Virus record (IMG/VR): IMGVR_UViG_2718217713_000001 | Coordinates: 1-40,734 of that record | Source: a virus | Taxonomy: Duplodnaviria > Heunggongvirae > Uroviricota > Caudoviricetes | DNA: 40,734 bases | Strand: one strand, 5' to 3' | Part shown: positions 1-40,734 of the stretch, piece after piece | Position numbering within the stretch: position 1 is the first letter of the stretch | How the letters are laid out: the number at the start of each line of letters is the position of its first letter | Program-made: the position numbers and the translations under genes | The notes under the pieces: generated by a model | Seen by the model: the letters and a program-made list of their open reading frames with translations, nothing else | The model's database searches: none | What the model was told of the DNA's origin: nothing

Positions 1-270
<270 letters not shown>

Positions 271-475
271 TTACCGTTAAATCATTTTAAAATCAGTAAG
301 TTGTATCGAGTTTATATGCTTTACTGTCATTAACTTACTGTATGTTGATCCAGTGTATTTAACCTTGATAAACTCAGTCCAGCAACACAAAACCGCAACA
401 CATTGCATTTTGTCCCGTAGAAAAGACTTGTATGTGTGAGCTTGTTTTCTGCGCCTACGCAGATAAGGATTGAGA

Positions 476-1873
476 ATGCCGCGCACTGTAACACATAATC
501 CGGATAGCCCCAATAATGACGATGTTTTAGCCGCATCTGAAAAATGGGACGCCTGTAAACCCCCCTATACCAGCGCACACATGAAAATCTGTGTTGCTGC
601 CGCCAAAATCATCCTCGCTGCTTCCGGTGTGGCTCGCCGTTCCAAATACGAAAAAGAGAACTATCTCCGTATCGATTTCAGCAAAGCCGGTAAGGTTACA
701 TTTTACGCCGAGTTTCCAAAAAAGATGGGCCTCAAAGGTAAAAAGCTCGGCGAGTGGCCGGAGCTCGCTATCCAGCTGGCGCGCGAAAAAGCACTAGGTA
801 TGGCTGACGGTGGACTGCGGGCAGAGTCCGTACATGCAGCGCTGGAAATGTACCGGGATGACCTCAAAGCCAAAGTAGCCCGGCAGAAGCTGAGCCCGGA
901 CAGTTTCACAACCTACGGGGTGCGTATCGACCGGATTAAAGCAACGTTCGGCGAGCGCGAGGTGTTCAGCGACGTAACATACAGTCGGCTGGTGGAAGTG
1001 CTGGACGAGTGGATCGCCACTCGCTCGAACAATAACGCCCTGGAGTTGTTTGCCGAACTCCGTCGGTTCTGGAAGTTCTGCGCACCTACTCTTTGCAACG
1101 GCCGCAATGTTGCCGCCAGTTTGCCAGATGATTATGTTTCCTCCCGCGTACAGAAACCCACCCCCACACGGCTTTTTACCGATATTGAATCAATCGCCCG
1201 ACTCTGGCTCAATGTTGCTGCCTGCACCTCTGTACACCAGAAGAATGCTGTTCGCTTCATGATCATCACTGGCGTTCGTCCGATTAATGTCCATAACCTG
1301 CGCTGGGACTACGTTCACGAGGAGGCTGGTGAAATTGTTTATCCGGAAGGGGTTATCGGCATGCGAGGGGCTATGAAAACACAAAAGGCTTTCCGCCTGC
1401 CGATAACGCCTGAGATCCGGCGGATTATCGACGAGCAGAAAGCCTGGCGTGATTCAGTTCCTGAGTGCAACAGGGATTATGTATTTTTGCAGCCACGTGA
1501 TCCAATGCAGCCATTTTCAAAACGATCACTGGATAAGCTGGTGAAAACATACAGCCCGGACGGGGCTGTAAAAGGAATAAAACATGATGGGACTGTTAAA
1601 GGGAAAGACGGTGCATTTAATACGATGTGCCGTAAATTCCTTAAGAGCAATGTTATTGCCTTGATGAAGGAAAGAGGCTATTCCCGATCAGACCGAAGGG
1701 AAATCAGCCTCCTTTGCCTTCACCACTCCAGCAAGTCAGATGACCCGATGGCAGAACATTACGACTTTTCTGATGAGATTTTACAGGAAGAGATTGCGTT
1801 AAAGCGCGAAGCTTTCGAGGCTCACGAGCGGAGCATACTTGCGCAGGTGGCATTGCTACGGCGGCGAGGTTAA
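476..1873 (+). CDS. int: Tyrosine-type site-specific integrase
   Basis: ORF track 470..1873 (467 aa); first ATG at 476 preceded by AAGGA (465..469); C-terminal region has the R/H/Y pattern of tyrosine recombinases (MCRKF, LCLHH, AEHYDF); position at prophage end next to a host gene. Confidence 0.8.
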   Translation: MPRTVTHNPDSPNNDDVLAASEKWDACKPPYTSAHMKICVAAAKIILAASGVARRSKYEKENYLRIDFSKAGKVTFYAEFPKKMGLKGKKLGEWPELAIQLAREKALGMADGGLRAESVHAALEMYRDDLKAKVARQKLSPDSFTTYGVRIDRIKATFGEREVFSDVTYSRLVEVLDEWIATRSNNNALELFAELRRFWKFCAPTLCNGRNVAASLPDDYVSSRVQKPTPTRLFTDIESIARLWLNVAACTSVHQKNAVRFMIITGVRPINVHNLRWDYVHEEAGEIVYPEGVIGMRGAMKTQKAFRLPITPEIRRIIDEQKAWRDSVPECNRDYVFLQPRDPMQPFSKRSLDKLVKTYSPDGAVKGIKHDGTVKGKDGAFNTMCRKFLKSNVIALMKERGYSRSDRREISLLCLHHSSKSDDPMAEHYDFSDEILQEEIALKREAFEAHERSILAQVALLRRRG

Positions 1874-2070
1874 TACTGGCTGCGACATTTTTGAATAAAA
1901 GCGTCGACATTTCGGCGCTCATAACGAACTACTTTTGCACTGAAACGAATTGGTGCCAGGATAGCCCGATGACGATGCTTAATATTCCACTCACATAGCG
2001 TTTTCTGTGTAATACCTAACTTTTGGCATACTTCATCCGGGGTGAGTAAATCGTCGGGTTTCTCGCTCAT
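1870..2070 (-). CDS. AlpA/excisionase-like HTH DNA-binding protein
   Basis: 66-aa ORF, HTH-like segment LTPDEVCQKLGITQKTLCEW; RBS GAGAGG upstream of ATG; start overlaps helicase stop (ATGA); convergent with int. Confidence 0.6.
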   Translation of the reverse strand: MSEKPDDLLTPDEVCQKLGITQKTLCEWNIKHRHRAILAPIRFSAKVVRYERRNVDAFIQKCRSQY

Positions 2071-3461
2071 GCTATACCTCTCTTTTTCATGGCATCGAGC
2101 AGGATGTCCTGCACTGTTCGTTTTGAGTTGCGCCGCTCCATCACCATTTCGTCCATAGTGTCGGCAGCAATAATGTGGTGAATAAATACCGGACGATTGT
2201 GTCCGGCCTGTATCTGTCTGGTTGGGCCGATACGTTCAATAATTTGCTGATACTGCTCCAGGTCCCACCAATGTGAGAAAAATACCAGTATGTTTCCGCC
2301 GTCCTGCATGTTCAGACCGTGGCCCGCGCTGGCTGGGTGTGCAAAGAGAACAGGAATCTTTCCGGAATTCCAGTCACGTAGTGTCTGTGGATCCTGGTCG
2401 AGGTGACGACCGCGAGGAAATGCTTTAAGCAAGCGTTCAAGATCGTGTTTCCAGTGATAAGCAACCAGCACAGGTGCGCCAGCTGCTTCGGTCAGTATGC
2501 TGTCCAGCGCCTGTAGTTTGGTGTCATGCAGTTCTGACCAACTTCCGGTGTCATCTGTGTATACTGCGCCGCTGGCGATTTGCAGACACTTCAGTGTCTT
2601 TGCCGCGGCGTTTGGTGCTTCGATGCCTTCGCCATTCAGCTCGAGGAACATTTCCTTTTCCATTTCACGATACTGCTGACGGGCCTTCGGCGGCATATCC
2701 ACGCGGATTACGTTATGGATGGGGTCTTTGATATCGAACCAGTCGGTCGCATCCAGCGAGAGGGTCACATCGGCTAACGCTCGCTGTATTTCACCCTGTG
2801 AGTGAGCAAAAGGCTCCAGTTTGGTCCAGCTCTGCCCCGGAAACTGTATCGATTTGAACCAGCGTGAGGTAAACGCGCCGTAAGTGCGCCCGAGACGTTG
2901 CCCCAGGTCCACAAACCACGATTGTCCCCACAAATCTACCAGGCCGTTCGGTGCTGGCGTACCGGTGAGATTTATCCAGCGCCGGACATACTTGTGCGCC
3001 ACTTTGCCCAGCGCCGCCGCGCGCTTACCACCACCTCGCAGCCGGAAGGATTTTAGCCGGGTGCTTTCATCTGGAATGACAGTACCGAACGGCCATCGTT
3101 CTCCCAATTCCTCAACCAGCCAGACAAGGTTATCGTAGTTGATGGTGAACACGCTCGCGTTGTTGTTCGCCAACGCTGCAGAGCGCGCTTTGGCATTACC
3201 AACAATTGATTGTACCTCGATATTGCGCAAATGCCCCCACTTCAGTGCTTCATCCGGCCATGTGCTGGCAGCCACGCGCAGCGGCGCGAGAACCAGCGCA
3301 GGTTGTGTTTCTGCACCCGCCATGAAGAGGTCTTCCAGCGTAGTGAGTGTCGCTACGGTTTTACCCATTCCCATACCCGCCCAGATGTTGCCGCGCAGAA
3401 TGTTAGTTTGGTGATTGATTATGAGGTTTTGATAAATTCTGGGGTGGAATATGCTATTCAT
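2067..3461 (-). CDS. SNF2-family (DEAD/DEAH-like) helicase
   Basis: 464 aa; Walker A GMGMGKT, motif II-like DESTRLK, C-terminal helicase domain; RBS AGGTG upstream. Confidence 0.8.
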   Translation of the reverse strand: MNSIFHPRIYQNLIINHQTNILRGNIWAGMGMGKTVATLTTLEDLFMAGAETQPALVLAPLRVAASTWPDEALKWGHLRNIEVQSIVGNAKARSAALANNNASVFTINYDNLVWLVEELGERWPFGTVIPDESTRLKSFRLRGGGKRAAALGKVAHKYVRRWINLTGTPAPNGLVDLWGQSWFVDLGQRLGRTYGAFTSRWFKSIQFPGQSWTKLEPFAHSQGEIQRALADVTLSLDATDWFDIKDPIHNVIRVDMPPKARQQYREMEKEMFLELNGEGIEAPNAAAKTLKCLQIASGAVYTDDTGSWSELHDTKLQALDSILTEAAGAPVLVAYHWKHDLERLLKAFPRGRHLDQDPQTLRDWNSGKIPVLFAHPASAGHGLNMQDGGNILVFFSHWWDLEQYQQIIERIGPTRQIQAGHNRPVFIHHIIAADTMDEMVMERRNSKRTVQDILLDAMKKRGIA

Positions 3462-3490
3462 TAATACACCTATGGTAGAATATGGTCACT

Positions 3491-3518
3491 TCTCTCTCTC
3501 TATATATATATATATATA
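3491..3518. repeat. Dinucleotide microsatellite (TC)5(TA)9 immediately upstream of the RBS of 3535..4332
   Basis: Direct reading: tctctctctc + 9 x ta, followed by ACTAACGGAGG and ATG at 3535. Confidence 0.9.
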
Positions 3519-3534
3519 ACTAACGGAGGCGGGT

Positions 3535-4332
3535 ATGCCCCTGGCGAAAATATTTACAAAGCAAGTTTCTTTATTAACTATGTTTTCAGCGTTAGCTTAT
3601 GCGATGGCATATTATTTTCAGAAAGGTGTCGCATCGTATTATGGCTATCCAGACCTTTTTATTAAAATAGACTTAAATACGCTATTGTATTCGGCTGTGT
3701 GGCTTTTGTTTTTTAGTTTTTTATTTCTCGGCGCCTTATATGCGGCGTTGATGTTTGATTTGAAAGGAAAATATTATGTTCCATTTATTGTATTTATAGT
3801 TGTTATGCTAATGGCTAATATTTGTATAATAGGATTTCATTGGCCTTTTGGTTATTTCTCCGAAACTTCTGTGATGAGTGTTCAGGATATTTTATTATTT
3901 GCTATGCTTTTGTTGAATTATCACAATGTGGTGTCTATGCCAATCCATAGTAAGAGACACGAACATCATATGGAGAGCATTAGAAAATTTGGGAGGCTTG
4001 CAGAGTATAAGAACGTATTTTATTATATCGATTTAAAAATCCTAAAGTCAGCTTTTCCTTTAGGGGTGATAACGTTGTTGATATTGAGCTATACATTCGG
4101 GAAGGTTACTGCATTTAAAAATAACGAATATTATATGGTAGATGGTAGTAATACTAAAGTGTTGCTCAATTCATTTGGTAGTGGTTTTGTTGTTGGTGAT
4201 TGTGAGTCAAATAGCGCAAAATTTGAATTTGTTAATGATTTAAAAGGGATGAGATTCACAATTATGTCCTCTAAAAAGGAAATAGCTAAATTAAAAGAGT
4301 GTTTCGAAATACGTGTTAAAAATACGGATTAA
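3535..4332 (+). CDS. AT-rich multi-pass membrane protein (moron, unknown function)
   Basis: 265-aa ORF with about 5 hydrophobic helices and a soluble C-terminal tail; strong RBS GGAGG; opposite orientation to flanking early genes; low GC compared with neighbours. Confidence 0.55.
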   Translation: MPLAKIFTKQVSLLTMFSALAYAMAYYFQKGVASYYGYPDLFIKIDLNTLLYSAVWLLFFSFLFLGALYAALMFDLKGKYYVPFIVFIVVMLMANICIIGFHWPFGYFSETSVMSVQDILLFAMLLLNYHNVVSMPIHSKRHEHHMESIRKFGRLAEYKNVFYYIDLKILKSAFPLGVITLLILSYTFGKVTAFKNNEYYMVDGSNTKVLLNSFGSGFVVGDCESNSAKFEFVNDLKGMRFTIMSSKKEIAKLKECFEIRVKNTD

Positions 4333-4344
4333 AGCATAAGTCTT

Positions 4345-4632
4345 TTATCCTTTATTGCGGCTTAAAATAATGGCTTCCAGATTTTTGCTATCCAGCACCA
4401 CTACGGTAAAGCCCAGCGCGCGCAACCGTCCGTGTTCGCGCAACTGGTCAGGCCGTGGTGGCTTGCCGGGGGATTTACATTCAACGAAAATGATACGACC
4501 GCCGGGTAGCAGAACAATGCGATCTGGTACCGAGCGGCGACCGGGGGATACGAACTTAAAGGCAACCCCGCCAGCCTTTTTTACTTCAGCGACGAGGTGC
4601 TTTTCGATTAGGTTTTCACGTTCATAGGCCAT
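4345..4632 (-). CDS. VRR-NUC domain nuclease
   Basis: 95 aa; PD-(D/E)xK-type motif PDRIVLL...FVECKSP typical of VRR-NUC; start overlaps upstream stop (TAATG). Confidence 0.8.
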   Translation of the reverse strand: MAYERENLIEKHLVAEVKKAGGVAFKFVSPGRRSVPDRIVLLPGGRIIFVECKSPGKPPRPDQLREHGRLRALGFTVVVLDSKNLEAIILSRNKG

Positions 4633-4826
4633 TAGCTTTCGCCTTCCTGCTTTTTGCGTTTCTTCATGCAGATAGCGCAGTTCTCAGGATGGTCATGCCA
4701 TTCATCAATCCTGATACCTATGAACATCCATTTTCCGCATAGTGATATGGCTTCCCCCGAATTAAAGAAATGTGCTTTTTTTGACAGAGCGGGGAACCCC
4801 CAACCCTTATTATCGATATTAGACAT
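4632..4826 (-). CDS. Hypothetical small protein (Cys/His-rich C-terminus)
   Basis: 64-aa ORF with strong RBS AAGGAGGTG; C-terminal WHDHPENCAICMKK; translationally coupled to VRR-NUC. Confidence 0.45.
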   Translation of the reverse strand: MSNIDNKGWGFPALSKKAHFFNSGEAISLCGKWMFIGIRIDEWHDHPENCAICMKKRKKQEGES

Positions 4827-5010
4827 CGTCCACCTCCTTACGCTTTTCGCGCATGTTCTGCATCAGACAAAAATCAAACCGACGTTCGCTTTGGCCCAGA
4901 CCTGCATCGCCCGGTCGTACCCGCCGGACTGTTCAAGGTGCAAAGCCTCCCGCACAGTCCGGTAATAAAGCGGACTGTCCCGGTATTTAAATGACATAGG
5001 GTTTTTATTC

Positions 5011-5036
5011 CCAAATAAAAAACCCCGCGATGCAGG
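5011..5036 (-). terminator. Intrinsic terminator downstream of the TIR-like gene
   Basis: On the minus strand CCCUGC-AUC-GCGGGG hairpin (one G-U pair) followed by UUUUUUAUUU. Confidence 0.55.
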
Positions 5037-5060
5037 GTTGTAATCAACAATAAGGGGTAA

Positions 5061-5822
5061 TTACGAGGAAGCGTTAGCTATTTGAGCTTGTGTAAATTCG
5101 AAACCAGAATTTTGTAACCGTTGCACTAGACGAGGAACTGTTTCACGTACATGGTCGTTGAAATTCAGATACAAAATCCCGTTAGCATCAGAAGGCTGTT
5201 CTAGGTGCTGTTTCTGAAGGATTGCTACATTGCTGCGCCCTAAGGACGAAAGAAGCATACCCATCTCGAGTACAACGTTCTGTCTTGCGCGGGGTTGGAT
5301 TTCTGCTTCACCGGCGCGCTTTGAGTATCCCATATCATCAGGTGTCAAAAGAACAATCCCGAAACGGGTAGCAGTTTGTCCTTGCCCAATTTCACGTTCA
5401 AGCTCTTCAATAATGGTGAGTCCAGTCCCTCCCGTATTCTGCAAAATGAAATGGTCTGGTAATCCAAGTTTATGAAGGATTAGCTCAAGTTGCTCCTTTG
5501 CAGTATGGTCATGGCCGTGAACAATGAATATCTTTTTGGGGAGCTCAGATGGCTGTTCTACGGCTAGTGGTGTTGCCGTGGGCGGCGTTCCTAAATGGGT
5601 CATTATTGCAGTTTCAACATTGGGACGTTCTTGAGGGTTACCTTGAAACTGAATGGTCCGGGTGGTGTAAAGGTTAACAATTACGCCATTCGTTAAACGA
5701 TAGCAGTCACAAGTCTCACGCTGTTCGTGGGAAAAATTGGTGAACCCACACTCCCCCAAAAAGTCAGGAAAAGATTCTCTCGGGTATGGATAGGTGATCG
5801 GCATTTCAGTTAGTTCCTGCAT
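5061..5822 (-). CDS. TIR-like (COG4271/PF10137-type) domain protein with unknown N-terminal domain
   Basis: 253 aa; C-terminal about 150 aa carries motifs KIFIVHGHD, GIVLLTPDD, ARQNVVLEMG...LGR that I recall for the bacterial TIR-like nucleotide-binding family; N-terminal about 95 aa unrecognised; RBS AAAGGA upstream. Confidence 0.55.
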   Translation of the reverse strand: MQELTEMPITYPYPRESFPDFLGECGFTNFSHEQRETCDCYRLTNGVIVNLYTTRTIQFQGNPQERPNVETAIMTHLGTPPTATPLAVEQPSELPKKIFIVHGHDHTAKEQLELILHKLGLPDHFILQNTGGTGLTIIEELEREIGQGQTATRFGIVLLTPDDMGYSKRAGEAEIQPRARQNVVLEMGMLLSSLGRSNVAILQKQHLEQPSDANGILYLNFNDHVRETVPRLVQRLQNSGFEFTQAQIANASS

Positions 5823-5886
5823 AAGTATTGTTCCTTTAATTTACTCGAATTCAGCATGTCGCCATAGCTCGATAAGGTGAGTTATA

Positions 5887-7950
5887 TCAATCTTTTTTGT
5901 AGTGGTACGCCTCAAAACCGCCAGCGTTCAGTGGGATATCGGGCGCCCATTCGGGGTCAGTGGAGAGAAGCGCGGAAAGCGCTTTATCGTTGAAATCTTC
6001 TGTGTCAGGTGCTTCGGTGATCACCTCGTCGTGTACCGTCAGCACAATGCTGTAACCGGCATCTTCGATAAGCGGCATGTTTCCGGCCAGAATGTCGCGG
6101 GCGGCCGCCTGGGTGATGTTCTCCACCAGCTTTCCGCCGTAGGTTTTGAGTCGTTGCCATTTACGCGAATAAGAGTTAACCCCCATGTAGGTGATATTCC
6201 CTTTTTCGATAACCGGAGACGGGTAGCATACAGCGCGTCCTGATGGTAGCTGTATGCGCAGCCACGCGCCATCGCGGCGGATTTTAAGATAACCGCAATA
6301 CAATGTTTTTTGCGGTGTGGCGATTGCAGTGCGGACGGTGCGCTCCAGTTCGTACCAGAAATCACAGGTCGCGGGATGCGCCCGGCGCCAGAGACGTTTA
6401 AGTGAGTCGCAGGCGATAAATACCCGTTCAGAAAGCCCGTAGGTTGACTTGCGTTTAACCGATTCGTCGTACCAGCTTTTCGCCTCGTGGATAACATCGC
6501 GGGGAATGTTTGGTAGTGCGGCGTTCGCCAGCTCGTCGAGATCGAGACCGTAAACCAGTGCAAAAGTGATGAAGGCCGACACACCACCACCATAACCCAG
6601 ACCGAGTTCCATGACTTTACCGATCTGACGCATGTGTTTATCAACATCATCTGGTGCAATATCGAAAGCTTTTGCATACGCCAGTTTATATAAGTCCGGA
6701 CCCGTTCCGGCGTCGTACTCTCTGAATGCATTCAGTTTCCATTCTTCTCCCGCCAGCCATGCCAGCATACGGCCTTCAATGTTCGACAAGTCACTTACCA
6801 CCAGCTTTTTGCCTGTTGGCGCGATAATGCAGCCACGTAACGCTGAACTGGTTAGTTCCATGATATTGTCAAACAGCAGGTCTGCACATCCGGCTTTCAG
6901 TGCTTCGATGCCTTCGTCTATTTGTTCCTGTTTTAGTGAAGGGCGGGGAAGGTTCTGGGGCTGGAATAGCCGTCCGGCCCAACGACCGGTACGTGACGCC
7001 CCGCAGAACTGTAGCGTACCGCGTAAGCGCCCGTCGTGGCTTACGCCTTTCATCAGTGCCTTGTATTTACTGGTGCTGGTAGTACTGGCCTGCAGGCGGA
7101 TAGCCAGCAGTTCTTTCACGGCAGATGGTAAATCGGGGTCGGCAATACGACGTTCCAGAGTACTGCGTTGCATGTCTGGTAGCTCCACACCGTAGGATTC
7201 AACAATGTGCTTAATCAACGCGTCTCGTTGTGTGGCTGCCTGCACTTCGCCATCAGTCATTTCCTGTGTACGCTTTGCCAGGCGCTTTTGTTCCTGGTCT
7301 ACCGCGTCGATCGCAGCGCGTGCGAGTTCCACGTCCATGCAGACGCCCCGGTCATTGATCTGCTGATCACGATGCCAGAGCGTCAGTTCTGTCCCCTGAT
7401 AATTCCACTTCGGCAGACGTTTATAGACTTCGCGCATTGCCTCGATATCCAGTCCGGCGTAAGCAACAAAGCGCCGCCATTCTTCCGGGTGGGTTTTGCT
7501 GGTGGCACGGCGCAGTTTGCTGTTTTTCGGGCGGGGCTTACAGAACAGCTGGATCAGCGCTTTACCTTCTTTGTCCTTCGCTTTGTCTTGCGGGACGCCT
7601 AGTACTTCGCAGAGTTCCCCCAGAGACCCCGGGAGACCGTGCGCCAGCGCCTGCACCATTGTGTCGCGCCAACGTTCGACTGGCGGTGCCAGGCGCGGCA
7701 TTGCATAACGCAGGACGGTGCGGTCGAAGTGAGAGTTATGGAAATAAAGCAGGGTTTCAGGGTCTGCGATTGCTTCGTATAAGCCGTGTGGAATACCACC
7801 ACCGGCAGTGATATCCCACACGTTTACGGGCCCGTCGTTGATAGCCCATGCGAACAGCATCACTTCAACGCCTTCGGCATACGCATGGGTACCGTTCGTA
7901 ATAGGGATTTCGCAATAGGTTTCTAGGTCACCCCATAGTATATTGGACAT
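5887..7950 (-). CDS. Family A DNA polymerase (T7-like, with 3'-5' exonuclease domain)
   Basis: 687 aa; motif [14 protein letters not shown], motif [17 protein letters not shown], motif C VHDEV; N-terminal exonuclease-like region. Confidence 0.9.
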
Positions 7951-8006
7951 AAAATAACCTTGTGTGATATATGGTTATGTAGGCGTAAATAAACAAGGAG
8001 ACGGCG

Positions 8007-8276
8007 GTGTTTAGCTTTGGTATCGGAATACTTTCATTGATAGGTATTATTGCTTTCCCCATTCTTTATATTTTAGGGAGAATAGTTCGGGCTGGTGGCG
8101 CATGGCTCGAACGTGAAGAAGGTCCTAAGGATCGTGTTCTTCCCAAAATTATAATTTTTGCGCTTATTGGGTTCTTTCTTGGGTGTTTGGCTCAGCCTGT
8201 ATGGGACAGCATTTCGGCATGTAGAGACTATGGCAATCCAATAGGGAAATGTCTTTTTAAATTCAATGAATTTTAA
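8007..8276 (+). CDS. Small AT-rich membrane protein (moron, unknown function)
   Basis: 89-aa ORF, GTG start 8 nt after AGGAG, two hydrophobic helices; opposite strand to the replication operon. Confidence 0.45.
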   Translation: MFSFGIGILSLIGIIAFPILYILGRIVRAGGAWLEREEGPKDRVLPKIIIFALIGFFLGCLAQPVWDSISACRDYGNPIGKCLFKFNEF

Positions 8277-8343
8277 TTTTTAGTATTGCGGTAGGCTGGT
8301 TTGGATAACTATTTTCTTAAGCCAGCCTTTGTTATAAGAAATA

Positions 8344-8982
8344 TTAAGCATCTACCCCTTCGTCAGAAGGGAGGCCGATCATTTCGTTGAGAGTTTCGCG
8401 TCGTATAGCTGGCGGAAGCGGAGCAGATGGTGCATCGGCTGGCAGAAGTTCTTTAGCTTCAGGCCACTCTTCCAGCAGGCGCTTAACTGTGCGCACTTTA
8501 CTGAGTGCAGCGCTGACATTCTGTCGAATGTCTGACTCATCGCTCTGTATCTGCTCATAAAGTGCATCAAACCCGTAAAACTCTGTAACTAGAGGGTCAT
8601 TTGCCAGAAGGGTAAATTCCCCCGGCGCGATTTTGTGAATATGGTCTGGTGACCCTGATTCATATCCTCGATAGTTACCGTTGAAATAGACGGTAACCCG
8701 AGAACCTGCCAGATTCAGACACATGTAACACTCTTTCCTGATAATATTATTGGCGGTTTTTAATGCTTCGGGGAATTTTGATACCAGTGTTTCTATTTTT
8801 TTTATAATTTTTAATATTTCAGCTTCTTTCTCTACGCCCCCGATAGCTGCAAGCCGAACACGTTCGGCCCATTCAACACGAGCAGCTCGTAGTGCTGATT
8901 TACGTTTGGGGATACCCGCTTTCTCAAGTGCGTTATTGATGATTTGAGTTTTAAGGTGATTAGTTAATACGGGCTGTGACAT
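8344..8982 (-). CDS. Hypothetical phage protein
   Basis: ORF track 8344..8997; internal ATG at 8982 has the better RBS (GAGGGAAAG); no recognisable motif. Confidence 0.55.
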   Translation of the reverse strand: MSQPVLTNHLKTQIINNALEKAGIPKRKSALRAARVEWAERVRLAAIGGVEKEAEILKIIKKIETLVSKFPEALKTANNIIRKECYMCLNLAGSRVTVYFNGNYRGYESGSPDHIHKIAPGEFTLLANDPLVTEFYGFDALYEQIQSDESDIRQNVSAALSKVRTVKRLLEEWPEAKELLPADAPSAPLPPAIRRETLNEMIGLPSDEGVDA

Positions 8983-9034
8983 TATTCTTTCCCTCATGAG
9001 ATACCCCCAGCACGTAGCTGGGGGATGAATATTT

Positions 9035-9583
9035 TTAAATTAGTGCTTCAGCATCAGCACCTTCGCTGATATCGTCGAAATCGTCAGCGCTTGCCACTCC
9101 GCCGCCAGCGAATGCATCGCCGTCTCGCAGGAACTGGACTCCGCCGAGTGAGGCATTAATGCGTTTACCGAAATTATTGTCCTGTGCCCAGATATCGATA
9201 ACGGCGTTTACATAGCACCCTGCATAGGGACGTCCGTCAGCCTGAATAAGTGGCGAACGATCGCGATCAAGAACAGCTGGGCGCGCTTTGTTAGCAGCAT
9301 TCAGGAAGAAATTACCGGGGAAGCCTTCATACTCTGCTTTTTCATCACCATCATGCAGGCACAGATTGAGTTTTTTCTCCAGCTGGTTATAAATGGGCTC
9401 CCACTTCTCTCCCCATTTTTCCTTCGCTACCTGCTTCATAGCTTTACGGATTTCTTCCAGTTGTGGGTGTTTGGGTGACATTAAAAATACTGCGGAGAAA
9501 CGTGGATCGCCTTCGCCGTTTACAGTTTTAGCTTCAAACAGAGACGGGAAGGCCAGACGAACATTGTTCAGCTTCAGTTTCAT
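9035..9583 (-). CDS. DUF2815-family phage protein (putative ssDNA-binding protein)
   Basis: 182 aa starting MKLKLNNVRLAFPSLFEAK, typical of the DUF2815 family that accompanies phage family-A polymerases; RBS AAGGA. Confidence 0.7.
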   Translation of the reverse strand: MKLKLNNVRLAFPSLFEAKTVNGEGDPRFSAVFLMSPKHPQLEEIRKAMKQVAKEKWGEKWEPIYNQLEKKLNLCLHDGDEKAEYEGFPGNFFLNAANKARPAVLDRDRSPLIQADGRPYAGCYVNAVIDIWAQDNNFGKRINASLGGVQFLRDGDAFAGGGVASADDFDDISEGADAEALI

Positions 9584-9598
9584 GGGTATTTCCTTAAA

Positions 9599-10900
9599 TC
9601 AGATGAGGTCTGCGGTTAGCGTATCGTCGGATACGTCGTCGAAATCATTTATAGGGTTGATATTGAGTGCGGGGCGTGGGTCTGACTCGGGAACGACGGT
9701 GGGTTTACCATCAGCTCGTGTTATCAGTGCCTCGACTTTTGACCAACGGCGCGGACTGGCCTTTTTGATAAGTTTTTCGGCTTTTGTGGGGCTAATAAGT
9801 TTAAAGTCGAATACTTCTTCAGTTTTGTACCTGAACTGGTCCTTCAGAAGTGCGCGAGCTGCCTCTTCATCACTCCAGGCCCGGTTACCTTGTTTTCCTG
9901 TTACCAGTTTAAACCCCGGTACCGGATGTCCGGCATTGAGTTCATTGTGAACCCGGTCTCGTACTGCCTTTAGCCAGGATTCAATAAAGTCGGCCTGGCT
10001 ATAGATCTCCGCAAGCTGCTCAATGGTTAACAGAGGTACACGTGCGCTGGCATTGGTGATTATTTCGCTGACAGGCTTTGTCAGATCTTCAAAATCGCTG
10101 GCCGCTGTTTGTAAATGCTGCATTTTCTGGGCAGTGCAAATAGCTTTTGCTTTACAGAAGCGGCACTGTTTTTCTCCAGGTATGAAGTTTTCCAGCGGTA
10201 GTGTCTCAATGCCTTCGCATTCAGCAATATTGAGAACAAGGATCGCACTGGTTGCGGCCTCCTGTGCCCGTTCACCGAAAGACTGAAGTTCCTGTACGGT
10301 TAACGACCATTCTGAAACGTGGTTGAGCCTTGGCTGGTGAATAAATAATCTTACAGTCTCAAAGTCATACAGCATGCTGAATTGTTCGAGTGCACCCAGG
10401 GCATACAGTTGTAGTTGCTCATTTTGTTCTGCATCAATGCGGACGCCTTTGCCATATTTCAGGTCGTGGATTTGTAATTCGTTACCAGCGATGATTATGC
10501 CGTCGGCAGTTCCGAAAGATTCTTCCACACCCGTTATATGTGAGAAATCAACACGTTGTTCAACCAATAGTTCATTATTCTGTGCAAGAGTCCAGACCGT
10601 ATCAACATACCGGCCAACGGCTTCGACCATTTCATCATCCACCTGTGGGCCAGATGTATCATCAGGATTTTCGCGAAGGGGGTATGAGCCGAGAAACATA
10701 GAAACATTGCATCCGGCGTAGTGTTCCGGGTGGCTTTGCCTGTTTCGTAGAACTTTTTCAGCAAGCGCGTGCGCTGCAGTGCCCTCGATTGCAAAAGTTG
10801 TTTCTTTATCCGGTTGTGTGGCCTCCAGCGCCAGACTTCCTGGGCAGCGCATCCATCGATGCGCTGATGATGGAGAAAGTTGTGCGTGAACGTCTGGCAT
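9599..10900 (-). CDS. DUF2800-family PD-(D/E)xK nuclease (Cas4-like)
   Basis: 433 aa with N-terminal [14 protein letters not shown] motif and Cys cluster ([10 protein letters not shown]); RBS GGAGGG. Confidence 0.75.
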
Positions 10901-10902
10901 GA

Positions 10903-11805
10903 TTAACCCTCCAGTGCTTTTTCAGCCAGGGTGATTACTTCAGCGAGATTTTCATCCGTTACTTCACCAAGTTTCCTGGCTCCCTGTTTTTCCAGAATTG
11001 CAATAGCTTCTGCCCGGTAGCCCCCTTTTGCTAACTGGAGGATCAACCCTTCAGCTTGTTTGCGTAGTGCCGCGAAATCAATTGTATGGTCATCTTTGGC
11101 GTCATGATTCTGGCTGGAATTTGCTGCGTCTCTGCGTGCAAATTCTTCCTGCAGCTGAAGGTACTCAACACGGTTGATCTCGATATGGCCTTTTTTAAGC
11201 ATCTCGTTCAACTTGCGTAAGGTGTGGAGTTCACTGGCTGCTGTGCCGGATACATTTTTGACGTAAAACGGCCCCGTGCGTTCTCCATCTTTGTCACTGG
11301 CCTTTTTCGGCTTAACTTCATCACGCCCATCTGCAGGTGCATCAAGTAGCTGCTCGGCAAAAGCGCGTCGCTCGCCGATGGTTGGCAGGTCGTCCCAGAA
11401 CTTAAGAATGTTACGGGACAGGTCCAGGAGAGCAGGTTTAAGCAGCGCCCTGGCTCGTTTGACGCCCTGCAATGCGCTGTCGAGAGCATCAATCTGAACT
11501 ACTCGTTTATCGCCTTCAGCATCACGGTAGGCAACAGCACGTTGCAGCATATCTTCTGTGATAGGGGTGGCTACCGGGTAGAAACCAGCCAGTGCGATAA
11601 CGTCGCTGAACTCCAGATCATCCAGTGTCATTGCCGCTGACATATTTTCAGTTTCAGTTGCTGTATCCCGACATTCCTGCACTCGTGAAATTGTGTCAGG
11701 ATGCATAACAATACCTGATGCCATTGTGCGGATAAGACGTTCAAGCAGCGCATTATGTTGTGCCAGAAGTTGATTATTAAGTTCTAGACTGGTTTCTAAA
11801 CTCAT
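10903..11805 (-). CDS. Hypothetical phage protein (acidic, 300 aa)
   Basis: ORF with RBS GAGGA, tightly packed in the early-left operon. Confidence 0.55.
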
Positions 11806-11951
11806 ACTGTGGTCCTCGCTACAAGGAGAATGAAAGTGATGATCAGACCGAGCGCAGTGGCAACGGCCAGACCGGTCATCAAATCGAAGTTTTTACGGCG
11901 ATAACGGAGAACATCGCGCCCCGTCAGTCGATGGAGGTATTCAGGTTTCAT
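11802..11951 (-). CDS. Small tail-anchored membrane protein
   Basis: ORF track 11802..11984; ATG at 11951 follows AAGGA; C-terminal hydrophobic helix GLAVATALGLIITFILLVA. Confidence 0.35.
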   Translation of the reverse strand: MKPEYLHRLTGRDVLRYRRKNFDLMTGLAVATALGLIITFILLVARTTV

Positions 11952-12010
11952 CGGTTGTATTCCTTTTTTCATATCGGGGAGCACGCTGTTGCGAGTGTGC
12001 TTTCAGACAT

Positions 12011-12036
12011 AAAAAAGCCCGTCACGTGAGGCGGGC
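12011..12036 (-). terminator. Intrinsic terminator after the first early-left gene
   Basis: Minus strand GCCCGCCUCACGUGACGGGC hairpin followed by UUUUUUAU. Confidence 0.5.
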
Positions 12037-12078
12037 AAAGACTACACACAGCAATTACATGGAGGATTCAGAGGATTG

Positions 12079-12273
12079 TTATGGGTGAAGGACGACGGTA
12101 TCCATTCGGTTAAAACAAGTATTGGTCGCAGAACCTGTATGTTTGTTAACTAGAGTCAGGCTAACGTTATGCTGGTCGCGGTCAGCTTTTTGGGTAACCT
12201 CCATTATCCGTTTTCCACTGAATTCAATTTTGTCGCCGATAGCCAGGTCATTAACCAGTTTATATTTAGGCAT
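12079..12273 (-). CDS. Hypothetical early protein (first gene of leftward operon)
   Basis: ORF track 12079..12288; ATG at 12273 (MPKYKLV...) is preceded by GAGGAA. Confidence 0.5.
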   Translation of the reverse strand: MPKYKLVNDLAIGDKIEFSGKRIMEVTQKADRDQHNVSLTLVNKHTGSATNTCFNRMDTVVLHP

Positions 12274-12288
12274 CTTGTGATTCCTCAT

Positions 12289-12544
12289 TCAGTTCACTTT
12301 GGTGGTTCGGCGGCTTCGACTTGTATTAATTAGACAGTGCTTCGCCGCACCCCAAAGGGAACTTACTGACCCGTATTGCCGACATCCTGTCCCGCCACGG
12401 TCCCGACGCATGGTTTAGAGTCGCGCCGTTCGACTTGTGGTTTAAATATCTGTGTATAGATATCTTAACTTCACGCATATAGTTAAGACCTCTAAACTCA
12501 CAAAGTCAAGTGCTGCGGTTAAGAAAAGTGAACTTTTTCGGATA
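12289..12544 (-). promoter_or_regulatory. Early-left promoter/operator (PL/OL-equivalent) leader region
   Basis: Noncoding stretch between the repressor terminator and the first early-left gene; contains direct repeats of TTCGACTTGT and a CTTAACT/AGTTAAG inverted repeat. Confidence 0.4.
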
Positions 12545-12574
12545 GGTAAAGAAAAGCCCGCTTAGGAAGCGGGC
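12545..12574 (-). terminator. Intrinsic terminator of the repressor gene
   Basis: 7-bp stem GCCCGCT/AGCGGGC with 5-nt loop; on the minus strand followed by UUUUCUUU; about 25 nt after the cI stop. Confidence 0.7.
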
Positions 12575-12598
12575 ATGTGGTATAGAGTGAATTTACGC

Positions 12599-13291
12599 TC
12601 AGAGCAGAACGGAGTACCAAAATACTTGGCCTATAATCCTGATTTTATTAGCCTCTTGATTAAAATACTCTTCGTCTGCGTATTCATCCCTATTGAAAGA
12701 GCGTATCCGGAGTCCGCTTGGGAGACGGTACAATAGTTTGACACGAAGTAATCCGTCTTGGTCTATAGCGTACATTTGACCATCTTTTACACCTGTTTTT
12801 GATGTATCTATGCCGACGACAGCGCCATCCGGTAATACCGGTTCCATGCTGTTGCCGTGGATGCTGACACAAGCCGCACAATTTACGTCAACACCTGCTT
12901 TGCGCAACGTTGAACGGGCGAATCTTAACTTACATCCCATTCGATCTATATCAACATAAGTACCATTACCGGCAGACAGTTCAATTTCCTGATAGAACGG
13001 TATTTCCACTTCATCATCCTCTAATGGTGTTGATGAGTCCCATACAGAAAACCCCCCTTCAACTTGTGCATTAGAATGTATTTCTTTGGTATCGCTTGTT
13101 TTGCCTGAAAGTAGCCACTCTGGAGAAACGTTCAATGCTTCGGCCAGATTTATAAGATTTTTCCCGTTAGGTGTGGTGTTTCCGGATTCCCATTGTGAAA
13201 TCGTGGCTTTAGTTAGACCAATACGTTTAGCAAGCGCATCCTGCGTTAGGTGGACATTGCGACGAGCCTCGCGAATACGATCATTAATCAT
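12599..13291 (-). CDS. CI-like repressor (XRE-type HTH + S24 LexA-like peptidase domain)
   Basis: 230 aa; N-terminal HTH (LTQDALAKRIGLTKATISQWESG); C-terminal S24-like segment with GNSMEP and a downstream Lys; diverges from the cro-like gene. Confidence 0.85.
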   Translation of the reverse strand: MINDRIREARRNVHLTQDALAKRIGLTKATISQWESGNTTPNGKNLINLAEALNVSPEWLLSGKTSDTKEIHSNAQVEGGFSVWDSSTPLEDDEVEIPFYQEIELSAGNGTYVDIDRMGCKLRFARSTLRKAGVDVNCAACVSIHGNSMEPVLPDGAVVGIDTSKTGVKDGQMYAIDQDGLLRVKLLYRLPSGLRIRSFNRDEYADEEYFNQEANKIRIIGQVFWYSVLL

Positions 13292-13404
13292 GGTTTTACC
13301 CTCATATAGTTTAGTTAGCTTAACTTAATCAGGGTATCGCTTTCTTGACTTATTGGTTTAGTTTTCTTAACCTCATATAACCATATATTTCCTGGGTAAC
13401 GGTT
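13292..13404. promoter_or_regulatory. Divergent repressor/cro promoter-operator region (genetic switch)
   Basis: 113-bp intergenic between divergent cI-like and cro-like genes; candidate PR TTGGTT-N17-TATAAC (13353..13381); repeated CTTAAC-containing motifs. Confidence 0.5.
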
Positions 13405-13587
13405 ATGAAAAAAGCAGAAGCAATTGAGCTTGCAGGAAGTAAAGCGAAACTAGCGAGACTATTGAAGGTTTCCAAAGGCGCCGTATCTCAATGGGGGGAG
13501 GAAATCCCAGAGCTAAGAGCTCTTCAACTTGAAAAGATTTTGGAGCAAAAAAATGTAGTCAAACAAAAAGGCGTAACCCATGTCTGA
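13405..13587 (+). CDS. Cro-like HTH regulator
   Basis: 60 aa, HTH (KAKLARLLKVSKGAVSQW), first gene rightward of the switch; stop overlaps the next gene. Confidence 0.65.
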   Translation: MKKAEAIELAGSKAKLARLLKVSKGAVSQWGEEIPELRALQLEKILEQKNVVKQKGVTHV

Positions 13588-15841
13588 TAACAAACCATGG
13601 GGAGCTACGCCCGATGAGTGGTTCCACTTCGATCTGGTGTTGGGGATGACAGACAGGCTTTTACCTGTGGTGTCCAATCCCTGTGCAGAACTGTCGCCTA
13701 ATAGCAAGCTGTCTCATAATTTCGGCAAAACCCCCAGTCGCTACAATGGCCAACGTAAGGTTGTTGGTATCCCCGACTGGGCTAACTATGTTGTTACGGA
13801 AAACGATTTTGCCCGGTGGTCGAACGAACCCGATTACGGTATTTGCGTTCGTACTGGCGACGGGGTGGTGGCTCTGGACTGCGATATCAATGACGCCGGG
13901 ATGCAGGAGATCGTACGCAATATTATCCTATCATGCCTGGGGGAACTTCCGCCACGTCGCTGGCGGGCTGACAGTCATAAATGCCTGTACCTGATTGCTG
14001 TTGATGGCGACTACCGTAAACGTGGTCACCGCCTGGAAGGCGAAAACAAACAAATAGAGCTGCTCGCTAAGGGCCAGCAGTTTGTGGCTTGTGGTACCCA
14101 TCCGGCAGGCGAACGTATTCAGTGGGACTGCGGTTTGCCCGGCGAACCTCTGAAAATTACATCTGAACAGCTCGAAAGCCTGTGGCAGCGTCTGGCGGAT
14201 AACTTACCCGTGAAAGACAGCTATACCGCAGGTGCAGGACGTCAGCGTGACCTTTCCTGTGTTGATCCTTCCGCGACAGATGATGTCGCCGACTGGCTTG
14301 ACGCGAACGGGTGGACTCTGTCAGTCAGCTCTGATGGTTCCCGCAATCTGAAACCGTTTCGGGATGAGTCAGAATACAGCAACGGTTGCAGCGAAACATC
14401 CATTAAGTATTTCCCAAAAGGGACGGGGGGATTTGAACAGGGACATTTTAAAAGCATGCACAACACCGATGCGGGGCTTACTGATGCCGACTGGCTGGAA
14501 GGCTACGGCTATACGCAATCCCTGTTCGAAGATCTCACGGTGGTTGAAGATGGCGATAAGCCTGAATTTACCGATATTAATACAGATATGACAGCTCATT
14601 TTCTGGAACGCTTTATCTACGTTATCGAGGGTGACCAGGTATGTGATCTTAGCCGACCGCCATATCAGTGCATGATGGATATGAAGTCGTTCAAAAACCT
14701 GATGGCGCCTTACCAGTTCCCGCCAGAAGGGAAAGGGCAACCAACTCCCGCAACCAAACGGTGGATAGAGCATCGGCATAAGAAGATTGCTGAGACGACA
14801 GGCTATAAGCCCGGTGCGGGACGTATTATCGAGCGTTTCGACGGGCGGTTTGAGATAAACGAATTTTATATGCCTGAGCATCCACGTACAGCGGATACAA
14901 GTAAGGTGTCCACGTTCCTTAATCATATGGCGTATCTGGTACCTGATGCCTGGCAGCGCGAGTTTTTCATCGCCCGTCTGGGGTGGATGGTTCAGCGTCC
15001 GGAGCGTCGATGCCCGATTTCTATTCTGCATGTGGCTACCGCACATGGTACGGGCAGAGGATGGGTCAGTCAGTTAATGGAGCGCGTGCTTGGCCCGTGG
15101 AACTGTGCTCGTACTCGCATGAAGATCCTGTGCGATAACCAGTTCCATGACTATCTGTACAATACGCTTCTATGCACCATTGACGAGGTGCGCGAAAATG
15201 ATAAGCGGTATGAGGTGAACGATAAGATCCGTGACGTGCTGACAGAACCACGGTTTGAAGTGAACCGCAAATATGGCAGCAAAAAAACGATGGATATATA
15301 CACCGGCTTTCTGTTCTACACCAACCACTTTGATGCGCTGGCGCTGCCAGAGGAAGACCGACGTATAGCTGTGCTGGGGGGCCCTGACTTCGCCGCAACT
15401 GAAGAGCATTACGCCAGCCTGTACGGTGCGCTAAGCGACAGCGACTTTATCGCCCAGGTGTACTGGTATCTAATGGGCGTTGACCTGTCTCGCTTTAACT
15501 GGCAGCGCGCCCCCGAGACGAAAGAACGCCTTCTGATGATTGAAAGCAATAAGAGCGATGTGGAGGCTGCTCTTATTGAAATCCTGGATAATCCGCCTGT
15601 GCCAGCAATGACTTATCAACAAATTGTTAACGCAATACTGGCAGAAGCAGGAATGGATGTAGAAATTAACCAGAAGCATATTACTCGCATTTTGAAAGAA
15701 AGAACAAAACGTGAAGCAGTGAAACTAAAAGTGGACGGCATGACTGTTCGCATGTGGATGCTTGCAAAAAATTGCGACTTCAATAATGAGGAATTGCGTG
15801 AAATATATAAAACATGCGAAATTTTGCAATCTGGATTGTAA
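13580..15841 (+). CDS. Replication initiation protein with N-terminal primase-polymerase (AEP-like) domain
   Basis: 753 aa; DxD-type motif VVALDCDIND and downstream His-containing motif; no canonical Walker A seen in the C-terminal part; immediately followed by the iteron array. Confidence 0.65.
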   Translation: MSDNKPWGATPDEWFHFDLVLGMTDRLLPVVSNPCAELSPNSKLSHNFGKTPSRYNGQRKVVGIPDWANYVVTENDFARWSNEPDYGICVRTGDGVVALDCDINDAGMQEIVRNIILSCLGELPPRRWRADSHKCLYLIAVDGDYRKRGHRLEGENKQIELLAKGQQFVACGTHPAGERIQWDCGLPGEPLKITSEQLESLWQRLADNLPVKDSYTAGAGRQRDLSCVDPSATDDVADWLDANGWTLSVSSDGSRNLKPFRDESEYSNGCSETSIKYFPKGTGGFEQGHFKSMHNTDAGLTDADWLEGYGYTQSLFEDLTVVEDGDKPEFTDINTDMTAHFLERFIYVIEGDQVCDLSRPPYQCMMDMKSFKNLMAPYQFPPEGKGQPTPATKRWIEHRHKKIAETTGYKPGAGRIIERFDGRFEINEFYMPEHPRTADTSKVSTFLNHMAYLVPDAWQREFFIARLGWMVQRPERRCPISILHVATAHGTGRGWVSQLMERVLGPWNCARTRMKILCDNQFHDYLYNTLLCTIDEVRENDKRYEVNDKIRDVLTEPRFEVNRKYGSKKTMDIYTGFLFYTNHFDALALPEEDRRIAVLGGPDFAATEEHYASLYGALSDSDFIAQVYWYLMGVDLSRFNWQRAPETKERLLMIESNKSDVEAALIEILDNPPVPAMTYQQIVNAILAEAGMDVEINQKHITRILKERTKREAVKLKVDGMTVRMWMLAKNCDFNNEELREIYKTCEILQSGL

Positions 15842-15844
15842 AAA

Positions 15845-16109
15845 GGTGGCAGCAAGGTGGCAGATAAACGACTAACTGCCACCTTAAAAAGTGCATATAA
15901 ATCAATTTGATACTGTAAAAAGGTGGCAGGTGGCAGTAGAATTTAAATTATATACGCGAGAACTTATATTTTATGTATTATGCGATCTCTTATATATATA
16001 TATATAACTAAAACTATCTGCCACCTGCCACCAAAATAGCCCGGAGCCTTACGTGGCGTGCGTTTCAGGAGGTGGCAGATAGCTATTTAACTGCCACCTA
16101 ACTGCCACC
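15845..16109. repeat. Origin-like iteron array: 10 copies of GGTGGCAG (5 forward, 5 inverted) around an AT-rich core
   Basis: Forward copies at 15845, 15856, 15922, 15929, 16071; inverted CTGCCACC at 15876, 16018, 16025, 16091, 16102; AT-rich core 15940..16015 includes (TA)8. Confidence 0.75.
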
Positions 16110-16158
16110 CGGAAATTAACTTGAAAAAATTAGCAAATAACTAAATGAGGATACGACG

Positions 16159-16449
16159 ATGTCAAAGATATTCCGCCAATGTATGCCTTACGGTATCCGC
16201 AAAACAGCTGAGGGGGCTTGGGAAGCATTCAACAGAGACTACCAGCCCTTAGGGGAGGCTTTTTTCTTCAAAAGAGCACTAACGCAGGCCACTCGAGATG
16301 TGTTGGCGCCACCGCCGGTAACTCAGCGCGACGACTGTGTATGGCTGTATAGCGATATCGAGCACCCGATGCACTCTGAGGCTTACTGGAAAGCGTATTG
16401 CCAGCGGCTTAAACATCTTTCTAACCTCAAAATGAAAGATGAACGGTAA
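16159..16449 (+). CDS. Hypothetical phage protein
   Basis: 96-aa ORF with RBS GAGGA 8 nt upstream. Confidence 0.5.
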   Translation: MSKIFRQCMPYGIRKTAEGAWEAFNRDYQPLGEAFFFKRALTQATRDVLAPPPVTQRDDCVWLYSDIEHPMHSEAYWKAYCQRLKHLSNLKMKDER

Positions 16450-16474
16450 GTAGCAAAACGTAGAGGTCAGAGCT

Positions 16475-16897
16475 ATGCGTAATATTCAACAGGTTTTAGA
16501 GCGCTGGGGGGGCTGGGCAGCGAGTGAAGGTGGTAGCGTCTACTTTCCTCCTGTTGCAGCCGGGTTTAAGAATCTGCTACCCGCGACGCAGTCTGGAAGG
16601 CTGAAATGCAGTGACAATGACGGTCTTATCATCAACTCCGCTATGAGCTGCCTGAAGAAAAAAGATCCGTATCTGTGCACGCTCCTTGAGTGGCATTACG
16701 TCCAGGCCATGCCCGTGCGGGCGATGGGTGAGAAGCTCGGCGTATCTCACACCCACGTTCTGAAGAGGCTTCAGGCGGCAGAGGGATTTATTGACGGTTG
16801 CTTAGCCATGCTGGATGTGGTGCTCGAAATGGATCAGTCGGTTCAGTCAAAGCCTCAGGCTATCAGGACTTTGCGTAGGAGCTGCTCGGCGGCATAA
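16475..16897 (+). CDS. Q-type late antiterminator (phage 21/82 Q-like)
   Basis: 140 aa; MRNIQQVLERWGGWAA..AAGFK...LKRLQAAEGFIDGCLAMLDVVLEMD resembles prophage Q-like antiterminators as I recall them; located upstream of the lysis genes. Confidence 0.7.
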   Translation: MRNIQQVLERWGGWAASEGGSVYFPPVAAGFKNLLPATQSGRLKCSDNDGLIINSAMSCLKKKDPYLCTLLEWHYVQAMPVRAMGEKLGVSHTHVLKRLQAAEGFIDGCLAMLDVVLEMDQSVQSKPQAIRTLRRSCSAA

Positions 16898-16898
16898 T
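16871..16898 (+). promoter_or_regulatory. Candidate sigma70 promoter (possible late promoter) overlapping the Q stop codon
   Basis: TTGCGT-N16-CATAAT; Q stop TAA at 16895..16897. Confidence 0.3.
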
Positions 16899-16928
16899 AT
16901 CCAGCAATCAATCACGTAAGGGAACCAG

Positions 16929-17270
16929 ATGGCTCTGATCAGCGTTCGCAACAGATTTGAAAGCTTCATGGAACAGAGGTACCCAGACCTGTCGTTGCAG
17001 GTCAAGGGTAATATTGGCGCATCAATGAAGGCTCAACTTGGCATCAGGATTGAACGAGAATTGTACAGTGAAGATGTTACTTACTGTGATTCAGCAGTTC
17101 AGTTGATGTGGACACTCTTTCAGGCAGGTGTTCTGGCCGAACGAAGAGCTACCAGCGTTACGCTTCCTGCGCTGAAGGCAAAGCCGGATAGCTTCTACGA
17201 TGCGGGTTATAACGAAGGTATTCAGGACTGTCGTAAACATCTGACGGCATCAGGCATCAAGGTAAGATAA
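16929..17270 (+). CDS. Hypothetical protein (cargo position between Q and lysis genes)
   Basis: 113-aa ORF, RBS AAGGGA; followed 63 nt later by an intrinsic terminator. Confidence 0.5.
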   Translation: MALISVRNRFESFMEQRYPDLSLQVKGNIGASMKAQLGIRIERELYSEDVTYCDSAVQLMWTLFQAGVLAERRATSVTLPALKAKPDSFYDAGYNEGIQDCRKHLTASGIKVR

Positions 17271-17332
17271 AAAATAGTTGTGGAATTCCAAAAAGCCGAT
17301 TAGCCTGATATCTGTTGAAAACAGTTCATCAC

Positions 17333-17361
17333 GAAGAGGCTCCCGCAAGGGGGCCTTTTTT
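17333..17361 (+). terminator. Intrinsic terminator (GNRA-loop hairpin + T6)
   Basis: AGGCUCCC-GCAA-GGGGGCCU followed by UUUUUU. Confidence 0.65.
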
Positions 17362-17590
17362 AATGCGCTATTCTCAGTAAAAGTTAATAAAACAGGGTTT
17401 TCGTCGCGAAAAAACGCTATGCAGTTTTTGCCCTTTTTTATGCACCTTTTATTCACTCGAATTTCGTCATTCTGGACCACTTAAGTTGATTAAATAGGCC
17501 TTTCATCGCAAATCTATTGCGAGCGGGGATCGTGTGGTTCCTATAACGTACATTATGTTAAATAACTTCCTTTTTTAACAAATTTAACAA

Positions 17591-17615
17591 GGTTCGCTAT
17601 GGCGAACTTTTTTTG
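17591..17615 (+). terminator. Intrinsic terminator upstream of the lysis cassette (tR'-like)
   Basis: Perfect hairpin GUUCGC-UAUG-GCGAAC followed by U7. Confidence 0.7.
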
Positions 17616-17715
17616 TATTCAGGGCCCACCGAAGGACGGCTCATAACCCAATCCTGCGGGCGTATACGCAGGGCCCGCCTTTCAACAACACCCCGTAATG
17701 GCGGAGGTGGGAAGT

Positions 17716-18057
17716 ATGAAAATGCACAATGCTCCTCATTCCTGGCCTGACTTACTGGAACTCTTACAAAGTTGGTGGCGTGGAGATACGCCGTTGGGCG
17801 CAGTGGTTATGTCAATTGTTATGGCTGGCTTGCGCATTGCCTATTTTGGCGGTGGCGGCGGCTGGAAACGAAAAACGCTTGAGATTTTGCTCTGTGGTGC
17901 TCTGACGCTGACCTTTGCATCCGCTCTTGAGTATGTTGGATGGCCTAAATCTCTTTCTGTTGCCATTGGTGGTGGTGTTGGGCTGATCGGTGTCGATGCT
18001 ATTCGTGGGGCTGCAATGCGAGTAATCGGTAACAAGTTTGGTGGCTCTAAGGAGTAA
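17716..18057 (+). CDS. Holin (lambda S-like, dual-start MKM motif)
   Basis: ORF track 17698..18057; RBS GGAGGTGGG then ATG-AAA-ATG at 17716/17722; hydrophobic helices; C-terminal similarity pattern to lambda S; directly upstream of endolysin. Confidence 0.75.
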   Translation: MKMHNAPHSWPDLLELLQSWWRGDTPLGAVVMSIVMAGLRIAYFGGGGGWKRKTLEILLCGALTLTFASALEYVGWPKSLSVAIGGGVGLIGVDAIRGAAMRVIGNKFGGSKE

Positions 18058-18060
18058 TTC

Positions 18061-18537
18061 ATGCAGACACTAAATTCCCAACGTAAAGCTTTCCTGGATA
18101 TGGTGGCATGGTCAGAAGGAACGGATAACGGGCGACAACCGACACGTAATCACGGTTATGACGTTATCGTCGGAGGTGAGTTGTTCACTGATTACTCCGA
18201 TCACCCTCGCAAACTTGTCACTCTAAACCCGAAGCTTAAATCAACAGCCGCAGGCCGGTATCAGCTTCTTTCACGCTGGTGGGATGCCTACCGCAAGCAG
18301 CTTGGCCTGAAAGATTTTTCGCCAGAAAGTCAGGACGCTGTGGCATTGCAGCAGATTAAAGAGCGTGGCGCTTTACCGATGATTGATCGCGGTGATATCC
18401 GTCAGGCTATCGATCGTTGCAGCAATATCTGGGCGTCGTTACCTGGTGCAGGTTATGGTCAGTATGAACATAAAATCAGTGACCTGATTTCCCGGTTTAA
18501 AGAGGCTGGTGGGGTGGTAAATGAAGTTGAGCTATAA
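18061..18537 (+). CDS. R: Endolysin, lambda R-like lytic transglycosylase
   Basis: 158 aa; QRKAFLDM.AWSEGTDNGRQ.TRNHGYDVIVGGELFTDYSDHPRKLVTLNPKLKST.AGRYQLLSRWWDAYRKQLGLKDFSP matches lambda R as I recall it. Confidence 0.9.
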   Translation: MQTLNSQRKAFLDMVAWSEGTDNGRQPTRNHGYDVIVGGELFTDYSDHPRKLVTLNPKLKSTAAGRYQLLSRWWDAYRKQLGLKDFSPESQDAVALQQIKERGALPMIDRGDIRQAIDRCSNIWASLPGAGYGQYEHKISDLISRFKEAGGVVNEVEL

Positions 18538-18913
18538 GCTGGTTATCGCTGCATTCTTCTTTACTGTCATCGGTTCTTTCATCTGGTCTGCCAACCACTA
18601 CTACAGCAAATATCAGCACGAAAAGAAACGTGCTGATGAGGCTGTACAAAATGCCAAATCGGCAACTGTCATTACCAATAACGTCCTGCAATCACTGCAA
18701 ATCGTCAATACAGTTCTGGAGGCTAACCAGCATGCAAAACAGCAGATCACACTGGAGTCACAGAGAACCCAGGAAGATATCAAAGTGGCTGTTGCGGATG
18801 ATGATTGTGCTTCACGTCCTGTGCCTGCTGCCGCTGCTGACCGGTTGCGGAAGTACGCGAACAGTTTACGTGCCTATTCCGGCGGTACCGTTGCCAGCAA
18901 GCCTGACTACTGA
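18521..18913 (+). CDS. Rz: Rz-like inner-membrane spanin
   Basis: 130 aa, N-terminal TM helix, coiled-coil-like periplasmic part, overlaps endolysin end. Confidence 0.65.
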   Translation: MKLSYKLVIAAFFFTVIGSFIWSANHYYSKYQHEKKRADEAVQNAKSATVITNNVLQSLQIVNTVLEANQHAKQQITLESQRTQEDIKVAVADDDCASRPVPAAAADRLRKYANSLRAYSGGTVASKPDY

Positions 18914-19070
18914 AACTCCCCAGCCAGTTATTCCCGATCCTCTGACCTATGGGGCCAGCCTGGATCTGAATGTGAGCCTGCTTTCGGCGTTGGGACAATG
19001 CAATATTGACAAAGCGGGGATTAGAAGTATCGAGATGCGCCGTAACGCTTTGCTGGCAGCAGTCAAATAG
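18798..19070 (+). CDS. Rz1: Rz1-like outer-membrane lipoprotein spanin (overlapped arrangement)
   Basis: +1-frame ORF within and beyond Rz; start MMIVLHVLCLLPLLTGC has a lipobox (LLTGC); Pro-rich mature part. Confidence 0.5.
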   Translation: MMIVLHVLCLLPLLTGCGSTRTVYVPIPAVPLPASLTTETPQPVIPDPLTYGASLDLNVSLLSALGQCNIDKAGIRSIEMRRNALLAAVK

Positions 19071-19096
19071 TCCGGACAAAGAACAGGAATATATTT

Positions 19097-19447
19097 ATGC
19101 CCCCTCGAACCCCAAAAGCCTGCCGTGTTCGCGGCTGCCGCCATACCACCACTGACCCGTCAGGCTATTGCGAAAGCCACAAAAGCGAAGGCTGGAAGCA
19201 ATACAAACCTGGACAATCCCGTCATCAGCGCGGCTACGGTTCGAAGTGGGACAGTATCCGCGCGCGTGTCCTGAAGCGTGACAAAGGCCTGTGTCAGTTA
19301 TGTCTGCGTTCTGGTGTGGTGCGTGAGGCGAAAACTGTTGACCACATCATCCCTAAAGCGCATGGCGGCACTGATGCCGACTGTAATCTGCAGAGTCTGT
19401 GCTGGCCGTGTCATAAGGCGAAGACGGCCCGTGAATGGCTTAAGTGA
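19097..19447 (+). CDS. HNH endonuclease (terminase-associated)
   Basis: 116 aa with Cys pairs (CRVRGC, CQLC, CWPC) and a His-rich segment (DHIIPKAHGG); RBS AGGAA; located just before the small terminase, as in HK97-like phages. Confidence 0.8.
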   Translation: MPPRTPKACRVRGCRHTTTDPSGYCESHKSEGWKQYKPGQSRHQRGYGSKWDSIRARVLKRDKGLCQLCLRSGVVREAKTVDHIIPKAHGGTDADCNLQSLCWPCHKAKTAREWLK

Positions 19448-19572
19448 TAATAATTCTCAACTGTCTGAGGGGAGGGGCGGGTCAAATCTCTGCGGCCTGA
19501 CGTCTTCAGGACTGCCCGCCCCATCGTTTTTTTATACCCGCGAAAAATGAAATTTAACCAGGAGTGCCGCAT

Positions 19573-20067
19573 ATGGCTGGAACGGCGGGGCGTTCCGGGC
19601 GTCGCCCCAAGCCAACGGCGCGCAAGGCGCTGGCCGGAAACCCCGGCAAGCGAGCCCTGAATAAAGATGAACCTGTTTTTACGCCCATCAAAGGTGTTGA
19701 GCCACCGGAGTGGTTCGCTGAAGAAGATCTCCCTCTCGCTACGATCATGTGGCAACTGACAACCAAAGAACTCTGCGGTCAGGGCCTGCTGTGCGTGACT
19801 GACCTCGCGGTGCTTGAGCGGTGGTGCGTGGCCTACGAGTTCTGGCGACGTGCCGTGAAAAATATTGCCAGACAGGGCAATACCATCACCGGTGCAATGG
19901 GCGGTATGGTCAAAAATCCGGAGCTGACCGCCAAGAAAGAACAGGAGTCCGAGATGAGCAGCACGGGGGCAATGCTCGGACTCGACCCCAGCAGCCGCCA
20001 GCGTCTGATTGGCCTGGCGGGGCAGAAGAAAGCCACTAACCCGTTTCTGAAAATCATCGAATCATGA
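19573..20067 (+). CDS. Terminase small subunit (P27/HK97 gp1-like)
   Basis: ORF track 19564..20067; ATG at 19573 ([14 protein letters not shown]...) preceded by AGGAG; stop overlaps terL start. Confidence 0.75.
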
Positions 20068-21797
20068 GCCGGAAATCTTACCCCAACGTAAATGCTGCCA
20101 ATCAGTATGCCCGTGATGTCGTGCGCGGAAAGATTGTGGCCTGCCAGTTTGTGATTCAGGCCTGCCAGCGCCATCTTGATGACCTGATGGCGGAAAAAAG
20201 TAAGTCGTTTCGTTACCGCTTCGACAAGGACCTGGCTGAACGGGCCGCGAAATTTATTCAGCTGTTGCCACACACCAAGGGGGAGTGGGCATTCAAGAGG
20301 ATGCCCATCACGCTGGAACCGTGGCAGCTCTTTGTGATCTGCTGTGCGTTTGGCTGGGTCAATAAAGGCTCCCGGCTGCGCCGCTTCAGGGAGGTGTATA
20401 CCGAAATCCCCCGTAAGAACGGCAAATCGGCAATCTCTGCCGGTGTTGCCCTGTATTGTTTTGCCTGTGATAACGAGTTTGGCGCGGAAGTGTATTCCGG
20501 TGCCACGACAGAGAAACAGGCGTGGGAAGTCTTTCGCCCGGCGCGACTGATGTGTAAACGCACACCCATGCTGACGGAAGCGTTCGGGATTGAGGTTAAC
20601 GCCTCAAACATGAACCGTCCGGAGGATGGCGCGCGGTTTGAACCGCTGATCGGCAACCCCGGTGATGGCTCATCACCCCACTGTGCGGTGGTGGATGAAT
20701 ATCACGAGCATGCCACCGATGCGCTTTATACCACAATGCTTACCGGGATGGGGGCGCGACGTCAGCCACTGATGTGGGCCATCACCACCGCCGGGTACAA
20801 CATTGAGGGGCCGTGCTACGACAAGCGGCGGGAAGTCATCGAGATGCTCAACGGCTCGGTGCCTAACGATGAACTGTTCGGGATCATCTATACCGTTGAT
20901 GAAGGTGACGACTGGACCGACCCGCAGGTGCTGGAAAAAGCCAATCCAAATATTGGCGTGTCGGTTTATCGCGAATTTTTGTTAAGTCAGCAGCAGCGTG
21001 CGAAAAATAACGCCCGTCTGGCAAACGTCTTTAAAACAAAACACCTCAATATCTGGGTGTCGGCGCGTTCGGCGTATTTCAACCTGGTGAGCTGGCAGAG
21101 CTGCGAGGATAAATCACTGACCCTTGAGCAGTTCGAGGGGCAGCCGTGCATTCTGGCCTTTGACCTGGCGCGTAAGCTGGATATGAACAGCATGGCGCGA
21201 CTTTATACCCGCGAGATTGACGGTAAAACGCATTACTACAGTGTGGCCCCGCGTTTCTGGGTACCGTATGACACGGTGTACAGCGTCGAGAAAAATGAAG
21301 ATCGACGGACAGCCGAACGCTTTCAGAAATGGGTGGAAATGGGCGTTCTGACCGTTACTGATGGTGCGGAGGTGGATTATCGCTACATCCTCGAGGAGGC
21401 CAAAGCGGCGAACAAAATCAGCCCGGTCAGTGAGTCACCCATCGACCCCTTCGGGGCGACCGGGTTGTCACATGACCTTGCTGATGAAGACCTGAACCCC
21501 ATCACTATCATTCAGAACTACACCAACATGTCCGACCCGATGAAAGAGCTGGAAGCGGCAATTGAATCGGGGCGCTTTCATCATGATGGCAATCCCATCA
21601 TGACCTGGTGTATCGGCAACGTGGTCGGCAAAACCATTCCGGGTAACGATGATGTGGTGAAGCCCGTCAAAGAGCAGGCGGAAAACAAAATCGATGGTGC
21701 AGTTGCGCTGATTATGGCAGTTGGCAGAGCCATGCTGTACGAGAAAGAAGACACGCTGTCTGACCACATTGAGTCCTATGGGATCCGCTCGCTTTAA
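20064..21797 (+). CDS. Terminase large subunit
   Basis: 577 aa; ATPase-like N-terminal region and nuclease C-terminal region; position between terS and portal. Confidence 0.85.
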
Positions 21798-21808
21798 CTG
21801 AGGTAATT

Positions 21809-21991
21809 ATGATCATGCTGATTCTCGCGCCTCTGGTGGGCGTGCTGGGGGCGCTTTTGCTGGCGTATGGTGCCTGGCTGATTTATCCCCCGGCGGGGTT
21901 TGTTGTTGCCGGGGCGTTGTGCCTGTTCTGGTCGTGGCTGGTGGCGCGATATCTCGACCGTACACAGTCGTCTGTCGGCGGAGGTAAATAG
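21809..21991 (+). CDS. Small membrane protein (2 TM)
   Basis: 60-aa hydrophobic ORF, RBS GAGGT, between terL and portal. Confidence 0.4.
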
Positions 21992-23232
21992 TGTTCTTTT
22001 CGGGATTATTTCAACGAAAAAGTGACGCACCGGTGACCACGCCAGCAGAGCTGGCGGATGCTATCGGGTTGTCCTACGACACCTATACCGGAAAGCAGAT
22101 CAGCAGCCAGCGGGCCATGCGACTGACGGCGGTTTTTTCCTGTGTCAGGGTGCTGGCGGAGTCGGTCGGGATGTTGCCCTGCAACCTGTATCACCTGAAC
22201 GGCAGCCTGAAGCAGAGAGCCACTGGCGAACGTCTGCATAAGCTGATCTCCACGCATCCCAATGGCTATATGACGCCGCAGGAGTTCTGGGAGCTGGTGG
22301 TCACCTGTCTGTGCCTGCGGGGAAACTTTTACGCCTACAAAGTGAAAGCATTTGGCGAAGTGGCTGAACTGCTGCCCGTCGATCCCGGCTGTGTGGTACC
22401 GAAGCTTAACAGTAGCTGGGAGCCGGTCTATCAGGTCACATTCCCGGATGGCTCCACGGATGTACTGAGCCAGGAGGATATCTGGCATGTGCGCACGCTG
22501 ACGCTGGACGGACTGGTGGGGCTGAATCCCATCGCCTATGCCCGCGAGGCAATATCGCTGGCGGCAGCGACCGAAGAGCACGGGGCCAGACTGTTCAGCA
22601 ATGGCGCGGTGACGTCGGGTGTGTTGCGTACAGAGCAGACGCTGTCAGATCAGGCTTATGAGCGCCTGAAGAAAGATTTTGAGGAGCGTCACACCGGGCT
22701 TGGCAATGCTCACCGCCCGATGATCCTTGAGATGGGGCTGGACTGGAAGTCGATGGCGCTGAACGCCGAGGACAGCCAGTTCCTGGAAACCCGCAAGTTT
22801 CAGCTTGAAGAAATCTGTCGTCTGTTCCGGGTGCCGTTGCACATGGTGCAGAACACCGATCGTGCCACCTTCAACAATATCGAAGAGCTGGGGCTGGGAT
22901 TTATCAACTATTCACTGGTGCCGTATCTGACCCGCATCGAACAGCGGATCAACACCGGACTGGTACGAAAAAGTAAGCAGGGCGTTTATTACGCCAAATT
23001 TAACGCCGGGGCGTTACTGCGCGGGGATATGAAGTCCCGTTTTGAAGCCTACGCCACCGGGATCAACTGGGGAATTTACTCTCCCAATGACTGCCGCGAC
23101 CTGGAAGATATGAATCCACGACCCGGTGGTGATGTCTATCTCACACCGATGAACATGACCACGAAACCCTCCGATGGCAGTAAAGCCGGTAAGCAGAAGG
23201 ATAACGCCAATGCAGACGAAACAACGTCTTGA
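21991..23232 (+). CDS. Portal protein (HK97 family)
   Basis: 413 aa, GTG start after GGAGGT; position and size; followed by protease and capsid genes. Confidence 0.8.
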   Translation: MFFSGLFQRKSDAPVTTPAELADAIGLSYDTYTGKQISSQRAMRLTAVFSCVRVLAESVGMLPCNLYHLNGSLKQRATGERLHKLISTHPNGYMTPQEFWELVVTCLCLRGNFYAYKVKAFGEVAELLPVDPGCVVPKLNSSWEPVYQVTFPDGSTDVLSQEDIWHVRTLTLDGLVGLNPIAYAREAISLAAATEEHGARLFSNGAVTSGVLRTEQTLSDQAYERLKKDFEERHTGLGNAHRPMILEMGLDWKSMALNAEDSQFLETRKFQLEEICRLFRVPLHMVQNTDRATFNNIEELGLGFINYSLVPYLTRIEQRINTGLVRKSKQGVYYAKFNAGALLRGDMKSRFEAYATGINWGIYSPNDCRDLEDMNPRPGGDVYLTPMNMTTKPSDGSKAGKQKDNANADETTS

Positions 23233-23860
23233 TGTACCGCTGAGTCTGAAATCTGTCAGTGACTCCGGTGAGTTTGAAGGGTATGGCTCCGTCTTTGGTG
23301 TAAAGGACAGCCACGATGATGTGGTGATGTCCGGGGCATTTGCTGCTTCCCTGCGGGCGTGGAGTGACAGAAAAGCGTTACCTGCGCTGCTCTGGCAGCA
23401 CCGCATGGATGAACCCATCGGTGTTTACACTGAAATGAAGGAAGACGATGTCGGGCTTTACGTCAGGGGGCGGTTGCTCATTGATGATGATCCCCTGGCA
23501 AAACGCGCACATGCACACATGAAGGCCGGTTCGTTAACCGGCCTTTCTATTGGGTACGTCCTGAAGGACTGGGAATACGACCGGACGAAAGAAGCCTTTC
23601 TGCTGAAAGAAATCGACCTCTGGGAAGTCAGTCTGGTGACATTCCCGTCTAACGACGAGGCGCGGATCAGCGACGTCAAGAACGCACTGGCCCGCGGGGA
23701 AATCCCCGAACAGAAAAAAATCGAAAGAGTCCTGCGTGATGTCGGACTCTCCCGTACCCAGGCCAAAGCATTCATGGCCGGGGGCTATGGCGCACTGTCC
23801 CTGCGCGACGCTGAGGATGTGGGCTCTGCACTGAATGCACTGAAAAATCTGAACTTCTAA
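23210..23860 (+). CDS. Prohead protease (HK97-type)
   Basis: ORF track 23174..23860; ATG at 23210 overlaps the portal end; gene order portal-protease-capsid. Confidence 0.75.
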   Translation: MQTKQRLDVPLSLKSVSDSGEFEGYGSVFGVKDSHDDVVMSGAFAASLRAWSDRKALPALLWQHRMDEPIGVYTEMKEDDVGLYVRGRLLIDDDPLAKRAHAHMKAGSLTGLSIGYVLKDWEYDRTKEAFLLKEIDLWEVSLVTFPSNDEARISDVKNALARGEIPEQKKIERVLRDVGLSRTQAKAFMAGGYGALSLRDAEDVGSALNALKNLNF

Positions 23861-23874
23861 TCAGGAGAAATACG

Positions 23875-25080
23875 ATGGCGGTTGATATTAAAGATGTCGA
23901 ACAGGTCGCGCAGGAGCTGCAGCAGAAGTTTGACGACTTCAAAGCAAAGAACGACAAGCGCGTGGATGCGATTGAGCAGGAAAAAGGCAAGCTTGCCGGG
24001 CAGGTGGAAACCCTGAACGGGAAACTCAGCGAGCTGGAAAATCTCAAAAGCGACCTTGAAAAAGAGCTGCTTGAGCTGAAACGTCCGGCAGGTGGAGCGC
24101 AAAATAAACTGGCCACCGAGCATAAAGAGGCGTTTGTGGGCTTCCTGCGTAAAGGCCGTGAAGACGGTCTGCGCGATCTGGAGCGTAAGGCATTGCAGGT
24201 GGGTACCGATGAAGACGGTGGCTACGCCGTGCCGGAAGAACTGGATCGCAACATTCTTAACCTGCTGAAAGATGAAGTGGTGATGCGTCAGGAAGCCACG
24301 GTGATCACCGTTGGCGGTTCCGACTACAAAAAACTGGTGAATCTGGGCGGTACGGCTTCCGGATGGGTGGGGGAAACGGATACGCGAGCCCAGACTGCCA
24401 CCTCCAGACTGGAGCTGATTGAACCTCTCATGGGGGAAATCTACGGCAACCCGCAGGCTACCCAGAAAATGCTGGACGATGCCTTCTTCAACGTGGAGGC
24501 CTGGATCAACAGCGAGCTGGCAACCGAATTTGCCGAACAGGAAGAAATTGCCTTTACCTCAGGCGATGGCACCAAGAAGCCGAAAGGGTTCCTGGCGTAT
24601 GAATCCACTGATGAAACCGACAAGGTCCGGGCGTTCGGCAAACTTCAGCATATTGTATCCGGCGAAGCGACCGCGGTGACCGCAGACGCCATTATCAAAC
24701 TGATTTACACGCTGCGTAAGGCACACCGCACTGGCGCGAAGTTCATGATGAACAACAACAGCCTGTTTGCCATCCGTCTGCTGAAAGACACCGAGGGTAA
24801 CTATCTGTGGCGTCCGGGGCTGGAACTGGGGCAGCCGTCCTCTCTGGCGGGTTACGGTATCGCTGAAAACGAACAGATGCCGGATATCGCCGCTGATGCG
24901 AAAGCCATTGCATTTGGTAACTTCAAACGGGGTTACACCATCGTTGACCGTATCGGCACCCGCATTCTGCGTGACCCGTACACCAATAAACCGTTTGTCG
25001 GTTTTTATACCACCAAACGCACCGGCGGCATGCTGGTCGATTCGCAGGCCATCAAACTGCTGAAGATTGCAGTGGCGTAA
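23875..25080 (+). CDS. Major capsid protein (HK97 fold, with N-terminal delta/scaffold domain)
   Basis: 401 aa; coiled-coil N-terminal about 100 aa then capsid domain; strong RBS AGGAG. Confidence 0.85.
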   Translation: MAVDIKDVEQVAQELQQKFDDFKAKNDKRVDAIEQEKGKLAGQVETLNGKLSELENLKSDLEKELLELKRPAGGAQNKLATEHKEAFVGFLRKGREDGLRDLERKALQVGTDEDGGYAVPEELDRNILNLLKDEVVMRQEATVITVGGSDYKKLVNLGGTASGWVGETDTRAQTATSRLELIEPLMGEIYGNPQATQKMLDDAFFNVEAWINSELATEFAEQEEIAFTSGDGTKKPKGFLAYESTDETDKVRAFGKLQHIVSGEATAVTADAIIKLIYTLRKAHRTGAKFMMNNNSLFAIRLLKDTEGNYLWRPGLELGQPSSLAGYGIAENEQMPDIAADAKAIAFGNFKRGYTIVDRIGTRILRDPYTNKPFVGFYTTKRTGGMLVDSQAIKLLKIAVA

Positions 25081-25086
25081 TCACTC

Positions 25087-25109
25087 AGGGGCGCGGAACC
25101 GCGCCCCTG
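25087..25109 (+). terminator. GC-rich stem-loop after the capsid gene (attenuator/stabiliser)
   Basis: GGGGCGCGG-AAC-CGCGCCCC hairpin followed by a short T-rich stretch. Confidence 0.4.
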
Positions 25110-25128
25110 TTCTGACGGGTGAAGAATC

Positions 25129-25329
25129 ATGATCCTGAAACAAGATCTGAAATGGTCACCGGACGGTATGCGTGTTGAGGTCATTCGGGCCGGTGAGTAT
25201 GACGACGGGGCGCTTCCTGCCCGGGTGCAGGAGATTGCACTTCAGGCCGGGTTAGCAGAGCGCGGAATCAGTGCAAAAAGCAGTAAAGCGGCAAAAGAGA
25301 AAAAAGCCACGACCAGTAAAGAGGGCTGA
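25129..25329 (+). CDS. Hypothetical small head-module protein
   Basis: 66-aa ORF after capsid gene; Lys/Ala-rich C-terminus. Confidence 0.4.
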   Translation: MILKQDLKWSPDGMRVEVIRAGEYDDGALPARVQEIALQAGLAERGISAKSSKAAKEKKATTSKEG

Positions 25330-25331
25330 GT

Positions 25332-25655
25332 ATGCTTCTGACAATGGAAGAGATTAAAGCCCAACTCCGGCTGGATGAGGATTTCGATGCTGATGACCGC
25401 CATCTGCAACTGCTGGCCTGTGCGGCACAAAAGCGGACGGAAACGTATCTGAACCGGAAGCTCTATGCACCGGATGAAACCATTCCGGACAGCGATCCGG
25501 ACGGGCTGCACCTGCCGGATGATATTCGTCTGGGGATGCTGATGCTTATCAGCCATTTTTACGAAAACCGCTCGTCGGTTACGGAAGTGGAGAAACTCGA
25601 CATGCCGCAGAGTTTTGGCTGGCTTGTCGGCCCGTACAGGTACTTTCCGCAATGA
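25332..25655 (+). CDS. Head-tail connector protein (gp6-like)
   Basis: 107 aa, position after capsid; recalled similarity to gp6-like connector family. Confidence 0.55.
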   Translation: MLLTMEEIKAQLRLDEDFDADDRHLQLLACAAQKRTETYLNRKLYAPDETIPDSDPDGLHLPDDIRLGMLMLISHFYENRSSVTEVEKLDMPQSFGWLVGPYRYFPQ

Positions 25656-26062
25656 AAATTCGTCAGGCGCAGACCAGCGCAACCTACATTCTGCCGGACC
25701 CCGGTGAACTGAATAAACGCGTCCTGATCCGCCTGCGGGTGGATATGCCCGCGGATAACTTTGGCGTGGAGCCTCAATACCCGGTTACGTTCCGGACATG
25801 GGCGAAGGTTATCCAGACCAGTGCCACCACCTGGCAGGAAACCGCGCAGACCGGGGACGCCATCACCCATTACATCACCATTCGTTACCGCCGGGGGATC
25901 ACCGCTGATTATGAGGTGGTCTGCGGTGACAGTGTGTACCGGGTGAAACGTCAGCGCGATCTGAACGGGGCGCGGCGCTTTCTGCTGCTGGAGTGTACGG
26001 AGCTGGGCGAATGCAGGCAGAGTCACGGAGGCAACAATGACGACTTCCTTTTTGCACGTTGA
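25652..26062 (+). CDS. Head closure / head-tail joining protein
   Basis: 136-aa ORF in conserved order, overlapping stop/start with neighbours. Confidence 0.5.
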   Translation: MKIRQAQTSATYILPDPGELNKRVLIRLRVDMPADNFGVEPQYPVTFRTWAKVIQTSATTWQETAQTGDAITHYITIRYRRGITADYEVVCGDSVYRVKRQRDLNGARRFLLLECTELGECRQSHGGNNDDFLFAR

Positions 26063-26543
26063 TTTTCAGCAGTCCGCGGAGATGCGCTTTAACCGCGCCC
26101 GTGTCCGGCGGGCGTTTGTCACGATTGGTCAGCGTCATATGCGTGATGCCCGTCGGCTGGTGATGCGCCGTGCGCGGTCGGCACCAGGTGAAAACCCCGG
26201 TTATCAGACCGGACGCCTGGCTCGTTCGATTGGTTACATGGTACCCAGAGCCAGTAAACATCGCCCTGGTTTTATGGCACGTATAGCCCCTAACCAGCGT
26301 AATGGAGAGGGAAACCGACGTATCACCGGTGATTTTTATCCGGCTTTTTTGTTCTATGGCGTGAGGCGAGGGGCAAAGCGTCGTCGCAGCCATCATCGTG
26401 GTGCATCCGGTGGCAGCGGCTGGCGACTGGCTCCACGTAATAACTTCATGGTGGAAACGCTTGAAAAGAACCGCAGCTGGACACGCTATTTTCTGGCGCG
26501 GGAATTGCGTAAATCACTGAAGCCGGAGCGACGACACAGATGA
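26037..26543 (+). CDS. HK97 gp10-like tail-component protein
   Basis: 168 aa, RBS GGAGG, conserved position. Confidence 0.5.
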   Translation: MTTSFLHVDFQQSAEMRFNRARVRRAFVTIGQRHMRDARRLVMRRARSAPGENPGYQTGRLARSIGYMVPRASKHRPGFMARIAPNQRNGEGNRRITGDFYPAFLFYGVRRGAKRRRSHHRGASGGSGWRLAPRNNFMVETLEKNRSWTRYFLARELRKSLKPERRHR

Positions 26544-27100
26544 AACTGACGCCTGTTATTGCTGCGCTGCGTGCCCGCTGTCCGTATTTTGAAAACCGGG
26601 TGGCAGGCGCGGCCCAGTTCAAAAATCTGCCGGAGGTCGGAAAGCTGAAGCTCCCGGCGGCATATGTGGTACCGGGTGATGACTCTCCGGGAGAAAACAA
26701 AAGCCAGACCGACTACTGGCAGGAGCTGAAAGAGGGCTTCTCCGTGGTTGTCATACTGAGTAACGGGCGTGATGAGCGCGGTCAGTTTGCCTCGTATGAT
26801 GTGGTGGACGATGTCCGGCAGATGCTCTTTAAGGCTCTGCTGGGCTGGAACCCGGAAGCGTGTGGTAACCCGATTACCTATGACGGCGGCACGCTGCTGG
26901 ATCTGAATCGTCATGAGCTGATTTATCAGTTCGATTTTTCGGTCATCAGCGAGCTGACCGAAGACGATACCCGCCAGCAGGATGACCTGAACAGTCTGGA
27001 TGAACTGCGAACGCTGGCGATTGATGTTGATTATCTCGATCCCGGTAACGGGCCTGACGGCGATATCGAACATCACACCGAAATACCCCTTCCTTCCTGA
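26540..27100 (+). CDS. Putative tail completion/terminator protein
   Basis: 186 aa, immediately upstream of the sheath module. Confidence 0.45.
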   Translation: MKLTPVIAALRARCPYFENRVAGAAQFKNLPEVGKLKLPAAYVVPGDDSPGENKSQTDYWQELKEGFSVVVILSNGRDERGQFASYDVVDDVRQMLFKALLGWNPEACGNPITYDGGTLLDLNRHELIYQFDFSVISELTEDDTRQQDDLNSLDELRTLAIDVDYLDPGNGPDGDIEHHTEIPLPS

Positions 27101-27108
27101 GGATCATC

Positions 27109-27279
27109 ATGTTTGTGAAACCTGTTAAAGGGCGGTCAGTGCCTGACCCTGCCCACGGCGACCTTTTGCCCGCCGAAGGGCGAAATGTTGATGAGAACAA
27201 CTACTGGCTGCGCCGTGAAGCAGCGGGTGATATCCGGCGCGTGAATAAAAAGGTGAACACCGATGACGATAAGCTTTAA
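27109..27279 (+). CDS. Small conserved protein upstream of tail sheath (DUF2635-like)
   Basis: 56-aa ORF not in the supplied track (below its size cut-off): MFVKPVKGRSVPDPAHGDLLPAEGRNVDENNYWLRREAAGDIRRV...; overlaps sheath start. Confidence 0.4.
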   Translation: MFVKPVKGRSVPDPAHGDLLPAEGRNVDENNYWLRREAAGDIRRVNKKVNTDDDKL

Positions 27280-28759
27280 CACCATTCCGTCGAATACGCT
27301 GGTTCCGCTGTTTTATGCGGAAATGGATAACCAGGCTGCGAATACTGCACAGGACAGCGGAGCATCGCTGCTGATTGGTCATGCCAATAACGGTGCAGAG
27401 ATTGTTGCCAACAGTCTGGTGCTGATGCCGTCGGCAGACTATGCACGCCAGATTTGTGGTGCGGGAAGTCAGCTGGCGCGTATGGTCGAGGCTTATCGCC
27501 AGACCGACCCGTTTGGTGAGCTGTATGTGATTGCCGTTCCGGAAGCCACAGGCGCGGCGGCAACGGTTAAGCTGACGGTGACCGGGGAAGCAACCGAAAG
27601 CGGCACGGTGAATGTCTATGTGGGACGTACCCGCGTGCAGGCTCCGGTGACCAACGGCGATAACGTCACGACGATTGCCAGCAGTATCCAGGATGCCATC
27701 AATGTCGTTCCGACTCTGCCGTTTACAGCTTCATCTTCGGCTGGCGTGGTCACACTGACCGCGCGTCATAAGGGGCTTTGCGGGAATGAAATTCCTGTCA
27801 GCCTCAATTACTACGGCTTCGGTGGGGGCGAAGTGCTGCCAGCGGGCGTACAGATTGCCGTGGCTACGGGGACCGCCGGAACGGGCTCTCCTGTTCTCAC
27901 CGGCGCGGTGGCTGCAATGGCGGATGAGCCGTTTGATTATATCGGCCTGCCGTTCAACGACACGGCCTCCGTTAACACGCTGGTGACCGAGATGAACGAT
28001 ACCAGTGGTCGCTGGAGCTATGCGCGTCAGCTGTATGGTCATGTGTATACGGCAAAGATCGGCACGCTGTCAGAACTGGTGACCGCAGGTGACCAGTTTA
28101 ACCAGCAGCACATTACCCTGGCGGGGTACGAAAAAGAGACCCAGACGCCTGCTGACGAGCTGGCGGCAAGCCGTACCGCCCGCGCAGCGGTGTTTATTCG
28201 CAACGATCCGGCACGTCCCACGCAGACCGGTGAGCTGGTGGGTATGCTGCCTGCGCCGAAGGGGAAACGGTTCACGATGACCGAACAACAGACCCTGCTG
28301 TCTCATGGCGTGGCAACGGCGTATGTCGAAAGCGGGGTACTGCGCATTCAGCGTGATGTCACCACGTACAGGAAAAACGCTTACGGGGTTGCGGATAACA
28401 GCTACCTCGACAGTGAGACGCTGCATACCAGCGCGTATGTACTGCGCAAACTGAAATCCGTCATTACCAGTAAGTACGGGCGTCACAAGCTTGCTAGTGA
28501 TGGTACCCGCTTTGGTCCCGGTCAGGCGATTGTCACCCCGGCGGTGATCAAAGGGGAACTGCTGGCAACCTACCGTCAGCTTGAGCGTGCGGGGATCGTG
28601 GAAAACTACGAACTTTTTAAGCAGTACCTGGTTGTGGAGCGTGATGCCAGCGATCCGAACCGCCTGAACACGCTGTTCCCGCCTGACTATGTTAACCAGT
28701 TGCGTGTCTTTGCCGTGGTTAACCAGTTCCGTCTTCAGTATTCAGAGGAGTCCGCATAA
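27263..28759 (+). CDS. Contractile tail sheath protein (Mu/SfV-like)
   Basis: 498 aa; gene order sheath-tube-chaperone-tape measure. Confidence 0.75.
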   Translation: MTISFNTIPSNTLVPLFYAEMDNQAANTAQDSGASLLIGHANNGAEIVANSLVLMPSADYARQICGAGSQLARMVEAYRQTDPFGELYVIAVPEATGAAATVKLTVTGEATESGTVNVYVGRTRVQAPVTNGDNVTTIASSIQDAINVVPTLPFTASSSAGVVTLTARHKGLCGNEIPVSLNYYGFGGGEVLPAGVQIAVATGTAGTGSPVLTGAVAAMADEPFDYIGLPFNDTASVNTLVTEMNDTSGRWSYARQLYGHVYTAKIGTLSELVTAGDQFNQQHITLAGYEKETQTPADELAASRTARAAVFIRNDPARPTQTGELVGMLPAPKGKRFTMTEQQTLLSHGVATAYVESGVLRIQRDVTTYRKNAYGVADNSYLDSETLHTSAYVLRKLKSVITSKYGRHKLASDGTRFGPGQAIVTPAVIKGELLATYRQLERAGIVENYELFKQYLVVERDASDPNRLNTLFPPDYVNQLRVFAVVNQFRLQYSEESA

Positions 28760-29115
28760 TGGCCCGTATCGGGGGAACCTGTTATTTCAAAATTGACGGT
28801 CAGCAGCTATCGCTGACCGGCGGCATTGAGGTGCCCATGAACAGGACGGTTAACGATGACATCATCGGTCTGGATGGTTCAGTGGACCGCAAGGAAACTC
28901 ACCGCGCGCCTTATGTCAAAGGAACCTTCAAGGTGCCGAAGAATTTTCCGGTGAGCAAAATCACCTCGTCTGATGAGATGACCATCACTGCCGAGCTGGC
29001 GAACGGTCAGGTCTATGTACTGTCGTCTGCCTGGCTGCACGGCGAAGCGAACCATAATGCCGAAGAAGGCACGGTTGATCTTGAGTTCCACGGTGAAGAA
29101 GGGGATTACCAGTAA
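28759..29115 (+). CDS. Tail tube protein
   Basis: 118 aa directly after sheath. Confidence 0.65.
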   Translation: MARIGGTCYFKIDGQQLSLTGGIEVPMNRTVNDDIIGLDGSVDRKETHRAPYVKGTFKVPKNFPVSKITSSDEMTITAELANGQVYVLSSAWLHGEANHNAEEGTVDLEFHGEEGDYQ

Positions 29116-29384
29116 TGAAAGAGCTTGAGTTAAAGAAACCGATTATCGCTCATGGCGAGACACTCTCCGTACTGGAGTTTGATGAACCCACCGGGAAGGA
29201 TGTCCGCGAGCTGGGGTATCCTTACCAGATGAATCAGGATGAGTCCGTCAGACTTCTGGCGCATGTGGTGTCGAAATACATTGTGCGGCTGGCGAAAGTG
29301 CCGCAAAGCTCTGTCGACCAGATGTCTCCGGCAGACCTGAATGCAGCGGCGTGGCTTGTGGCTGGTTTTTTCCTCCAGGCCTGA
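29115..29384 (+). CDS. Tail assembly chaperone (G-like, frame 0)
   Basis: 89 aa; contains slippery heptamer T_TTT_TTC at 29366..29372 near its 3' end. Confidence 0.6.
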   Translation: MKELELKKPIIAHGETLSVLEFDEPTGKDVRELGYPYQMNQDESVRLLAHVVSKYIVRLAKVPQSSVDQMSPADLNAAAWLVAGFFLQA

Positions 29385-29533
29385 CGGCTGAATACCTCAC
29401 TGATCGCTTCTTTGACTGCGCCAGTTACTGGCGCATTAATCCCTTCGAATTGCTGAATATGCCGATCAGTGAAATTCCCTTGCTGGTCAGTCAGGCAAAC
29501 AGGATAGAGCAGGAGAAACGCACACATGGCTGA
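29351..29533 (+). CDS. Tail assembly chaperone -1 frameshift extension (GT-like product)
   Basis: -1 frame ORF overlapping the chaperone 3' end and ending at the tape-measure start; classical G/GT arrangement. Confidence 0.5.
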   Translation: MACGWFFPPGLTAEYLTDRFFDCASYWRINPFELLNMPISEIPLLVSQANRIEQEKRTHG

Positions 29534-31358
29534 ATTTGAGCTTAAGGCGTTGATCACCGGTGTCGACAGGCTTTCTCCGGCGCTGTCGAAAATGCAAAAG
29601 AAAATCCGGGGATTTAAACGCCAGGCGGAAGAAGCGTCACAGGGTGGGCTGGCGCTTGGTGGCGGACTGGCAGCGGGTCTGACGCTTTCCCTGAAATCTT
29701 ATGCCGATCAGGAAAACGCCGCCACCGGGCTGAAAGTCGCCATGATGGATGCGAACGGCGAGGTCGGAAAGAGCTTTCAGGACATCAATAAACTGGCTAT
29801 TGGCCTGGGTAACCAGCTACCCGGTACAACGGCTGATTTTCAGAACATGATGCAGATGCTGGTGCGTCAGGGGATCCCGGCAGAAAACATTCTTGGCGGT
29901 GTGGGTAAAGCGACGGCTTATCTTGCGGTACAACTGAAAAAAACACCGGAAGCGGCTGCTGAGTTTGCCGCAAAGATGCAGGATGCTACCGGAACGGCGT
30001 CAGAAGACATGATGGGGCTGTTCGACACTATCCAGAAGGCGTTTTATCTGGGCGTTGACGATACCAACATGTTGTCCTTCTTCACTAAAACCAGCTCTGT
30101 TCTGAAGATGGTGAACAAGGACGGTCTTCAGGCTGCACAGAGCCTTGCCCCCATCAGCGTCATGATGGATCAGATGGGGATGAACGGGGAGTCGGCAGGT
30201 AACGCCCTGCGAAAAGTTATCCAGTCCGGATTAAGCGTTAAGAAAATCAGGGACGTCAATAAAATCATGGCCCGCCAGAAACTCGGGGTACAGCTCGATT
30301 TTACTGACGGCAAAGGGAGTTTTGGCGGTCTTGATAACATGTTCAGGCAACTGGCAAAGCTGCGAAAACTGACCGACGTTAAACGAACTGGTGTACTTAA
30401 GGCAATATTTGGTGATGATGCCGAAACCCTTCAGGTGGTCAATGCGCTGATCGATAAAGGAAAGGATGGCTACGATCAGATCCAGCAGAAGATGAATAAA
30501 CAGGCCAGCCTGAATAAACGTGTTCAGGCACAGCTTGGTACGCTGTCCAACCTGTGGGAGGCAATGACAGGGACCGCAACTAACGGCCTTGCGGCTATTG
30601 GCGGCGCATTTTCTGGTGACGCTAAAAATATCACGCAATGGCTGGGGGAGTTGGGGGAAAAATTCACGAAGTTTGCGGATGAAAATCCCCGGGTTATTCG
30701 CGGCGTCGTCGGGCTTGCTGCCGGTCTTGCGATTCTGAAACTGGGATTGATGGGCGTGGGCAGTGCCATCAGTATTGTCAGCAGGATCATGTCGATGACG
30801 CCGATTGGCATGATTGCGACGGCGATTGCTCTGGCTGCGGGATTAATTATCACTAACTGGGATGTTGTCGGACCTTATTTCAAGAAGCTCTGGGAAACCA
30901 TTGGTCCTTATTTTGAGGCTGGCTGGGAACTCCTTAAGAAAGTTTTTGCCTGGTCGCCGCTGGGGATGGTGATCAATAACTGGGGGCCGGTTGTTAAGTG
31001 GTTTCAGGATATGTGGGACAAGCTGAAGCCAATTATTGAGTGGTTTACCGACAGTTCCGGTGACACGGTCGATGCCATTAACTCTGCGCAGTGGGGCGCG
31101 GGTGCTTATGATGCTTATGGGACGGGAATACCGGCACGGGGATACACTCCTTATCCGGCGGTGGATCCGGCTCAGGCAAACAACGCCTCCGATGCCACAG
31201 GCCCGAATCCCTTCATGATTAATAAAGCTACCGCGCCAAAAGTTGATGGTGAGATCAAGGTATCATTTATAAATATGCCACCAGGTATGCGGGTTACGGA
31301 AACACGCTCCAGTGGCATTGATATAAATCACGATGTTGGCTATACCCGATTTTGGTAG
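29526..31358 (+). CDS. Tail tape measure protein
   Basis: 610 aa, Ala/Gly-rich with hydrophobic segment, follows the chaperone pair. Confidence 0.8.
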   Translation: MAEFELKALITGVDRLSPALSKMQKKIRGFKRQAEEASQGGLALGGGLAAGLTLSLKSYADQENAATGLKVAMMDANGEVGKSFQDINKLAIGLGNQLPGTTADFQNMMQMLVRQGIPAENILGGVGKATAYLAVQLKKTPEAAAEFAAKMQDATGTASEDMMGLFDTIQKAFYLGVDDTNMLSFFTKTSSVLKMVNKDGLQAAQSLAPISVMMDQMGMNGESAGNALRKVIQSGLSVKKIRDVNKIMARQKLGVQLDFTDGKGSFGGLDNMFRQLAKLRKLTDVKRTGVLKAIFGDDAETLQVVNALIDKGKDGYDQIQQKMNKQASLNKRVQAQLGTLSNLWEAMTGTATNGLAAIGGAFSGDAKNITQWLGELGEKFTKFADENPRVIRGVVGLAAGLAILKLGLMGVGSAISIVSRIMSMTPIGMIATAIALAAGLIITNWDVVGPYFKKLWETIGPYFEAGWELLKKVFAWSPLGMVINNWGPVVKWFQDMWDKLKPIIEWFTDSSGDTVDAINSAQWGAGAYDAYGTGIPARGYTPYPAVDPAQANNASDATGPNPFMINKATAPKVDGEIKVSFINMPPGMRVTETRSSGIDINHDVGYTRFW

Positions 31359-31386
31359 CCAGGATTCCCCTCACATGTATTGCTGG

Positions 31387-31414
31387 TTGTAAGTCATAAA
31401 TAGAGTGATAGAAT
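31387..31414 (+). promoter_or_regulatory. Candidate sigma70 promoter for the tail-module moron
   Basis: TTGTAA-N16-TAGAAT in the AT-rich spacer after the tape-measure gene. Confidence 0.35.
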
Positions 31415-31449
31415 TAATGCACATTTAGAAAAATGTTAATAGGCGAAAA

Positions 31450-31980
31450 ATGAAAGGCTATATCACAGCAAGTGTAATTCTTGGAGCAGCGGCTATTTTT
31501 TCATCTCTCATAATCTCTGGCAACATCTCCTTTAAAGATGAACATATTATTCAGTTATCTGGAGGAGCCATAAAACTTGGTGATGTTTATAAAGAAAATA
31601 AATTGATAAGTGCAAAGATTATTTTTCCAGATAATCAGGGTGAACAGATTCTTGTTGTCGACGGCAATCCTGAAAACTTTAAGGAGGATTTTCAGGAGAA
31701 ATTAAATAAAGTAATAAAAACTTTAAATGCGTCAAAGAAAAAAGATGAAGAGAAAGTTAGTCTGGATAATTTAAGTGTTATTGAAGAGTCTAAACTAGAG
31801 CTCGTTTCTGCGGTGCGTTACTCTGCTCAGTATGTTCCTATGTTTACTCTGACGCTGGACAAAAAAGAAATTACCATGCCTAAAAATACGGTAATATTTC
31901 CATTTGCCAGCGATGAAACAGCTAAGTATTTAAATGAACAACAGCAAAAGTATAAAGATTCGTTGTTTCTGACTCGCTAA
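31450..31980 (+). CDS. AT-rich exported/membrane-anchored protein (moron within tail module)
   Basis: 176 aa, N-terminal signal/anchor helix (ITASVILGAAAIFSSLIISG), Lys/Glu-rich; low GC; own terminator. Confidence 0.5.
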   Translation: MKGYITASVILGAAAIFSSLIISGNISFKDEHIIQLSGGAIKLGDVYKENKLISAKIIFPDNQGEQILVVDGNPENFKEDFQEKLNKVIKTLNASKKKDEEKVSLDNLSVIEESKLELVSAVRYSAQYVPMFTLTLDKKEITMPKNTVIFPFASDETAKYLNEQQQKYKDSLFLTR

Positions 31981-32000
31981 TTAATAAAATTCATTACAAG

Positions 32001-32030
32001 GCCACCTTCTAATAGGTGGCTTTTTTATTT
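32001..32030 (+). terminator. Intrinsic terminator of the tail-module moron
   Basis: 7-bp stem GCCACCT/AGGTGGC, 6-nt loop, followed by TTTTTTATTT. Confidence 0.8.
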
Positions 32031-32041
32031 TCGGAGTGTAT

Positions 32042-33370
32042 ATGACGTGGAAAGACAGGCTTCAGGATGCGTCATTTCGAGGTGTGCCGTTTAAGGTTGA
32101 AGAAGAAAGTGCGGGAACCGGTCGCCGTGTGGAAACACATGAATACCCGAACCGCGACAAGCCCTATACCGAAGATCTGGGAAAAGTCACTTTCCGCCCG
32201 TCCATCACAGCTTATGTGGTGGGAGATGACTGCTTTGACCAGCGCGATCGCCTGATTGAAGCGCTGAATAAACCCGGTCCCGGCACGCTTGTCCACCCGA
32301 CATATGGTGAGCTGAAAGTCTGTGTTGACGGGGAAGTTCGGGTCAGCACATCGAAAAGTGAAGGGCGTATTGTCCGCTTTGACCTGAAGTTTGTCGAAGC
32401 AGGAGAACTCTCTTACCCCACATCAGGTGCGGCGACGGCGCAGACGCTGATGTCATCCTGTTCTGCACTGGATGACTGCATCAGTGACAGCTTCAGCGGT
32501 TTCAGTATCGATGGCGTGGCAGATTTTGTGCAGAACGATGTCGTCGGTAATGCCAGCACAATGCTTGGGTATGTTTCTGATGCGATGAAAGTGGTGGATT
32601 CTGCCGTATCGGATGCCGCCAGGCTGTTGCAGGGGGATATCTCGGTACTTCTGCCGCCGCCATCGTCAGGCAAAAATTTCGTTGAGCAGGTGCAGAAAAT
32701 GTGGCGTACCGGGAAACGCCTTTATGGTAACGCCAGCGACCTGGTCACCATGATCAAAACGCTTTCCGGTGTCAGCCTCGGCAGCGATCTGCAACCGCGC
32801 GGCGTCTGGAAAACGGACAGTAAAACCACCGCCACGGCGACGCAGCAGCGTAACGTGGTTGCCAGCACCCTTCGTACGACCGCAATCAGCGAAGCGGCGT
32901 ATGCCGTCACCCGATTGCCTGCGCCAACAACTTCCGCGGTGATGCAGAATTCCGCAGTGGGGCAGGCAACAACACCCGCGCAGAGTACTGGCTGGCCTTC
33001 CGTCACGCATCCGGCACTGAACAATGCACCGGCGGTGAAAAACACGGTTGACCTGCCGACGTGGGAAGAACTGACTGACATTCGCGACACACTGAATACG
33101 GCAATTGATAAGGAGTTGTCCCGTACAACCAGCGATGCGCTGTTTCTGGCGCTGCGCCGGGTGAAAGCAGATCTGAATGCGGATATCAATACGCGCCTTG
33201 AACAGTCTGCACGGATCATTCAGCGCACACCGGATGAGGTTTTACCCGCGCTGGTGCTGGCGGCGACCTGGTTTGATAACGCGGCGCGTGACGCGGACAT
33301 TATCCGGCGTAATGCCATTACGCATCCCGGCTTTGTGCCGGTGATCCCTCTGAAGGTGCCAGTGCAATGA
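32042..33370 (+). CDS. DNA circularisation protein (Mu N-like)
   Basis: ORF track 32036..33370; ATG at 32042 after GGAG; conserved position after tape measure in Mu-like tails. Confidence 0.65.
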   Translation: MTWKDRLQDASFRGVPFKVEEESAGTGRRVETHEYPNRDKPYTEDLGKVTFRPSITAYVVGDDCFDQRDRLIEALNKPGPGTLVHPTYGELKVCVDGEVRVSTSKSEGRIVRFDLKFVEAGELSYPTSGAATAQTLMSSCSALDDCISDSFSGFSIDGVADFVQNDVVGNASTMLGYVSDAMKVVDSAVSDAARLLQGDISVLLPPPSSGKNFVEQVQKMWRTGKRLYGNASDLVTMIKTLSGVSLGSDLQPRGVWKTDSKTTATATQQRNVVASTLRTTAISEAAYAVTRLPAPTTSAVMQNSAVGQATTPAQSTGWPSVTHPALNNAPAVKNTVDLPTWEELTDIRDTLNTAIDKELSRTTSDALFLALRRVKADLNADINTRLEQSARIIQRTPDEVLPALVLAATWFDNAARDADIIRRNAITHPGFVPVIPLKVPVQ

Positions 33371-34446
33371 ACGACAATGTCACGCTACGGGTAAATGGCC
33401 GGGAGTGGAATGGCTGGACATCGGTGCGCATCGGTGCCGGTATTGAACGGCTGGCGCGGGATTTCAGTGTGGAGATCACCCGCCAGTGGCCGGGTGATGA
33501 GGGTATCACCACGCTTCAGCCGCGCATTAAAAACGGTTCAAAAGTGGAGGTGCTGATTGGTGATGAGCTGGTGATCACCGGCTGGGTGGAGGCTACGCCC
33601 GTTCGTTACGATGCCCGTTCGGTCAGCACCGGTATTGCCGGACGCAGTCTGACCGCTGACCTGATTGATTGTGCAGCCGAACCGACACAGTTTAACGGAC
33701 GATCACTGGTACAGATTGCGCAGGCGCTTGCTGCGCCTTTCGGCATTGAGGTGGTGAACAGCGATGCGCCGTCGGGTGTTATTCCGGATGTCCAGCCTGA
33801 TCACGGTGAAACGGTGATCGAGGTGATCAACAAAATACTCGGTCAGCAGCAGGCACTGGCTTACGACGACCCGCACGGCAGGCTGGTGATTGGCGGTATT
33901 GGCTCAACGCGGGCACATACTGCGCTGGTACTCGGGGAAAACATCCTTTCCTGCGATACGGAGAAGAGTATCCGGGAGCGGTTTTCTGTTTACCAGGTGG
34001 CGGGGCAGCGTGCCGGAAACGACGATGATTTCGGTGAGGCCACCACCACCGCGCTGCGGGCCCGCACAGAGGACGCATTTATTGCCCGTTACCGTCCGAT
34101 GTATATCAGGCAGACAGGGCAGGCTACGGGGGCAGGCTGTATTGCCCGTGCGGACTTTGAAGCCAGACAACGGGCGGCGCGGACGGATGAAACCACCTAT
34201 GTGGTGCAGGGCTGGCGACAGGGTAACGGTACGCTGTGGCAGCCCAACCAGCGGGTGATTGTCTTTGATCCTGTCTGTGGTTTCGACAATACCGAACTGC
34301 TTGTTTCGGAAGTCACGTTTACTCAGGACCAGAACGGCACCCTGACGGAAATCCGTGTCGGCCCACCTGATGCTTATCTGCCTGAACCCGAAGCCCCCGG
34401 CGCGCGGAAAAAGAAAAAAGCCAGAGTACAGGAGGACCCGTTCTGA
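33367..34446 (+). CDS. Baseplate hub protein (Mu P-like)
   Basis: 359 aa, conserved order. Confidence 0.65.
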   Translation: MNDNVTLRVNGREWNGWTSVRIGAGIERLARDFSVEITRQWPGDEGITTLQPRIKNGSKVEVLIGDELVITGWVEATPVRYDARSVSTGIAGRSLTADLIDCAAEPTQFNGRSLVQIAQALAAPFGIEVVNSDAPSGVIPDVQPDHGETVIEVINKILGQQQALAYDDPHGRLVIGGIGSTRAHTALVLGENILSCDTEKSIRERFSVYQVAGQRAGNDDDFGEATTTALRARTEDAFIARYRPMYIRQTGQATGAGCIARADFEARQRAARTDETTYVVQGWRQGNGTLWQPNQRVIVFDPVCGFDNTELLVSEVTFTQDQNGTLTEIRVGPPDAYLPEPEAPGARKKKKARVQEDPF

Positions 34447-34994
34447 TGAGGACGATTGAAGCCATGCAGCGACAACTCCTCGGCCTGATTGGGCGGGCGG
34501 TGGTGAAAAGCATCAGTGCCGCCACGAAATGTCAGACCGTGGATGTGTCCCTGATTGCCGGTGAACCCAAAGCCGGGGTTGAACATCTTGAACCCTACGG
34601 TTTTACCGCAAGGGCAAACAGCGGTGCGGAAGCGGTGGTGTTGTTTCCGGATGGTGACCGTTCTCATGCGGTGGTTGTTACGGTGTCGGACCGGCGCTAC
34701 CGCCTGAAAGGGCTGCAGACGGGTGAGGTGGCTGTCTATGACGATCAGGGGCAGTCCGTGACGCTGACCCGGGAGGGGATCGTGGTGGACGGTGCAGGTA
34801 AAACGATCACGTTTCGCAATTCACCTAAAGCACGTTTTGAAATGGACCTGGAAGTGACAGGACAGGTGAAAGACCTGTGCGACTCCAGCGGCACCACCAT
34901 GTCAGCGATGCGGCTTGCCTATAACGGGCATCGTCACAGAGAGAACGGTCAGGGCAGTAACACCGACAAACCTGATAAAGCGATGGAGGCATGA
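34446..34994 (+). CDS. Baseplate spike/assembly protein V-like
   Basis: 182 aa, conserved order. Confidence 0.6.
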   Translation: MRTIEAMQRQLLGLIGRAVVKSISAATKCQTVDVSLIAGEPKAGVEHLEPYGFTARANSGAEAVVLFPDGDRSHAVVVTVSDRRYRLKGLQTGEVAVYDDQGQSVTLTREGIVVDGAGKTITFRNSPKARFEMDLEVTGQVKDLCDSSGTTMSAMRLAYNGHRHRENGQGSNTDKPDKAMEA

Positions 34995-35419
34995 TGGAAC
35001 TGTGGCTGACGGTGAACGGTAAACGCACCTGCGCCAGCGCACCGCTGGATCCGCTGACCCGCGCCGTGGTGATTTCCCTGTTTACCTGGCGGCGGGCGGA
35101 GCCTGATGACAACGCCGACGTCCCGATGGGATGGTGGGGGGATACCTGGCCTGCGGTACAGAATGACCGTTACGGCTCCCGACTGTGGCTGCTTCAGCGC
35201 AGCAAACTGACCAATCAGCTGGTGCAGACGGTAAGGGGGTATATCCGCGAATGCCTGCAATGGATGATTGATGACGGCGTGGTGTCCCGTATTGATCTGG
35301 ATATCCGCCGCACCGGGATTAATGAACTGGGTAACAGTATCACTCTCTGGCGTCGTGACGGACCGGTAATGATTTCTTTTGATGATCTGTGGAGTGCGAT
35401 AACGCATGGCGGACAGTGA
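34991..35419 (+). CDS. Baseplate protein (Mu gp46 / gp25-like)
   Basis: 142 aa, conserved order. Confidence 0.55.
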   Translation: MMELWLTVNGKRTCASAPLDPLTRAVVISLFTWRRAEPDDNADVPMGWWGDTWPAVQNDRYGSRLWLLQRSKLTNQLVQTVRGYIRECLQWMIDDGVVSRIDLDIRRTGINELGNSITLWRRDGPVMISFDDLWSAITHGGQ

Positions 35420-36464
35420 ATTTCAGCGCCCGACGCTGGCAGAAAATATCAGTATGCTCCGTAACGATTTATTCGCCAGGCTGGACGTCAGCGACACGCT
35501 CCGGCGCATGGATGAAGACGTGCGGGCAAAGGTGTATGCGGCGGCGCTGCATACGGTTTACGGGTACATCGATTATCTGGCAATGAACATGCTGCCTGAC
35601 TTGTGCGATGAGTCCTGGCTGGCGCGACATGCTGCGATGAAACGATGTCCGCGCAAGGGGGCCACGGCTGCCAGCGGGTATATGCGCTGGGAAGGTGTCA
35701 GCGATGGCCTGAAGGTGACCGCCGGGAGTGTTATTCAGCGCGATGACCTGGTGCAGTACACGGCAACTGCCGATGCAACCAGCTCCGGTGGTGTCCTGCG
35801 CGTGCCGATCGCCTGCTCAAATGCAGGCGCGGTCGGTAACGCTGACGACGGTACGGCATTAATCCTGGTCACGCCGGTGAATGGTCTGCCGTCTTCCGGT
35901 GTGGCTGACACCCTGACAGGCGGATTTGATACTGAAGAGCTGGAAACGTGGCGCGCCCGCGTCATTGAGCGGTATTACTGGACGCCGCAGGGCGGGGCTG
36001 ACGGGGACTATGTCGTCTGGGCTAAAGAAGTGCCCGGCATTACCCGCGCATGGACATACCGTCACTGGATGGGAACGGGAACTGTCGGTGTGATGATTGC
36101 CAGCAGTGACCTGATTAATCCCATTCCGGAAGAATCAACGGAAACGGCGGCAAGACAACATATCGAGCCACTGGCCCCGGTGGCAGGCTCTGATTTGTAT
36201 GTGTTCAGGCCGGTGGCACATACGGTGGATTTTCATATCCGCGTGACGCCGGACACACCGGAAATACGGGCTGCCATCACCGCGGAGTTGCGTTCGTTCC
36301 TGCTGCGTGATGGTTATCCGCAGGGAGAACTGAAGGTATCGCGTATCAGTGAGGCGATTTCCGGTGCGAACGGGGAATACAGCCATCAGTTGCTTGCACC
36401 GGCAGACAATATCTCCATTGCGAAAAACGAACTGGCGGTACTGGGGACGATTTCATGGACGTGA
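35406..36464 (+). CDS. Baseplate J-like protein
   Basis: 352 aa, conserved order before tail fibre genes. Confidence 0.75.
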
Positions 36465-37039
36465 CAAACGATGATTACATCCGTCTGTTGTCAGCACTGT
36501 TGCCGCCCGGTCCGGCGTGGTCAGCCAGCGATCCGGCGATTGCCGGTGCGGCACCGTCATTAACCCGTGTTCATCAGCGTGCGGATGCCCTGATGCAGGA
36601 GCTGGATCCGCGCACCACCACCGAACTGATAAACCGCTGGGAGCGTCTGTGCGGCCTGCCGGATGAATGTATTCCGGCAGGGACGCAGACCCTTCGCCAG
36701 CGTCAGCAACGGCTGGATGCGAAGGTTAACCTGGCGGGCGGCATCAATGAGGATTTTTATCTTGCACAGCTTGCTGCCCTGGGCAGACCAGACGCCACCA
36801 TCACGCGATACGACAAAAGCACGTTCACCTGCTCATCGGCCTGTACTGACGCGGTGAATGCGCCGGAATGGCGGTATTACTGGCAGGTCAACATGCCAGC
36901 CGCCACCAACACCACCTGGATGACATGTGGCGATCCCTGTGATTCCGCGCTGCGCTTCTGGGGGGACACCGTTGTCGAGTGTGTTCTTAACAAACTCTGC
37001 CCGTCGCATACCTATGTGATTTTTAAATATCCGGAGTAA
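36455..37039 (+). CDS. Tail protein, DUF2313/YmfQ-like (Mu gp48-like)
   Basis: 194 aa; precedes side tail fibre as in e14/Mu-like tails. Confidence 0.6.
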
Positions 37040-37042
37040 TCC

Positions 37043-37708
37043 ATGCATCGTATAGACACGAAAACCGCGCAGAAGGATAAGTTCGGCGCGGGTAAGAACG
37101 GTTTTACCCGTGGTAACCCCCAGACCGGCACGCCTGCCACCGATCTGGATGATGACTACTTTGACATGTTGCAGGAGGAGCTTTGCAGCGTTGTGGAGGC
37201 ATCCGGTGCCAGCCTGGAGAAGGGGCGGCATGACCAGCTGCTTACCGCGCTTCGTGCGCTGCTGTTAAGCCGCAAGAATCCGTTTGGCGATATCAAATCG
37301 GATGGCACGGTGAAAACAGCTCTCGAAAACCTTGGTTTGGGAGAAGCGGCAAAACTTGGCGCTGCTGTAGGGGTAACGGGTAATACCGGGAGAATATTGA
37401 TCCCGGCTTTAATTGGTGGGGTTGAACAAAATATCATTTTCCAGTGGGTCTCTGGATTTCTTTCCGATTCGACTGGAGTAGCAACCGTGACATTACCTAT
37501 GGCATTTCCTAACGCTCTGTTTCATGCCACTGCGATTGACTCAGGTGCTTCTGCTAGCTCGTGGAATGGATCGGCCGGCACAACGTGGGGCTTCGATATT
37601 GGTGGCTCTACCAGAACGACAGTCAAAGTTCGTGTTTTAAGAACAACTAATGGGACTTCATGGGCGGGTGCTTCAGCTGCCGGTTGTTTATTCGCAATAG
37701 GTTATTAA
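37043..37708 (+). CDS. Side tail fibre protein (constant N-terminus + invertible C-terminus)
   Basis: 221 aa; crossover site lies inside the gene at 37320..37345, so the C-terminal part is encoded within the invertible segment. Confidence 0.7.
37320..37345. other. Left DNA-invertase crossover site (hix/gix-like)
   Basis: CTCTCGAAAACC-TT-GGTTTGGGAGAA; resembles the Hin/Gin site GAAAACC..GGTTT; mirrored by the site at 38922..38947. Confidence 0.6.
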
Positions 37709-37709
37709 C

Positions 37710-38126
37710 ATGAAAACAAGATACTTTTATGACGCCGTTGATAACGGATTTTATATTGAACCTGAAAGCAGGTTTATTCCTGAATCAGCTATTGAAATCA
37801 GTGTTAACCTCTACAACCAATTTGCTGGTATTGCCTGGCCTGAAGGTAAAATGCTTGGTGCAGATAGCACTGGACTGCCCGCTTGGGTCGATGCGCCGCC
37901 TCCAACGCATGAAGAGCAAATAGCGGCGGCAGAACAATATCGCCAGCAACGGCTACAGCAGATTGACGAAGTAACCGCCGACTGGCGGGTTGAATTAATG
38001 CTCGGCGATATAAGTGACGAGGATAAAGCGAAATTGTCTGAGTGGATGGCGCATAAAAAAGCGGTGAAAGCCGTCGATACGTCAACGGCCCCTGATGTCA
38101 TCTGGCCTGAACAGCCGGAGGCGTAG
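37710..38126 (+). CDS. Tail fibre assembly protein
   Basis: 138 aa, follows tail fibre; shares the PAWVDAPPPTHEE motif with the inverted alternate copy. Confidence 0.75.
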   Translation: MKTRYFYDAVDNGFYIEPESRFIPESAIEISVNLYNQFAGIAWPEGKMLGADSTGLPAWVDAPPPTHEEQIAAAEQYRQQRLQQIDEVTADWRVELMLGDISDEDKAKLSEWMAHKKAVKAVDTSTAPDVIWPEQPEA

Positions 38127-38541
38127 GCCATTCAATATCTGGCGCACCGGAAGTATCAACCAGTTCCAGTGCGTCCAGATAATCCAGCCACAAATTATAT
38201 TGCGCCAGTTCGTCACCTTTCAGACGACCAATAGCGGCTTTACCGGGCCATTGTTTACTGTTCATGTATTCGTTGGCCTGGTTAATTAGTAGCTGTCTTT
38301 CTGATTCAGTAATTTCAATAAGCTCTTCATGCGTGGGTGGAGGAATATCAGCCCACGCAGGCAGCGCATCATCTCCGGCAATACGGACTTTTCCTTGTGG
38401 CGGTTCAGCCATAAACTCACTGACAATATTTTGATTCACTTCTTTCACATCTGATAAATCCCATCCCTCTGATTTATATTTATCAATCATATCCACAGGG
38501 AAAAAAGCATTATGTCTGGCACTATAAACATATTTGTTCAT
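38098..38541 (-). CDS. Alternate tail fibre assembly protein (inverted orientation)
   Basis: ORF track 38098..38583; ATG at 38541 after AGGGTGA; PAWADIPPPTHEE motif. Confidence 0.7.
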   Translation of the reverse strand: MNKYVYSARHNAFFPVDMIDKYKSEGWDLSDVKEVNQNIVSEFMAEPPQGKVRIAGDDALPAWADIPPPTHEELIEITESERQLLINQANEYMNSKQWPGKAAIGRLKGDELAQYNLWLDYLDALELVDTSGAPDIEWPTPPAVQAR

Positions 38542-38561
38542 ATAAATCACCCTGAATAAAA

Positions 38562-38933
38562 TTACTCGCCAACAGCCCACCAACAGTAATTCATGGTAAC
38601 AGTTGGACTTGTCGAGGTTGTTCTAAAGGCAGAATAAAACCCTGTTAACCCTGGCTCTTCAGTTGTCATCATAAAACCACGACCACTCCCGGCAGTTGAA
38701 CCACCATCACCAGAATGTGAAAGCAAGGCAATATCAGCTTTTTTAGGGAAAGGTATATTAAATTCTACCCGTAGTGTCTGACTCGCAAGCGTAGGAGACA
38801 CACGCCCACGACCATATTGCAGGATTTTCCCGTTGGGTAATTTCATCCATCCATCACCACTGGCAAAAGAGGCCATGTCCGGTATCTGATTTTCCCCTGT
38901 TCCCACATTTCGTTTCGCCGCTTCTCCCAAACC
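38562..38933 (-). CDS. Alternate tail-fibre C-terminal segment (start-less, expressed only after inversion)
   Basis: Minus-strand reading frame open from the right crossover site; encodes LGEAAK... matching the junction of the plus-strand fibre gene. Confidence 0.55.
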
Positions 38934-38947
38934 AACGTTTATGAAAA
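38922..38947. other. Right DNA-invertase crossover site (inverted copy)
   Basis: TTCTCCCAAACC-AA-CGTTTATGAAAA; left half is the reverse complement of the right half of the 37320..37345 site. Confidence 0.6.
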
Positions 38948-39001
38948 TGCAGAAATAACGAGCAAATGGCATCATTCCTGCTTTTGTCAGGGAGATCTAC
39001 C

Positions 39002-39316
39002 ATGCTTATTGGCTATGTACGTGTGTCAACAAATGACCAGAACACCGATCTGCAACGTAATGCACTGAACTGCGCGGGATGTGAGCGGATTTTTGAGGAT
39101 ACAATCAGTGGCACTAAGTCCGACAGACCAGGGCTGAAAAAACTGCTCAGGACATTATCGGCAGGTGACACTCTGGTTGTCTGGAAGCTGGATCGGCTGG
39201 GGCGCAGTATGCGGCATCTTGTCGTGCTGGTGGAGGAGTTGCGCGAACAAGGTGTTAACTTTAGTAGTTATGTTATTACAGGTGGGGGATTTCTCCCCCT
39301 TATGCAGATTTTCTAG
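39002..39316 (+). pseudogene. pin: Serine DNA invertase Pin/Gin/Hin family, 3'-truncated after about codon 86
   Basis: MLIGYVRVSTNDQNTDLQRNAL...GDTLVVWKLDRLGRSM matches the invertase N-terminus; similarity stops after ...GVNF and the frame ends 18 codons later; a full invertase is about 185-190 aa. Confidence 0.7.
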
Positions 39317-39320
39317 TTAA

Positions 39321-40166
39321 CTATTGGCGAAGTGGCCATATTTTTCTGTTTTTTAAAAAACTATCTCCAACTATATAACTGCAACAATGTTCACTAAGGC
39401 CATAAAAACTAATTATTCCATATTTATGAGAAGCTATATCAGACAGTTCTGCTAATACTGTGGCAAGCCAACGAGCGATGCTAAGAGAATAGAATCTTCC
39501 CCATTTTTGAACAATGGTATTTTGTCCAGTACGGATGGAGGCTGATATAAGGTCTTGCATCATGTTGGTACTTTCATTCATATACATGATCGTTGTATAC
39601 GGCGAAAGAGTGGCATTGATAAACCTAGCATTTTCTTCAACACGTCTTTGTTCAACTGTATAATAATAATGTTTTTCAAGGATACTCTCGGCTACTTCTC
39701 CCCACCATTTATTAATAGGTTCATTATTGGTTAAATTGGGGCTGCTTAATGAAGAGAAATTTGCGTAACGTCCCCGTCGGGCATCAGCAAAGGAATCTAA
39801 ACATTCAAGTATTTTGTAGGTGATTTTATGTGTAGGACGTGAATATCTCAGAGATAGTTGCATTTTTTTAGAAATACTATCAACCTCGTTGGTTAATTCA
39901 ATGAGCTTATGTCCAAATTTTCTTACAATATTCTCGTCAGGCATTTTTCCTTTATGTTCAATGGCATAGTGTGCAACAAGTATTAGTTTAGCAAGTCTCT
40001 CAAAACCTACAGAAAGCCCAAAAAATGCAGTGTAATACTCACCTATTTTGTCTGCATAATTGGCTTTACCTATGGCTGTTGCCCCAGAACCAATGAGCTG
40101 TGTAACTAAAGATGCTTCTCGGCCCAGAGCGTGCCATGCTGGAATATCCCAGGGATTTTTATTCAC
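39321..40166 (-). CDS. AT-rich hypothetical protein (cargo downstream of truncated pin)
   Basis: 281-aa ORF, GTG start with AAAGGA upstream; low GC; no motif firmly recognised (one R-x5-H stretch, RYSRPTH). Confidence 0.5.
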   Translation of the reverse strand: MNKNPWDIPAWHALGREASLVTQLIGSGATAIGKANYADKIGEYYTAFFGLSVGFERLAKLILVAHYAIEHKGKMPDENIVRKFGHKLIELTNEVDSISKKMQLSLRYSRPTHKITYKILECLDSFADARRGRYANFSSLSSPNLTNNEPINKWWGEVAESILEKHYYYTVEQRRVEENARFINATLSPYTTIMYMNESTNMMQDLISASIRTGQNTIVQKWGRFYSLSIARWLATVLAELSDIASHKYGIISFYGLSEHCCSYIVGDSFLKNRKIWPLRQ

Positions 40167-40293
40167 TTTATTATTTTCCTTTGCTCATAAATTTAAATTG
40201 TTTGAGTATCTCATAAAATATAAGGAGGTGGTTAAGGTTGTTGATCGCATATAATAGCTATTGAAAGTCAAGAACTCGGTTTTATGTTCTACC

Positions 40294-40334
40294 ACTAATT
40301 AATATATTGTGAATCTTACAATATATTAATTAGT
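40294..40334. repeat. Perfect 17-bp inverted repeat with 7-nt spacer
   Basis: ACTAATTAATATATTGT-gaatctt-ACAATATATTAATTAGT read directly. Confidence 0.9.
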
Positions 40335-40467
40335 ATGATCAAACCAGCCATCAACTGATTCCTTGTATCTTTCAGAGTCTCCAGAATAAAAGCCTTAACG
40401 AATTCCTTATTTGTGAGTGCCTTACAAAAAGCCCATTGTTGCAGGGAACGAGTATAAAACTCGTCAG

Positions 40468-40734
40468 CTACTGGAGAAGGCTACCTGAACTTCGATCTAT
40501 TCCTGCATCCATATAGTTGATGGTCTTCTGGAGCTCTTCGATTAGGGCAACAGCTTTTGCTCGAGAAATGCATATTAGGTGATCCGGAAATTCTTGTAAG
40601 GGCCAGTTTGGTATACAGGCCATGTTATCAGTGAAGGATGCAGACAAGTAAACTTCATTGGTAACCAGAGAATAGCTTACCTCAAAATTGGTGAGCTCCG
40701 GCAAACTGCTAACGTTTGACTCTTTTCTGCGCAT
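40468..40734 (-). CDS. Hypothetical protein (88 aa; start codon at the window edge)
   Basis: Minus-strand ORF whose ATG is the last three bases of the window; true start could lie further upstream outside the window. Confidence 0.35.
   Translation of the reverse strand: MRRKESNVSSLPELTNFEVSYSLVTNEVYLSASFTDNMACIPNWPLQEFPDHLICISRAKAVALIEELQKTINYMDAGIDRSSGSLLQ

What the first reader, a model, noticed from the sequence alone, without database searches (positions are those of the whole stretch)
3462..4332. AT-rich membrane-protein moron preceded by a (TC)5(TA)9 microsatellite: candidate phase-variable accessory gene
The gene 3535..4332 is on the opposite strand to all surrounding early genes, is markedly AT-rich and encodes a multi-pass membrane protein with no recognised family. 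Its upstream region consists of a dinucleotide repeat tract ending 16 nt before the start codon. Tracts like this in promoter spacers are a known mechanism of slipped-strand phase variation, and phage-borne membrane proteins in such positions are often superinfection-exclusion or abortive-infection factors.
Basis: partly seen in the sequence, partly recalled or inferred. Interest (0 to 1): 0.55.

Follow-up and report, generated by a model that had tools for sequence, protein, structure and literature searches.

The report
Prophage membrane gene with slippery leader repeat
An E. coli prophage carries a foreign-looking gene for an uncharacterised inner-membrane protein, and the dinucleotide repeat in front of it changes length between near-identical strains, but the repeat lies after the likely promoter, so it is probably a fast-mutating leader sequence and not an on/off switch.

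Summary
(TC)5 lies at 3491-3500 and (TA)9 at 3501-3518. Sixteen nt separate the tract from the ATG at 3535. The 265-codon ORF has 32% GC against 54% for its neighbour, lies on the opposite strand to its flanking genes, and is under purifying selection (dN/dS 0.06-0.25).

The tract is hypermutable. In 21 related E. coli loci it ranges from (TC)4(TA)4 to (TC)5(TA)9, including loci that have no SNP in about 3 kb of flank.

The tract does not sit in a promoter spacer. Every plus-strand promoter candidate lies upstream of it, including a conserved extended -10 (TGgTAGAAT, 3473-3481). It is therefore most likely transcribed leader. RNA folding predicts the same Shine-Dalgarno accessibility for every allele. 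The Raoultella orthologue has no repeat.

The protein belongs to a sparse, unnamed family of 69 representatives. The AlphaFold2 model is confident (pLDDT 92): five helices followed by a small beta domain, with no solved structural relative. It fills a variable cargo slot between the helicase and VRR-NUC genes of an inducible temperate phage family. Relatives lie in prophage accessory slots, next to a TIR defence candidate or next to a restriction-modification system.

My best reading is an envelope-level phage-exclusion or defence gene expressed from the lysogen, with the repeat acting at most as a rheostat. Function is inferred, not shown.

The parts
3462..3490 (.). Divergent control block between the helicase start codon (3459-3461, minus strand) and the repeat. 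It holds the helicase Shine-Dalgarno (AGGTG, 3467-3471 on the minus strand) and the promoter of the membrane gene.
   Evidence: The part 3462-3483 is invariant in all 21 E. coli loci and has one mismatch in the Raoultella orthologue, although dS between those genes is 0.66.
3473..3481 (+). Extended -10 promoter element TGgTAGAAT. The presumed transcription start is near A3488.
   Evidence: It is one of only two TGNTANAAT matches in 40.7 kb on both strands (5.3 expected), and both sit just upstream of an ORF. It is conserved in all alleles and in Raoultella. The transcription start is inferred, not mapped.
3491..3500 (+). (TC)5 microsatellite, 4 or 5 copies in relatives.
3501..3518 (+). (TA)9 microsatellite, 4 to 9 copies in relatives. 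The window carries the longest allele seen.
3524..3543 (+). Predicted leader hairpin that pairs the Shine-Dalgarno GGAGG (3525-3529) with codons 2-4. It is the same in every tract allele.
   Evidence: RNAfold gives a Shine-Dalgarno unpaired probability of 0.14-0.21 for all alleles. The minus-strand version of the hairpin was flagged as terminator-like.
3535..4332 (+). CDS for a 265-aa inner-membrane protein. It has five predicted helices, a K/R-rich loop at 135-171, and a C-terminal beta domain at 196-265 with two cysteines conserved across the enterobacterial relatives (C223, C256).
2067..3461 (-). SNF2/DEAD helicase gene, the left border of the variable cargo slot.
4345..4632 (-). VRR-NUC nuclease gene, the right border of the slot. 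Its stop codon lies 12 nt from the stop of the membrane gene, which leaves no room for a terminator.
5061..5822 (-). Neighbouring TIR-domain gene (PADLOC candidate PDC-S35). It is context, not shown to be part of the same unit.

Best explanation
**Shown.**
- The gene 3535..4332 is a real, selected, horizontally acquired accessory gene.
- It sits in a variable cargo slot between the helicase and VRR-NUC genes of a temperate E. coli phage family.
- It is one of 69 representatives of an unnamed family of membrane proteins of about 230-290 aa.
- The (TC)n(TA)n tract changes length much faster than the surrounding DNA accumulates substitutions or other indels.

**Inferred.**
- The gene is transcribed on its own from the conserved extended -10 promoter at 3473-3481. 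The tract would then occupy about +4 to +31 of a roughly 47-nt leader.
- The tract is therefore not a promoter-spacer switch. It is a slippage-prone microsatellite that is either neutral or tunes expression quantitatively. One possible route is as an AU/pyrimidine-rich, S1-type leader element just upstream of the Shine-Dalgarno.
- By the positive-inside rule the protein inserts N-in, C-out, which puts the cysteine-pair beta domain and a family-wide conserved loop (residues 29-48) in the periplasm.
- It most likely acts at the envelope of the lysogen to exclude or abort superinfecting phage.
For: **Real gene.**
- dN/dS is 0.06-0.25 against four E. coli alleles and the Raoultella orthologue, with no internal stop codons.
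- The profile search found 69 representatives at E<=1e-3, with family-wide motifs.
- AlphaFold2 with the 61-sequence alignment gives pLDDT 91.8 and pTM 0.86.

**Accessory gene in a variable slot.**
- 17 of 5426 complete E. coli genomes carry it, while 102 match parts of the query, most of them only the flanking helicase or VRR-NUC gene.
- The same slot elsewhere holds DUF6338 plus a hypothetical gene, Rha plus Arc regulators, a 309-aa ORF plus a Dcm methylase, other ORFs in the isolated phages vB_EcoM-689R2 and 606R2, or a family member only 20% identical (hhalign probability 99.7%).
- A Yersinia prophage has a 25%-identical member in the same slot.

**Phage and defence context of relatives.**
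- An Enterobacter member lies between xis and the next leftward genes of a lambdoid prophage, on the opposite strand.
- A Serratia marcescens member lies 1.2 kb from a TIR gene of the same Pfam family (CAP12-PCTIR_TIR) as the window's PDC-S35 gene.
- A metagenomic member directly follows a type II restriction-modification pair.
- A TIR gene of that family neighbours the membrane gene in E. coli and Raoultella; the window's own copy matches PADLOC PDC-S35.

**Hypermutable tract.**
- Alleles seen are (5,9), (4,7), (5,6), (4,6), (4,5) and (4,4).
- Pairs with 0 SNPs in about 3.1 kb still differ in the tract (L003/L006, L026/L030).
- (5,9) and (4,7) occur in loci 2 SNPs apart.
- Among 11 close loci only three other internal indels exist, each private to one assembly.

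**Tract lies downstream of the promoter.** The promoter block is conserved while the tract region is not.

**No translational switch predicted.**

**Topology.** Loop 135-171 has 8 K/R. Loops 29-48 and 102-116 are neutral or acidic. C223 and C256 are invariant in the alignment of 15 enterobacterial relatives.
Against: - No transcription start, expression level or phenotype has been measured.
- The extended -10 has no recognisable -35. In a crude position-weight scan, two other upstream candidates score higher.
- A weak candidate of the form TGGTCA-N16/18-TATATA would use the TA run as its -10. It exists only in the longer alleles. It lacks the critical -7 T, but I cannot exclude it.
- The defence reading rests on association only.
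- One member is a lone chromosomal gene next to proA in Serratia, with no phage context.
- There is no terminator after the gene.
Confidence: 0.45

Rival explanations
1. **True contingency locus.** Tract length switches or strongly modulates transcription of the membrane gene. One route is a second promoter whose -10 is supplied by the TA run (TGGTCA 3483-3488, N16/18, TATATA). Other routes are DNA bending, H-NS nucleation or sigma70-dependent pausing at -10-like TATA(T/A) motifs in the initial transcribed region. Lysogen populations would then be mixed for expression.
For: - Length polymorphism is high between near-identical loci.
- The tract has persisted in both E. coli allele groups, which differ by dS of about 0.15.
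- The putative TA-run -10 exists only in alleles with (TC)5(TA)>=5 or (TC)4(TA)>=6 (read directly from the sequence).
- The classic precedent is the (TA)n tract between hifA and hifB in Haemophilus influenzae (own knowledge).
Against: - No plus-strand promoter candidate among the top scorers overlaps the tract in any allele.
- TATATA lacks the -7 T.
- Allele lengths form a broad 16-28 nt spread and do not cluster around an optimum.
- The Raoultella orthologue and all more distant family members lack any repeat.
- Predicted Shine-Dalgarno accessibility does not change with allele.
- E. coli is mismatch-repair proficient and has few known repeat-based switches (own knowledge).
Confidence: 0.13
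2. **Neutral microsatellite.** The tract arose by slippage from a TAGATAGA-like ancestral leader in a sequence under no constraint. Its length has no effect on fitness or expression. The gene is simply constitutive, or silenced by H-NS.
For: - The ancestral-like Raoultella leader reads ...CCTAGATAGACCTAACGG... with no repeat.
- The allele spectrum is continuous.
- The second long TA run of the window, in the origin-like region, also differs in length among relatives.
- No allele effect on RNA structure is predicted.
Against: This cannot be told apart from a rheostat without measurement. The tract ends 6 nt before the Shine-Dalgarno, where AU-rich leader sequence is known to affect translation (own knowledge).
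Confidence: 0.4
3. **The tract matters for the minus strand.** It lies 30-57 nt upstream of the helicase start codon. It might form part of a helicase promoter, or part of the leader of the leftward replication-gene transcript that must cross the membrane gene in antisense.
For: A minus-strand candidate, TAGAGA-N17-TACCAT, uses the TA/GA junction as its -35. Its spacer is 17 nt with (TC)4 and 19 nt with (TC)5, and its score falls from 7.8 to 5.3. The geometry is divergent, as at hifA/hifB.
Against: - Scores of that size occur about once per 450 nt in this window.
- The predicted start (about 3466) would fall between the helicase Shine-Dalgarno and its ATG.
- Relatives with other cargo in the slot have no repeat.
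Confidence: 0.05
4. **The protein is not a phage-exclusion factor.** It could be a pilus-related accessory protein (as the 'TfpB' label might suggest), an envelope or housekeeping-type membrane protein, or a protein that serves the phage's own life cycle.
For: - The precomputed PF27470 'TfpB' label applies to family members.
- The gross layout, N-terminal transmembrane helices plus a periplasmic C-terminal domain, resembles TfpY/FimB-like pilin accessory proteins (PMC11841053).
- A Serratia member lies in a non-phage chromosomal context.
- Diverged members recur in the same slot across E. coli, Raoultella and Yersinia prophages.
Against: - No pilin or pilus gene lies near any member examined.
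- The architecture differs: five helices plus one sheet and a C-terminal helix, against three helices plus two three-stranded sheets.
- The slot often holds unrelated cargo or lacks the gene, so the phage does not need it.
Confidence: 0.3

Closest known systems
Promoter-spacer dinucleotide phase variation, for example the (TA)9-11 tract between hifA and hifB of Haemophilus influenzae (own knowledge: van Ham et al. 1993)
   Same: A perfect TA dinucleotide tract in a short divergent intergenic region, with copy-number polymorphism between closely related strains.
   Different: Here the tract lies downstream of every plausible -10 element, so it is leader and not spacer. The length range is 12 nt. 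No effect on expression has been shown. The host is mismatch-repair-proficient E. coli.
Prophage morons and lysogenic-conversion membrane proteins that block superinfection (P22 SieA, HK97 gp15, T4 Imm, lactococcal Sie2009; own knowledge)
   Same: A small inner-membrane protein encoded by a temperate phage, with atypical GC and orientation opposite to its neighbours. It appears to have its own promoter and is present or absent among related phages.
   Different: No sequence or fold similarity to any of them. It is larger, with five helices and a 70-aa beta domain. No terminator follows the gene. No phenotype is known.
Hotspots of anti-phage cargo in temperate phages and satellites (P2/P4 hotspots; own knowledge: Rousset et al. 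2022)
   Same: A fixed position between conserved core genes (helicase and VRR-NUC) holds alternative, unrelated cargo in different relatives. A TIR defence candidate (PDC-S35) lies 0.7 kb away.
   Different: This is a different phage family, whose polymerase is distantly related to those of Yersinia YeP4-6 and Bordetella BPP-1. None of the cargo has been tested. Some cargo is regulatory (Rha, Arc).
TfpY/FimB-like type IV pilin accessory proteins (PMC11841053) and the Pfam label PF27470 'TfpB'
   Same: Size of about 235-265 aa, N-terminal transmembrane helices, and a predicted periplasmic C-terminal globular domain. Family members carry the PF27470 label in the precomputed table.
   Different: Five helices, not three. 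One beta sheet plus a C-terminal helix, not two three-stranded sheets. No pilin gene nearby. PF27470 is absent from the local Pfam copy, so I could not examine its definition or its relation to TfpY-like proteins.
AU-rich, S1-binding leader enhancers of translation in E. coli (own knowledge: Boni 1991, Komarova 2005)
   Same: An unstructured U/A- and pyrimidine-rich sequence immediately upstream of the Shine-Dalgarno.
   Different: This is purely positional inference. No measurement exists, and in the model the Shine-Dalgarno itself is occluded by a downstream hairpin whatever the allele.

Membership tests
Repeat-mediated transcriptional phase variation (promoter-spacer type) | Perfect tandem short-unit repeat tract | tested here: met
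   (TC)5(TA)9 at 3491-3518
Repeat-mediated transcriptional phase variation (promoter-spacer type) | Copy number varies among closely related strains | tested here: met
   Six alleles in 21 loci. Differences occur between loci with 0-2 SNPs in about 3 kb.
Repeat-mediated transcriptional phase variation (promoter-spacer type) | Tract lies between, or overlaps, the -35 and -10 elements of the regulated promoter | tested here: not met
   By sequence prediction only. The extended -10 at 3473-3481 and all top plus-strand position-weight candidates lie upstream of the tract in every allele. No transcription start has been mapped.
Repeat-mediated transcriptional phase variation (promoter-spacer type) | Expression switches with copy number | not testable with these tools
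   Needs reporter fusions or RNA data. RNA folding predicts no allele effect on Shine-Dalgarno accessibility.
Phage moron / lysogenic-conversion gene | Base composition unlike the surrounding phage genes | tested here: met
   GC 0.32 and GC3 0.32, against 0.54 and 0.58 for the helicase
Phage moron / lysogenic-conversion gene | Present in some and absent from other closely related phages at the same position | tested here: met
Phage moron / lysogenic-conversion gene | Own promoter and own terminator | tested here: inconclusive
   A promoter-like extended -10 is present and conserved. No terminator is present: only 12 nt separate the convergent stop codons.
Phage moron / lysogenic-conversion gene | Expressed from the repressed prophage | not testable with these tools
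   No transcript data available here.
Known anti-phage defence or superinfection-exclusion protein families | Sequence or fold match to a described family | tested here: not met
Known anti-phage defence or superinfection-exclusion protein families | Protects the cell against phage | not testable with these tools
   Needs expression and phage challenge.
Pfam PF27470 'TfpB' | Score above the family's gathering threshold | tested here: inconclusive
   The precomputed label is 'weak' for the window protein, 'faint' for the Yersinia member and unmarked for Serratia P0009. The model is not in the local Pfam copy.
TfpY/FimB-like pilin accessory proteins | Three transmembrane helices plus a periplasmic domain with two three-stranded sheets | tested here: not met
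   The model has five helices, one sheet (strands 200-243) and a C-terminal helix, compared with the description in PMC11841053.
TfpY/FimB-like pilin accessory proteins | Encoded next to a major pilin gene | tested here: not met
   No pilin gene lies in any of the contexts examined.

The most novel reading that the evidence does not exclude
The tract is a genuine contingency element in E. coli, a species in which repeat-based switches are thought to be rare. Slippage in the leader of a prophage cargo gene would generate lysogen subpopulations that express different levels of a membrane protein with a previously unseen fold. That protein would block superinfecting phage at the envelope. This would be heritable but reversible bet-hedging of a prophage-encoded defence whose expression carries a cost.
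Probability: 0.1. Interest if true: 0.7.

Novelty: new member of a known kind. Interest (0 to 1): 0.38.

Why it matters
If the protein does exclude phage, it would add a new single-gene, envelope-level defence family with a confident model and no solved structural relative. It would also mark the helicase/VRR-NUC slot of this prophage family as a cargo hotspot worth mining. If leader length tunes its expression, that would be a rare example of microsatellite-driven variation of a prophage gene in E. coli. As things stand, the repeat polymorphism is real, but its position argues against a classical switch. The finding is therefore a reasonable candidate for a small experiment, not a surprise.

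Tried and rejected
**Family and structure searches**
- Pfam, NCBIfam, PADLOC and PHROGs gave nothing usable on the protein or on 61 family members.
- A sequence search of PDB returned only hydrophobic noise.
- The first AlphaFold2 run with 8 sequences was poor (pLDDT 47). The run with 61 sequences was good.

**The 'TfpB' label**
- Literature hits for TfpB were for covalent organic frameworks, an anaesthetic nerve block, type IVb pili or the Acinetobacter PilB-like motor. None concerned this family.
- Cluster names are all 'hypothetical'.
- A third homologue search seeded with Serratia P0009 added nothing.

**Other searches that found nothing**
- No phage record holds the gene, by DNA or by protein search.
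- No paper mentions WP_001127518 or the related phage vB_EcoM-606R2.
- Pattern scans of metagenome and genome contigs for more alleles found nothing.
- The search for related loci failed on the diverse alignments and found nothing in genome contigs. The viral-contig scan gave 6 more loci.
- Rfam gave no hit, and no other notable repeats were found.

**Ideas tested and dropped**
- That (UC)n pairs with the Shine-Dalgarno to make a length-dependent translational switch. The minimum-free-energy and ensemble structures instead pair the Shine-Dalgarno with codons 2-4 in all alleles.
- That the TIR gene and the membrane gene form one system. They occur independently.
- That the 234-aa gene beside the Serratia member is a paralogue. 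It is not.
- That the (TA)9 tract is an origin-type DNA-unwinding element like the one at 15991. No GGTGGCAG iterons lie near 3500.
Full report
**1. What is in the sequence**

The window reads ...CAT (helicase start, minus strand, 3459-3461), then TAATACACCTATGGTAGAATATGGTCACT, (TC)5 at 3491-3500, (TA)9 at 3501-3518, ACTAACGGAGGCGGGT, and ATG at 3535. Tandem Repeats Finder reports the TA run.

The ORF 3535..4332 (+) encodes 265 aa. Its left neighbour is an SNF2/DEAD helicase, 2067..3461 (-). Its right neighbour is a VRR-NUC nuclease, 4345..4632 (-). The stop codon of the nuclease gene is only 12 nt from the stop codon of the ORF. GC falls to 0.30-0.35 across the gene, against about 0.53-0.57 in the flanks. 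GC3 is 0.32, against 0.58 for the helicase.

**2. Where the window comes from**

The window is an E. coli prophage integrated next to yfhL. It is 100% identical to strains C10 and C11, both at this locus and at the origin-like region.

The gene order from the left is:
- integrase
- HTH_17 protein
- helicase
- the membrane gene
- VRR-NUC
- a small ORF
- a TIR protein
- a family A DNA polymerase
- an Nmad5 gene
- DUF2815 and DUF2800 genes
- a CI-like repressor
- a Prim-Pol/DUF5906 primase

The polymerase region is 95.8% identical to the isolated Escherichia phages vB_EcoM-606R2, 689R2 and 611R5. It is about 67% identical to the polymerases of Yersinia phages YeP4-6 and Bordetella phage BPP-1.

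**3. The repeat is hypermutable**

In ten complete E. coli genomes, five further assemblies that encode the identical protein, and six IMG/VR contigs, the flanks of the tract are fixed. The tract itself is (TC)4-5(TA)4-9. The alleles are (5,9), (4,7), (5,6), (4,6), (4,5) and (4,4). The window carries the longest.
- Loci with zero substitutions in about 3.1 kb of flanking alignment differ in the tract: L003 against L006, and L026 against L030.
- (5,9) and (4,7) occur in loci only 2 SNPs apart.
- Among the 11 closest loci only three other internal indels exist, each private to one assembly.

The second long TA run of the window is (TA)8 at 15991-16006. It lies in an iteron-flanked origin-like region and is also shorter or interrupted in relatives. 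Length change is thus a general property of such runs here, not evidence of selection.

**4. The repeat is not in a promoter spacer**

The only strong -10 element in the intergenic region is an extended -10, TGgTAGAAT, at 3473-3481. TGNTANAAT occurs only twice in the whole window on both strands, where 5.3 are expected. Both copies sit just upstream of an ORF.

I ran a crude -35/-10 position-weight scan, using frequencies recalled from the literature, on all six alleles. Every top plus-strand candidate (TTGATA-N15-TATGCT, and TGaTAAATT with two alternative -35 hexamers) lies upstream of the tract, and none changes with allele. The consensus scanner found nothing in the intergenic region.

With a start near A3488, which is inferred, the tract occupies about +4 to +31 of a roughly 47-nt leader and ends 6 nt before the Shine-Dalgarno GGAGG.

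Three more observations point the same way:
- Total tract lengths of 16-28 nt are incompatible with a functional 16-18 nt spacer.
- The block 3462-3483 is invariant in all E. coli loci and has one mismatch in the Raoultella orthologue, although dS is 0.66. The Raoultella sequence at the tract position is TAATCCTAGATAGAC, with no repeat.
- More distant family members and other cargo genes in the same slot also have -10-like elements close to the helicase start and no repeats.

RNA folding of the presumed leader pairs the Shine-Dalgarno with codons 2-4 (hairpin 3524-3543) in every allele. The Shine-Dalgarno unpaired probability is 0.14-0.21 whatever the tract. No translational switch is predicted.

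Two weak alternatives remain:
- TGGTCA-N16/18-TATATA would use the TA run as its -10 in long alleles only, but it lacks the -7 T.
- A minus-strand candidate, TAGAGA-N17/19-TACCAT, has a spacer that depends on TC copy number. Its score is at background level and its predicted start falls after the helicase Shine-Dalgarno.

**5. The protein**

The gene is under purifying selection (dN/dS 0.06-0.25).
- Close homologues are confined to Enterobacterales: 7 clusters at 55-92% identity.
- An exhaustive profile search of 1.84 billion representatives found 69 proteins at E<=1e-3, mostly 230-290 aa.
- They share an N-terminal motif, AYxFQxGxAxYYGxPxxFIxxDL, and a conserved glycine at the end of the last helix.
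- The enterobacterial subgroup also shares VLLNSFGxxxxxGxC...KxCF, with C223 and C256 invariant in the 15-sequence enterobacterial alignment.
- Members come from Serratia, Yersinia, Enterobacter, Bacillus cereus, Prosthecobacter and metagenomes. All are named 'hypothetical'.

Loop charges (8 K/R in 135-171, neutral or acidic in 29-48 and 102-116) fit an N-in, C-out topology. That places the conserved loop 29-48 and the cysteine-pair beta domain in the periplasm. This topology is inferred.

The large database attaches a precomputed label, PF27470 'TfpB', to members: weak for this protein, unmarked for a Serratia member. The model is not in the local Pfam copy and I could not establish what it stands for.

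The TfpY/FimB-like pilin accessory proteins share the gross layout but differ in detail. They have three helices and two three-stranded sheets (PMC11841053). No member examined here lies near a pilin gene.

**6. Genomic context**

Seventeen of 5426 complete E. coli genomes carry the gene. In all, 102 match the query, and most of the rest match only the flanking helicase or VRR-NUC gene. In relatives, the slot between the helicase and VRR-NUC genes holds:
- DUF6338 plus a hypothetical gene
- Rha plus two Arc-family regulators
- a 243-aa member of the same family at 20% identity (hhalign probability 99.7%)
- a 309-aa ORF plus a Dcm methylase
- other ORFs in the isolated phages

A Yersinia prophage of the same family has a 25%-identical member in the same slot. 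A Raoultella prophage has an 86%-identical one.

Elsewhere, members lie:
- between xis and the next leftward genes of a lambdoid Enterobacter prophage, on the opposite strand
- 1.2 kb from a TIR gene of the CAP12-PCTIR_TIR Pfam family in Serratia marcescens
- directly after a type II restriction-modification pair in a metagenomic genome
- as a lone gene next to proA in Serratia

The TIR gene at 5061..5822 matches PADLOC candidate PDC-S35 (E 2e-108). It occurs independently of the membrane gene.

**7. Interpretation**

Shown:
- A real, selected, foreign-composition accessory gene sits in a variable slot of a temperate phage family.
- The dinucleotide tract upstream of it is hypermutable.

Inferred:
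- The gene is transcribed from the extended -10, which makes the tract leader sequence.
- The protein is an N-in, C-out inner-membrane protein.
- It acts at the envelope against superinfecting phage, a reading that rests only on association with prophage accessory slots and defence genes.

I rate a classical on/off contingency switch as unlikely (about 0.1-0.15). I cannot separate a neutral microsatellite from a modest rheostat, for instance through AU-rich leader effects on ribosome recruitment.

**8. Novelty and score**

Morons, phage cargo hotspots and polymorphic microsatellites are all known kinds. What is new is the protein family, which has a confident model without a solved relative and no annotation, and its pairing with a fast-changing leader repeat in E. 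coli. I file it as a new member of a known kind, of moderate interest. It is testable with a handful of reporter constructs and a phage panel.

Noticed in passing
window 5061..5822 (-): A TIR-domain protein (Pfam CAP12-PCTIR_TIR) matches PADLOC defence candidate PDC-S35 over its full length (E 2e-108). It is carried inside the replication-gene block of the prophage. Among relatives it is present or absent independently of the membrane gene. In some E. coli copies a plus-strand 'ATP-binding protein' takes its place.
   Followed up: partly
window 15840..16110: This is an origin-like region directly after the Prim-Pol/DUF5906 gene. Ten copies of GGTGGCAG (1.3 expected) lie in direct and inverted pairs around an AT-rich core containing (TA)8 at 15991-16006. 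The TA run is shorter or interrupted in relatives. It shares the string CTCT(TA)nACTAA with the leader at 3496-3523, which is probably coincidence.
   Followed up: partly
window 3462..4344, and the same slot in L031-L036: The position between the helicase and VRR-NUC genes is a variable cargo slot. In relatives it holds DUF6338 plus a hypothetical gene, Rha plus two Arc regulators, a 309-aa ORF plus a Dcm methylase, a highly diverged member of the same membrane family, or other ORFs in phages vB_EcoM-689R2 and 606R2.
   Followed up: partly
window 8344..8997 (-): A gene with a full-length Nmad5 (nucleotide modification associated domain 5) match (E 1e-56) lies between the DNA polymerase and DUF2815 genes. 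It hints at DNA base modification by this phage. Strain 14EC029 has a different, plus-strand hypothetical gene at this position.
   Followed up: no
window about 4819..4997 (-): The 'ANR family transcriptional regulator' gene is annotated as frameshifted in nearly every E. coli copy inspected. This could be a shared pseudogene, a recoding site or an annotation artefact.
   Followed up: no
L006 (E. coli JNEC-KY180), inside the membrane gene: A 7-nt tandem duplication (ATGGTAG) frameshifts the gene to a 206-aa product in this one strain.
   Followed up: partly
window 3524..3543: A predicted hairpin pairs the Shine-Dalgarno GGAGG with codons 2-4 of the membrane gene. On the minus strand the same hairpin, followed by the U/A-rich repeat, was flagged as terminator-like. 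It could affect antisense read-through towards the helicase.
   Followed up: partly
window 31406..31414 (+): The only other TGNTANAAT extended -10 match in the window (TGATAGAAT) lies in the gap just upstream of ORF 31450..31980. It is a likely internal promoter within the late region.
   Followed up: no
L023 5815..9719: In a metagenomic genome a distant family member is followed, in apparent operon arrangement, by a 1106-aa protein and a 195-aa protein with no Pfam or PADLOC match. It is preceded by a type II restriction-modification pair. This may be an uncharacterised multi-gene defence locus.
   Followed up: partly

What the first reader, a model, noticed from the sequence alone, without database searches (positions are those of the whole stretch)
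5011..5886. TIR-like domain protein with an unknown N-terminal domain embedded in the phage early-left operon
The 253-aa product of 5061..5822 has a C-terminal region with the hallmarks I associate with the bacterial TIR-like family COG4271/PF10137 (FIVHG.D, LLTPDD, ARQNV..E.G..LGR with a conserved Glu), fused to an unrecognised about 95-aa N-terminal domain. It is not a replication function, yet sits between the family-A polymerase and the VRR-NUC nuclease and has its own intrinsic terminator directly downstream (5011..5036). TIR-like domains are effectors or signal generators in several antiphage systems, so this could be a phage-carried defence (superinfection-exclusion) or counter-defence gene.
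Basis: partly seen in the sequence, partly recalled or inferred. Interest (0 to 1): 0.7.

Follow-up and report, generated by a model that had tools for sequence, protein, structure and literature searches.

The report
Prophage-borne TIR NADase defence candidate
A temperate E. coli phage carries an optional gene that fuses a small RNase H3-like "TBP-fold" sensor domain to a TIR NAD-cleaving domain; it is most likely a one-gene suicide defence against other phages, already listed as an untested candidate (PADLOC PDC-S35), so it is only moderately novel.

Summary

The whole protein matches the untested PADLOC candidate PDC-S35 (E=2e-108). RefSeq already annotates it as a TIR domain-containing protein.

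The gene is optional cargo. A ~0.9-kb module (about 5001..5898) is present in about 47 of 158 related E. coli prophages. In others the slot is empty or holds different genes.

The same N-domain is also fused to anti-phage dCTP deaminases and to a multi-pass membrane protein, which suggests a portable sensor.

Best reading: a single-gene abortive-infection NADase, not counter-defence. The trigger (hybrid nucleic acid or phage protein) and the timing of expression are unresolved.

The parts
5061..5822 (-). CDS of 253 aa (stop codon 5061..5063): two-domain TIR-like protein, PADLOC PDC-S35 / PHROG 16442 family
   Evidence: ORF list and sequence. PADLOC PDLC05003 E=2e-108 over aa 10-253. PHROG 16442 E=5e-108. 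More than 2,700 homologues of about 250 aa with the same architecture.
5589..5801 (-). N-terminal TBP-like domain, aa 8-78 (short beta, alpha, four beta strands, alpha): putative sensor
5640..5669 (-). Hairpin motif Y52-T-T54-R-T56-I-Q-F-Q60-G61. It has the same spacing as the hybrid-contact residues Tyr43/Ser45/Ser47/Gly52 of T. ammonificans RNase H3.
   Evidence: Residue roles come from PMC4132731. Alignment to Aquifex RNase HIII. Family conservation: Y/F/W 41/41, T54 38/41, T56 37/41, Q60 and G61 41/41.
5538..5588 (-). Linker, aa 79-95: Pro/Thr/Ala-rich, variable in length and sequence
   Evidence: pLDDT below 50 for aa 80-92. The region is length-variable and unconserved in the family alignment.
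5064..5537 (-). C-terminal TIR-like domain (PF10137), aa 96-253, including a C-terminal helix
5265..5267 (-). Codon of Glu186 in the invariant motif R-x-R-Q-N-V-V-L-E-x-G: predicted catalytic glutamate
   Evidence: Aligned to the Glu of RDNVVFEFG in Cap12 (7un8, 9lmq) and of ARDNVHLEFG in PycTIR (8jsj). Invariant in 41/41 sequences. The catalytic role of this Glu is taken from established knowledge of TIR NADases and was not tested here.
5011..5039 (-). Intrinsic terminator: stem-loop 5039..5021 plus T-run to about 5011
   Evidence: Terminator scan and RNA fold. Hairpin and T-run are conserved with compensatory stem changes in alleles L004 and L008 and in Serratia L021.
5823..5886 (-). 64-nt spacer between the polA stop and the TIR start, with RBS AGGA at 5832..5835. 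No recognisable sigma-70 promoter.
   Evidence: Sequence. Promoter scan found none in 4300..8400. Alignment of spacers from the other alleles shows no conserved -35/-10 pair.
5001..5898 (.). The insertion/deletion module as a whole (TIR gene, spacer, terminator and a variant 3' end of polA), relative to related prophages with an empty slot
   Evidence: blastn break-points against L003 and L006, where the polA stop lies 5 nt from the ANR start. Homology runs up to about window 5000 and resumes at about 5899.
5887..7950 (-). Flanking conserved gene: family-A DNA polymerase (context, not part of the module)
4819..4997 (-). Flanking ANR-family regulator remnant (pseudogene) immediately downstream of the terminator
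   Evidence: RefSeq marks the gene as frameshifted in E. coli 14EC029, whose DNA is 100% identical to the window over 4300-7000. There is a gap relative to L003.

Best explanation
This is an accessory, horizontally mobile, single-gene anti-phage module carried by a temperate E. coli myovirus-type prophage integrated next to yfhL. The protein is a sensor-effector fusion with three parts:
- a flexible linker,
- a C-terminal PF10137 TIR domain with an intact catalytic-type glutamate.

Proposed mechanism, all inferred:
1. In uninfected cells the protein is monomeric or auto-inhibited.
2. On infection by another phage, the N-domain binds an infection-specific ligand that presents many binding sites. 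I favour duplex nucleic acid of the RNA/DNA-hybrid type, such as replication-priming R-loops. A multimeric phage protein is a serious alternative.
3. Ligand binding brings TIR domains into head-to-tail oligomers. In Cap12 TIR-STING, PycTIR, Cat1, SpbK and SPARTA, such oligomers create the composite NADase site.
4. NAD+ is hydrolysed, metabolism stops, and the infection aborts, which protects the lysogen population.

Shown here: domain identities, conservation of catalytic and motif residues, cargo status, terminator, lack of a partner gene, and sharing of the N-domain with other defence effectors.

Not shown: NADase activity, oligomerisation, the trigger, the defence phenotype, and when the gene is expressed.
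For: TIR effector:
- PF10137 E=2.9e-31.
- Profile hits to Cap12 and PycTIR with the Glu aligned.
- Extreme purifying selection, dN/dS 0.02-0.03 with saturated synonymous sites.

Defence context:
- PADLOC PDC-S35 E=2e-108. PDC systems are candidates derived by guilt-by-embedding in known defence systems (10.1101/2024.01.29.577857).
- The gene is present in 47 of 5,426 E. coli genomes. 158 genomes carry the related prophage polymerase region.
- In relatives the slot directly after the polymerase is empty or holds other genes: an ATP-binding protein, YfbU plus a hypothetical, or a 68-aa hypothetical. Further variable genes (DUF4406, DUF7446, a SAM methyltransferase) lie between the ANR gene and VRR-NUC.
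- Homologues lie in integrase-bounded islands beside an ABC-ATPase, Mrr and a PemK toxin-antitoxin pair, next to IS elements, in an integron-like cassette array, and in different slots of related prophages. No partner gene is conserved.
- Only 4 of 50,697 phage records encode a relative.
- A survey of E. coli TIR proteins found 12 of 32 tested clusters defensive, including single-protein systems with variable N-termini and a shared C-terminal TIR (PMC11350192).

Sensor domain:
- The Y-x-T-x-T-x4-G motif matches the spacing of the hybrid-contact residues.
- hhalign local P=7e-5.
- The same N-domain is fused to anti-phage dCTP deaminases (PADLOC dCTPase E=1e-46; NCBIfam NF041025 up to E=1.5e-90), to a multi-TM protein and to other unknown C-terminal domains.
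- The N-domain evolves faster than the TIR domain: 49% against 89% identity between alleles, and all 4 replacements relative to phage 689R2 lie in the N-domain.
- TBP-like domains also occur on RnlA-type HEPN toxins and on 1.5% of bacterial Schlafen defence nucleases (PMC3710099; PMC13056530).
Against: No experiment exists for this family in the searched literature. PDC-S35 is explicitly untested.

No sigma-70-like promoter precedes the gene. It sits 64 nt after polA in a lytic early operon. Expression in the lysogen, which a classical prophage defence gene needs, is therefore unproven. It is also unexplained how the phage would avoid triggering the protein on its own induction.

Sequence similarity of the N-domain to RNase H3 and RnlA is not significant in database searches (E 0.002-0.17). 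In profile-profile comparison it covers only 24 columns.

The N-domain is slightly acidic on average, and the window allele has a net charge of -5. This is atypical for a nucleic-acid binder.

The fast-evolving N-domain fits a protein trigger at least as well as a nucleic-acid trigger.

The alternative cargo genes at the same slot are not recognisable defence genes in PADLOC.
Confidence: 0.55

Rival explanations
1. Same abortive-infection TIR NADase, but the TBP-like N-domain recognises a phage protein (for example portal, tail or capsid protein) rather than nucleic acid. On this view the conserved hairpin motif is structural.
For: [quoted passage not shown] At least TIR-V and TIR-IX share a superimposable C-terminal region while their N-termini differ (PMC11350192). 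The N-domain diverges much faster than the TIR domain. The N-domain is acidic. SpbK, another TIR Abi protein, is activated by the phage SPbeta protein YonE (PMC12847820 abstract).
Against: The residues nearly invariant across the family are exactly those equivalent to the RNase H3 hybrid contacts. The same N-domain is reused on dCTP deaminase, membrane and other effectors across distant taxa, which suggests a generic rather than phage-specific ligand.
Confidence: 0.3
2. A pro-phage function in the lytic cycle: counter-defence or host takeover. The TIR would be made with the early replication genes to remodel NAD+ pools, destroy NAD-derived immune signals, or exclude competitors or satellites only during lytic growth.
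For: The gene lies 64 nt downstream of polA with no detectable promoter of its own. The same phage lineage in E. coli, Serratia and Salmonella has the gene in its early region, in two different slots. The module travels in the virion genomes of vB_EcoM-689R2, 611R5 and 606R2.
Against: The gene is absent from about 70% of related prophages. It is almost absent from phage genomes generally, 4 of 50,697. Most family members are in bacterial chromosomes, islands and cassettes outside prophages. The N-domain is shared with the anti-phage dCTP deaminase family (NCBIfam NF041025). I know of no TIR-domain anti-defence protein.
Confidence: 0.1
3. A signal-generating TIR, Thoeris-like, that makes a cADPR-type messenger for an effector encoded elsewhere.
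For: Many bacterial TIRs are signal synthases (10.64898/2025.12.03.692087).
Against: No conserved neighbouring effector in any of eight independent genomic contexts. The PF10137 clade is the effector-type clade of Cap12 and PycTIR. Stand-alone TIRs were deliberately excluded from the signalling survey as likely NAD+ depleters.
Confidence: 0.04

Closest known systems
Cap12 TIR-STING (CBASS effector; PDB 7un8, 9lmq) and PycTIR (Pycsar effector; PDB 8jsj)
   Different: The sensor here is N-terminal and TBP-like, not a STING or cNMP-binding domain. There is no cyclase or CD-NTase gene nearby. NCBIfam Cap12 models score 30-35 bits against a cut-off of 450. The protein is therefore not a CBASS or Pycsar component.
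PADLOC phage defence candidate PDC-S35 / PHROG 16442
   Same: Full-length membership, E=2e-108 and 5e-108.
   Different: These are catalogue entries only. PDC systems are untested predictions, the PHROG is annotated 'unknown function', and no paper mentions PDC-S35.
[quoted passage not shown] 2024, PMC11350192)
   Same: E. coli single-gene TIR proteins that defend by abortive infection and need the TIR active site. TIR-V and TIR-IX share a C-terminal region and differ at the N-terminus.
   Different: Identity with this family could not be checked because the accession list (Supplementary Data 2) is not held. Their reported triggers are portal and tail-fibre proteins, not nucleic acid.
SPARTA (short pAgo / TIR-APAZ)
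   Same: A TIR NADase switched on by oligomerisation after recognition of an RNA/DNA heteroduplex. The TIR fold is matched by Foldseek (8isy, 8u72). This is the closest analogue to the mechanism I propose.
   Different: SPARTA needs a guide-loaded Argonaute partner and is sequence-specific. Here a 70-aa domain in the same polypeptide would recognise hybrid geometry without a guide. That remains hypothetical.
RNase H3 N-terminal domain (Pfam DUF3378) and the RnlA/LsoA NTD/NRD domains (Pfam RnlA_toxin)
   Different: All HMM scores are below family thresholds. The attached catalytic domain is TIR, not RNase H or HEPN. Hybrid binding is untested and the domain is acidic.
Anti-phage dCTP deaminase (NCBIfam NF041025; PADLOC dCTPase)
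   Same: A subset (P0271, P0273, P0275, P0256, P0201) carries the same N-terminal domain, with the motif LNWYPSTGTINFQG, in front of the deaminase core.
   Different: The effector chemistry differs: dCTP depletion rather than NAD+ cleavage. The trigger of that system is listed as unknown in a 2026 review.

Membership tests
Pfam PF10137 CAP12/Pycsar-type TIR domain (STIR clan) | HMM score above the curated gathering threshold | tested here: met
   108.4 bits against 24.7, E=2.9e-31, profile positions 1-118 of 119.
Pfam PF10137 CAP12/Pycsar-type TIR domain (STIR clan) | Flavodoxin-like TIR fold | tested here: met
Pfam PF10137 CAP12/Pycsar-type TIR domain (STIR clan) | Conserved catalytic glutamate | tested here: met
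   Glu186 is aligned to the Glu of RDNVVFEFG in Cap12 and PycTIR and is invariant in 41/41 sequences.
Pfam PF10137 CAP12/Pycsar-type TIR domain (STIR clan) | NAD+ hydrolase activity dependent on oligomerisation | not testable with these tools
   Needs a biochemical assay.
CBASS Cap12 / Pycsar PycTIR effectors | Cyclic-nucleotide receptor domain (STING, SAVED or cNMP-binding) fused to the TIR | tested here: not met
   No such domain in Pfam. NCBIfam Cap12 equivalogs score 34.8 and 30.5 bits against a cut-off of 450, and only the TIR part matches.
CBASS Cap12 / Pycsar PycTIR effectors | Adjacent CD-NTase or pyrimidine cyclase gene | tested here: not met
   Neighbours are polA and an ANR remnant in the window. 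No cyclase is present in any homologue context.
PADLOC PDC-S35 (phage defence candidate, single gene) | Full-length match to the PDC-S35 HMMs | tested here: met
   PDLC05003 E=2e-108 over aa 10-253. Four further PDC-S35 models match at E 1e-43 to 1e-56.
PADLOC PDC-S35 (phage defence candidate, single gene) | Demonstrated anti-phage activity | not testable with these tools
   PDC systems are untested by definition. No paper names PDC-S35.
Thoeris-type TIR signalling systems | TIR gene in an operon with a signal-activated effector (ThsA-like) | tested here: not met
   No conserved partner in eight contexts.
RNase H3 N-domain / TBP-like (Pfam DUF3378 PF11858; RnlA_toxin PF15935) | HMM score above the gathering threshold | tested here: not met
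   Best scores are RnlA_toxin 18.8 bits and DUF3378 13.8 bits, against a cut-off of 27. Only 4 of 10 family members gave any such hit. PDB profile E-values are 0.12-0.17.
RNase H3 N-domain / TBP-like (Pfam DUF3378 PF11858; RnlA_toxin PF15935) | Monopartite TBP-like fold: beta-sheet covered on one face by two helices | tested here: met
RNase H3 N-domain / TBP-like (Pfam DUF3378 PF11858; RnlA_toxin PF15935) | Hybrid-contact residues: aromatic, two Ser/Thr and Gly on the beta-hairpin | tested here: met
   Y52, T54, T56 and G61 have the spacing of Ta-RNase H3 Tyr43, Ser45, Ser47 and Gly52 and are 90-100% conserved. hhalign local P=7e-5 over this hairpin.
RNase H3 N-domain / TBP-like (Pfam DUF3378 PF11858; RnlA_toxin PF15935) | Specific binding of RNA/DNA hybrid | not testable with these tools
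   Needs EMSA or anisotropy. The net charge of -5 argues for caution.
Prophage accessory cargo ('moron'-type module) | Presence/absence polymorphism at a fixed position between conserved phage genes | tested here: met
   158 E. coli genomes share the flanks and 47 carry the gene in two alleles. Some relatives have an empty slot and others carry different genes.
Prophage accessory cargo ('moron'-type module) | Own promoter and own terminator | tested here: inconclusive
   The terminator is present and conserved. No sigma-70-like promoter was found. GC content is only mildly lower than the flanks, 45-48% against 50-57%.

The most novel reading that the evidence does not exclude
A guide-free, single-polypeptide innate sensor of RNA/DNA hybrids. 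On this reading, an RNase H3-type TBP-like domain reads hybrid geometry, for example phage replication R-loops or primers. By lining up along the duplex it nucleates a TIR NADase filament, a protein-only counterpart of SPARTA. The same roughly 70-aa domain would be a portable hybrid-sensing cassette plugged onto TIR, dCTP deaminase, HEPN (RnlA/LsoA), membrane and other effectors. That would give a common trigger logic for several defence families whose activating signal is unknown.
Probability: 0.2. Interest if true: 0.75.

Novelty: new variant of a known kind. Interest (0 to 1): 0.45.

Why it matters
TIR NADases are a central effector class of bacterial, plant and animal immunity. What is usually unknown is how each one senses infection.

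This family is widespread: more than 2,700 clusters at 90% identity, across Proteobacteria and beyond. It is extremely conserved and is a single gene, so it is easy to test.

If its N-domain really senses RNA/DNA hybrids or another generic replication intermediate, that would add a new pattern-recognition principle. It would also immediately suggest the trigger for the subset of anti-phage dCTP deaminases, and for the other effectors that carry the same domain.

For phage biology, the locus documents a cargo hotspot directly after the polymerase gene of a common E. coli temperate phage lineage, with at least two further variable slots nearby.

If the protein turns out to be a protein-triggered Abi system, it is one more ordinary member of the E. 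coli TIR repertoire.

Tried and rejected
- Literature search for 'PDC-S35' found no papers. 'PF10137' found only surveys that excluded stand-alone TIRs or dealt with eukaryotes. Searches on TIR plus RNA-DNA hybrid found no description of this architecture.
- Whether Wang et al. 2024 tested this family could not be decided. The supplement with accessions is not held, and no later paper reuses the names TIR-V or TIR-IX.
- I tried to raise the N-domain/RNase H3 similarity to significance with a broader 53-sequence profile. The E-value stayed at 0.17 and a spurious LeuRS hit appeared at the same level. Profile-profile alignment in global mode gave 2.5-4% probability. Only local mode gave a 24-column match.
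- The Foldseek afdb50 library was unavailable.
- The sigma-70 promoter scan found nothing. Rfam found no RNA family in the window. Repeat search found no direct repeats flanking the module, so there is no transposition or att signature.
- PADLOC and Pfam scans of the neighbouring variable genes and of the alternative cargo at the slot found no known defence family, apart from a weak partial DrmA-like hit for the ATP-binding protein.
- Rejected as a CBASS or Pycsar component: no sensor domain and no cyclase.
- Rejected as a Thoeris-like signalling TIR: no partner gene.
- Rejected as a core replication gene: absent from most relatives.
- Rejected as a decaying ORF: dN/dS 0.02-0.18.
- The opposite-strand ORF 5230..5475 (81 aa) lies wholly inside the TIR coding sequence, and a comparable opposite-strand call appears inside the Serratia homologue. 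I treated it as spurious and did not test it.
Full report
**1. The observation**

The ORF at 5061..5822 on the minus strand is real. It is 253 aa with an ATG start, and AGGA lies 9 nt upstream.

Its C-terminal half matches Pfam PF10137 (CAP12/Pycsar effector TIR domain) at E=2.9e-31, 108 bits against a threshold of 24.7, covering essentially the whole model.

They fall in invariant columns of a 41-sequence alignment of homologues that share 51-93% identity with the window protein.

The gene lies 64 nt downstream of a family-A DNA polymerase (5887..7950). It lies upstream of a frameshifted ANR-family regulator remnant, a 64-aa ORF and a VRR-NUC gene.

An 8-bp GC-rich hairpin (5039..5021) with a T-run follows the stop codon. 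The generic terminator scan is not enriched in this region. However, the hairpin plus T-run is retained with compensatory stem changes behind two divergent E. coli alleles and a Serratia orthologue, so I accept it as a terminator.

**2. What the window is**

The window is a temperate phage integrated next to yfhL. It carries an integrase (470..1873) and an early-left replication block, followed by repressor, lysis and myovirus-type structural genes. The replication block comprises an SNF2 helicase, VRR-NUC, polA, Nmad5, an Enc34-type ssDNA-binding protein and a DUF2800 nuclease.

The 4300-7000 segment is 100% identical to E. coli 14EC029. It is 96% identical to three sequenced phages, vB_EcoM-689R2, 611R5 and 606R2, whose records already call the gene a 'TIR-like domain-containing protein'.

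**3. Cargo status**

- 158 of 5,426 complete E. coli genomes carry the related polymerase region.
- The TIR gene is found in 47 genomes, always as a single chromosomal copy.
- 37 carry allele A (95-100% identical in DNA). 10 carry allele B (about 76% identical in DNA over the TIR-domain half; 71-72% in protein for two alleles compared).
- In other relatives the polymerase stop codon is 5 nt from the ANR start, so the slot is empty (L003, L006).
- In still others the slot holds a 68-aa ORF, YfbU plus a hypothetical, or an opposite-strand ATP-binding protein.

Break-point mapping places the module at about 5001..5898. That span is the gene plus its spacer, its terminator and a variant last few codons of polA. 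No flanking direct repeats were found.

A Serratia prophage has the gene in the same slot. A Salmonella prophage of the same replication-module family has a 55%-identical homologue in a different slot, upstream of polA.

Outside prophages, homologues sit in these contexts:
- a Vibrio cholerae integrase island next to an ABC-type ATPase;
- a metagenome-assembled-genome (MAG) island with Mrr and a PemK toxin-antitoxin pair;
- beside IS elements in Guyparkeria;
- an integron-cassette-like array in V. parahaemolyticus.

No neighbouring gene is conserved across these contexts, so this is a single-gene unit. Only 4 of 50,697 phage records encode a relative.

**4. The TIR domain**

- A family profile finds Cap12 TIR-STING (7un8, 9lmq) and PycTIR (8jsj) in the PDB. 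Glu186 of the invariant motif RxRQNVVLExG aligns to the glutamate of their RDNVVFEFG motif.
- The AlphaFold model has mean pLDDT 76, with 55-89 in the TIR part.
- The protein is not a CBASS or Pycsar component. There is no STING, SAVED or cNMP-binding domain, the NCBIfam Cap12 equivalogs score about 30-35 bits against 450, and no cyclase gene is nearby.
- The domain is unusually constrained. Between alleles A and B synonymous sites are saturated, yet the TIR domain is 89% identical (dN/dS 0.02-0.03).

**5. The N-terminal domain**

AlphaFold gives a confident fold (pLDDT about 86-90): a short beta strand, a helix, four beta strands and a second helix, over aa 8-78. A disordered, length-variable linker (aa 79-95) follows.

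Evidence that it is a TBP-like domain of the RNase H3 / RnlA type:
- Independently, sub-threshold HMM hits point the same way. Pfam RnlA_toxin (E 0.002-0.016) hits three of ten family members, and DUF3378, the RNase HIII N-domain model (E 0.069), hits one of those three.
- The two best PDB sequence hits of the N-domain profile are RNase HIII (E 0.12) and the N-repeated domain of LsoA (E 0.16).
- I retrieved real Bacillaceae RNase HIII sequences, using a bait recalled from memory that turned out 96% identical to a database entry. hhalign against them gives a local match with P=7e-5 and 56-63% probability.

Limits of that evidence:
- The hhalign match covers only 24 columns, the beta3-beta4 hairpin. 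The global alignment is not supported.
- A broader profile did not improve the PDB E-values.
- I therefore rate common ancestry with the RNase H3 / RnlA TBP-like domain as likely, about 0.6-0.65, but not proven.

The hairpin is informative. In T. ammonificans RNase H3 the N-domain contacts the hybrid as follows (PMC4132731):
- Tyr43 stacks on a deoxyribose.
- Ser45 and Ser47 bind a DNA phosphate.
- The Gly52 backbone amide binds an RNA 2'-OH.
- The isolated domain binds only the hybrid.

The window protein has Y52, T54, T56 and G61 with identical spacing. These positions are Y/F/W in 41/41, T in 38/41, T in 37/41 and G in 41/41 sequences. A basic residue at position 42 is present in 39/41.

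Against a nucleic-acid role, the domain is slightly acidic on average (mean net charge -1.4) and is -5 in the window allele.

**6. The N-domain is portable**

A profile search of 1.84 billion representative proteins found 740 hits at E<=1e-3.

Besides TIR fusions, the same domain precedes several other modules:
- Anti-phage dCTP deaminases P0256, P0201, P0271, P0273 and P0275. These match PADLOC dCTPase at E=1e-46 and NCBIfam NF041025 at up to E=1.5e-90, starting at profile position 1 after the N-domain.
- A multi-pass membrane protein (P0195).
- Unknown C-terminal domains (P0157, P0200, P0246).
- A tandem arrangement of two N-domains (P0172).

TBP-like domains are also reported on RnlA-type HEPN toxins (PMC3710099) and on 1.5% of bacterial Schlafen defence nucleases (PMC13056530).

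One N-terminal module attached to interchangeable toxic effectors is the classic architecture of abortive-infection sensors.

The N-domain also evolves faster than the TIR domain. It is 49% identical between alleles against 89% for the TIR domain (dN/dS 0.18 against 0.02-0.03). All four replacements relative to phage 689R2 fall in the N-domain.

**7. Mechanism**

I conclude that the gene is an accessory single-gene defence module. A TBP-like sensor would drive oligomerisation of a PF10137 TIR NADase, which depletes NAD+ and aborts infection.

- Shown here: domain identities, conserved catalytic and motif residues, cargo behaviour, absence of a partner gene, domain portability and the terminator.
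- Inferred: enzymatic activity, oligomerisation, the trigger and the phenotype.
- For the trigger I give about 0.25-0.3 to an RNA/DNA hybrid or related duplex, and about 0.3 to a phage protein. [quoted passage not shown]

The main difficulty for a classical 'moron expressed in the lysogen' picture is transcription. I find no promoter, so the gene is probably co-transcribed with polA. That leaves two open questions: whether it is expressed in lysogeny, and how the phage avoids self-activation when induced. This keeps a pro-lytic or counter-defence role alive at about 0.1.

**8. Comparison with what is known, and novelty**

- The family is already catalogued as PADLOC PDC-S35, one of a set of explicitly untested candidates, and as PHROG 16442, 'unknown function'.
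- GenBank and RefSeq already annotate it as TIR.
- A published E. coli-wide screen shows that many single-gene TIR proteins defend.
- I found no description in the searched literature of three points: the identity of the N-domain as an RNase H3 / RnlA-type TBP-like domain, the conservation of the hybrid-contact motif, and its sharing with dCTP deaminases and other effectors.

I therefore class the finding as a new variant of a known kind, a TIR NADase effector with a new type of sensor. Interest is moderate at 0.45. It would be higher only if hybrid sensing is demonstrated.

Noticed in passing
window 3535..4332 (+): A 265-aa multi-pass membrane ORF lies in a sharply AT-rich island (GC 31-34% against 50-57% in the flanks), on the opposite strand, between the SNF2 helicase and VRR-NUC. 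It has no Pfam or PADLOC hit. Related prophages carry different + strand genes here (a DUF6338 protein and various hypotheticals). This is a second cargo hotspot.
   Followed up: partly
window 8007..8276 (+); compare L004:5000-5461: An 89-aa two-TM ORF lies in a third variable slot just beyond the polA start. Relatives hold a 270-bp hypothetical, a roughly 630-bp hypothetical, or, in E. coli TUM1880, a SIR2 family protein. That prophage also carries allele B of the TIR gene.
   Followed up: partly
window 4819..4997 (-): The ANR-family regulator gene immediately downstream of the TIR terminator is a pseudogene here. RefSeq marks it frameshifted in DNA identical to this part of the window, and there is a gap of about 37 bp relative to L003. 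It is intact in the allele-B prophages L004 and L008. The terminator also sits upstream of VRR-NUC and the helicase, so the insertion may attenuate the rest of the early operon.
   Followed up: partly
L023:4567-5301, L024:4477-5211 (Salmonella); L021:6001-6762 (Serratia): The same phage replication-module lineage (DUF2800, Enc34 SSB, polA, SNF2) carries PDC-S35 homologues in other genera. The Serratia copy is in the same slot after polA. The Salmonella copy is in a different slot upstream of Bro-N and polA. This suggests repeated capture of the gene, or movement within the lineage.
   Followed up: partly
L018-L020:6001-6762 (Vibrio parahaemolyticus): The homologue sits in a long array of small same-strand ORFs (LysE, DinB, acetyltransferase, APH and many hypotheticals). 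The array looks like a chromosomal integron cassette array.
   Followed up: no
window 5064..5537 (-) and alignment A1: The TIR domain of this family is unusually invariant. About 70 of 158 columns are identical across Enterobacterales, Vibrio, Guyparkeria and a Vicinamibacterales MAG. These include the HGHD, EQLE, TPDD and PSD motifs, which are not obviously part of the canonical TIR active site. What constrains them is unexplained.
   Followed up: partly
P0195, P0157, P0200, P0246, P0172 (proteins found with the N-domain profile): The N-domain is also fused to a roughly 340-aa multi-TM region, to three different C-terminal regions with no Pfam, NCBIfam or PADLOC match, and occurs as a tandem pair. 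These may be further uncharacterised effector families.
   Followed up: partly
window about 8000..9000 compared with L017 (E. coli 14EC029): The window is mosaic relative to 14EC029, the strain that is identical to it over 4300-7000. The window has an Nmad5 gene (8344..8997, Pfam E=1e-56) plus the 89-aa ORF. 14EC029 is annotated with a single 630-bp + strand gene there.
   Followed up: no
window 4901..4915 and 5022..5036: A 15-nt inverted repeat (87% complementary) links one arm of the terminator stem to a site inside the ANR remnant 106 nt away. It is probably chance.
   Followed up: no

Follow-up and report, generated by a model that had tools for sequence, protein, structure and literature searches.

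The closest described counterparts of the locus examined here are the origins of SaPIs and PICIs. According to the passages on these origins in PMC9371898 and PMC6092414, 6-12 short iterons, divided into two sets by an AT-rich region, follow rep on its 3' side (Ubeda 2007, 2012, as cited in PMC9371898), they are read by the C-terminal winged helix of a self-loading SF3 helicase, and this initiator is sometimes fused to a primase, as in PriRep5. From the same passages, pri-rep-ori function was demonstrated for the E. coli island EcCICFT073 (Fillol-Salom 2018, PMC6092414), and autonomous replication was demonstrated for SaPIs as well. As we read it, the EcCICFT073 origin has the order ++-+++/--+-- and is mirror-symmetric, with gaps of 9, 48, 20 and 11 in one half and of 11, 21, 47 and 9 in the other.

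In P4, type I iterons are octamers that occur in both orientations, and in lambdoid phages (lambda, phi80, 82 and 434) the DNA-binding part of the initiator and the iterons travel together as a specificity cassette. The large T antigens of SV40 and polyomavirus and papillomavirus E1 are SF3 initiators that form two opposed hexamers on dyad-symmetric arrays of short words beside AT-rich DNA that melts readily. The P4 alpha protein carries a primase, an SF3 helicase and a C-terminal winged-helix origin binder in one polypeptide (PMC2777425), and for ORF904 of pRN1 no cognate binding site could be found (PMC2777425). Among Stx phages, the replication region typed as 'Eru10' was described as having only a PF09250 primase-polymerase and Q between cI and stx (PMC8951638).

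We analysed the whole of a 40,734-nucleotide phage sequence (IMGVR_UViG_2718217713_000001; hereafter the window), and consider it very likely, on comparative evidence, that an octamer array just 3' of its primase-polymerase gene is the replication origin of a lambdoid prophage, read by the C-terminal winged helix of the initiator and serving double-helicase loading across an AT-rich core. Judged by its sequence, the locus is a SaPI/PICI-type origin, of a kind already known, in a complete lambdoid prophage of the 'Eru10' replication type. The window prophage is 100% identical to a prophage of E. coli C11 (L095; the window coordinate equals the L095 coordinate minus 4201, as checked against ORF 10903-11805). 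It is integrated, with the integrase adjoining host genes, and encodes terminase, portal, capsid, tail sheath, tube, tape measure, baseplate, holin and endolysin, indicating a complete phage. Its order of cI, cro, Prim-Pol protein, small ORF and Q fits Eru10 by the description in PMC8951638, and no O/P homologue was found between cro and Q. A rightward early transcript presumably runs from the immunity region through the initiator gene and the array towards Q, and the genes of the leftward operon at 5887..10900 are the phage-encoded replication partners (Table 1).

Table 1. Coordinates, in the window, of the features of the array, the initiator and the neighbouring genes
Feature	Position	Strand	Basis or remark
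DNA polymerase, leftward operon	5887-7950	-	RefSeq annotation of C11 prophage
Nmad5, leftward operon	8344-8982	-	RefSeq annotation of C11 prophage
DUF2815, leftward operon	9035-9583	-	RefSeq annotation of C11 prophage
DUF2800, leftward operon	9599-10900	-	RefSeq annotation of C11 prophage
Immunity region (cI-like and Cro)	12599..13587		
cI-like repressor	12599-13291	-	Pfam HTH_3 and Peptidase_S24
Cro	13405-13587	+	Pfam P22_Cro
Initiator gene, 753 aa: Prim-Pol (AEP), DUF5906/SF3-type helicase, C-terminal winged helix	13580..15841	+	ORF, Pfam
C-terminal winged-helix domain, predicted iteron reader	15512..15838	+	aa ~645-753
Specificity segment: end of recognition helix H3 and beta2-turn-beta3 wing	15698..15766	+	aa 707-729 (...KERTKREAVKLKVDG-MTV-RMWML)
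Forward copies of GGTGGCAG	starts 15845, 15856, 15922, 15929, 16071	+	
Inverted copies of GGTGGCAG	starts 15876, 16018, 16025, 16091, 16102	-	
Left outer iteron triplet	15845-15852 (+), 15856-15863 (+), 15876-15883 (-)		starts 11 and 20 bp apart
Left inner tandem pair (GGTGGCAGGTGGCAG)	15922-15929, 15929-15936	+	1-nt overlap
AT-rich core, presumed DNA-unwinding element	15937..16017		81 bp, 18.5% GC
Conserved word TATATACGCGAGA in core	15949-15961		
(TA)8 in core	15991-16006		
Right inner tandem pair	16018-16025, 16025-16032	-	
Asymmetric conserved element AGCCTTACGTGGCG in right spacer	16045..16058		alignment of 11 diverse origins
Right outer iteron triplet	16071-16078 (+), 16091-16098 (-), 16102-16109 (-)		exact mirror of left triplet
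96-aa ORF	16159-16449	+	no family match
Antiterminator Q	16475-16897	+	

Ten exact copies of GGTGGCAG, five per strand, lie within 15845-16109. The whole window holds 15 copies against 1.33 expected, a number reached in 0 of 100 shuffles; the five outside the array are scattered, each at least 190 bp from any other. The array starts 4 nt past the stop codon (15839-15841) of the initiator ORF (13580-15841), its sites follow the order ++-++/core/--+--, and all five mirror pairs share the midpoint 15977.0. The sequence between the copies is non-palindromic, the two arms agreeing at 70 of 138 positions with the motifs included. The left outer triplet keeps its position and orientation in all full-length relatives, and the AGCCTTACGTGGCG element of the right spacer has no counterpart in the left spacer, which is A-rich. 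Flanking preferences were also evident (A at -1 in 8/10 window copies, T at +2 in 8/10 and A at +3 in 7/10), and A at -1 with T-A at +2/+3 was likewise preferred in 109 sites pooled from 11 relatives, following each site's own orientation, so that the site spans 11-12 bp, A-GGTGGCAG-n-T-A, with the octamer as its invariant core. Note that the GC skew over 3 kb changes sign locally at the core merely because of octamer orientation, and we did not count it as evidence.

No other 80-bp stretch of the 40.7 kb is as poor in GC as the core (18.5%, compared with 50.7% for the window). The conserved word TATATACGCGAGA lies in the core, whose (TA)8 run represents the mirror copy CGTATATA in expanded form. 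The dyad axis of the inverted pair (C)TATATAC(G) coincides, in nine relatives, with that of the octamer array within about 1 bp, and core length among relatives ranges from 76 to 84 bp, the differences lying mostly in the (TA)n run. The first-pass annotation of this DNA had described ten copies of an 8-bp motif, five forward and five inverted, directly downstream of the primase-polymerase initiator gene and set around a 75-bp AT-rich core with (TA)8. The copy number, the orientations, the position behind the gene, the (TA)8 run and the AT-richness of the core were all borne out by exact counting; the core, however, measures 81 bp rather than 75 bp, and the 8-bp motif, exact as an octamer, had to be extended to the longer site described above.

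We then characterized the initiator. Pfam matched Prim-Pol (PF09250) at aa 75-185 and DUF5906 at aa 488-595, the protein matched PHROG 1156 'DNA primase' (E 6e-85), and the family profile matched the helicase domain of NrS-1 primase (6k9c, E 2.6e-31) and the prim-pol domain of pRN1 ORF904 (1ro0/3m1m, E 0.002) in the PDB. These two were the only solved structures reached by sequence: a single-sequence PDB search found only the NrS-1 helicase with the full-length protein and no relative with the C-terminal domain, and a homologue search with the C-terminal 153 aa gave 15 matches, mostly fragments. A first AF2 model of the C-terminal region, built on a shallow alignment of 10 sequences, reached a pLDDT of 49 and was discarded. 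The model built on a 29-sequence alignment of trimmed representatives reached a pLDDT of 87, and the listed top fold matches were winged-helix folds only. P4 alpha (1KA8) and SaPI Rep were absent from the sequence and profile searches of the PDB and from the listed top fold matches, and the PDB searches did not reach PriRep either.

Several features of the window correspond to those of SaPI and PICI origins. The origin lies immediately 3' of the initiator gene, with a 4-nt offset that the window shares with its relatives; two iteron sets flank an AT-rich region, here five sites on each side of the 81-bp core; at least two opposed iterons occur per side, here as ++-++ on the left and --+-- on the right; and the initiator joins an SF3-type helicase to a winged helix at its C-terminus, as judged here from DUF5906, the NrS-1 match and the AF2 model. 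Iteron-specific binding by the winged helix, with a need for matched Rep/ori pairs, may apply here too, judging indirectly by the co-variation of the octamer word with the H3/wing segment, described below. The orientation order is the same as that of EcCICFT073, and both initiators match DUF5906, the only core family that they have in common. On the other hand, the order of spacings differs, the EcCICFT073 core measures about 25-32 bp between the inner sets as against 81 bp here, and its Pri-Rep consists of D5_N, DUF5906 and Pox_D5 and has been described as a distant P4-alpha homologue, whereas the window primase is an AEP Prim-Pol; BLASTP between the two initiators gave no significant overall similarity (E 0.37). 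Furthermore, PICIs and SaPIs are satellites dependent on a helper phage, whereas the window represents a whole temperate phage, equipped with genes for head, tail and lysis, and the SaPI word is 5-6 nt long as against 8-11 bp here.

Other systems share part of this design. Like P4 alpha, the window initiator combines primase, helicase and C-terminal winged helix on one polypeptide; however, the P4 primase is of the DnaG type whereas the window N-terminus is an AEP Prim-Pol (PF09250 and ORF904 matches), and P4 requires crr as a further cis site, whereas octamers form just the one cluster in the window. ORF904 and NrS-1 show prim-pol, SF3-type helicase and C-terminal winged helix in the same domain order as the window protein, and pRN1 has an essential cis region downstream of the gene, but no iteron array of this kind has been described for either. 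The position in the lambdoid early right operon between cro and Q, with iterons adjoining an AT-rich region, recalls lambda ori. In lambda, however, the iterons lie inside the O gene and P recruits host DnaB, whereas here the array is intergenic, O/P genes are absent, and the initiator is itself helicase and primase, with no DnaB recruitment and with its reading domain at the C-terminus. The likeness to SV40 and papillomavirus origins is functional, and we claim no homology, as those viruses infect eukaryotes, and their initiators bind the origin through an unrelated fold and lack a fused primase. Iteron plasmids and oriC differ in having 17-22-bp direct repeats in one orientation, DnaA boxes and often IHF sites; the window has 8-12-bp sites in both orientations, and neither a DnaA box (up to 1 mismatch) nor an IHF consensus was found in 15701-16250.

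The ++-++/core/--+-- layout, with equal offsets from the stop codon, recurs in some 35 relatives (E. coli, Erwinia, Izhakiella, Serratia and IMG/VR contigs) at initiator identities of 67-100%, and also in two relatives whose C-terminal domains are only 55% and 49% identical. It is kept although the rest of the intergenic sequence has drifted. Across these relatives all ten sites change in concert among five words, GGTGGCAG, GGTGACGG (class B), GGTGACAG, GGTGTCAG and GGTAACAG (class C), which fit the common pattern GGTnnCnG. Such concerted change is explained by one reader that recognizes one word, whereas a hairpin would require only pairwise complementarity. Initiators with a Prim-Pol N-terminus and other C-termini are followed, directly after the stop codon, by unrelated repeat words, which again form two opposed sets around a (TA)n core. 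In the relative L099 (C-terminal domain 41% identical, different gene context) no array was found downstream, indicating that the design is not universal for the domain family or that the L099 origin lies elsewhere.

We next compared the octamer word with the initiator and its neighbours. The E. coli initiators are ~98% identical, and 11 of the 11 columns that discriminate the classes fall within aa 701-750. Identity in the aa 707-729 segment predicted the octamer class with an AUC of 0.88 and never exceeded 0.83 in different-class pairs, whereas the segments flanking it gave AUCs of 0.66-0.67 and were up to 100% identical between classes. Over 31 loci, with one alignment per region, the AUC for a shared word reached 0.90 in the last 160 nt of rep; rep nt 1-2090 gave 0.66, ORF-Q 0.60 and cI-cro 0.49, and different-class pairs were up to 100% identical everywhere except at the rep 3' end, where the maximum was 87%. 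In the confident AF2 model, the co-varying segment maps to the predicted end of H3 and the wing. The word co-varies exclusively with this stretch of ~20 residues, and not with cI, Cro, Q, the rest of the initiator or its tail. A one-to-one code between wing tripeptide and word was considered and rejected, as ATV occurs with GGTGTCAG in L096 and KKE with GGTGGCAG in L097, indicating that residues beyond the tripeptide must contribute to word choice.

Such co-variation could also arise if the adjacent rep 3' end and array had merely recombined together without a functional link. In keeping with a single swapped cassette, nucleotide identity of the initiator genes falls from 99-100% to 77% near nt 2100 and stays low through the array. 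However, the association skips the 72 nt (24 tail codons) that separate the wing codons from the array: the window and L008, although their words differ, agree in 97% of the nucleotides of this tail, whereas between the window and L003, which share a word, the wing is 96% and the tail only 88% identical. Note that L008 has a one-codon insertion, so only its tail figure was used, the other figures being from indel-free pairs. Moreover, non-synonymous change is concentrated in the specificity segment (pN 0.30, against 0.07 in the tail at similar pS), the TDLVK..G(M/I)GYRFW wing is paired with GGTAACAG in both E. coli and Serratia on backbones only 68% identical, and the downstream neighbour, although equally adjacent, does not co-vary. 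The tail and wing identities would exclude simple linkage of the word and the rep 3' end, and we regard hitch-hiking as very unlikely.

Another explanation, which we consider highly improbable, would make the array a group of operators, bound by Cro, cI, Q, the 96-aa ORF product or a host factor, that controls read-through into Q rather than replication. Transcripts from the early promoter do have no apparent route to Q other than through the array, and the + strand between array and Q has no promoter-like site; a promoter and terminator scan detected neither a strong promoter nor a + strand terminator-like site between 15841 and 16475. Against this, identical alleles of the candidate regulators occur with different words: between L002 and L004, cI, Cro, ORF and Q are all identical while the words differ, and the ORF WP_000034494 and the Q WP_001561877 are each found with octamer classes A and B. 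The AUCs of 0.49 for cI-cro and 0.60 for ORF-Q, as opposed to 0.90 for the initiator 3' end, point the same way. A host factor could not explain five words in one host species, and the consensus sites of DnaA and IHF are absent.

We give similarly little credence to the array acting as a nucleic-acid structure, in which DNA or the pR transcript would fold into a long imperfect hairpin or a cruciform and so signal processing or termination upstream of Q, or provide a single-strand origin. The single-strand fold is indeed strong, at -58.4 kcal/mol against -27.0 kcal/mol for shuffles (z -8.6), and the equal spacer lengths on the two arms would yield symmetric internal loops. Pairing, however, requires just that site i complement site 11-i, yet one word occurs everywhere and changes as a whole; the direct repeats within each arm share that word too, and no compensatory changes with pairs using different words were seen in about 35 relatives. 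The spacers of the two arms are not complementary, the flank preferences follow each site's own orientation, the search for a terminator-like T-run found none, and the word co-varies with a protein segment. An Rfam scan of the array matched no family; its only hits resembled miRNA precursors, fell well short of the threshold and stem from the inverted repeats. Short repeats clustered in both orientations are likewise typical of sites for packaging (pac/cos), bound by terminase, or for partition (centromere-like), bound by a ParB-like protein, and to such a role we assign a negligible probability, given that the word tracks the initiator wing, that the terminase genes lie ~3.5 kb downstream and are P27-family in this prophage with another small-subunit type in L005 and L006, which keep the array, and that an integrated prophage with no parA or parB in its annotation is concerned.

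Taken with the position of the array, its conserved layout, the concerted words, the wing co-variation and the likeness to PICI origins, these comparisons support the replication origin proposed in the first-pass annotation. Its guess that the C-terminal domain is the DNA binder also gained support, because the word tracks the predicted recognition helix and wing of that domain and no neighbouring gene. For the origin model we infer binding, oligomeric state, melting, helicase loading, priming and bidirectionality as follows. The 753-aa Prim-Pol/SF3-helicase initiator would be made from the early rightward transcript, and its C-terminal winged helix would read the ~11-bp sites through the end of the recognition helix and the beta-hairpin wing. 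Because the five sites per side are exact mirror images, two initiator oligomers, probably hexamers, may assemble face to face across the 81-bp core. The core, AT-rich and with its own concentric inverted repeat, would then melt, each helicase ring would load on single-stranded DNA and travel outward, the N-terminal Prim-Pol domain would lay the first primers, and the phage's own DNA polymerase would extend them in both directions.

A more tentative idea, which we think possible though rather doubtful, is that the five or more word/wing pairs are replication-specificity groups akin to immunity groups, kept diverse by selection against cross-use of initiators by co-resident prophages or by satellites copying the origin design, a ~20-residue hairpin with three hypervariable positions re-programming which of bases 4, 5 and 7 of GGTnnCnG is read. 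If true, this would be a natural and engineerable recognition code for a self-loading helicase. In any case, the at least five word/wing pairs on near-identical backbones offer a ready-made specificity-swap series for a winged helix on an SF3 helicase, and the exact nested mirror symmetry makes the array a good substrate for structural study of two-ring helicase loading. The design of two iteron sets on either side of AT-rich DNA, 3' of a self-loading helicase gene, would not be exclusive to PICIs, contrary to what the PICI paper suggested, since complete temperate phages with an unrelated (AEP) primase fusion apparently use it as well.

The locus also provides a concrete candidate origin for an E. 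coli prophage replication module, Eru10, that has so far only been catalogued by typing studies. Eru10 includes Stx2b-converting phages, in which the replication level affects toxin gene dosage after induction. An initiator-coated array on the only apparent path to Q could possibly couple late-gene expression, and in relatives that of Shiga toxin, to the start of replication; in L002 and L004, stx2b lies just past Q.

The octamer GGTGGCAG occurs in the array as ten exact copies, five per strand, and the array begins 4 nt past the stop codon of the 753-aa initiator gene; both points agree with the first-pass annotation, which had described five forward and five inverted copies of an 8-bp motif directly downstream of the primase-polymerase gene. 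Across the window there are 15 copies where 1.33 are expected, and 0 of 100 shuffles attained 15. Array sites are ordered ++-++ | --+-- with gaps of 11, 20, 46, 7 | 7, 46, 20, 11, and the midpoints of all five mirror pairs coincide at 15977.0, with non-palindromic spacers separating the sites. The octamer is the invariant centre of an ~11-12-bp site, A-GGTGGCAG-n-T-A, which makes sites 1 and 2 directly adjoining 11-bp units, spaced by one helical turn. Note that five additional exact copies are scattered, unclustered, downstream of the lysis and terminase genes, where the shuffle expectation is ~1.3 per whole window. As for the core, its AT-richness and (TA)8 run stood as annotated, but its length is 81 bp and not 75 bp. 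With 18.5% GC, compared with 50.7% for the window, it is the lowest-GC 80-bp stretch in the entire 40.7 kb.

Features of the window, of its initiator (aa, full-length numbering) and of related loci
Feature	Position	Strand	Remark
DEAD/DEAH helicase	2067-3461	-	
VRR-NUC	4345-4632	-	
TIR-domain protein	5061-5822	-	
DNA polymerase	5887-7950	-	
Nmad5	8344-8982	-	
DUF2815	9035-9583	-	
DUF2800	9599-10900	-	
cI-like repressor	12599-13291	-	
Cro	13405-13587	+	
Initiator	13580-15841	+	Pfam Prim-Pol aa 75-185, DUF5906 aa 488-595
Recognition helix H3	aa 698-709		model
Strand b2	aa 714-718		model
DG turn	aa 719-720		model
Strand b3	aa 721-727		model
ORFs across array	15616-15882; 15780-15905	-; -	mechanical ORF list
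Array	15845-16109	both	
AT-rich core	15937-16017		
ACGCGAGA	15954-15961		left half of core
(TA)8	15991-16006		inside core
AGCCTTACGTGGCG	16045-16058		right spacer
TTGAAAAAATTAGCAA	16121-16136		degenerate palindrome
ORF, 96 aa			between array and Q; without family match
Antiterminator Q	16475-16897	+	
Extra GGTGGCAG copies	24395; 26409; 26599; 36179; 37134	-; +; +; +; -	
stx2b and tRNA-Arg	L002:4433-5668; L004:4432-5667		
Initiator	L007:774-3042		E. coli CAU16175
GTAACAACC cluster	L096:4125-4215	both	just past origin
ORF across array, 111 aa	L097:3790-4125		public gene caller; without Pfam match

Versions of the array region were found in 45 E. coli genomes at 100%, ~91%, ~79% and ~75% identity. 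When nine E. coli loci were aligned, the positions and orientations of all ten sites were kept and the word changed jointly: GGTGGCAG in the window, L002 and L003 (class A); GGTGACGG, with GGTGACAG or GGTGACGC at some sites, in L001 and L004-L007 (class B); and GGTAACAG in L008 and L009 (class C). In L007 the annotation marks the initiator as a frameshifted pseudogene, yet the class B array that follows it is intact; the prophage is probably in decay. Full-length relatives with 67-83% protein identity (Erwinia tracheiphila, Izhakiella, Serratia and IMG/VR contigs) have the identical layout at equal offsets from the stop codon, as examined by a de novo count of the most frequent octamer, and they added two words, GGTGACAG and GGTGTCAG, giving the general form GGTnnCnG. 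The ten-site layout is still present in L096 and L097, relatives whose C-terminal domains are just 55% and 49% identical; in distant relatives the relation of wing to word breaks down. L096 also has a second, unrelated word, GTAACAACC, present five times and overlapping the start of an 88-aa ORF.

Within the core, a word TATATACGCGAGA and its mirror copy CGTATATA are conserved across relatives, and the (TA)8 of the window is an expanded form of the mirror copy. This inverted pair and the octamer array have a common dyad axis within ~1 bp in nine relatives, indicating a nested symmetry of outer triplets, inner tandem pairs and core repeat. The core measures 76-84 bp, with most of the variation coming from the (TA)n run. 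Two conserved elements, the asymmetric AGCCTTAyrtGGCG, found in the right spacer only (AGCCTTACGTGGCG in the window), and the non-iteron word ACGCGAGA, might serve to start priming or to bind a host factor. Directly past the last iteron, L003, L006 and L007, which have a 76-aa downstream ORF, carry a 16-bp perfect palindrome, TTGCAAATATTTGCAA; the window has the form TTGAAAAAATTAGCAA at the same position, and this palindrome could be an operator for another regulator.

We next compared the word with the protein. The E. coli initiators are ~98% identical overall, and all 11 residues discriminating the three classes fall in aa 701-750; nucleotide identity of the gene is 99-100% to ~nt 2100 and 77% beyond. 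Regional identity was then used as a predictor of a common word over 31 loci (465 pairs). The AUC was 0.49 for cI-cro, 0.66 for rep nt 1-2090 and 0.60 for ORF-Q, each with a top between-class identity of 100%, and 0.90 for the last 160 nt of rep, with a top of 87%. In the C-terminus, it is aa 707-729 that separate the classes (AUC 0.88; between-class identity at most 83%); its flanks, aa 674-706 and 730-753, gave 0.66-0.67 and can be identical between classes. A first C-terminal model from a shallow alignment was poor (pLDDT 49) and was set aside. An exhaustive search placed the domain in 101 representative clusters, nearly all C-terminal in 700-800-aa proteins and sharing a conserved '...KLLQ...' helix and 'K..G-xxx-R.W' hairpin, and the model built on that alignment reached pLDDT 87.3 with topology H-b-H-H-b-b-H. 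The co-varying residues are thus predicted to map to the wing and to the final part of H3. In sequence searches the family profile matched the helicase domain of the NrS-1 primase (E 2.6e-31) and, at E 0.002, the prim-pol domain of pRN1 ORF904.

The strand folds with a z of -8.6, which lends some support to the array acting as a structural hairpin; however, a hairpin leaves unexplained that all five pairs and the direct repeats have one word and change jointly, and that this word is linked to a protein segment. Both the gene content and the variation of terminase type among relatives speak against a pac, cos or par site. Pure hitch-hiking of word with wing is contradicted by a discontinuous association, in which the wing tracks the word and the intervening tail, 24 codons located between the wing codons and the array, does not. 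Specifically, the tail codons of the window and L008, which have different words, are 97% identical at the nucleotide level, whereas the window and L003, with one word, have wings 96% and tails only 88% identical. Between classes A and B, pN was 0.30 in the wing and 0.07 in the tail with similar pS, and the same wing with the same word recurs on backbones just 68% identical. Judged from these alignments, simple linkage does not explain the association. An operator cluster of another regulator is excluded by the mosaic evidence, namely these regional AUCs and the pair L002 and L004, whose cI, Cro, ORF and Q alleles are identical and whose words differ.

Many prophage initiators have only the Prim-Pol N-terminus (aa 1-330) in common with the window protein, 97% identical in L041 and ~60% in L045 and others, and continue as a VapE-like helicase with a different C-terminus. 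Arrays with unrelated words (TACTCAACC, GGAACCAC, AGACAACC, AGACCACC, GTACCAAC, GAAGCCAC) are located directly 3' of the stop codons of these genes, and here too a (TA)n core separates two opposed sets. Among these sequences a different predicted reader accompanies a different word, and the design is constant. Domain shuffling at ~aa 330 is seen in L041, L043 and L045-L094, where the different C-terminus has its own iteron word and origin. The comparisons support the earlier proposal of a phage replication origin, and the array is very probably an origin read by the initiator, with at least five matched pairs of word and wing forming a clean natural series.

The design itself will not surprise a specialist. 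According to PMC9371898, a SaPI origin directly follows rep and has 6-12 iterons of 5-6 nt, divided equally between the two flanks of an AT-rich centre, with oppositely oriented sites in each flank. The iterons are read by the C-terminal winged helix of Rep, a self-loading SF3 helicase whose binding and melting need no ATP, and in SaPI5 a primase is fused to the Rep helicase. For EcCICFT073, pri-rep-ori function was demonstrated (PMC6092414). We read its origin from the CFT073 chromosome and found eleven GGTAGAYA-type sites, ordered << > <<< | >> < >>, with mirror-symmetric gaps of 9, 48, 20, 11 | 11, 21, 47, 9. The two origins agree in orientation order but not in spacing order, and EcCICFT073 has the shorter centre. 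The EcCICFT073 Pri-Rep has matches to D5_N, DUF5906 and Pox_D5, whereas the window initiator matches Prim-Pol and DUF5906, and overall similarity between the two was not significant (E 0.37). These comparisons suggest that the window element works like a PICI/SaPI origin, although it is not a PICI, nor is its protein in the PICI initiator family; it is a SaPI/PICI-type origin carried by a complete temperate phage whose initiator has an AEP-primase fusion, and so runs counter to the claim that the design is exclusive to PICIs. The window element does not match P4 ori/crr, lambda O/P, iteron-plasmid or oriC-type origins, lacking at least one hallmark of each.

Given the observed sites, geometry, conservation, co-variation, fold and AT minimum, binding, stoichiometry, melting, loading and bidirectionality may be pictured by analogy with SaPI Rep and SF3 initiators generally. 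An early transcript would yield the initiator, whose winged helices would fill five sites per arm, and the mirror arrangement would orient two oligomers towards each other on opposite sides of the core. Melting of the core would follow, SF3 rings would load and travel outward, the Prim-Pol domain would prime and the phage polymerase would extend. No terminator or promoter was found between the initiator gene and Q, indicating that the origin is transcribed; this leaves room, speculatively, for transcriptional activation of the origin or gating of Q expression.

The array region represents the early right arm of a prophage of lambdoid type. E. coli C11 and C10 each have a chromosomal copy of it at 100% identity, and the annotation there describes an entire integrated prophage encoding an integrase, lysis functions, HNH, a P27-type terminase, an HK97-type head and a contractile tail. 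The leftward operon there comprises DNA polymerase, DUF2800, DUF2815, VRR-NUC, DEAD-box helicase and a TIR-domain protein, indicating that the phage supplies a polymerase set of its own, along with a TIR protein. The module is also carried, at 95% identity, by four cultured phages (vB_EcoM-606R2, -689R2, -611R5 and -683R1), and the full-length initiator occurs in no other cultured phage. In the close relatives L002 and L004, stx2b (A and B subunits) and tRNA-Arg lie ~300 bp past Q, so the module also occurs in Shiga-toxin-converting phages. The window layout agrees with that of the Eru10 replication region described for Stx phages, in which a PF09250 primase-polymerase protein and Q are all that lies between cI and stx (PMC8951638). 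Neither origin nor iterons are mentioned in that paper, and the array gives a probable origin for the Eru10-type module, Stx2b phages included. ORFs called across the array in the window and in the relative L097 are probably spurious, and such calls would hide the origin in annotations.

Follow-up and report, generated by a model that had tools for sequence, protein, structure and literature searches.

A probable moron cassette between the tape-measure and hub genes of an SfV-like Escherichia coli prophage, and its predicted membrane-anchored product

Introduction

A moron, in the sense of Juhala and Hendrix, is a piece of extra DNA that is absent in close relatives, deviates in composition, carries its own promoter and terminator, and is expressed from the repressed prophage (PMC3594210). 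[quoted passage not shown] Other prophage-encoded proteins with a membrane or lipid anchor, among them SieA of P22, Imm of T4, Sie2009 of Tuc2009, and Ltp of TP-J34, block DNA entry by interfering with conduit or tape-measure proteins that the phage ejects (PMC10883804). The tape-measure protein is also the target of Tab of phage JBD26, which is encoded in the late operon and expressed in the lysogen (PMC10884400), and Tai systems, for which the tape measure is a target as well, are known from PICIs and P4-like satellites as well as from prophages (PMC11364771).

A moron in a tail operon is, as such, an already known and textbook kind of feature. The SfIV paper describes a different moron, positioned between Q and the lysis genes, and a search of the literature returned no description of the slot between the tape-measure and hub genes considered here, of SfV morons of this kind, of the RefSeq accession of the encoded protein, or of its family. 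What is new in this report is the definition and census of that slot as a hotspot, the assignment of the terminator-like hairpin to the slot, and the description of phrog_5485 as comprising predicted anchored periplasmic proteins for which no relative of solved structure was found.

An AT-rich gap among packed tail genes

The window, a stretch of 40,734 nucleotides (IMG/VR record IMGVR_UViG_2718217713_000001), holds a complete prophage of about 39 kb. It matches E. coli strain C11 (NZ_CP010133) with 100% identity, and its integration site lies between yfhL and yfhH. The head module is of the HK97 type, and the tail is of the contractile Mu type, with genes for sheath, tube, chaperone, tape measure, and a DNA-circularisation or gpN-like hub; further tail genes are gpP-like, gp45-like, gp46, baseplate J, YmfQ, the fibres, and an invertase remnant. 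The prophage is SfV-like, and in its tail genes it shares 96% identity with SfV, SfII, and SfI, serotype-converting phages of Shigella.

The tail genes on both sides of the slot abut or overlap, upstream (27263-28759, 28759-29115, and 29115-29384) as well as downstream (33367-34446, 34446-34994, and 34991-35419), and for this reason the gap between the tape-measure and hub genes is exceptional (Table 1). The GC content of the gap is 0.34, compared with 0.50 and 0.54 in the 500 nt on either side; in 200-nt windows it stays at 0.30-0.385 across 31300-32099, stands at 0.44 in 31200-31399, and is 0.50-0.62 further out. The first-pass annotation had described an AT-rich block interrupting packed, overlapping tail genes, with an ORF inside it and tape-measure and DNA-circularisation genes as its neighbours, and each of these points holds: the block and its composition are as described, Pfam domains identify both flanking genes, and RefSeq records the same CDS for the ORF.

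The ORF is preceded by a Shine-Dalgarno core, AGG, at 31441-31443. The hub gene has a Shine-Dalgarno sequence, GGAG, at 32033-32036 and begins at the ATG at 32042, which is also the RefSeq start, and not at the GTG at 32036. An Rfam scan of the whole window returned no RNA family, and a riboswitch or sRNA in the spacer was dropped as a candidate on that account.

Table 1. Features in and around the gap, and contents of the slot among complete E. coli genomes
Feature	Position or example	Strand	Evidence or frequency
Q-family antiterminator gene	16475..16897	+	RefSeq 'antiterminator Q family protein', L001 5117-5539 (window offset +11358)
Tail tape-measure protein gene (left border of slot)	29526..31358	+	PF10145 PhageMin_Tail 1.3e-26; tape-measure PHROGs; RefSeq 'phage tail tape measure protein'
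AT-rich probable cargo cassette, tape-measure stop to hub-gene ATG	31359..32041	+	683 nt; GC; presence/absence in E. coli
Candidate sigma-70 promoter TTGTAA-N16-TAGAAT	31387..31414	+	consensus scan; -35 31387-31392, -10 31409-31414
ORF, 176 aa, ATG start	31450..31980	+	phrog_5485 family; RefSeq WP_000679479.1 hypothetical protein
Intrinsic-terminator-like hairpin (AAGGCCACC / GGTGGCTT), then TTTTTTATTTT	31998..32031	+	folding, shuffles
DNA-circularisation (Mu gpN-like)/baseplate-hub gene (right border of slot)	32042..33370	+	PF07157 DNA_circ_N 3.7e-34; phrog_184 baseplate hub
Slot empty, 60-nt spacer	L002		532/5426
Slot with 176-aa TM-anchored ORF	window		179/5426
Slot with 164-aa signal-peptide protein	L003, phage SKA5		85/5426
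Slot with 148-aa TM-anchored tRNA_anti-like OB fold	L004, L008	-	79/5426
Slot with 225-aa lipoprotein	L006, L007		55/5426
Slot with 125-aa bPH_1 protein	L005		42/5426

The slot as a hotspot for cargo genes

By megablast, 1098 of the 5426 complete genomes of E. coli have the 1-kb flanks of the cassette, whereas the full query was found in only about 173 and the insert in about 174-179. Other genomes carry the slot empty or filled with different cargo (Table 1), and the plaque-forming phages SfV, SfII, and SfI have it empty, with the same 60-nt spacer. In prophages with other cargo the flanks are 96-98% identical, and the cargo genes are all AT-rich (GC 0.31-0.42, compared with 0.50-0.55 in the flanks). 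Four of the five types of filled slot hold a gene for an envelope-targeted product, marked by a TM anchor, a signal peptide, a lipobox, or a TM segment joined to an OB fold. The signal-peptide, OB-fold, and lipoprotein cargoes were considered as remote relatives of the 176-aa ORF and rejected, with hhalign probabilities below 1%, and no defence-protein model of PADLOC-DB v2 was matched at E <= 0.1 by the ORF or by the four alternative cargoes. Because the cargo on the opposite strand must have a promoter of its own, the slot does accommodate genes with transcription independent of the operon.

The ORF is intact in 176 of 181 matching records, and the E. coli that carry the insert come from humans and environmental sources as well as from cattle, poultry, and pigs. 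Some records with the insert are labelled as plasmids; these are phage late regions in circles of 19-64 kb, one of them with IS26, and they were rejected as proof of inducibility.

There is little doubt, judging from these comparisons of sequence, that the cassette is accessory cargo in a hotspot. The block is absent at the same position in SfV, SfII, SfI, and the 532 genomes with an empty slot, and its composition is unlike that of the surrounding genes, as it is in every context in which a homologue was found. An inserted accessory block, as the first-pass annotation had proposed, is therefore borne out by comparison with insert-less relatives, and the distribution supports classing the cassette as a moron in the Juhala and Hendrix sense and not as a structural gene. 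The arrangement resembles the hotspots of P2 and P4, where unrelated accessory genes likewise replace one another at a fixed position between conserved phage genes. It differs from defence hotspots in that the cargoes are small single genes, mostly for envelope proteins, none of which matches a PADLOC model.

A hairpin that belongs to the slot

The intrinsic terminator that had been proposed downstream of the ORF is confirmed as a strong signal by folding. The stem-loop at 31998..32023, which is followed by the T-run and, 10 nt beyond that, by the hub ATG, has a folding energy of -15.6 kcal/mol (z = -4.8), and none of 200 shuffled sequences folded equally well. A GC hairpin with T6-7, 13-14 nt upstream of the hub ATG, is also found in the empty slot, where the depositors of the SfII sequence annotated it as a putative rho-independent terminator. 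Equivalent hairpins with a T-run occur in slots with other plus-strand cargo and in the orthologous slots of other genera, and the stem sequences vary between slot copies, in part through compensatory changes. Only the slot with minus-strand cargo is without a hairpin on the hub side, and there a hairpin lies beside the tape-measure stop instead. Since an equivalent hairpin is found in empty and otherwise filled slots, the terminator-like element is a resident part of the slot architecture and was not necessarily brought by the insert.

In lambdoid phages, Q-modified polymerase reads through terminators. The prophage encodes a Q antiterminator (Table 1), and a terminator within the late operon is for this reason compatible with phage growth.

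A family of predicted membrane-anchored periplasmic proteins

The ORF matches phrog_5485 over its full length (residues 1-176 on profile positions 1-176, E = 3.8e-108); phrog_5485 and phrog_34391 are its only matches in PHROGs, and all 57 aligned relatives match phrog_5485. When 1.8 billion cluster representatives were searched with a profile, 77 family clusters emerged, nearly all of 165-195 aa, with conservation that spans 99% down to about 20% identity. The remote-homology search that the first-pass annotation had suggested thus yielded a broad family but no characterised relative, as the ORF has no match in Pfam, NCBIfam, or PADLOC, a PDB profile search gave nothing significant, and the predicted fold matched no solved structure. 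A Pfam scan across the family alignment gave only scattered single-member noise, and domain, family, and fold searches found no similarity to known virulence or envelope factors. The ORF is a full-length member of a family without assigned function, so that membership in phrog_5485 explains no mechanism.

In the alignment of 57 sequences the N-terminal hydrophobic segment is conserved, and it is closely followed by the motif N-[IV]-[IL]-x4-G-x-V-[KR]-L-G-x-V-Y-x-E, in which G39, L43, G44, and E49 are near-invariant; a second conserved motif is Y124-x-S-E-x-x-P-x-F-x-L134. The AlphaFold2 model built with the family alignment (pLDDT 92.1, pTM 0.77) has a helix at residues 2-23 (nt 31453-31518), a short linker, and an alpha/beta domain, in which long strands (46-58, 65-72, 114-126, and 132-143) form an antiparallel sheet that packs on helices 74-93 and 149-171. 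The helix coincides with a single N-terminal hydrophobic segment, whose maximum hydropathy over 19 residues is 2.1 in the ORF and has a median of 2.2 in the family. A positive-inside bias is present in 95% of the 57 members, with a net positive N-terminus and a net negative charge over the 15 residues after the helix.

Model, hydropathy, and charge bias together bear out the N-terminal signal or anchor helix of the earlier reading, and the product is very likely a membrane-anchored periplasmic protein. The predicted topology is bitopic, N-in/C-out, with a periplasmic domain of about 145 residues, which would place the protein in or at the cytoplasmic membrane, as in membrane exclusion proteins. 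Among fold neighbours only one is significant, a protein of Pseudomonas phage ventosus that UniProt names 'Lipoprotein' (A0A2H4P829 in BFVD; Foldseek E = 9.5e-7, TM 0.56/0.66). Like the ORF product it is a phage-encoded, membrane-tethered extracytoplasmic protein, but the two share 16% identity, the one is named as a lipoprotein whereas the other is predicted to have a TM-helix anchor, and both are uncharacterised.

Homologues and their surroundings

Close copies of the ORF are confined to E. coli, and homologues at 52-58% identity occur in prophages of Leclercia and Lelliottia. The insert had no match in the INPHARED phage collection by blastn and tblastn, and prophages and metagenomes of diverse environments are the only known sources of the family. 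Homologues at 58-30% identity occupy the same slot between tape-measure and DNA_circ_N genes (L009-L013, L018/L019, and L026), in prophages that share 75-88% identity with the window in their structural tail proteins. In one of these (L009) the cargo is 53% and the tape measure 36% identical, and in another (L013) the corresponding values are 55% and 77%; cargo identity does not track tape-measure identity, and a specificity matched to the tape measure was dropped as an explanation.

Further members lie elsewhere. A homologue at 30% identity is found in a different myovirus baseplate module (L027), upstream of a spike gene that it overlaps by 4 nt, and is by virtue of that overlap embedded in a late operon. 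A distant member (L016) lies directly downstream of a SieB-family gene (PF14163, 4e-30) and upstream of a weak HEPN match, and another (L022) has a DUF2971/PDC-S31 candidate defence gene as its neighbour in an element with an integrase. One member adjoins a phage TMP_3 gene of opposite orientation (L020), and one lies with housekeeping genes at the end of its contig (L021). Compared with the surrounding genes, GC is lower by 5-20 points in every context.

Promoter candidate and expression

The candidate promoter upstream of the ORF is a 9/12 match to consensus within AT-rich DNA and has a TG extended -10 at 31406-31407 (TGaTAGAAT). An equal or better match arose in 2.8% of shuffles of the 91-nt spacer, and over a wider 5 kb promoter-like sites are no commoner than chance, with five found and 4.3 expected. 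The match is not conserved in the orthologous slots of other genera: in one of them (L009) the 69-nt spacer is without a promoter match, and in two others the distance from tape-measure stop to start codon is only 26 nt (L018) or 34 nt (L026). The first-pass annotation had read the block as a self-contained moron with a promoter, an ORF, and a terminator. All three elements can be located in the sequence, but 'self-contained' goes too far: the hairpin is resident in the empty slot, and the promoter is a candidate by consensus match in the E. coli copy that the orthologous slots do not share.

Whether the gene is expressed from the repressed prophage is, on the sequence evidence, about evenly balanced. 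For the E. coli copy such expression is plausible, given the promoter match and a terminator that would shield the baseplate genes from it. As a general property of the family it is unlikely, because some orthologous slots leave 26-34 nt or have no promoter match, and in phages with such short or promoter-less slots it is probably the late transcript that supplies the product.

What the cassette may do

The reading that we favour on balance, with rather more confidence than doubt, is that of an exchanged moron cassette in an SfV-like hotspot, encoding a single bitopic membrane protein for which phage exclusion is the likeliest role. On this reading the cassette is horizontally exchanged and occupies a recombination hotspot of SfV-like temperate myoviruses, bounded on one side by the stop codon of the tape-measure gene and on the other by the ribosome-binding site of the hub gene. 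In the lysogen it would be transcribed from its own weak sigma-70 promoter, with a predicted start near 31421, and the transcript would end at the hairpin and T-run, leaving the downstream baseplate genes silent. After induction, Q-modified late transcription would read through the terminator, as lambdoid biology suggests, and owing to such read-through the cassette would leave the tail operon unbroken and probably also be made late. The protein, anchored in the inner membrane so that its domain projects into the periplasm, would disturb the tail-tip or tape-measure conduit of an incoming phage and so block DNA entry.

Superinfection exclusion at the envelope, through disturbance of DNA injection, is itself a tentative assignment, possible but short of probable, made by analogy with known systems. 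It is suggested by the predicted location of the product, by the predominance of envelope types among the cargoes, by the SieB and candidate-defence neighbours of distant members, and by the precedents of HK97 gp15, SieA, Tab, and Tai. The ORF product has neither sequence nor fold homology to a characterised exclusion protein. More speculative still, and rather doubtful, is the wider proposal that the tape-measure/hub junction is a dedicated, terminator-bounded docking site for single-gene envelope anti-phage cassettes, that phrog_5485 is an injection-blocking family with a new fold, and that its placement reflects a link to the tail-tip conduit that would be blocked.

Among the precedents, HK97 gene 15 shares with the cassette its position as an extra tail-operon gene directly beside the tape-measure gene, its deviant composition, and promoter and terminator signals, which in the cassette are candidates, and both products are small inner-membrane proteins (by prediction for the ORF) that are dispensable for the phage. 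The two differ in that gene 15 is upstream of a siphovirus tape-measure gene, whereas the ORF is downstream of one for a contractile, Mu-type tail. No sequence relationship between them was detected, the ORF matching its own two PHROGs only, and the ORF product differs from gp15 in having a sizeable predicted periplasmic globular domain. SieA, Imm, Sie2009, and Ltp share with the ORF product a location at the cytoplasmic membrane (predicted for the latter), and a shared mechanism would be an analogy only; P22 SieA, for which three TM segments are predicted, lacks a large periplasmic domain, unlike the ORF product, which has no Pfam or PADLOC hit and no solved-structure fold match to tie it to proteins of the SieA type. 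For Tab and Tai the site of action is assembly in the cytoplasm, whereas the ORF product is predicted at the envelope.

A different role, within the phage's own lytic cycle, would follow if the gene were simply part of the late tail operon; it might stop injection by progeny or superinfecting phage into the infected cell or debris, or modulate the envelope at tail or hub assembly or at lysis, and would then be no conversion gene expressed in the lysogen. The orientation of the gene is that of the late operon, and the short or promoter-less orthologous slots and the homologue that overlaps a spike gene fit such a role. So does the long-term stay near tape-measure and hub genes across genera at 30-58% identity, which could also point to a role bound up with the tail module itself. 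Yet the gene is dispensable, as SfV, SfII, SfI, and more than 500 prophages have no gene in the slot at all, the slot accepts a gene on the opposite strand too, the promoter match of the E. coli copy, with its extended -10, is better than chance in its spacer, and distant members lie outside tail modules, beside SieB or in integrase-bearing islands. We consider a purely late-cycle function improbable.

Lambda Bor and Lom are conversion proteins of the host-fitness or virulence type, and the cassette could likewise serve the lysogen, through envelope physiology, stress or serum resistance, or colonisation. A product that is predicted to be exported or anchored, a moron-like architecture, and the wide occurrence in E. 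coli from animals, humans, and the environment would all suit a factor of this kind, and such roles of morons are known (PMC3594210). The searches found no similarity to known virulence or envelope factors, though, and the environmental metagenomes and the SieB and candidate-defence neighbours fit conflict between phages better. The arguments on both sides are indirect, and a role in host fitness is to our minds no likelier than a late-cycle one.

A structural or assembly component of the tail, such as a factor for hub or tape-measure assembly, is very unlikely, even though the gene is positioned between tape-measure and hub genes and homologues recur in that position. The empty slot in functional phages with 96% identical flanking genes, and the replacement of the ORF by unrelated genes, argue that it is no structural component; the first-pass annotation had named a conserved structural gene in all related phages, together with a lack of transcription in lysogens, as what would speak against a moron, and the comparative half of this is decided in favour of a moron, as SfV, SfII, SfI, and most prophages with the same flanks do not have the ORF although they share the SfV-like, Mu-type tail module. 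The predicted N-in/C-out anchor would, moreover, put the domain in the periplasm, whereas tail assembly is cytoplasmic, and the composition is foreign to the tail module. Finally, a spurious ORF in AT-rich junk or a decaying remnant, for which the annotation as 'hypothetical protein' everywhere and the want of a Pfam family might speak, is effectively refuted by conservation, given the many clusters of similar length with invariant motifs over so wide a range of identity, the confident predicted fold, and the intact frame in nearly all matching records.

Significance

If the gene were expressed late only, the cassette would be an example that position and AT-richness alone do not prove expression in the lysogen. 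The conserved end of the tape-measure gene, the cargo, the hairpin and T-run, and the GGAG-ATG of the hub gene provide an anchor for mining further cargo. If the proposed explanation is true, the slot would be a compact hotspot, with flanks in about 20% of complete E. coli genomes, for at least five unrelated and uncharacterised cargo proteins that are absent from current catalogues of defence systems. Should exclusion prove true of the phrog_5485 cargo, the gene would be an easily testable single-gene phage-exclusion factor in about 3% of complete E. coli genomes, and genes of the exclusion type shape phage host range, with consequences for phage therapy and for the ecology of prophages.

Terminator-like hairpins between the tape-measure and hub genes

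Empty slots too, in an E. coli locus (L002) and in phage SfII, hold a terminator-like hairpin followed by a run of T residues between the tape-measure and hub genes, and the distance from this element to the hub ATG is constant at 13-14 nt. The stems differ among the copies, with compensatory changes accounting for part of the difference. Because a terminator in this position lies amid the late tail operon, its presence implies read-through that depends on the prophage antiterminator Q, or else the hairpin may be a relic of cargo that has since been lost from the slot. Within the 5' end of the ORF that occupies the slot is also a promoter-like site directed back at the tape-measure gene, which is probably a chance match, the DNA being AT-rich.

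Features of the slot, the tail module and other prophage regions
Feature	Location	Strand	Context
Intrinsic-terminator-like hairpin and T-run	window 32021-32041; L002 1463-1522; L014 (SfII) 1275-1313		tape-measure/hub junction
Promoter-like TTGCCA-17-AAAAAT with TG	window 31495-31523	minus	ORF 5' end
Pair of additional genes (products of 503-507 aa and 94 aa)	L009 8013-9808; likewise L010, L011, L013		between DNA_circ_N and gpP-like genes
141-nt gap	window 29385-29525		tail assembly chaperone to tape-measure gene; ORF 29351-29533 overlaps
TIR-domain protein WP_073488396.1	window about 5061-5822	minus	early-left region
Replication/modification module	window about 2068-10900	minus	early-left region
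Fibre and fibre-assembly gene fragments in opposite orientations; truncated recombinase (pin-like invertase) pseudogene	window about 38141-39268		tail-fibre region
SieB-family gene, distant phrog_5485 member, 169-aa protein, 170-aa multi-TM protein (consecutive)	L016 158-2516		metagenomic contig

Other regions of the prophage and related records

The junction of the DNA_circ_N and gpP-like genes looks like a second variable site of the same tail module: the two genes overlap directly in the window (33367-33370), where Leclercia-type relatives have two extra genes, neither with a Pfam match. The region between the tail assembly chaperone and tape-measure genes, a 141-nt gap in the window, is the usual site of the chaperone's frameshifted extension. 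In one O121 strain (NZ_CP193494.1), the tape-measure gene of a related prophage is broken by an IS3-family transposase.

Outside the tail module, the fibre-switching system appears to have decayed in this copy of the prophage. The early-left module, which encodes a DEAD/DEAH helicase, VRR-NUC, a family-A-type DNA polymerase, an Nmad5 'nucleotide modification' protein, DUF2815 and DUF2800, is unusual among SfV-like prophages, and the TIR-domain protein of this region might act in defence or counter-defence.

Five records, among them CP088862.1 (35.4 kb), have been deposited in which the late region of this phage type, insert included, is a circular 'non-mobilizable plasmid'; their sizes span 19-64 kb, and one contains an IS26 in its lysis region. 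Such circles may represent phage DNA that was excised or packaged, or they may have arisen as artefacts of assembly. On the metagenomic contig that carries a distant phrog_5485 member, the neighboring genes include a SieB-family match (4e-30) and one for a 169-aa protein that weakly matches HEPN (RiboL-PSP-HEPN, 1.8e-3), and the row of four genes may constitute an exclusion or abortive-infection cluster.

Follow-up and report, generated by a model that had tools for sequence, protein, structure and literature searches.

The right end of a prophage in E. coli strain C10 carries a Pin/Gin-type invertible tail-fibre switch of the P-segment type that has lost its own invertase, and genome comparisons indicate that the switch has nonetheless been inverted after this loss in at least two lineages. 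We consider it probable that this orphan switch is flipped in trans by the serine invertases of other prophages. In the mechanism we propose, the constant N-terminus of the fibre would be joined across a 26-bp site to one of two C-termini, each with its own chaperone. The invertase of the element would have been destroyed once, by a cassette swap after codon 89 that brought in an AT-rich module with a HEPN-like gene. The cis elements would have survived this event, with both crossover sites intact and the first 267 bp of pin retained, and related serine invertases of co-resident prophages would flip the segment in trans, the candidates in C10 being an intact PinQ and one further PinE-type gene.

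The window, by which we mean the whole stretch of 40,734 bases that was analysed, is 100% identical to the genome of E. coli C10, a strain from cattle (NZ_CP010132.1 4489726-4530459, reverse strand). It is almost wholly a single prophage of the SfV/e14 family, integrated between yfhL and yfhH. From its left end the prophage encodes a tyrosine integrase and a replication and modification module, followed by lambda-like regulators, lysis genes, an HK97-type head and a Mu-like contractile tail, with the invertible fibre segment forming the right end and ymfQ lying upstream of that segment. An 18-bp direct repeat, TTCACACATATCACAATT, is found at 214-231 of the window and again 206 bp past the window end, and is probably the attachment core. 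The structural genes are ~97% identical to those of the Shigella phages SfII, SfI, SfIV and SfV, and this likeness stops at 37354-37355, that is, at the left crossover site. The features of the invertible segment are as follows.

37043-37708, + strand: expressed tail-fibre gene, an open reading frame of 221 aa with Gp53-like_C at residues 131-221
37320-37345, inside the fibre gene: left 26-bp site of the hix/gix/pix type, the reverse complement of which reads TTCTCCCAAACC AA GGTTTTCGAGAG
37710-38126, + strand: tail-fibre assembly (chaperone) gene, partner of the expressed fibre end (Caudo_TAP, E = 4e-32)
38098-38541, − strand: alternative gene for tail-fibre assembly, silent as the segment lies in C10 (Caudo_TAP, E = 3e-30)
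38562-38935, − strand: alternative fibre C-terminal cassette (Gp53-like_C, E = 2e-9)
38922-38947: right 26-bp crossover site, TTCTCCCAAACC AA CGTTTATGAAAA

The two ends of the segment form an inverted repeat of 29 nt (37327-37355 and 38912-38940) that is 93% complementary. A 19-nt core, TTCTCCCAAACCAASGTTT, has exactly two copies in the window, one on each strand (37327-37345 and 38922-38940), and 0 occurrences in 100 shuffles of the window, which bears out the pair of inverted hix/gix-like 26-bp sites proposed in an earlier note on this DNA. Both sites are imperfect palindromes of ~26 bp that lie in inverted orientation and have in common the core and a central dinucleotide, which reads TT on the left (37332-37333) and AA on the right (38934-38935). 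We take the two sites to agree with the hix/gix consensus. The crossover repeat also matches the published repeat of the e14 P segment, TTGGTTTGGGAGAAGG (PMC12529663), at 15 of 16 bases.

The expressed fibre gene, which PGAP labels a gp53-like domain protein, spans the left site, such that a constant N-terminal part (37043 to ~37333) is joined to a variable C-terminus (~37334-37708). The alternative fibre end is held in an open reading frame on the − strand (38562-38975; Pfam, Gp53-like_C) and is without an N-terminus of its own in the C10 orientation. In strain C11, the constant part reads in frame into this alternative cassette, yielding a 220-aa protein (WP_073505851.1), and the alternative assembly protein (WP_073488353.1) sits on the expressed strand. 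Either orientation therefore yields a complete in-frame fibre gene. Two Gp53-like_C ends and two Caudo_TAP genes are thus found in a mirror arrangement by Pfam, as expected from the ~1.6-kb segment with two alternative fibre C-termini and two assembly genes that had been described from the sequence. Beyond the right site lie the remains of the invertase gene and the DNA that replaced the rest of it.

39002-39268, + strand: pin′ stub, codons 1-89 of a serine invertase gene of the Pin/Gin type (Pfam; alignments with Gin and PinE)
39024-39086, inside the stub: candidate Fis-bound recombinational enhancer (geometry and a crude motif scan)
39269-39316, + strand: read-through codons that are unrelated to pin, then the stop; the replacement DNA begins here and alignments lose all similarity
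39270-40452: AT-rich replacement cassette of ~1.18 kb, GC ~40% (comparison with strain DEC5B)
39321-40166, − strand: uncharacterised 281-aa cassette gene with a putative HEPN-like fold
40468-40734, − strand: conserved 88-aa gene of the right prophage end (phrog_17793, E = 2e-44)

The stub reading frame runs from an ATG at 39002 to a stop at 39314-39316 and comprises 104 codons, of which 89 are Pin codons and 15 are unrelated. Its residues 3-89 match the Resolvase N-terminal model of Pfam over positions 2-98 of 145 only, and in alignments it covers residues 1-88 of Gin (193-residue structure; E = 1e-43) and residues 1-89 of the full-length, 184-residue PinE. PinE-type genes are 90-93% identical to the stub at the nucleotide level, and the similarity to pinE ends abruptly at 39268/39269, with unrelated AT-rich DNA beyond. 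A tblastn search with full-length PinE found the C-terminal half of pin nowhere in the window, so that the small serine recombinase adjacent to the switch consists of residues 1-89 only, and PGAP calls the gene a pseudogene 'missing C-terminus'. The reported end of the invertase frame after about 104 codons is therefore real, although homology to full-length invertases already ends after codon 89. The additional claim that the catalytic and DNA-binding half is missing is right for the second part and not for the first. The last part of the catalytic domain is gone from the stub, as are oligomerisation helix E and the C-terminal domain that binds DNA through a helix-turn-helix, but the N-terminal catalytic core with the nucleophile region VRVSTNDQ (the active-site serine region) is kept. 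Because the DNA-binding domain and the oligomerisation helix are missing, the stub protein is predicted to be inactive, as it should neither bind DNA nor form a tetramer.

Of 5426 complete E. coli genomes, 43-44 have the identical stub junction, with yfhH next to it in every case, so it is neither a sequencing error nor private to C10. An error or frameshift concealing a full-length invertase that is really encoded is a general possibility for any such gene, and we found nothing specific in its support. The presence of one junction in 44 independently sequenced complete genomes, the abrupt change to unrelated DNA after codon 89 and the lack of any trace of the pin 3′ half downstream or elsewhere in the window make it exceedingly improbable, and the full-length frame that the earlier note thought might emerge on error correction does not exist in this DNA. 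Instead, the truncation can be traced to a replacement. An intact-type locus in the O55:H7 strain DEC5B, at the same site, has a full-length pinE, a 215-aa gene, the 88-aa gene and yfhH. Apart from pin up to 39268 and the final 282 bp of the window (40453-40734), the window has nothing in common with this locus, so the cassette replaced the pin 3′ half together with the neighbouring 215-aa gene. The 88-aa gene, which is annotated in DEC5B, is common to the intact-pin and truncated-pin loci, with 99% identity over the 282 bp. The 281-aa protein of the cassette had no matches in Pfam, PADLOC, PHROGs or NCBIfam, and its gene is a possible candidate for a defence gene. Three records labelled as phages also carry the stub; they also contain yfhH, yfhB and tadA, which are host genes, and are therefore predicted prophage regions and not packaged genomes, and we rejected them as virion evidence.

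The segment differs in orientation between genomes that carry the same stub. A second cattle strain, C11, carries this prophage at an unchanged position, its stub is 100% identical to that of C10 over 264 bp, and its two chaperone genes and fibre ends lie on the opposite strands. When the C10 segment is inverted in silico, there are 0 other differences from C11 in 1741 bp, and the breakpoint intervals (37332-37351 on the left and 38916-38935 on the right) each include the centre of the 26-bp site. The host flank of the two strains is identical (100%) over 2.9 kb, a region in which an unrelated strain differs at many positions, indicating that C10 and C11 are close relatives and that the flip was recent. 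In addition, an ST38-type lineage has the same stub attached to a quite distinct tail module, whose baseplate is of the DUF2612 type. Here 18 genomes have the segment one way (100% identical) and 3 have it flipped (with the fixed side 100% identical). The pair L003 and L005 from this lineage encodes the same Tfa proteins on opposite strands and is related by an exact inversion: once one segment is inverted in silico, 0 differences remain in 2040 bp, and the breakpoint interval is 16 bp long and centred on the sites, where the perfect repeat is only ~16 bp long. A perfect repeat of ~16 bp falls below the minimal homology length for efficient RecA-dependent recombination, so site-specific recombination is the economical explanation. 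Genome comparison thus reveals exact inversions at the site centre in two lineages and indicates that inversion occurred after the truncation in both, and the earlier headline that the switch is probably locked is not supported. Continued flipping in present-day C10 is a prediction from this comparison between genomes.

Two other accounts of these orientation differences have to be weighed. Assemblers report a single orientation for a mixed population, and the differences could in principle reflect an assembly artefact or a choice of consensus. However, reads are much longer than a repeat of 29 bp, so that no mis-join is expected, and both states have annotated in-frame fibre genes in two independent lineages sequenced by many laboratories. 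Mixed cultures would themselves prove active flipping, and we regard an artefact as very improbable. A somewhat stronger alternative, which we still consider unlikely, is that the switch is locked in C10 and that the orientation differences are relics, left either by RecA recombination between the short inverted repeats or by the import, through recombination, of a segment already flipped in another phage with a functional invertase. The invertase of C10 is certainly dead, and 18 of the 21 genomes of the second lineage have one orientation. The stub module has recombined onto at least two different tail modules, and the 5′ part of the stub is more diverged between the lineages than the adjacent cassette (the L003-type stub is absent among the matches with at least 91.7% identity to the C10 stub, and the cassette is 97.8% identical), indicating that recombination in this region does occur. 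Moreover, deletion of pinE in K-12 leaves the P segment locked despite a chromosomal pinQ (PMC12529663). Against this account, both pairs have 0 residual differences and a breakpoint interval of 16-20 bp that contains the site centre, which is the signature of site-specific recombination, an imported segment would require a donor identical at every other base, and in the second lineage RecA would have had only the ~16-bp perfect repeat to act on. The K-12 result also counts against flipping in trans in C10, in that native PinQ levels may be too low without induction. The complete deletion of pinE probably also removed the recombinational enhancer, which, if the 5′ part of pin does supply that enhancer, might be the reason for the lock despite pinQ.

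Flipping in trans requires a source of enzyme, and the search of the rest of the genome for other invertases that had been proposed points to two candidates in C10. Gin, Cin, Pin and Hin cross-complement in trans. C10 encodes a pinQ (NZ_CP010132.1 3399280-3399870) that is annotated as intact within a Qin-like lambdoid prophage, and its product is identical to K-12 PinQ at 194 of 196 residues. For the K-12 enzyme, experiments have demonstrated inversion of the e14 P segment in trans (PMC12529663). We counted further candidate loci as matching places per genome, using queries anchored with C10-specific sequence and, for the pin 3′ half, chimeric queries that joined the anchor to this half. The pin 5′ half has 3 matching places in C10 and also 3 in C11, and those in C10 are the stub, a pinH fragment near ssrA and one further locus. 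The pin 3′ half has one other matching place in each of the two strains, and the further locus therefore carries both halves. This PinE-type locus is recognised by match counts and could be a pseudogene. The locus next to ssrA was rejected as a source, as it holds only a pinH fragment (residues 41-96), and so was e14, since C10 is without e14 at icd.

One or more further chromosomal matches of the PinE or PinQ type are present in 31 of the 44 stub carriers and absent in 13, in which the segment may be fixed. Within the ST38-type lineage, a further PinE- or PinQ-type match is present in 3 of 3 flipped genomes and in 9 of 18 unflipped genomes, a difference that is not significant in this small and phylogenetically non-independent sample (hand-calculated Fisher test, ~0.17). 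The distribution of candidates is therefore consistent with the trans model without reaching significance. With pinQ and the PinE-type locus present in C10, this is not a case of both orientations occurring in the absence of any other invertase, and the earlier suggestion that switching would depend on a trans-acting enzyme is favoured over a lock by the intact pinQ of C10 and by the flips that followed the truncation. Which enzyme flips the segment, and how often, are matters of inference.

Wild-type enzymes of this family also depend on a Fis-bound enhancer in cis, which in hin, gin and cin sits within the 5′ coding part of the gene. The Hin enhancer is 65 bp long, is bound by Fis, lies ~100 bp from a hix site (PMC3798978, PMC4817059) and is needed in cis (PMC3798978). 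The corresponding position in C10, ~39030-39100, falls inside the retained 267 bp of pin. A crude motif scan of this coding-constrained DNA found a pair of Fis-like 15-mers at a spacing of 48 bp, of which the first has its centre 96.5 bp from that of the right site. This geometry, together with the scan, hints that the stub may supply the Fis enhancer of the switch.

A bolder, speculative reading, to which we give limited credence, is that the 267-bp stub has been kept for its Fis enhancer and the adjacent site, and that the switch is enslaved to the invertases of other prophages, such as PinQ. One section of the 2025 paper on PinQ is headed 'T2 induces pinQ expression', and an adsorption-blocking chimeric Stf protein has been described for e14 (PMC12529663). 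If the switch were enslaved, the choice of fibre variant, or the production of an adsorption-blocking chimeric Stf, would be coupled to the signals of another mobile element, and the event that orphaned the switch would also have placed a HEPN-like candidate defence gene beside the invertase slot. The C10 locus is also a natural system in which to ask whether an invertase gene keeps its 5′ part on account of the enhancer. Irrespective of that reading, flipping in trans would correct the tempting habit of annotating a switch as frozen when its invertase is dead, as an inverton can stay active through cross-talk, and predictions of host range and surface proteins should weigh both orientations and all invertases of the cell. 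The locus is otherwise of modest interest, as a case in which cis elements have been naturally separated from their enzyme, with a HEPN-like cassette as the cause.

The system belongs to a textbook family as an orphaned member, and the action of one prophage's invertase on another prophage has already been published (Kirigo et al., NAR 2025, PMC12529663), with both PinQ of Qin and PinR of Rac inverting the e14 P segment. In that K-12 example, the target e14 retains its own PinE, whereas the target in C10 is an orphan. The organization of the C10 switch is otherwise that of the e14 P segment and PinE, with a constant N-terminus, a site, a variable end with Tfa, an inverted Tfa′ with end′ and a second site, and with pin outside the segment after the second crossover site. 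It differs from e14 in that the invertase is cut after codon 89 and in that the switch belongs to a 40.7-kb prophage between yfhL and yfhH with complete SfV-type structural genes, while e14 is a 15-kb remnant at icd. The Mu G/Gin, P1 C/Cin and Salmonella H/Hin systems likewise pair a small serine invertase with sites that are imperfect palindromes of 26 bp, and the 5′ portion of their invertase genes contains a Fis enhancer; however, each of them encodes its own full-length enzyme and the C10 segment does not. We found no earlier description of an orphan fibre switch with a truncated invertase in a literature search at the level of titles and abstracts. Decay of the invertase itself is common among E. 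coli Pin genes, as in pinH, a fragment of which is also present in C10, and strain 23AR1101 has a 98% identical segment beside a pinE with an internal stop. These decayed genes are isolated fragments or carry point mutations, whereas the C10 stub arose by cassette replacement and is still attached to a complete switch.

The two ends of the prophage in strain C10 are probably marked by a short direct repeat. It is listed here with further features of the window and of the C10 chromosome:

214-231, with a second copy 206 bp past the window end (10041-10058 of record L001): 18-bp direct repeat TTCACACATATCACAATT
About 2067-11805: replication and modification module, on the basis of PGAP annotation
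5061-5822, minus strand: gene for a TIR domain-containing protein of 253 aa, in the early region, adjoining the DNA polymerase gene
40294-40334: perfect 17-bp inverted repeat, arms ACTAATTAATATATTGT and ACAATATATTAATTAGT, spacer 7 bp
C10 chromosome 4591522-4591689 (13522-13689 of record L010): pinH-type invertase fragment, residues 41-96 only

The direct repeat is probably the attL/attR core, and the pin' stub (the first 89 codons of a Pin/Gin-type invertase followed by 15 unrelated codons), the AT-rich replacement cassette and the conserved right-end gene of 88 aa would therefore all lie inside the prophage.

The same 104-codon stub is found in other records. ON470588.1 ("Escherichia phage vB_EcoM-611R5"), where it is annotated as a "DNA invertase", was filed as a complete phage genome; the record also takes in host sequence (yfhH, yfhB and tadA) and is a predicted prophage region, not a packaged genome. 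In strain 97-3250 the stub adjoins the invertible segment of alternative fibre ends and Tfa chaperones, and at the position expected for the second chaperone and fibre end (2989-3556 of record L006) PGAP annotates only hypothetical proteins of 65 and 127 aa. The silent half of the segment looks decayed in this lineage, whose copy may be truly fixed.

Strain 23AR1101 carries an invertible segment that is 98% identical to that of the window and encodes the same Tfa and fibre-end proteins (2644-5157 of record L007). Here the host element is a prophage adjoining ssrA, and the full-length pinE beside the segment has an internal stop, a second, independent route of decay for the invertase of the same segment. 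The C10 genome itself holds a further relic of the invertase family to which the stub belongs, the pinH-type fragment, which lies between ypjA and ypjC, near ssrA.

The inverted repeat is located between the 281-aa HEPN-like gene of the cassette and the 88-aa gene, and its appearance suggests an operator or a regulatory site lacking a terminator. Both arms are also found, with an altered spacer, at the ST38-type locus, a second prophage lineage with the same stub and a different tail module.

In the early region, the TIR protein gene may be a defence gene carried by the prophage or may code for an NADase. The surrounding module encodes a DEAD/DEAH helicase, a VRR-NUC protein, DUF2815 and DUF2800 proteins, a family A-like DNA polymerase of 687 aa, and an Nmad5 "nucleotide modification" protein, a gene content that hints at DNA base modification and is unusual among SfV-type phages.

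What the first reader, a model, noticed from the sequence alone, without database searches (positions are those of the whole stretch)
39002..40734. AT-rich cargo (281-aa and 88-aa proteins) replacing the 3' half of pin at the prophage tail-fibre end
The invertase gene keeps only about 86 N-terminal codons; from about 39260 the DNA becomes AT-rich and encodes two minus-strand proteins with no recognisable family (39321..40166 and 40468..40734). In e14-type prophages the locus just beyond pin carries a defence gene (mcrA), so this is a defence/anti-defence hotspot position. An acquired two-gene module of unknown function here is a plausible novel defence or toxin-antitoxin-like system.
Basis: partly seen in the sequence, partly recalled or inferred. 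Interest (0 to 1): 0.65.

Follow-up and report, generated by a model that had tools for sequence, protein, structure and literature searches.

The report
Orphan HEPN-like defence gene at prophage end
A 1.2-kb AT-rich cassette that replaced the end of a prophage's invertase gene carries one gene from a widespread, unnamed protein family that turns up again and again in known anti-phage hotspots, so it is a good single-gene candidate for a new phage-defence protein, not the two-gene module first proposed.

Summary

The two ORFs are not a unit. Comparison with sister prophages that keep an intact pinE shows the acquired piece is window 39269-40452. It holds only the 281-aa gene and its upstream region. 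The 88-aa ORF belongs to the conserved right arm of the prophage, next to attR in yfhL. It occurs in about three times as many E. coli genomes, and in Salmonella prophages without the 281-aa gene.

The 281-aa protein has no Pfam, NCBIfam or PADLOC match, but it belongs to a large family spread across at least eight phyla. Relatives sit between hsdS and hsdR of type I R-M operons, in both classic P2 cargo slots, directly after Gabija, near Thoeris and in a Vibrio cassette array.

Best reading: a single-gene, probably abortive-infection defence protein, possibly an RNase. This is untested. Moderately interesting.

The parts
214..231 (.). attL core (TTCACACATATCACAATT) inside the 5' end of yfhL. 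The matching attR core lies 206-223 bp beyond the window end (L001 14041-14058). Both the cargo gene and the 88-aa ORF therefore lie inside the att-delimited prophage.
   Evidence: The only exact repeat of 11 nt or more shared by the left end and the right flank. The original yfhL start codon and N-terminal codons sit just outside attR.
39002..39268 (+). pin' : the 5' 89 codons of a Pin/Gin-type serine invertase gene. The C-terminal half, including the DNA-binding domain, is lost, so the tail-fibre inversion switch upstream (about 37043-38975) is frozen.
   Evidence: PF00239 N-terminal domain only. RefSeq pseudogene. Homology to intact pinE ends at 39268.
39269..40452 (.). 1184-bp AT-rich replacement cassette. 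It is the only DNA that differs from sister prophages, which carry the pinE 3' half plus a 215-aa gene at the same place.
   Evidence: blastn of L001 against L019: homology stops at 39268 and resumes at 40453. GC is 0.32-0.39. The same junctions are present in all 44 E. coli genomes that carry it, on at least two different prophage backbones.
39284..39299 (.). GC-rich hairpin (GGGGGA-TTTC-TCCCCC), 21 nt beyond the stop codon of the 281-aa gene. Possible terminator at the cassette edge.
   Evidence: Read directly from the sequence. It was not called by the strict terminator scan.
39321..40166 (-). Gene for the 281-aa all-alpha protein. It has a HEPN-like predicted fold and belongs to an unnamed family. 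This is the candidate single-gene defence protein.
40167..40452 (-). Upstream non-coding part of the cassette, holding the ribosome-binding site and sigma-70-like promoter candidates for the 281-aa gene.
   Evidence: Promoter-like sites at 40244-40217 and 40197-40170 on the minus strand; their number is not above the shuffle expectation. The ribosome-binding-site region is conserved in enterobacterial homologues.
40294..40334 (.). Perfect 17-bp inverted repeat with a 7-nt spacer, 127 bp upstream of the 281-aa start. Function unknown; possibly an operator or an RNA hairpin.
   Evidence: The intergenic RNA folds with z = -3.2. The repeat is not conserved upstream of homologues in other genera. 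No Rfam family matches.
40468..40734 (-). 88-aa ORF (phrog_17793, unknown function). A real gene, but part of the conserved attR-proximal arm of this prophage group and NOT part of the cassette.

Best explanation
**What is there.** The window is a prophage of E. coli C10 integrated into the 5' end of yfhL. At its right end, one illegitimate recombination replaced the 3' half of pin and the previous cargo gene with a 1184-bp AT-rich cassette (39269-40452). The cassette carries a single self-contained gene with its own upstream region.

**What the gene most likely is.** The 281-aa product most likely acts alone as an anti-phage defence protein. It belongs to a horizontally mobile family that repeatedly lands in defence hotspots.

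**How it most likely works (inferred).**
- Its N-terminal ~170 residues form a HEPN-like helical bundle.
- The family-invariant residues are E56 and K60 on helix 2, H86 (preceded by a basic residue 3-4 positions earlier), R133-Y134-x-N136 and W154.
- The protein is made in the lysogen and stays latent, probably as a dimer.
- On infection by another phage it would be triggered to cut RNA (tRNA, rRNA or mRNA). That stops translation and aborts the infection.
- In relatives sitting between hsdS and hsdR it would serve as a back-up to the type I restriction enzyme, as PrrC does.

**Shown:** cassette boundaries, single-gene nature, family breadth, purifying selection, hotspot contexts and fold resemblance.

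**Inferred:** defence function, expression in the lysogen, RNase chemistry, trigger and dimerisation.
For: **Cassette anatomy**
- att cores place the whole region inside the prophage.
- Homology to intact-pinE sister prophages breaks at 39268 and resumes at 40453.
- In those sister prophages the slot holds a different 215-aa gene. In e14 it holds mcrA.

**Family**
- 485 hits, 55-74% identical, of constant length 279-283 aa.
- 937 clusters at 50% identity.
- 58 species-representative loci spanning Proteobacteria, Mycobacterium, Chloroflexota, Acidobacteriota, Nitrospinota, Planctomycetota and others.
- Under purifying selection.
- No conserved partner gene in any context.

**Contexts of relatives**
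- Between hsdS and hsdR with overlapping or adjacent reading frames. The same order is found in 10 of 58 representative genomes, and 12 of 58 have hsd genes alongside.
- Directly after hsdR in two other type I systems.
- In a P2-like prophage between tail-fibre assembly G and sheath FI, the fun(Z) slot.
- In a P2-like prophage between gpA and the portal gene, the tin/old slot, once beside a PvuII-type R-M.
- Directly after Gabija.
- 3.5 kb from Thoeris.
- In a Vibrio cholerae co-oriented cassette array next to SieB and a RES-Xre toxin-antitoxin pair.
- At a Klebsiella prophage end.

**Fold**
- The AF2 model has pLDDT 81.
- The only recurrent weak profile hits of distant members are HEPN models: Pfam HEPN_AbiV in 3 of 101 (best E 0.0022) and PADLOC CARF_HEPN_mCpol in 3 of 101.

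**Precedents from the literature**
- Anantharaman et al. 2013 (PMC3710099) describe HEPN families with an acidic residue on helix 2 and an alternative conserved His, and their frequent linkage to R-M operons.
- HepS is a single-gene, prophage-encoded HEPN anticodon nuclease (PMC13043305).
Against: - **No canonical HEPN motif.** No Rx4-6H motif is conserved anywhere in the family. The nearest is [RK]-x3-4-H86.
- **No profile match.** No HEPN profile is matched at curated thresholds, and the profile search against PDB sequences found nothing.
- **Active site not mapped.** I could not superpose the models, so placing E56, H86 and R133 on a HEPN active site is inference only.
- **C-terminal 110 residues have no assigned fold.**
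- **Neutral contexts exist.** Three contexts are solitary among housekeeping or metabolic genes.
- **Rare in E. coli and in viral contigs.** Only 44 of 5426 E. coli genomes and 8 IMG/VR contigs carry it.
- **No experimental data exist.**
Confidence: 0.55

Rival explanations
1. One reading: the 281-aa and 88-aa genes form one acquired two-gene defence or toxin-antitoxin-like operon.
For: They are adjacent, on the same strand, both AT-rich and both of unknown function. Both lie between pin and attR.
Against: - The acquired DNA ends at 40452, 15 bp short of the 88-aa ORF.
- The 88-aa arm is present in 122-159 E. coli genomes, the 281-aa gene in 44.
- Salmonella prophages carry the 88-aa gene with an acyltransferase instead.
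- No homologue of the 281-aa protein outside E. coli has the 88-aa neighbour.
- The genes are separated by a 301-bp gap that contains a strong hairpin.
Confidence: 0.04
2. The 281-aa protein is the toxin of a type III-like (protein-RNA) toxin-antitoxin pair, as reported for lactococcal AbiV/abiV2. The structured upstream RNA, including the 17-bp inverted repeat, would act as its inhibitor.
For: - AbiV is among the structural hits with the highest identity and is the only recurrent Pfam hit.
- AbiV needs an upstream non-coding RNA with a small hairpin (bioRxiv 10.1101/2024.05.05.592566).
- The cassette carries 286 bp of upstream DNA with a perfect 17-bp inverted repeat, and that RNA folds better than shuffled controls (z = -3.2).
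Against: - The inverted repeat and the long leader are not conserved upstream of homologues.
- In Enterobacter the gene starts 85 bp after hsdR. In R-M-embedded copies it overlaps hsdS.
- No Rfam match.
- The repeat is almost pure A/T and could equally be a protein operator.
Confidence: 0.08
3. The protein is not an immune effector but an accessory, regulatory or anti-restriction factor for type I R-M enzymes. For example it could modulate HsdR activity or protect the element's own DNA. A prophage would carry it for counter-defence.
For: - Tight operonic placement between hsdS and hsdR in 10 of 58 representative genomes, and directly after hsdR in two more.
- The canonical catalytic motif is absent.
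Against: - Most copies (46 of 58 representatives) have no hsd gene nearby.
- Copies in the P2 tin/old and fun(Z) slots, after Gabija and in an integron-like array fit a self-sufficient defence gene better.
- An anti-restriction gene inside a restriction operon would be self-defeating.
- The invariant E/K/H/R/Y set points to catalysis or specific ligand binding.
Confidence: 0.12
4. It is a mobile 'passenger' gene with a function unrelated to phage defence, or a selfish addiction element. Its hotspot locations would simply reflect where foreign DNA is tolerated.
For: Solitary copies lie among housekeeping or metabolic genes, next to a tRNA or an IS element. There is no experimental evidence and no match to any defence HMM.
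Against: - Placement inside operons of a defence system (hsdS-X-hsdR), with overlapping or adjacent frames, is hard to explain by tolerance alone.
- Payne et al. [quoted passage not shown]
- Strong purifying selection and 50-70% identity across phyla indicate a selected molecular function.
Confidence: 0.2

Closest known systems
HepS (Gifsy-1 prophage HEPN anticodon nuclease, Salmonella; PMC13043305)
   Different: HepS has a canonical RX4-6H motif (R100/H105), which this family lacks. There is no detectable sequence similarity. The trigger and the target of the 281-aa protein are unknown.
AbiV (Lactococcus; Pfam PF18728 HEPN_AbiV; PDB 9bj5)
   Different: - AbiV is about 200 aa and uses R91/H97.
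- The 281-aa family has an extra ~110-residue C-terminal region and no Rx4-6H motif.
- The hits are far below Pfam's threshold.
- AbiV's upstream RNA partner has no conserved counterpart here.
PrrC / RloC-type anticodon nucleases embedded in type I R-M operons
   Same: Relatives occupy the same hsdS-X-hsdR position, with overlapping or adjacent frames. PrrC's nuclease domain is a HEPN domain (PMC3710099). The logic would be a second line of defence when restriction is blocked.
   Different: PrrC has an N-terminal ABC-type ATPase domain. The 281-aa protein matches no NTPase or any other Pfam family. The copy in this window is not next to any R-M system.
Cargo of the pin-attR slot and of P2 moron slots: McrA (e14), Fun(Z), Tin and Old (P2)
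   Same: Same positions in the phage genome: after pin at the prophage end, between G and FI, and between A and the portal gene. These slots hold proven exclusion or defence genes.
   Different: The likeness is positional only. There is no sequence or fold relationship to McrA (an HNH type IV restriction enzyme), Fun(Z), Tin or Old.

Membership tests
HEPN superfamily | Four-helix up-down bundle fold superposable on solved HEPN domains | tested here: inconclusive
HEPN superfamily | Conserved Rx4-6H catalytic motif | tested here: not met
   Across 101 diverse members the invariant residues are E56, K60, H86, Y134 and W154. R57, R133 and N136 are near-invariant. The closest pattern is [RK]-x3-4-H86, and no His follows R133. 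Variant HEPN families with a displaced His are described (PMC3710099), so this lowers membership but does not exclude it.
HEPN superfamily | Significant match to a HEPN sequence profile | tested here: not met
   The query has no Pfam, NCBIfam or PADLOC hit. Only sub-threshold recurrent hits of distant members were seen: HEPN_AbiV in 3 of 101 (E 0.0022 or worse) and CARF_HEPN_mCpol in 3 of 101. The profile against PDB sequences gave nothing.
HEPN superfamily | Metal-independent RNase activity from a composite dimer active site | not testable with these tools
   Needs biochemistry or a multimer structure.
AbiV system (type III TA-like) | Upstream non-coding RNA partner (abiV2) required with the HEPN protein | tested here: not met
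   An upstream structured region with a 17-bp inverted repeat exists in E. coli. It is absent upstream of homologues in Enterobacter, Klebsiella, Motiliproteus and Acidibrevibacterium and in R-M-embedded copies.
PrrC-type R-M-linked anticodon nuclease | Gene embedded between hsdS and hsdR of a type I R-M operon | tested here: not met
   Not met for the copy in this window, which lies in a prophage with no hsd genes. Met for relatives: L025 and 10 of 58 representative loci.
PrrC-type R-M-linked anticodon nuclease | N-terminal ABC-ATPase-like regulatory domain | tested here: not met
   The protein is 281 aa with no NTPase family match. The model is all-alpha with one small hairpin.
   Each gene occurs without the other (and the contexts). 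The cassette boundary falls between them.
Pin/Gin serine DNA invertase (for pin') | Complete catalytic domain plus C-terminal helix-turn-helix DNA-binding domain | tested here: not met
   Only profile positions 2-98 of 145 of the Resolvase domain remain. An intact PinE is 184 aa. RefSeq marks the gene as a pseudogene.
Any defence system or candidate in PADLOC-DB v2.0.0 (includes HEC and PDC candidates) | Match to a PADLOC HMM | tested here: not met
   The query gives no hit at E<=1. Among 101 family members only scattered hits at E>=0.003 appear.

The most novel reading that the evidence does not exclude
The ~280-aa family is a previously unnamed, very widespread single-protein immune effector with a non-canonical HEPN-like active site (E56/K60/H86/R133-Y134). 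It would work both as a built-in guard of type I restriction enzymes, in the PrrC position but without an ATPase domain, and as a free-standing prophage or integron cassette. That would define a new defence system and a new catalytic variant of the HEPN fold.
Probability: 0.4. Interest if true: 0.65.

Novelty: new variant of a known kind. Interest (0 to 1): 0.52.

Why it matters
If the prediction holds, this is an unnamed anti-phage gene family missing from Pfam, NCBIfam and PADLOC. It is present in at least eight bacterial phyla and small enough (0.85 kb) to test directly.

It occurs in several independent defence hotspots: the hsdS-hsdR gap, both P2 cargo slots, downstream of Gabija, an integron-like array and the pin-attR slot. 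This gives unusually convergent guilt-by-association for a single gene. It also offers natural paired contexts, R-M-embedded and solitary, for asking how such effectors are kept silent and what triggers them.

The missing Rx4-6H motif would make it informative about how far the HEPN active site can vary.

For this window specifically, the result corrects the picture: the acquisition is one gene, and it froze the prophage's tail-fibre switch by truncating pin.

Tried and rejected
- **Sequence searches on the 281-aa protein.** Pfam, PHROGs, NCBIfam, PADLOC and PDB sequences gave nothing. A profile of 101 members against PDB sequences gave only chance hits.
- **Foldseek.** Against the PDB there was no hit at E<=0.001. 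The afdb50 library was unavailable.
- **Locating the HEPN_AbiV hits.** I tried to find which family members produce the weak hits, to map the aligned region. One hit is in the second half of the set and two are in the first half. The aligned segment is therefore unknown.
- **Conserved upstream RNA or operator.** The 17-bp inverted repeat is specific to the E. coli cassette. There is no Rfam family.
- **Literature.** RefSeq accessions WP_001039127 and WP_073488341 appear in no held paper. The guilt-by-embedding preprint lists candidates that are in PADLOC, and this family does not match them.
- **Donor of the cassette.** No DNA-level source was found. The only plasmid hit is a 76%-identical solitary copy in Enterobacter mori.
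- **Two-gene operon idea.** Rejected; see the rival explanations.
- **Longer 113-145-aa versions of the small ORF.** Rejected as upstream-start artefacts, because their N-terminal extensions are not conserved.
Full report
**Where the window comes from**

The window is identical to E. coli strain C10 (NZ_CP010132.1). Position 1 is the end of yfhL, and the right end lies about 400 bp short of yfhH.

An 18-bp exact repeat, TTCACACATATCACAATT, is found at window 214-231, inside the 5' end of yfhL. It is found again 206 bp beyond the window end (L001 14041-14058), where the original yfhL start codons follow. These are the att cores of a roughly 40.7-kb prophage. The integrase is at the left end. 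The layout ymfQ - tail fibre - tail-fibre assembly (invertible segment) - pin is at the right end. Everything in the finding therefore lies inside the prophage, between the tail-fibre switch and attR.

**Checking the observation**

- Window 39002-39316 translates to a protein whose first 89 residues match only the N-terminal part of the Resolvase domain (PF00239, E 1.2e-30, profile positions 2-98 of 145).
- RefSeq marks 39002-39268 as a recombinase pseudogene lacking its C-terminus.
- GC falls from 0.50-0.61 to 0.32-0.39 from about 39250 onwards.
- The two minus-strand ORFs exist at 39321-40166 (281 aa, GTG start) and 40468-40734 (88 aa; the open frame reaches only 92 aa in the source genome).
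- Both are genuine genes. The 281-aa gene shows mostly synonymous or third-position change between E. coli copies and against Enterobacter. The 88-aa gene shows the same between E. coli and Salmonella.

**What was actually acquired**

Sister prophages integrated at the same yfhL site carry an intact 184-aa pinE, followed by a 215-aa minus-strand gene and then the same right arm up to yfhH. The 215-aa protein has a predicted N-terminal membrane helix and a coiled-coil-like remainder. Examples are ETEC-2264, UTAK-2 and Rb-50.

Aligning C10 with ETEC-2264, homology stops at window 39268 and resumes at 40453. The acquired piece is therefore 39269-40452, or 1184 bp. It contains:

- a GC-rich hairpin (39284-39299);
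- the 281-aa gene;
- 286 bp of upstream DNA with promoter-like sites;
- a perfect 17-bp inverted repeat at 40294-40334.

The 88-aa ORF begins 15 bp beyond the right junction and belongs to the conserved arm. The 281-aa gene is in 44 of 5426 complete E. coli genomes, always in single copy. The arm with the 88-aa ORF is in 122-159 genomes.

The same pin'-cassette junctions occur on at least two different prophage backbones: a Mu-like tail module in C10 and a DUF3383-type tail in WP3-W18. The event is therefore old and has spread by recombination among yfhL prophages.

In Salmonella and Citrobacter the 88-aa family (phrog_17793) sits at prophage ends next to an acyltransferase and tail-fibre genes, without the 281-aa gene. 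The two genes are independent, and the 'two-gene module' reading is not supported.

The slot itself is a cargo hotspot. In e14, with the same ymfQ-stf-tfa-tfa-stf-pinE layout, it holds the restriction enzyme gene mcrA.

**The 281-aa family**

The protein has no Pfam, PHROG, NCBIfam, PADLOC or PDB-sequence match. It nevertheless has 485 homologues in the 90%-clustered collection. The best 120 are 55-98% identical (apart from the near-identical E. coli cluster, 55-74%), and most are 279-283 aa long. There are 937 clusters at 50% identity.

Species-representative genomes with a copy include Gamma-, Alpha- and Betaproteobacteria, Mycobacterium, Allokutzneria, Chloroflexota, Acidobacteriota, Nitrospinota, Fibrobacteraceae, Gemmatimonadota and Planctomycetota. 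This sporadic distribution with high identity, together with an AT-rich gene in enteric hosts, indicates horizontal spread.

Across 101 diverse members the conserved residues are as follows:

- invariant: E56, K60, H86, Y134 and W154;
- at least 90% conserved: E17, R57, R133, N136, P150, E198, R232 and D268.

The recurring motifs are LSxGxER..KL, [RK]-x3-4-H86, R133-Y-[AY]-N136 and P150...W154, plus a commonly conserved His at position 166.

**Genomic contexts**

No partner gene is conserved. The annotated contexts are:

| Context | Organism or locus |
|---|---|
| Between hsdS and hsdR, start overlapping the hsdS stop, hsdR 13 nt downstream | L025 (metagenome) |
| Directly after hsdR | Enterobacter ludwigii (integrase island with Vsr, HNH, DUF4917) |
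| Directly after hsdR | Pseudidiomarina |
| P2-like prophage, between gpA and portal (tin/old region; from my knowledge of P2), once beside a PvuII-type R-M | Serratia marcescens |
| Directly after Gabija (GajA/GajB) | Pectobacterium |
| 3.5 kb from a Thoeris pair | Chromohalobacter |
| Co-oriented small-cassette array with SieB and a RES-Xre toxin-antitoxin pair | Vibrio cholerae |
| Prophage end beside umuDC | Klebsiella variicola |
| Solitary among housekeeping or metabolic genes | Motiliproteus, Acidibrevibacterium, an Enterobacter mori plasmid |

I ran tblastn with three sets of HsdM, HsdS and HsdR proteins against the 58 representative loci. Twelve loci have hsd genes alongside. Ten of them show the order hsdM-hsdS-gene-hsdR on one strand. 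Many of these share a related R-M system, so they are not all independent events.

This pattern is the 'guilt-by-embedding' signature that Payne et al. used to find and validate new defences (bioRxiv 10.1101/2024.01.29.577857). The present family matches none of the PADLOC models, which include their candidates.

**Structure**

With a 33-sequence alignment, AlphaFold2 gave an all-alpha model with mean pLDDT 81 and pTM 0.83. The only low-confidence segment is residues 134-148.

- Foldseek against the PDB found nothing.
- Among distant family members, the only profile families hit more than twice are HEPN_AbiV in Pfam (3 of 101, best E 0.0022) and CARF_HEPN_mCpol in PADLOC (3 of 101).

The canonical Rx4-6H motif is absent. 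Anantharaman et al. (PMC3710099) describe HEPN families, AbiV and AF0298 among them, with a conserved acidic residue on helix 2 and an alternative conserved His outside the usual motif. They also describe the frequent linkage of HEPN genes to R-M operons. E56 and H86 would fit that description, but I could not superpose structures to test it. I therefore call the protein HEPN-like and leave membership inconclusive.

**Most likely mechanism**

The cassette is a typical moron: one gene with its own upstream region, inserted at a prophage end. The most likely role is a single-protein defence that protects the lysogen from other phages. By analogy with HepS (PMC13043305), AbiV and PrrC, the protein would stay latent, be activated by a phage cue and cut RNA to abort infection. 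In R-M-embedded relatives it would back up the restriction enzyme.

My estimates are about 0.7 that the gene is defence-related and about 0.55 for the overall explanation as stated. I put about 0.35 on RNase chemistry specifically.

Rival explanations, each with what would refute it, are listed separately in this report:

- an R-M accessory or anti-restriction factor;
- an AbiV-like protein-RNA pair that uses the upstream hairpin (the hairpin is not conserved);
- a non-defence passenger gene;
- the two-gene module.

**Novelty and verdict**

What is there is one gene from a large, unnamed family with strong, convergent defence-context evidence and a HEPN-like predicted fold that lacks the canonical motif. 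This is a new family, and probably an active-site variant, within a known kind: single-gene, HEPN-type abortive-infection defences. It is not a categorically new system.

It is a good and cheap candidate for experimental testing. Hundreds of comparable candidates exist, so interest is moderate.

Noticed in passing
window 1-261 (yfhL, minus strand) and 214-231; L001 14041-14090: The prophage integrates inside the 5' end of the ferredoxin gene yfhL and supplies a replacement start and N-terminal codons ([16 protein letters not shown]... in place of [16 protein letters not shown]...). The host gene therefore stays intact. The att core is 18 bp.
   Followed up: partly
L019 5310-5957 (minus strand); also L020 and L021: Sister yfhL prophages with an intact pinE carry a different cargo gene in the same slot. 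It encodes a 215-aa protein (WP_001288820.1) with a predicted N-terminal membrane helix and a long coiled-coil-like remainder, and it has no Pfam family. It could be another exclusion or abortive-infection candidate.
   Followed up: partly
window 40468-40734 (minus strand); L016/L017 7001-7267: The 88-aa ORF (phrog_17793) is a conserved gene under purifying selection. It is confined to E. coli, Salmonella and Citrobacter prophage ends, always as the last gene before the host junction and reading inward. Its function is unknown. Longer 113-145-aa gene calls in databases look like start-codon artefacts.
   Followed up: partly
window 40294-40334: A perfect 17-bp, almost pure A/T inverted repeat (ACTAATTAATATATTGT / ACAATATATTAATTAGT, 7-nt spacer) lies 127 bp upstream of the 281-aa gene. 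It is unique to the E. coli cassette. It could be an operator, a terminator for the small ORF or an RNA element; this is unresolved.
   Followed up: partly
window about 37043-38975: The Pin-type invertible tail-fibre segment, with two opposed sets of gp53-like fibre tips and assembly genes, is locked in one orientation because pin is truncated. Lysogens with the cassette have lost host-range switching unless another invertase acts in trans.
   Followed up: no
window 5061-5822 (minus strand): RefSeq annotates a 253-aa TIR-domain protein in the early region of the same prophage, beside a DNA polymerase / DUF2800 / DUF2815 / Nmad5 / VRR-NUC / helicase cluster. It may be a second defence or counter-defence gene on this phage.
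   Followed up: no
L001 compared with L002: Two unrelated tail and baseplate modules (Mu-like with a DNA circularisation protein, and DUF3383/DUF3277-type) share the same right end at 96.7% identity: fibre assembly genes, pin', the cassette, the 88-aa ORF and attR. This is a clear case of mosaic exchange around a fixed att-proximal arm.
   Followed up: partly
L018 (ON470579.1, phage vB_EcoM-606R2) 1-4300: Three GenBank 'complete phage genomes' that carry the cassette also include the host genes tadA, pgpC and yfhH at one end. These records appear to extend past attR into chromosomal DNA.
   Followed up: no
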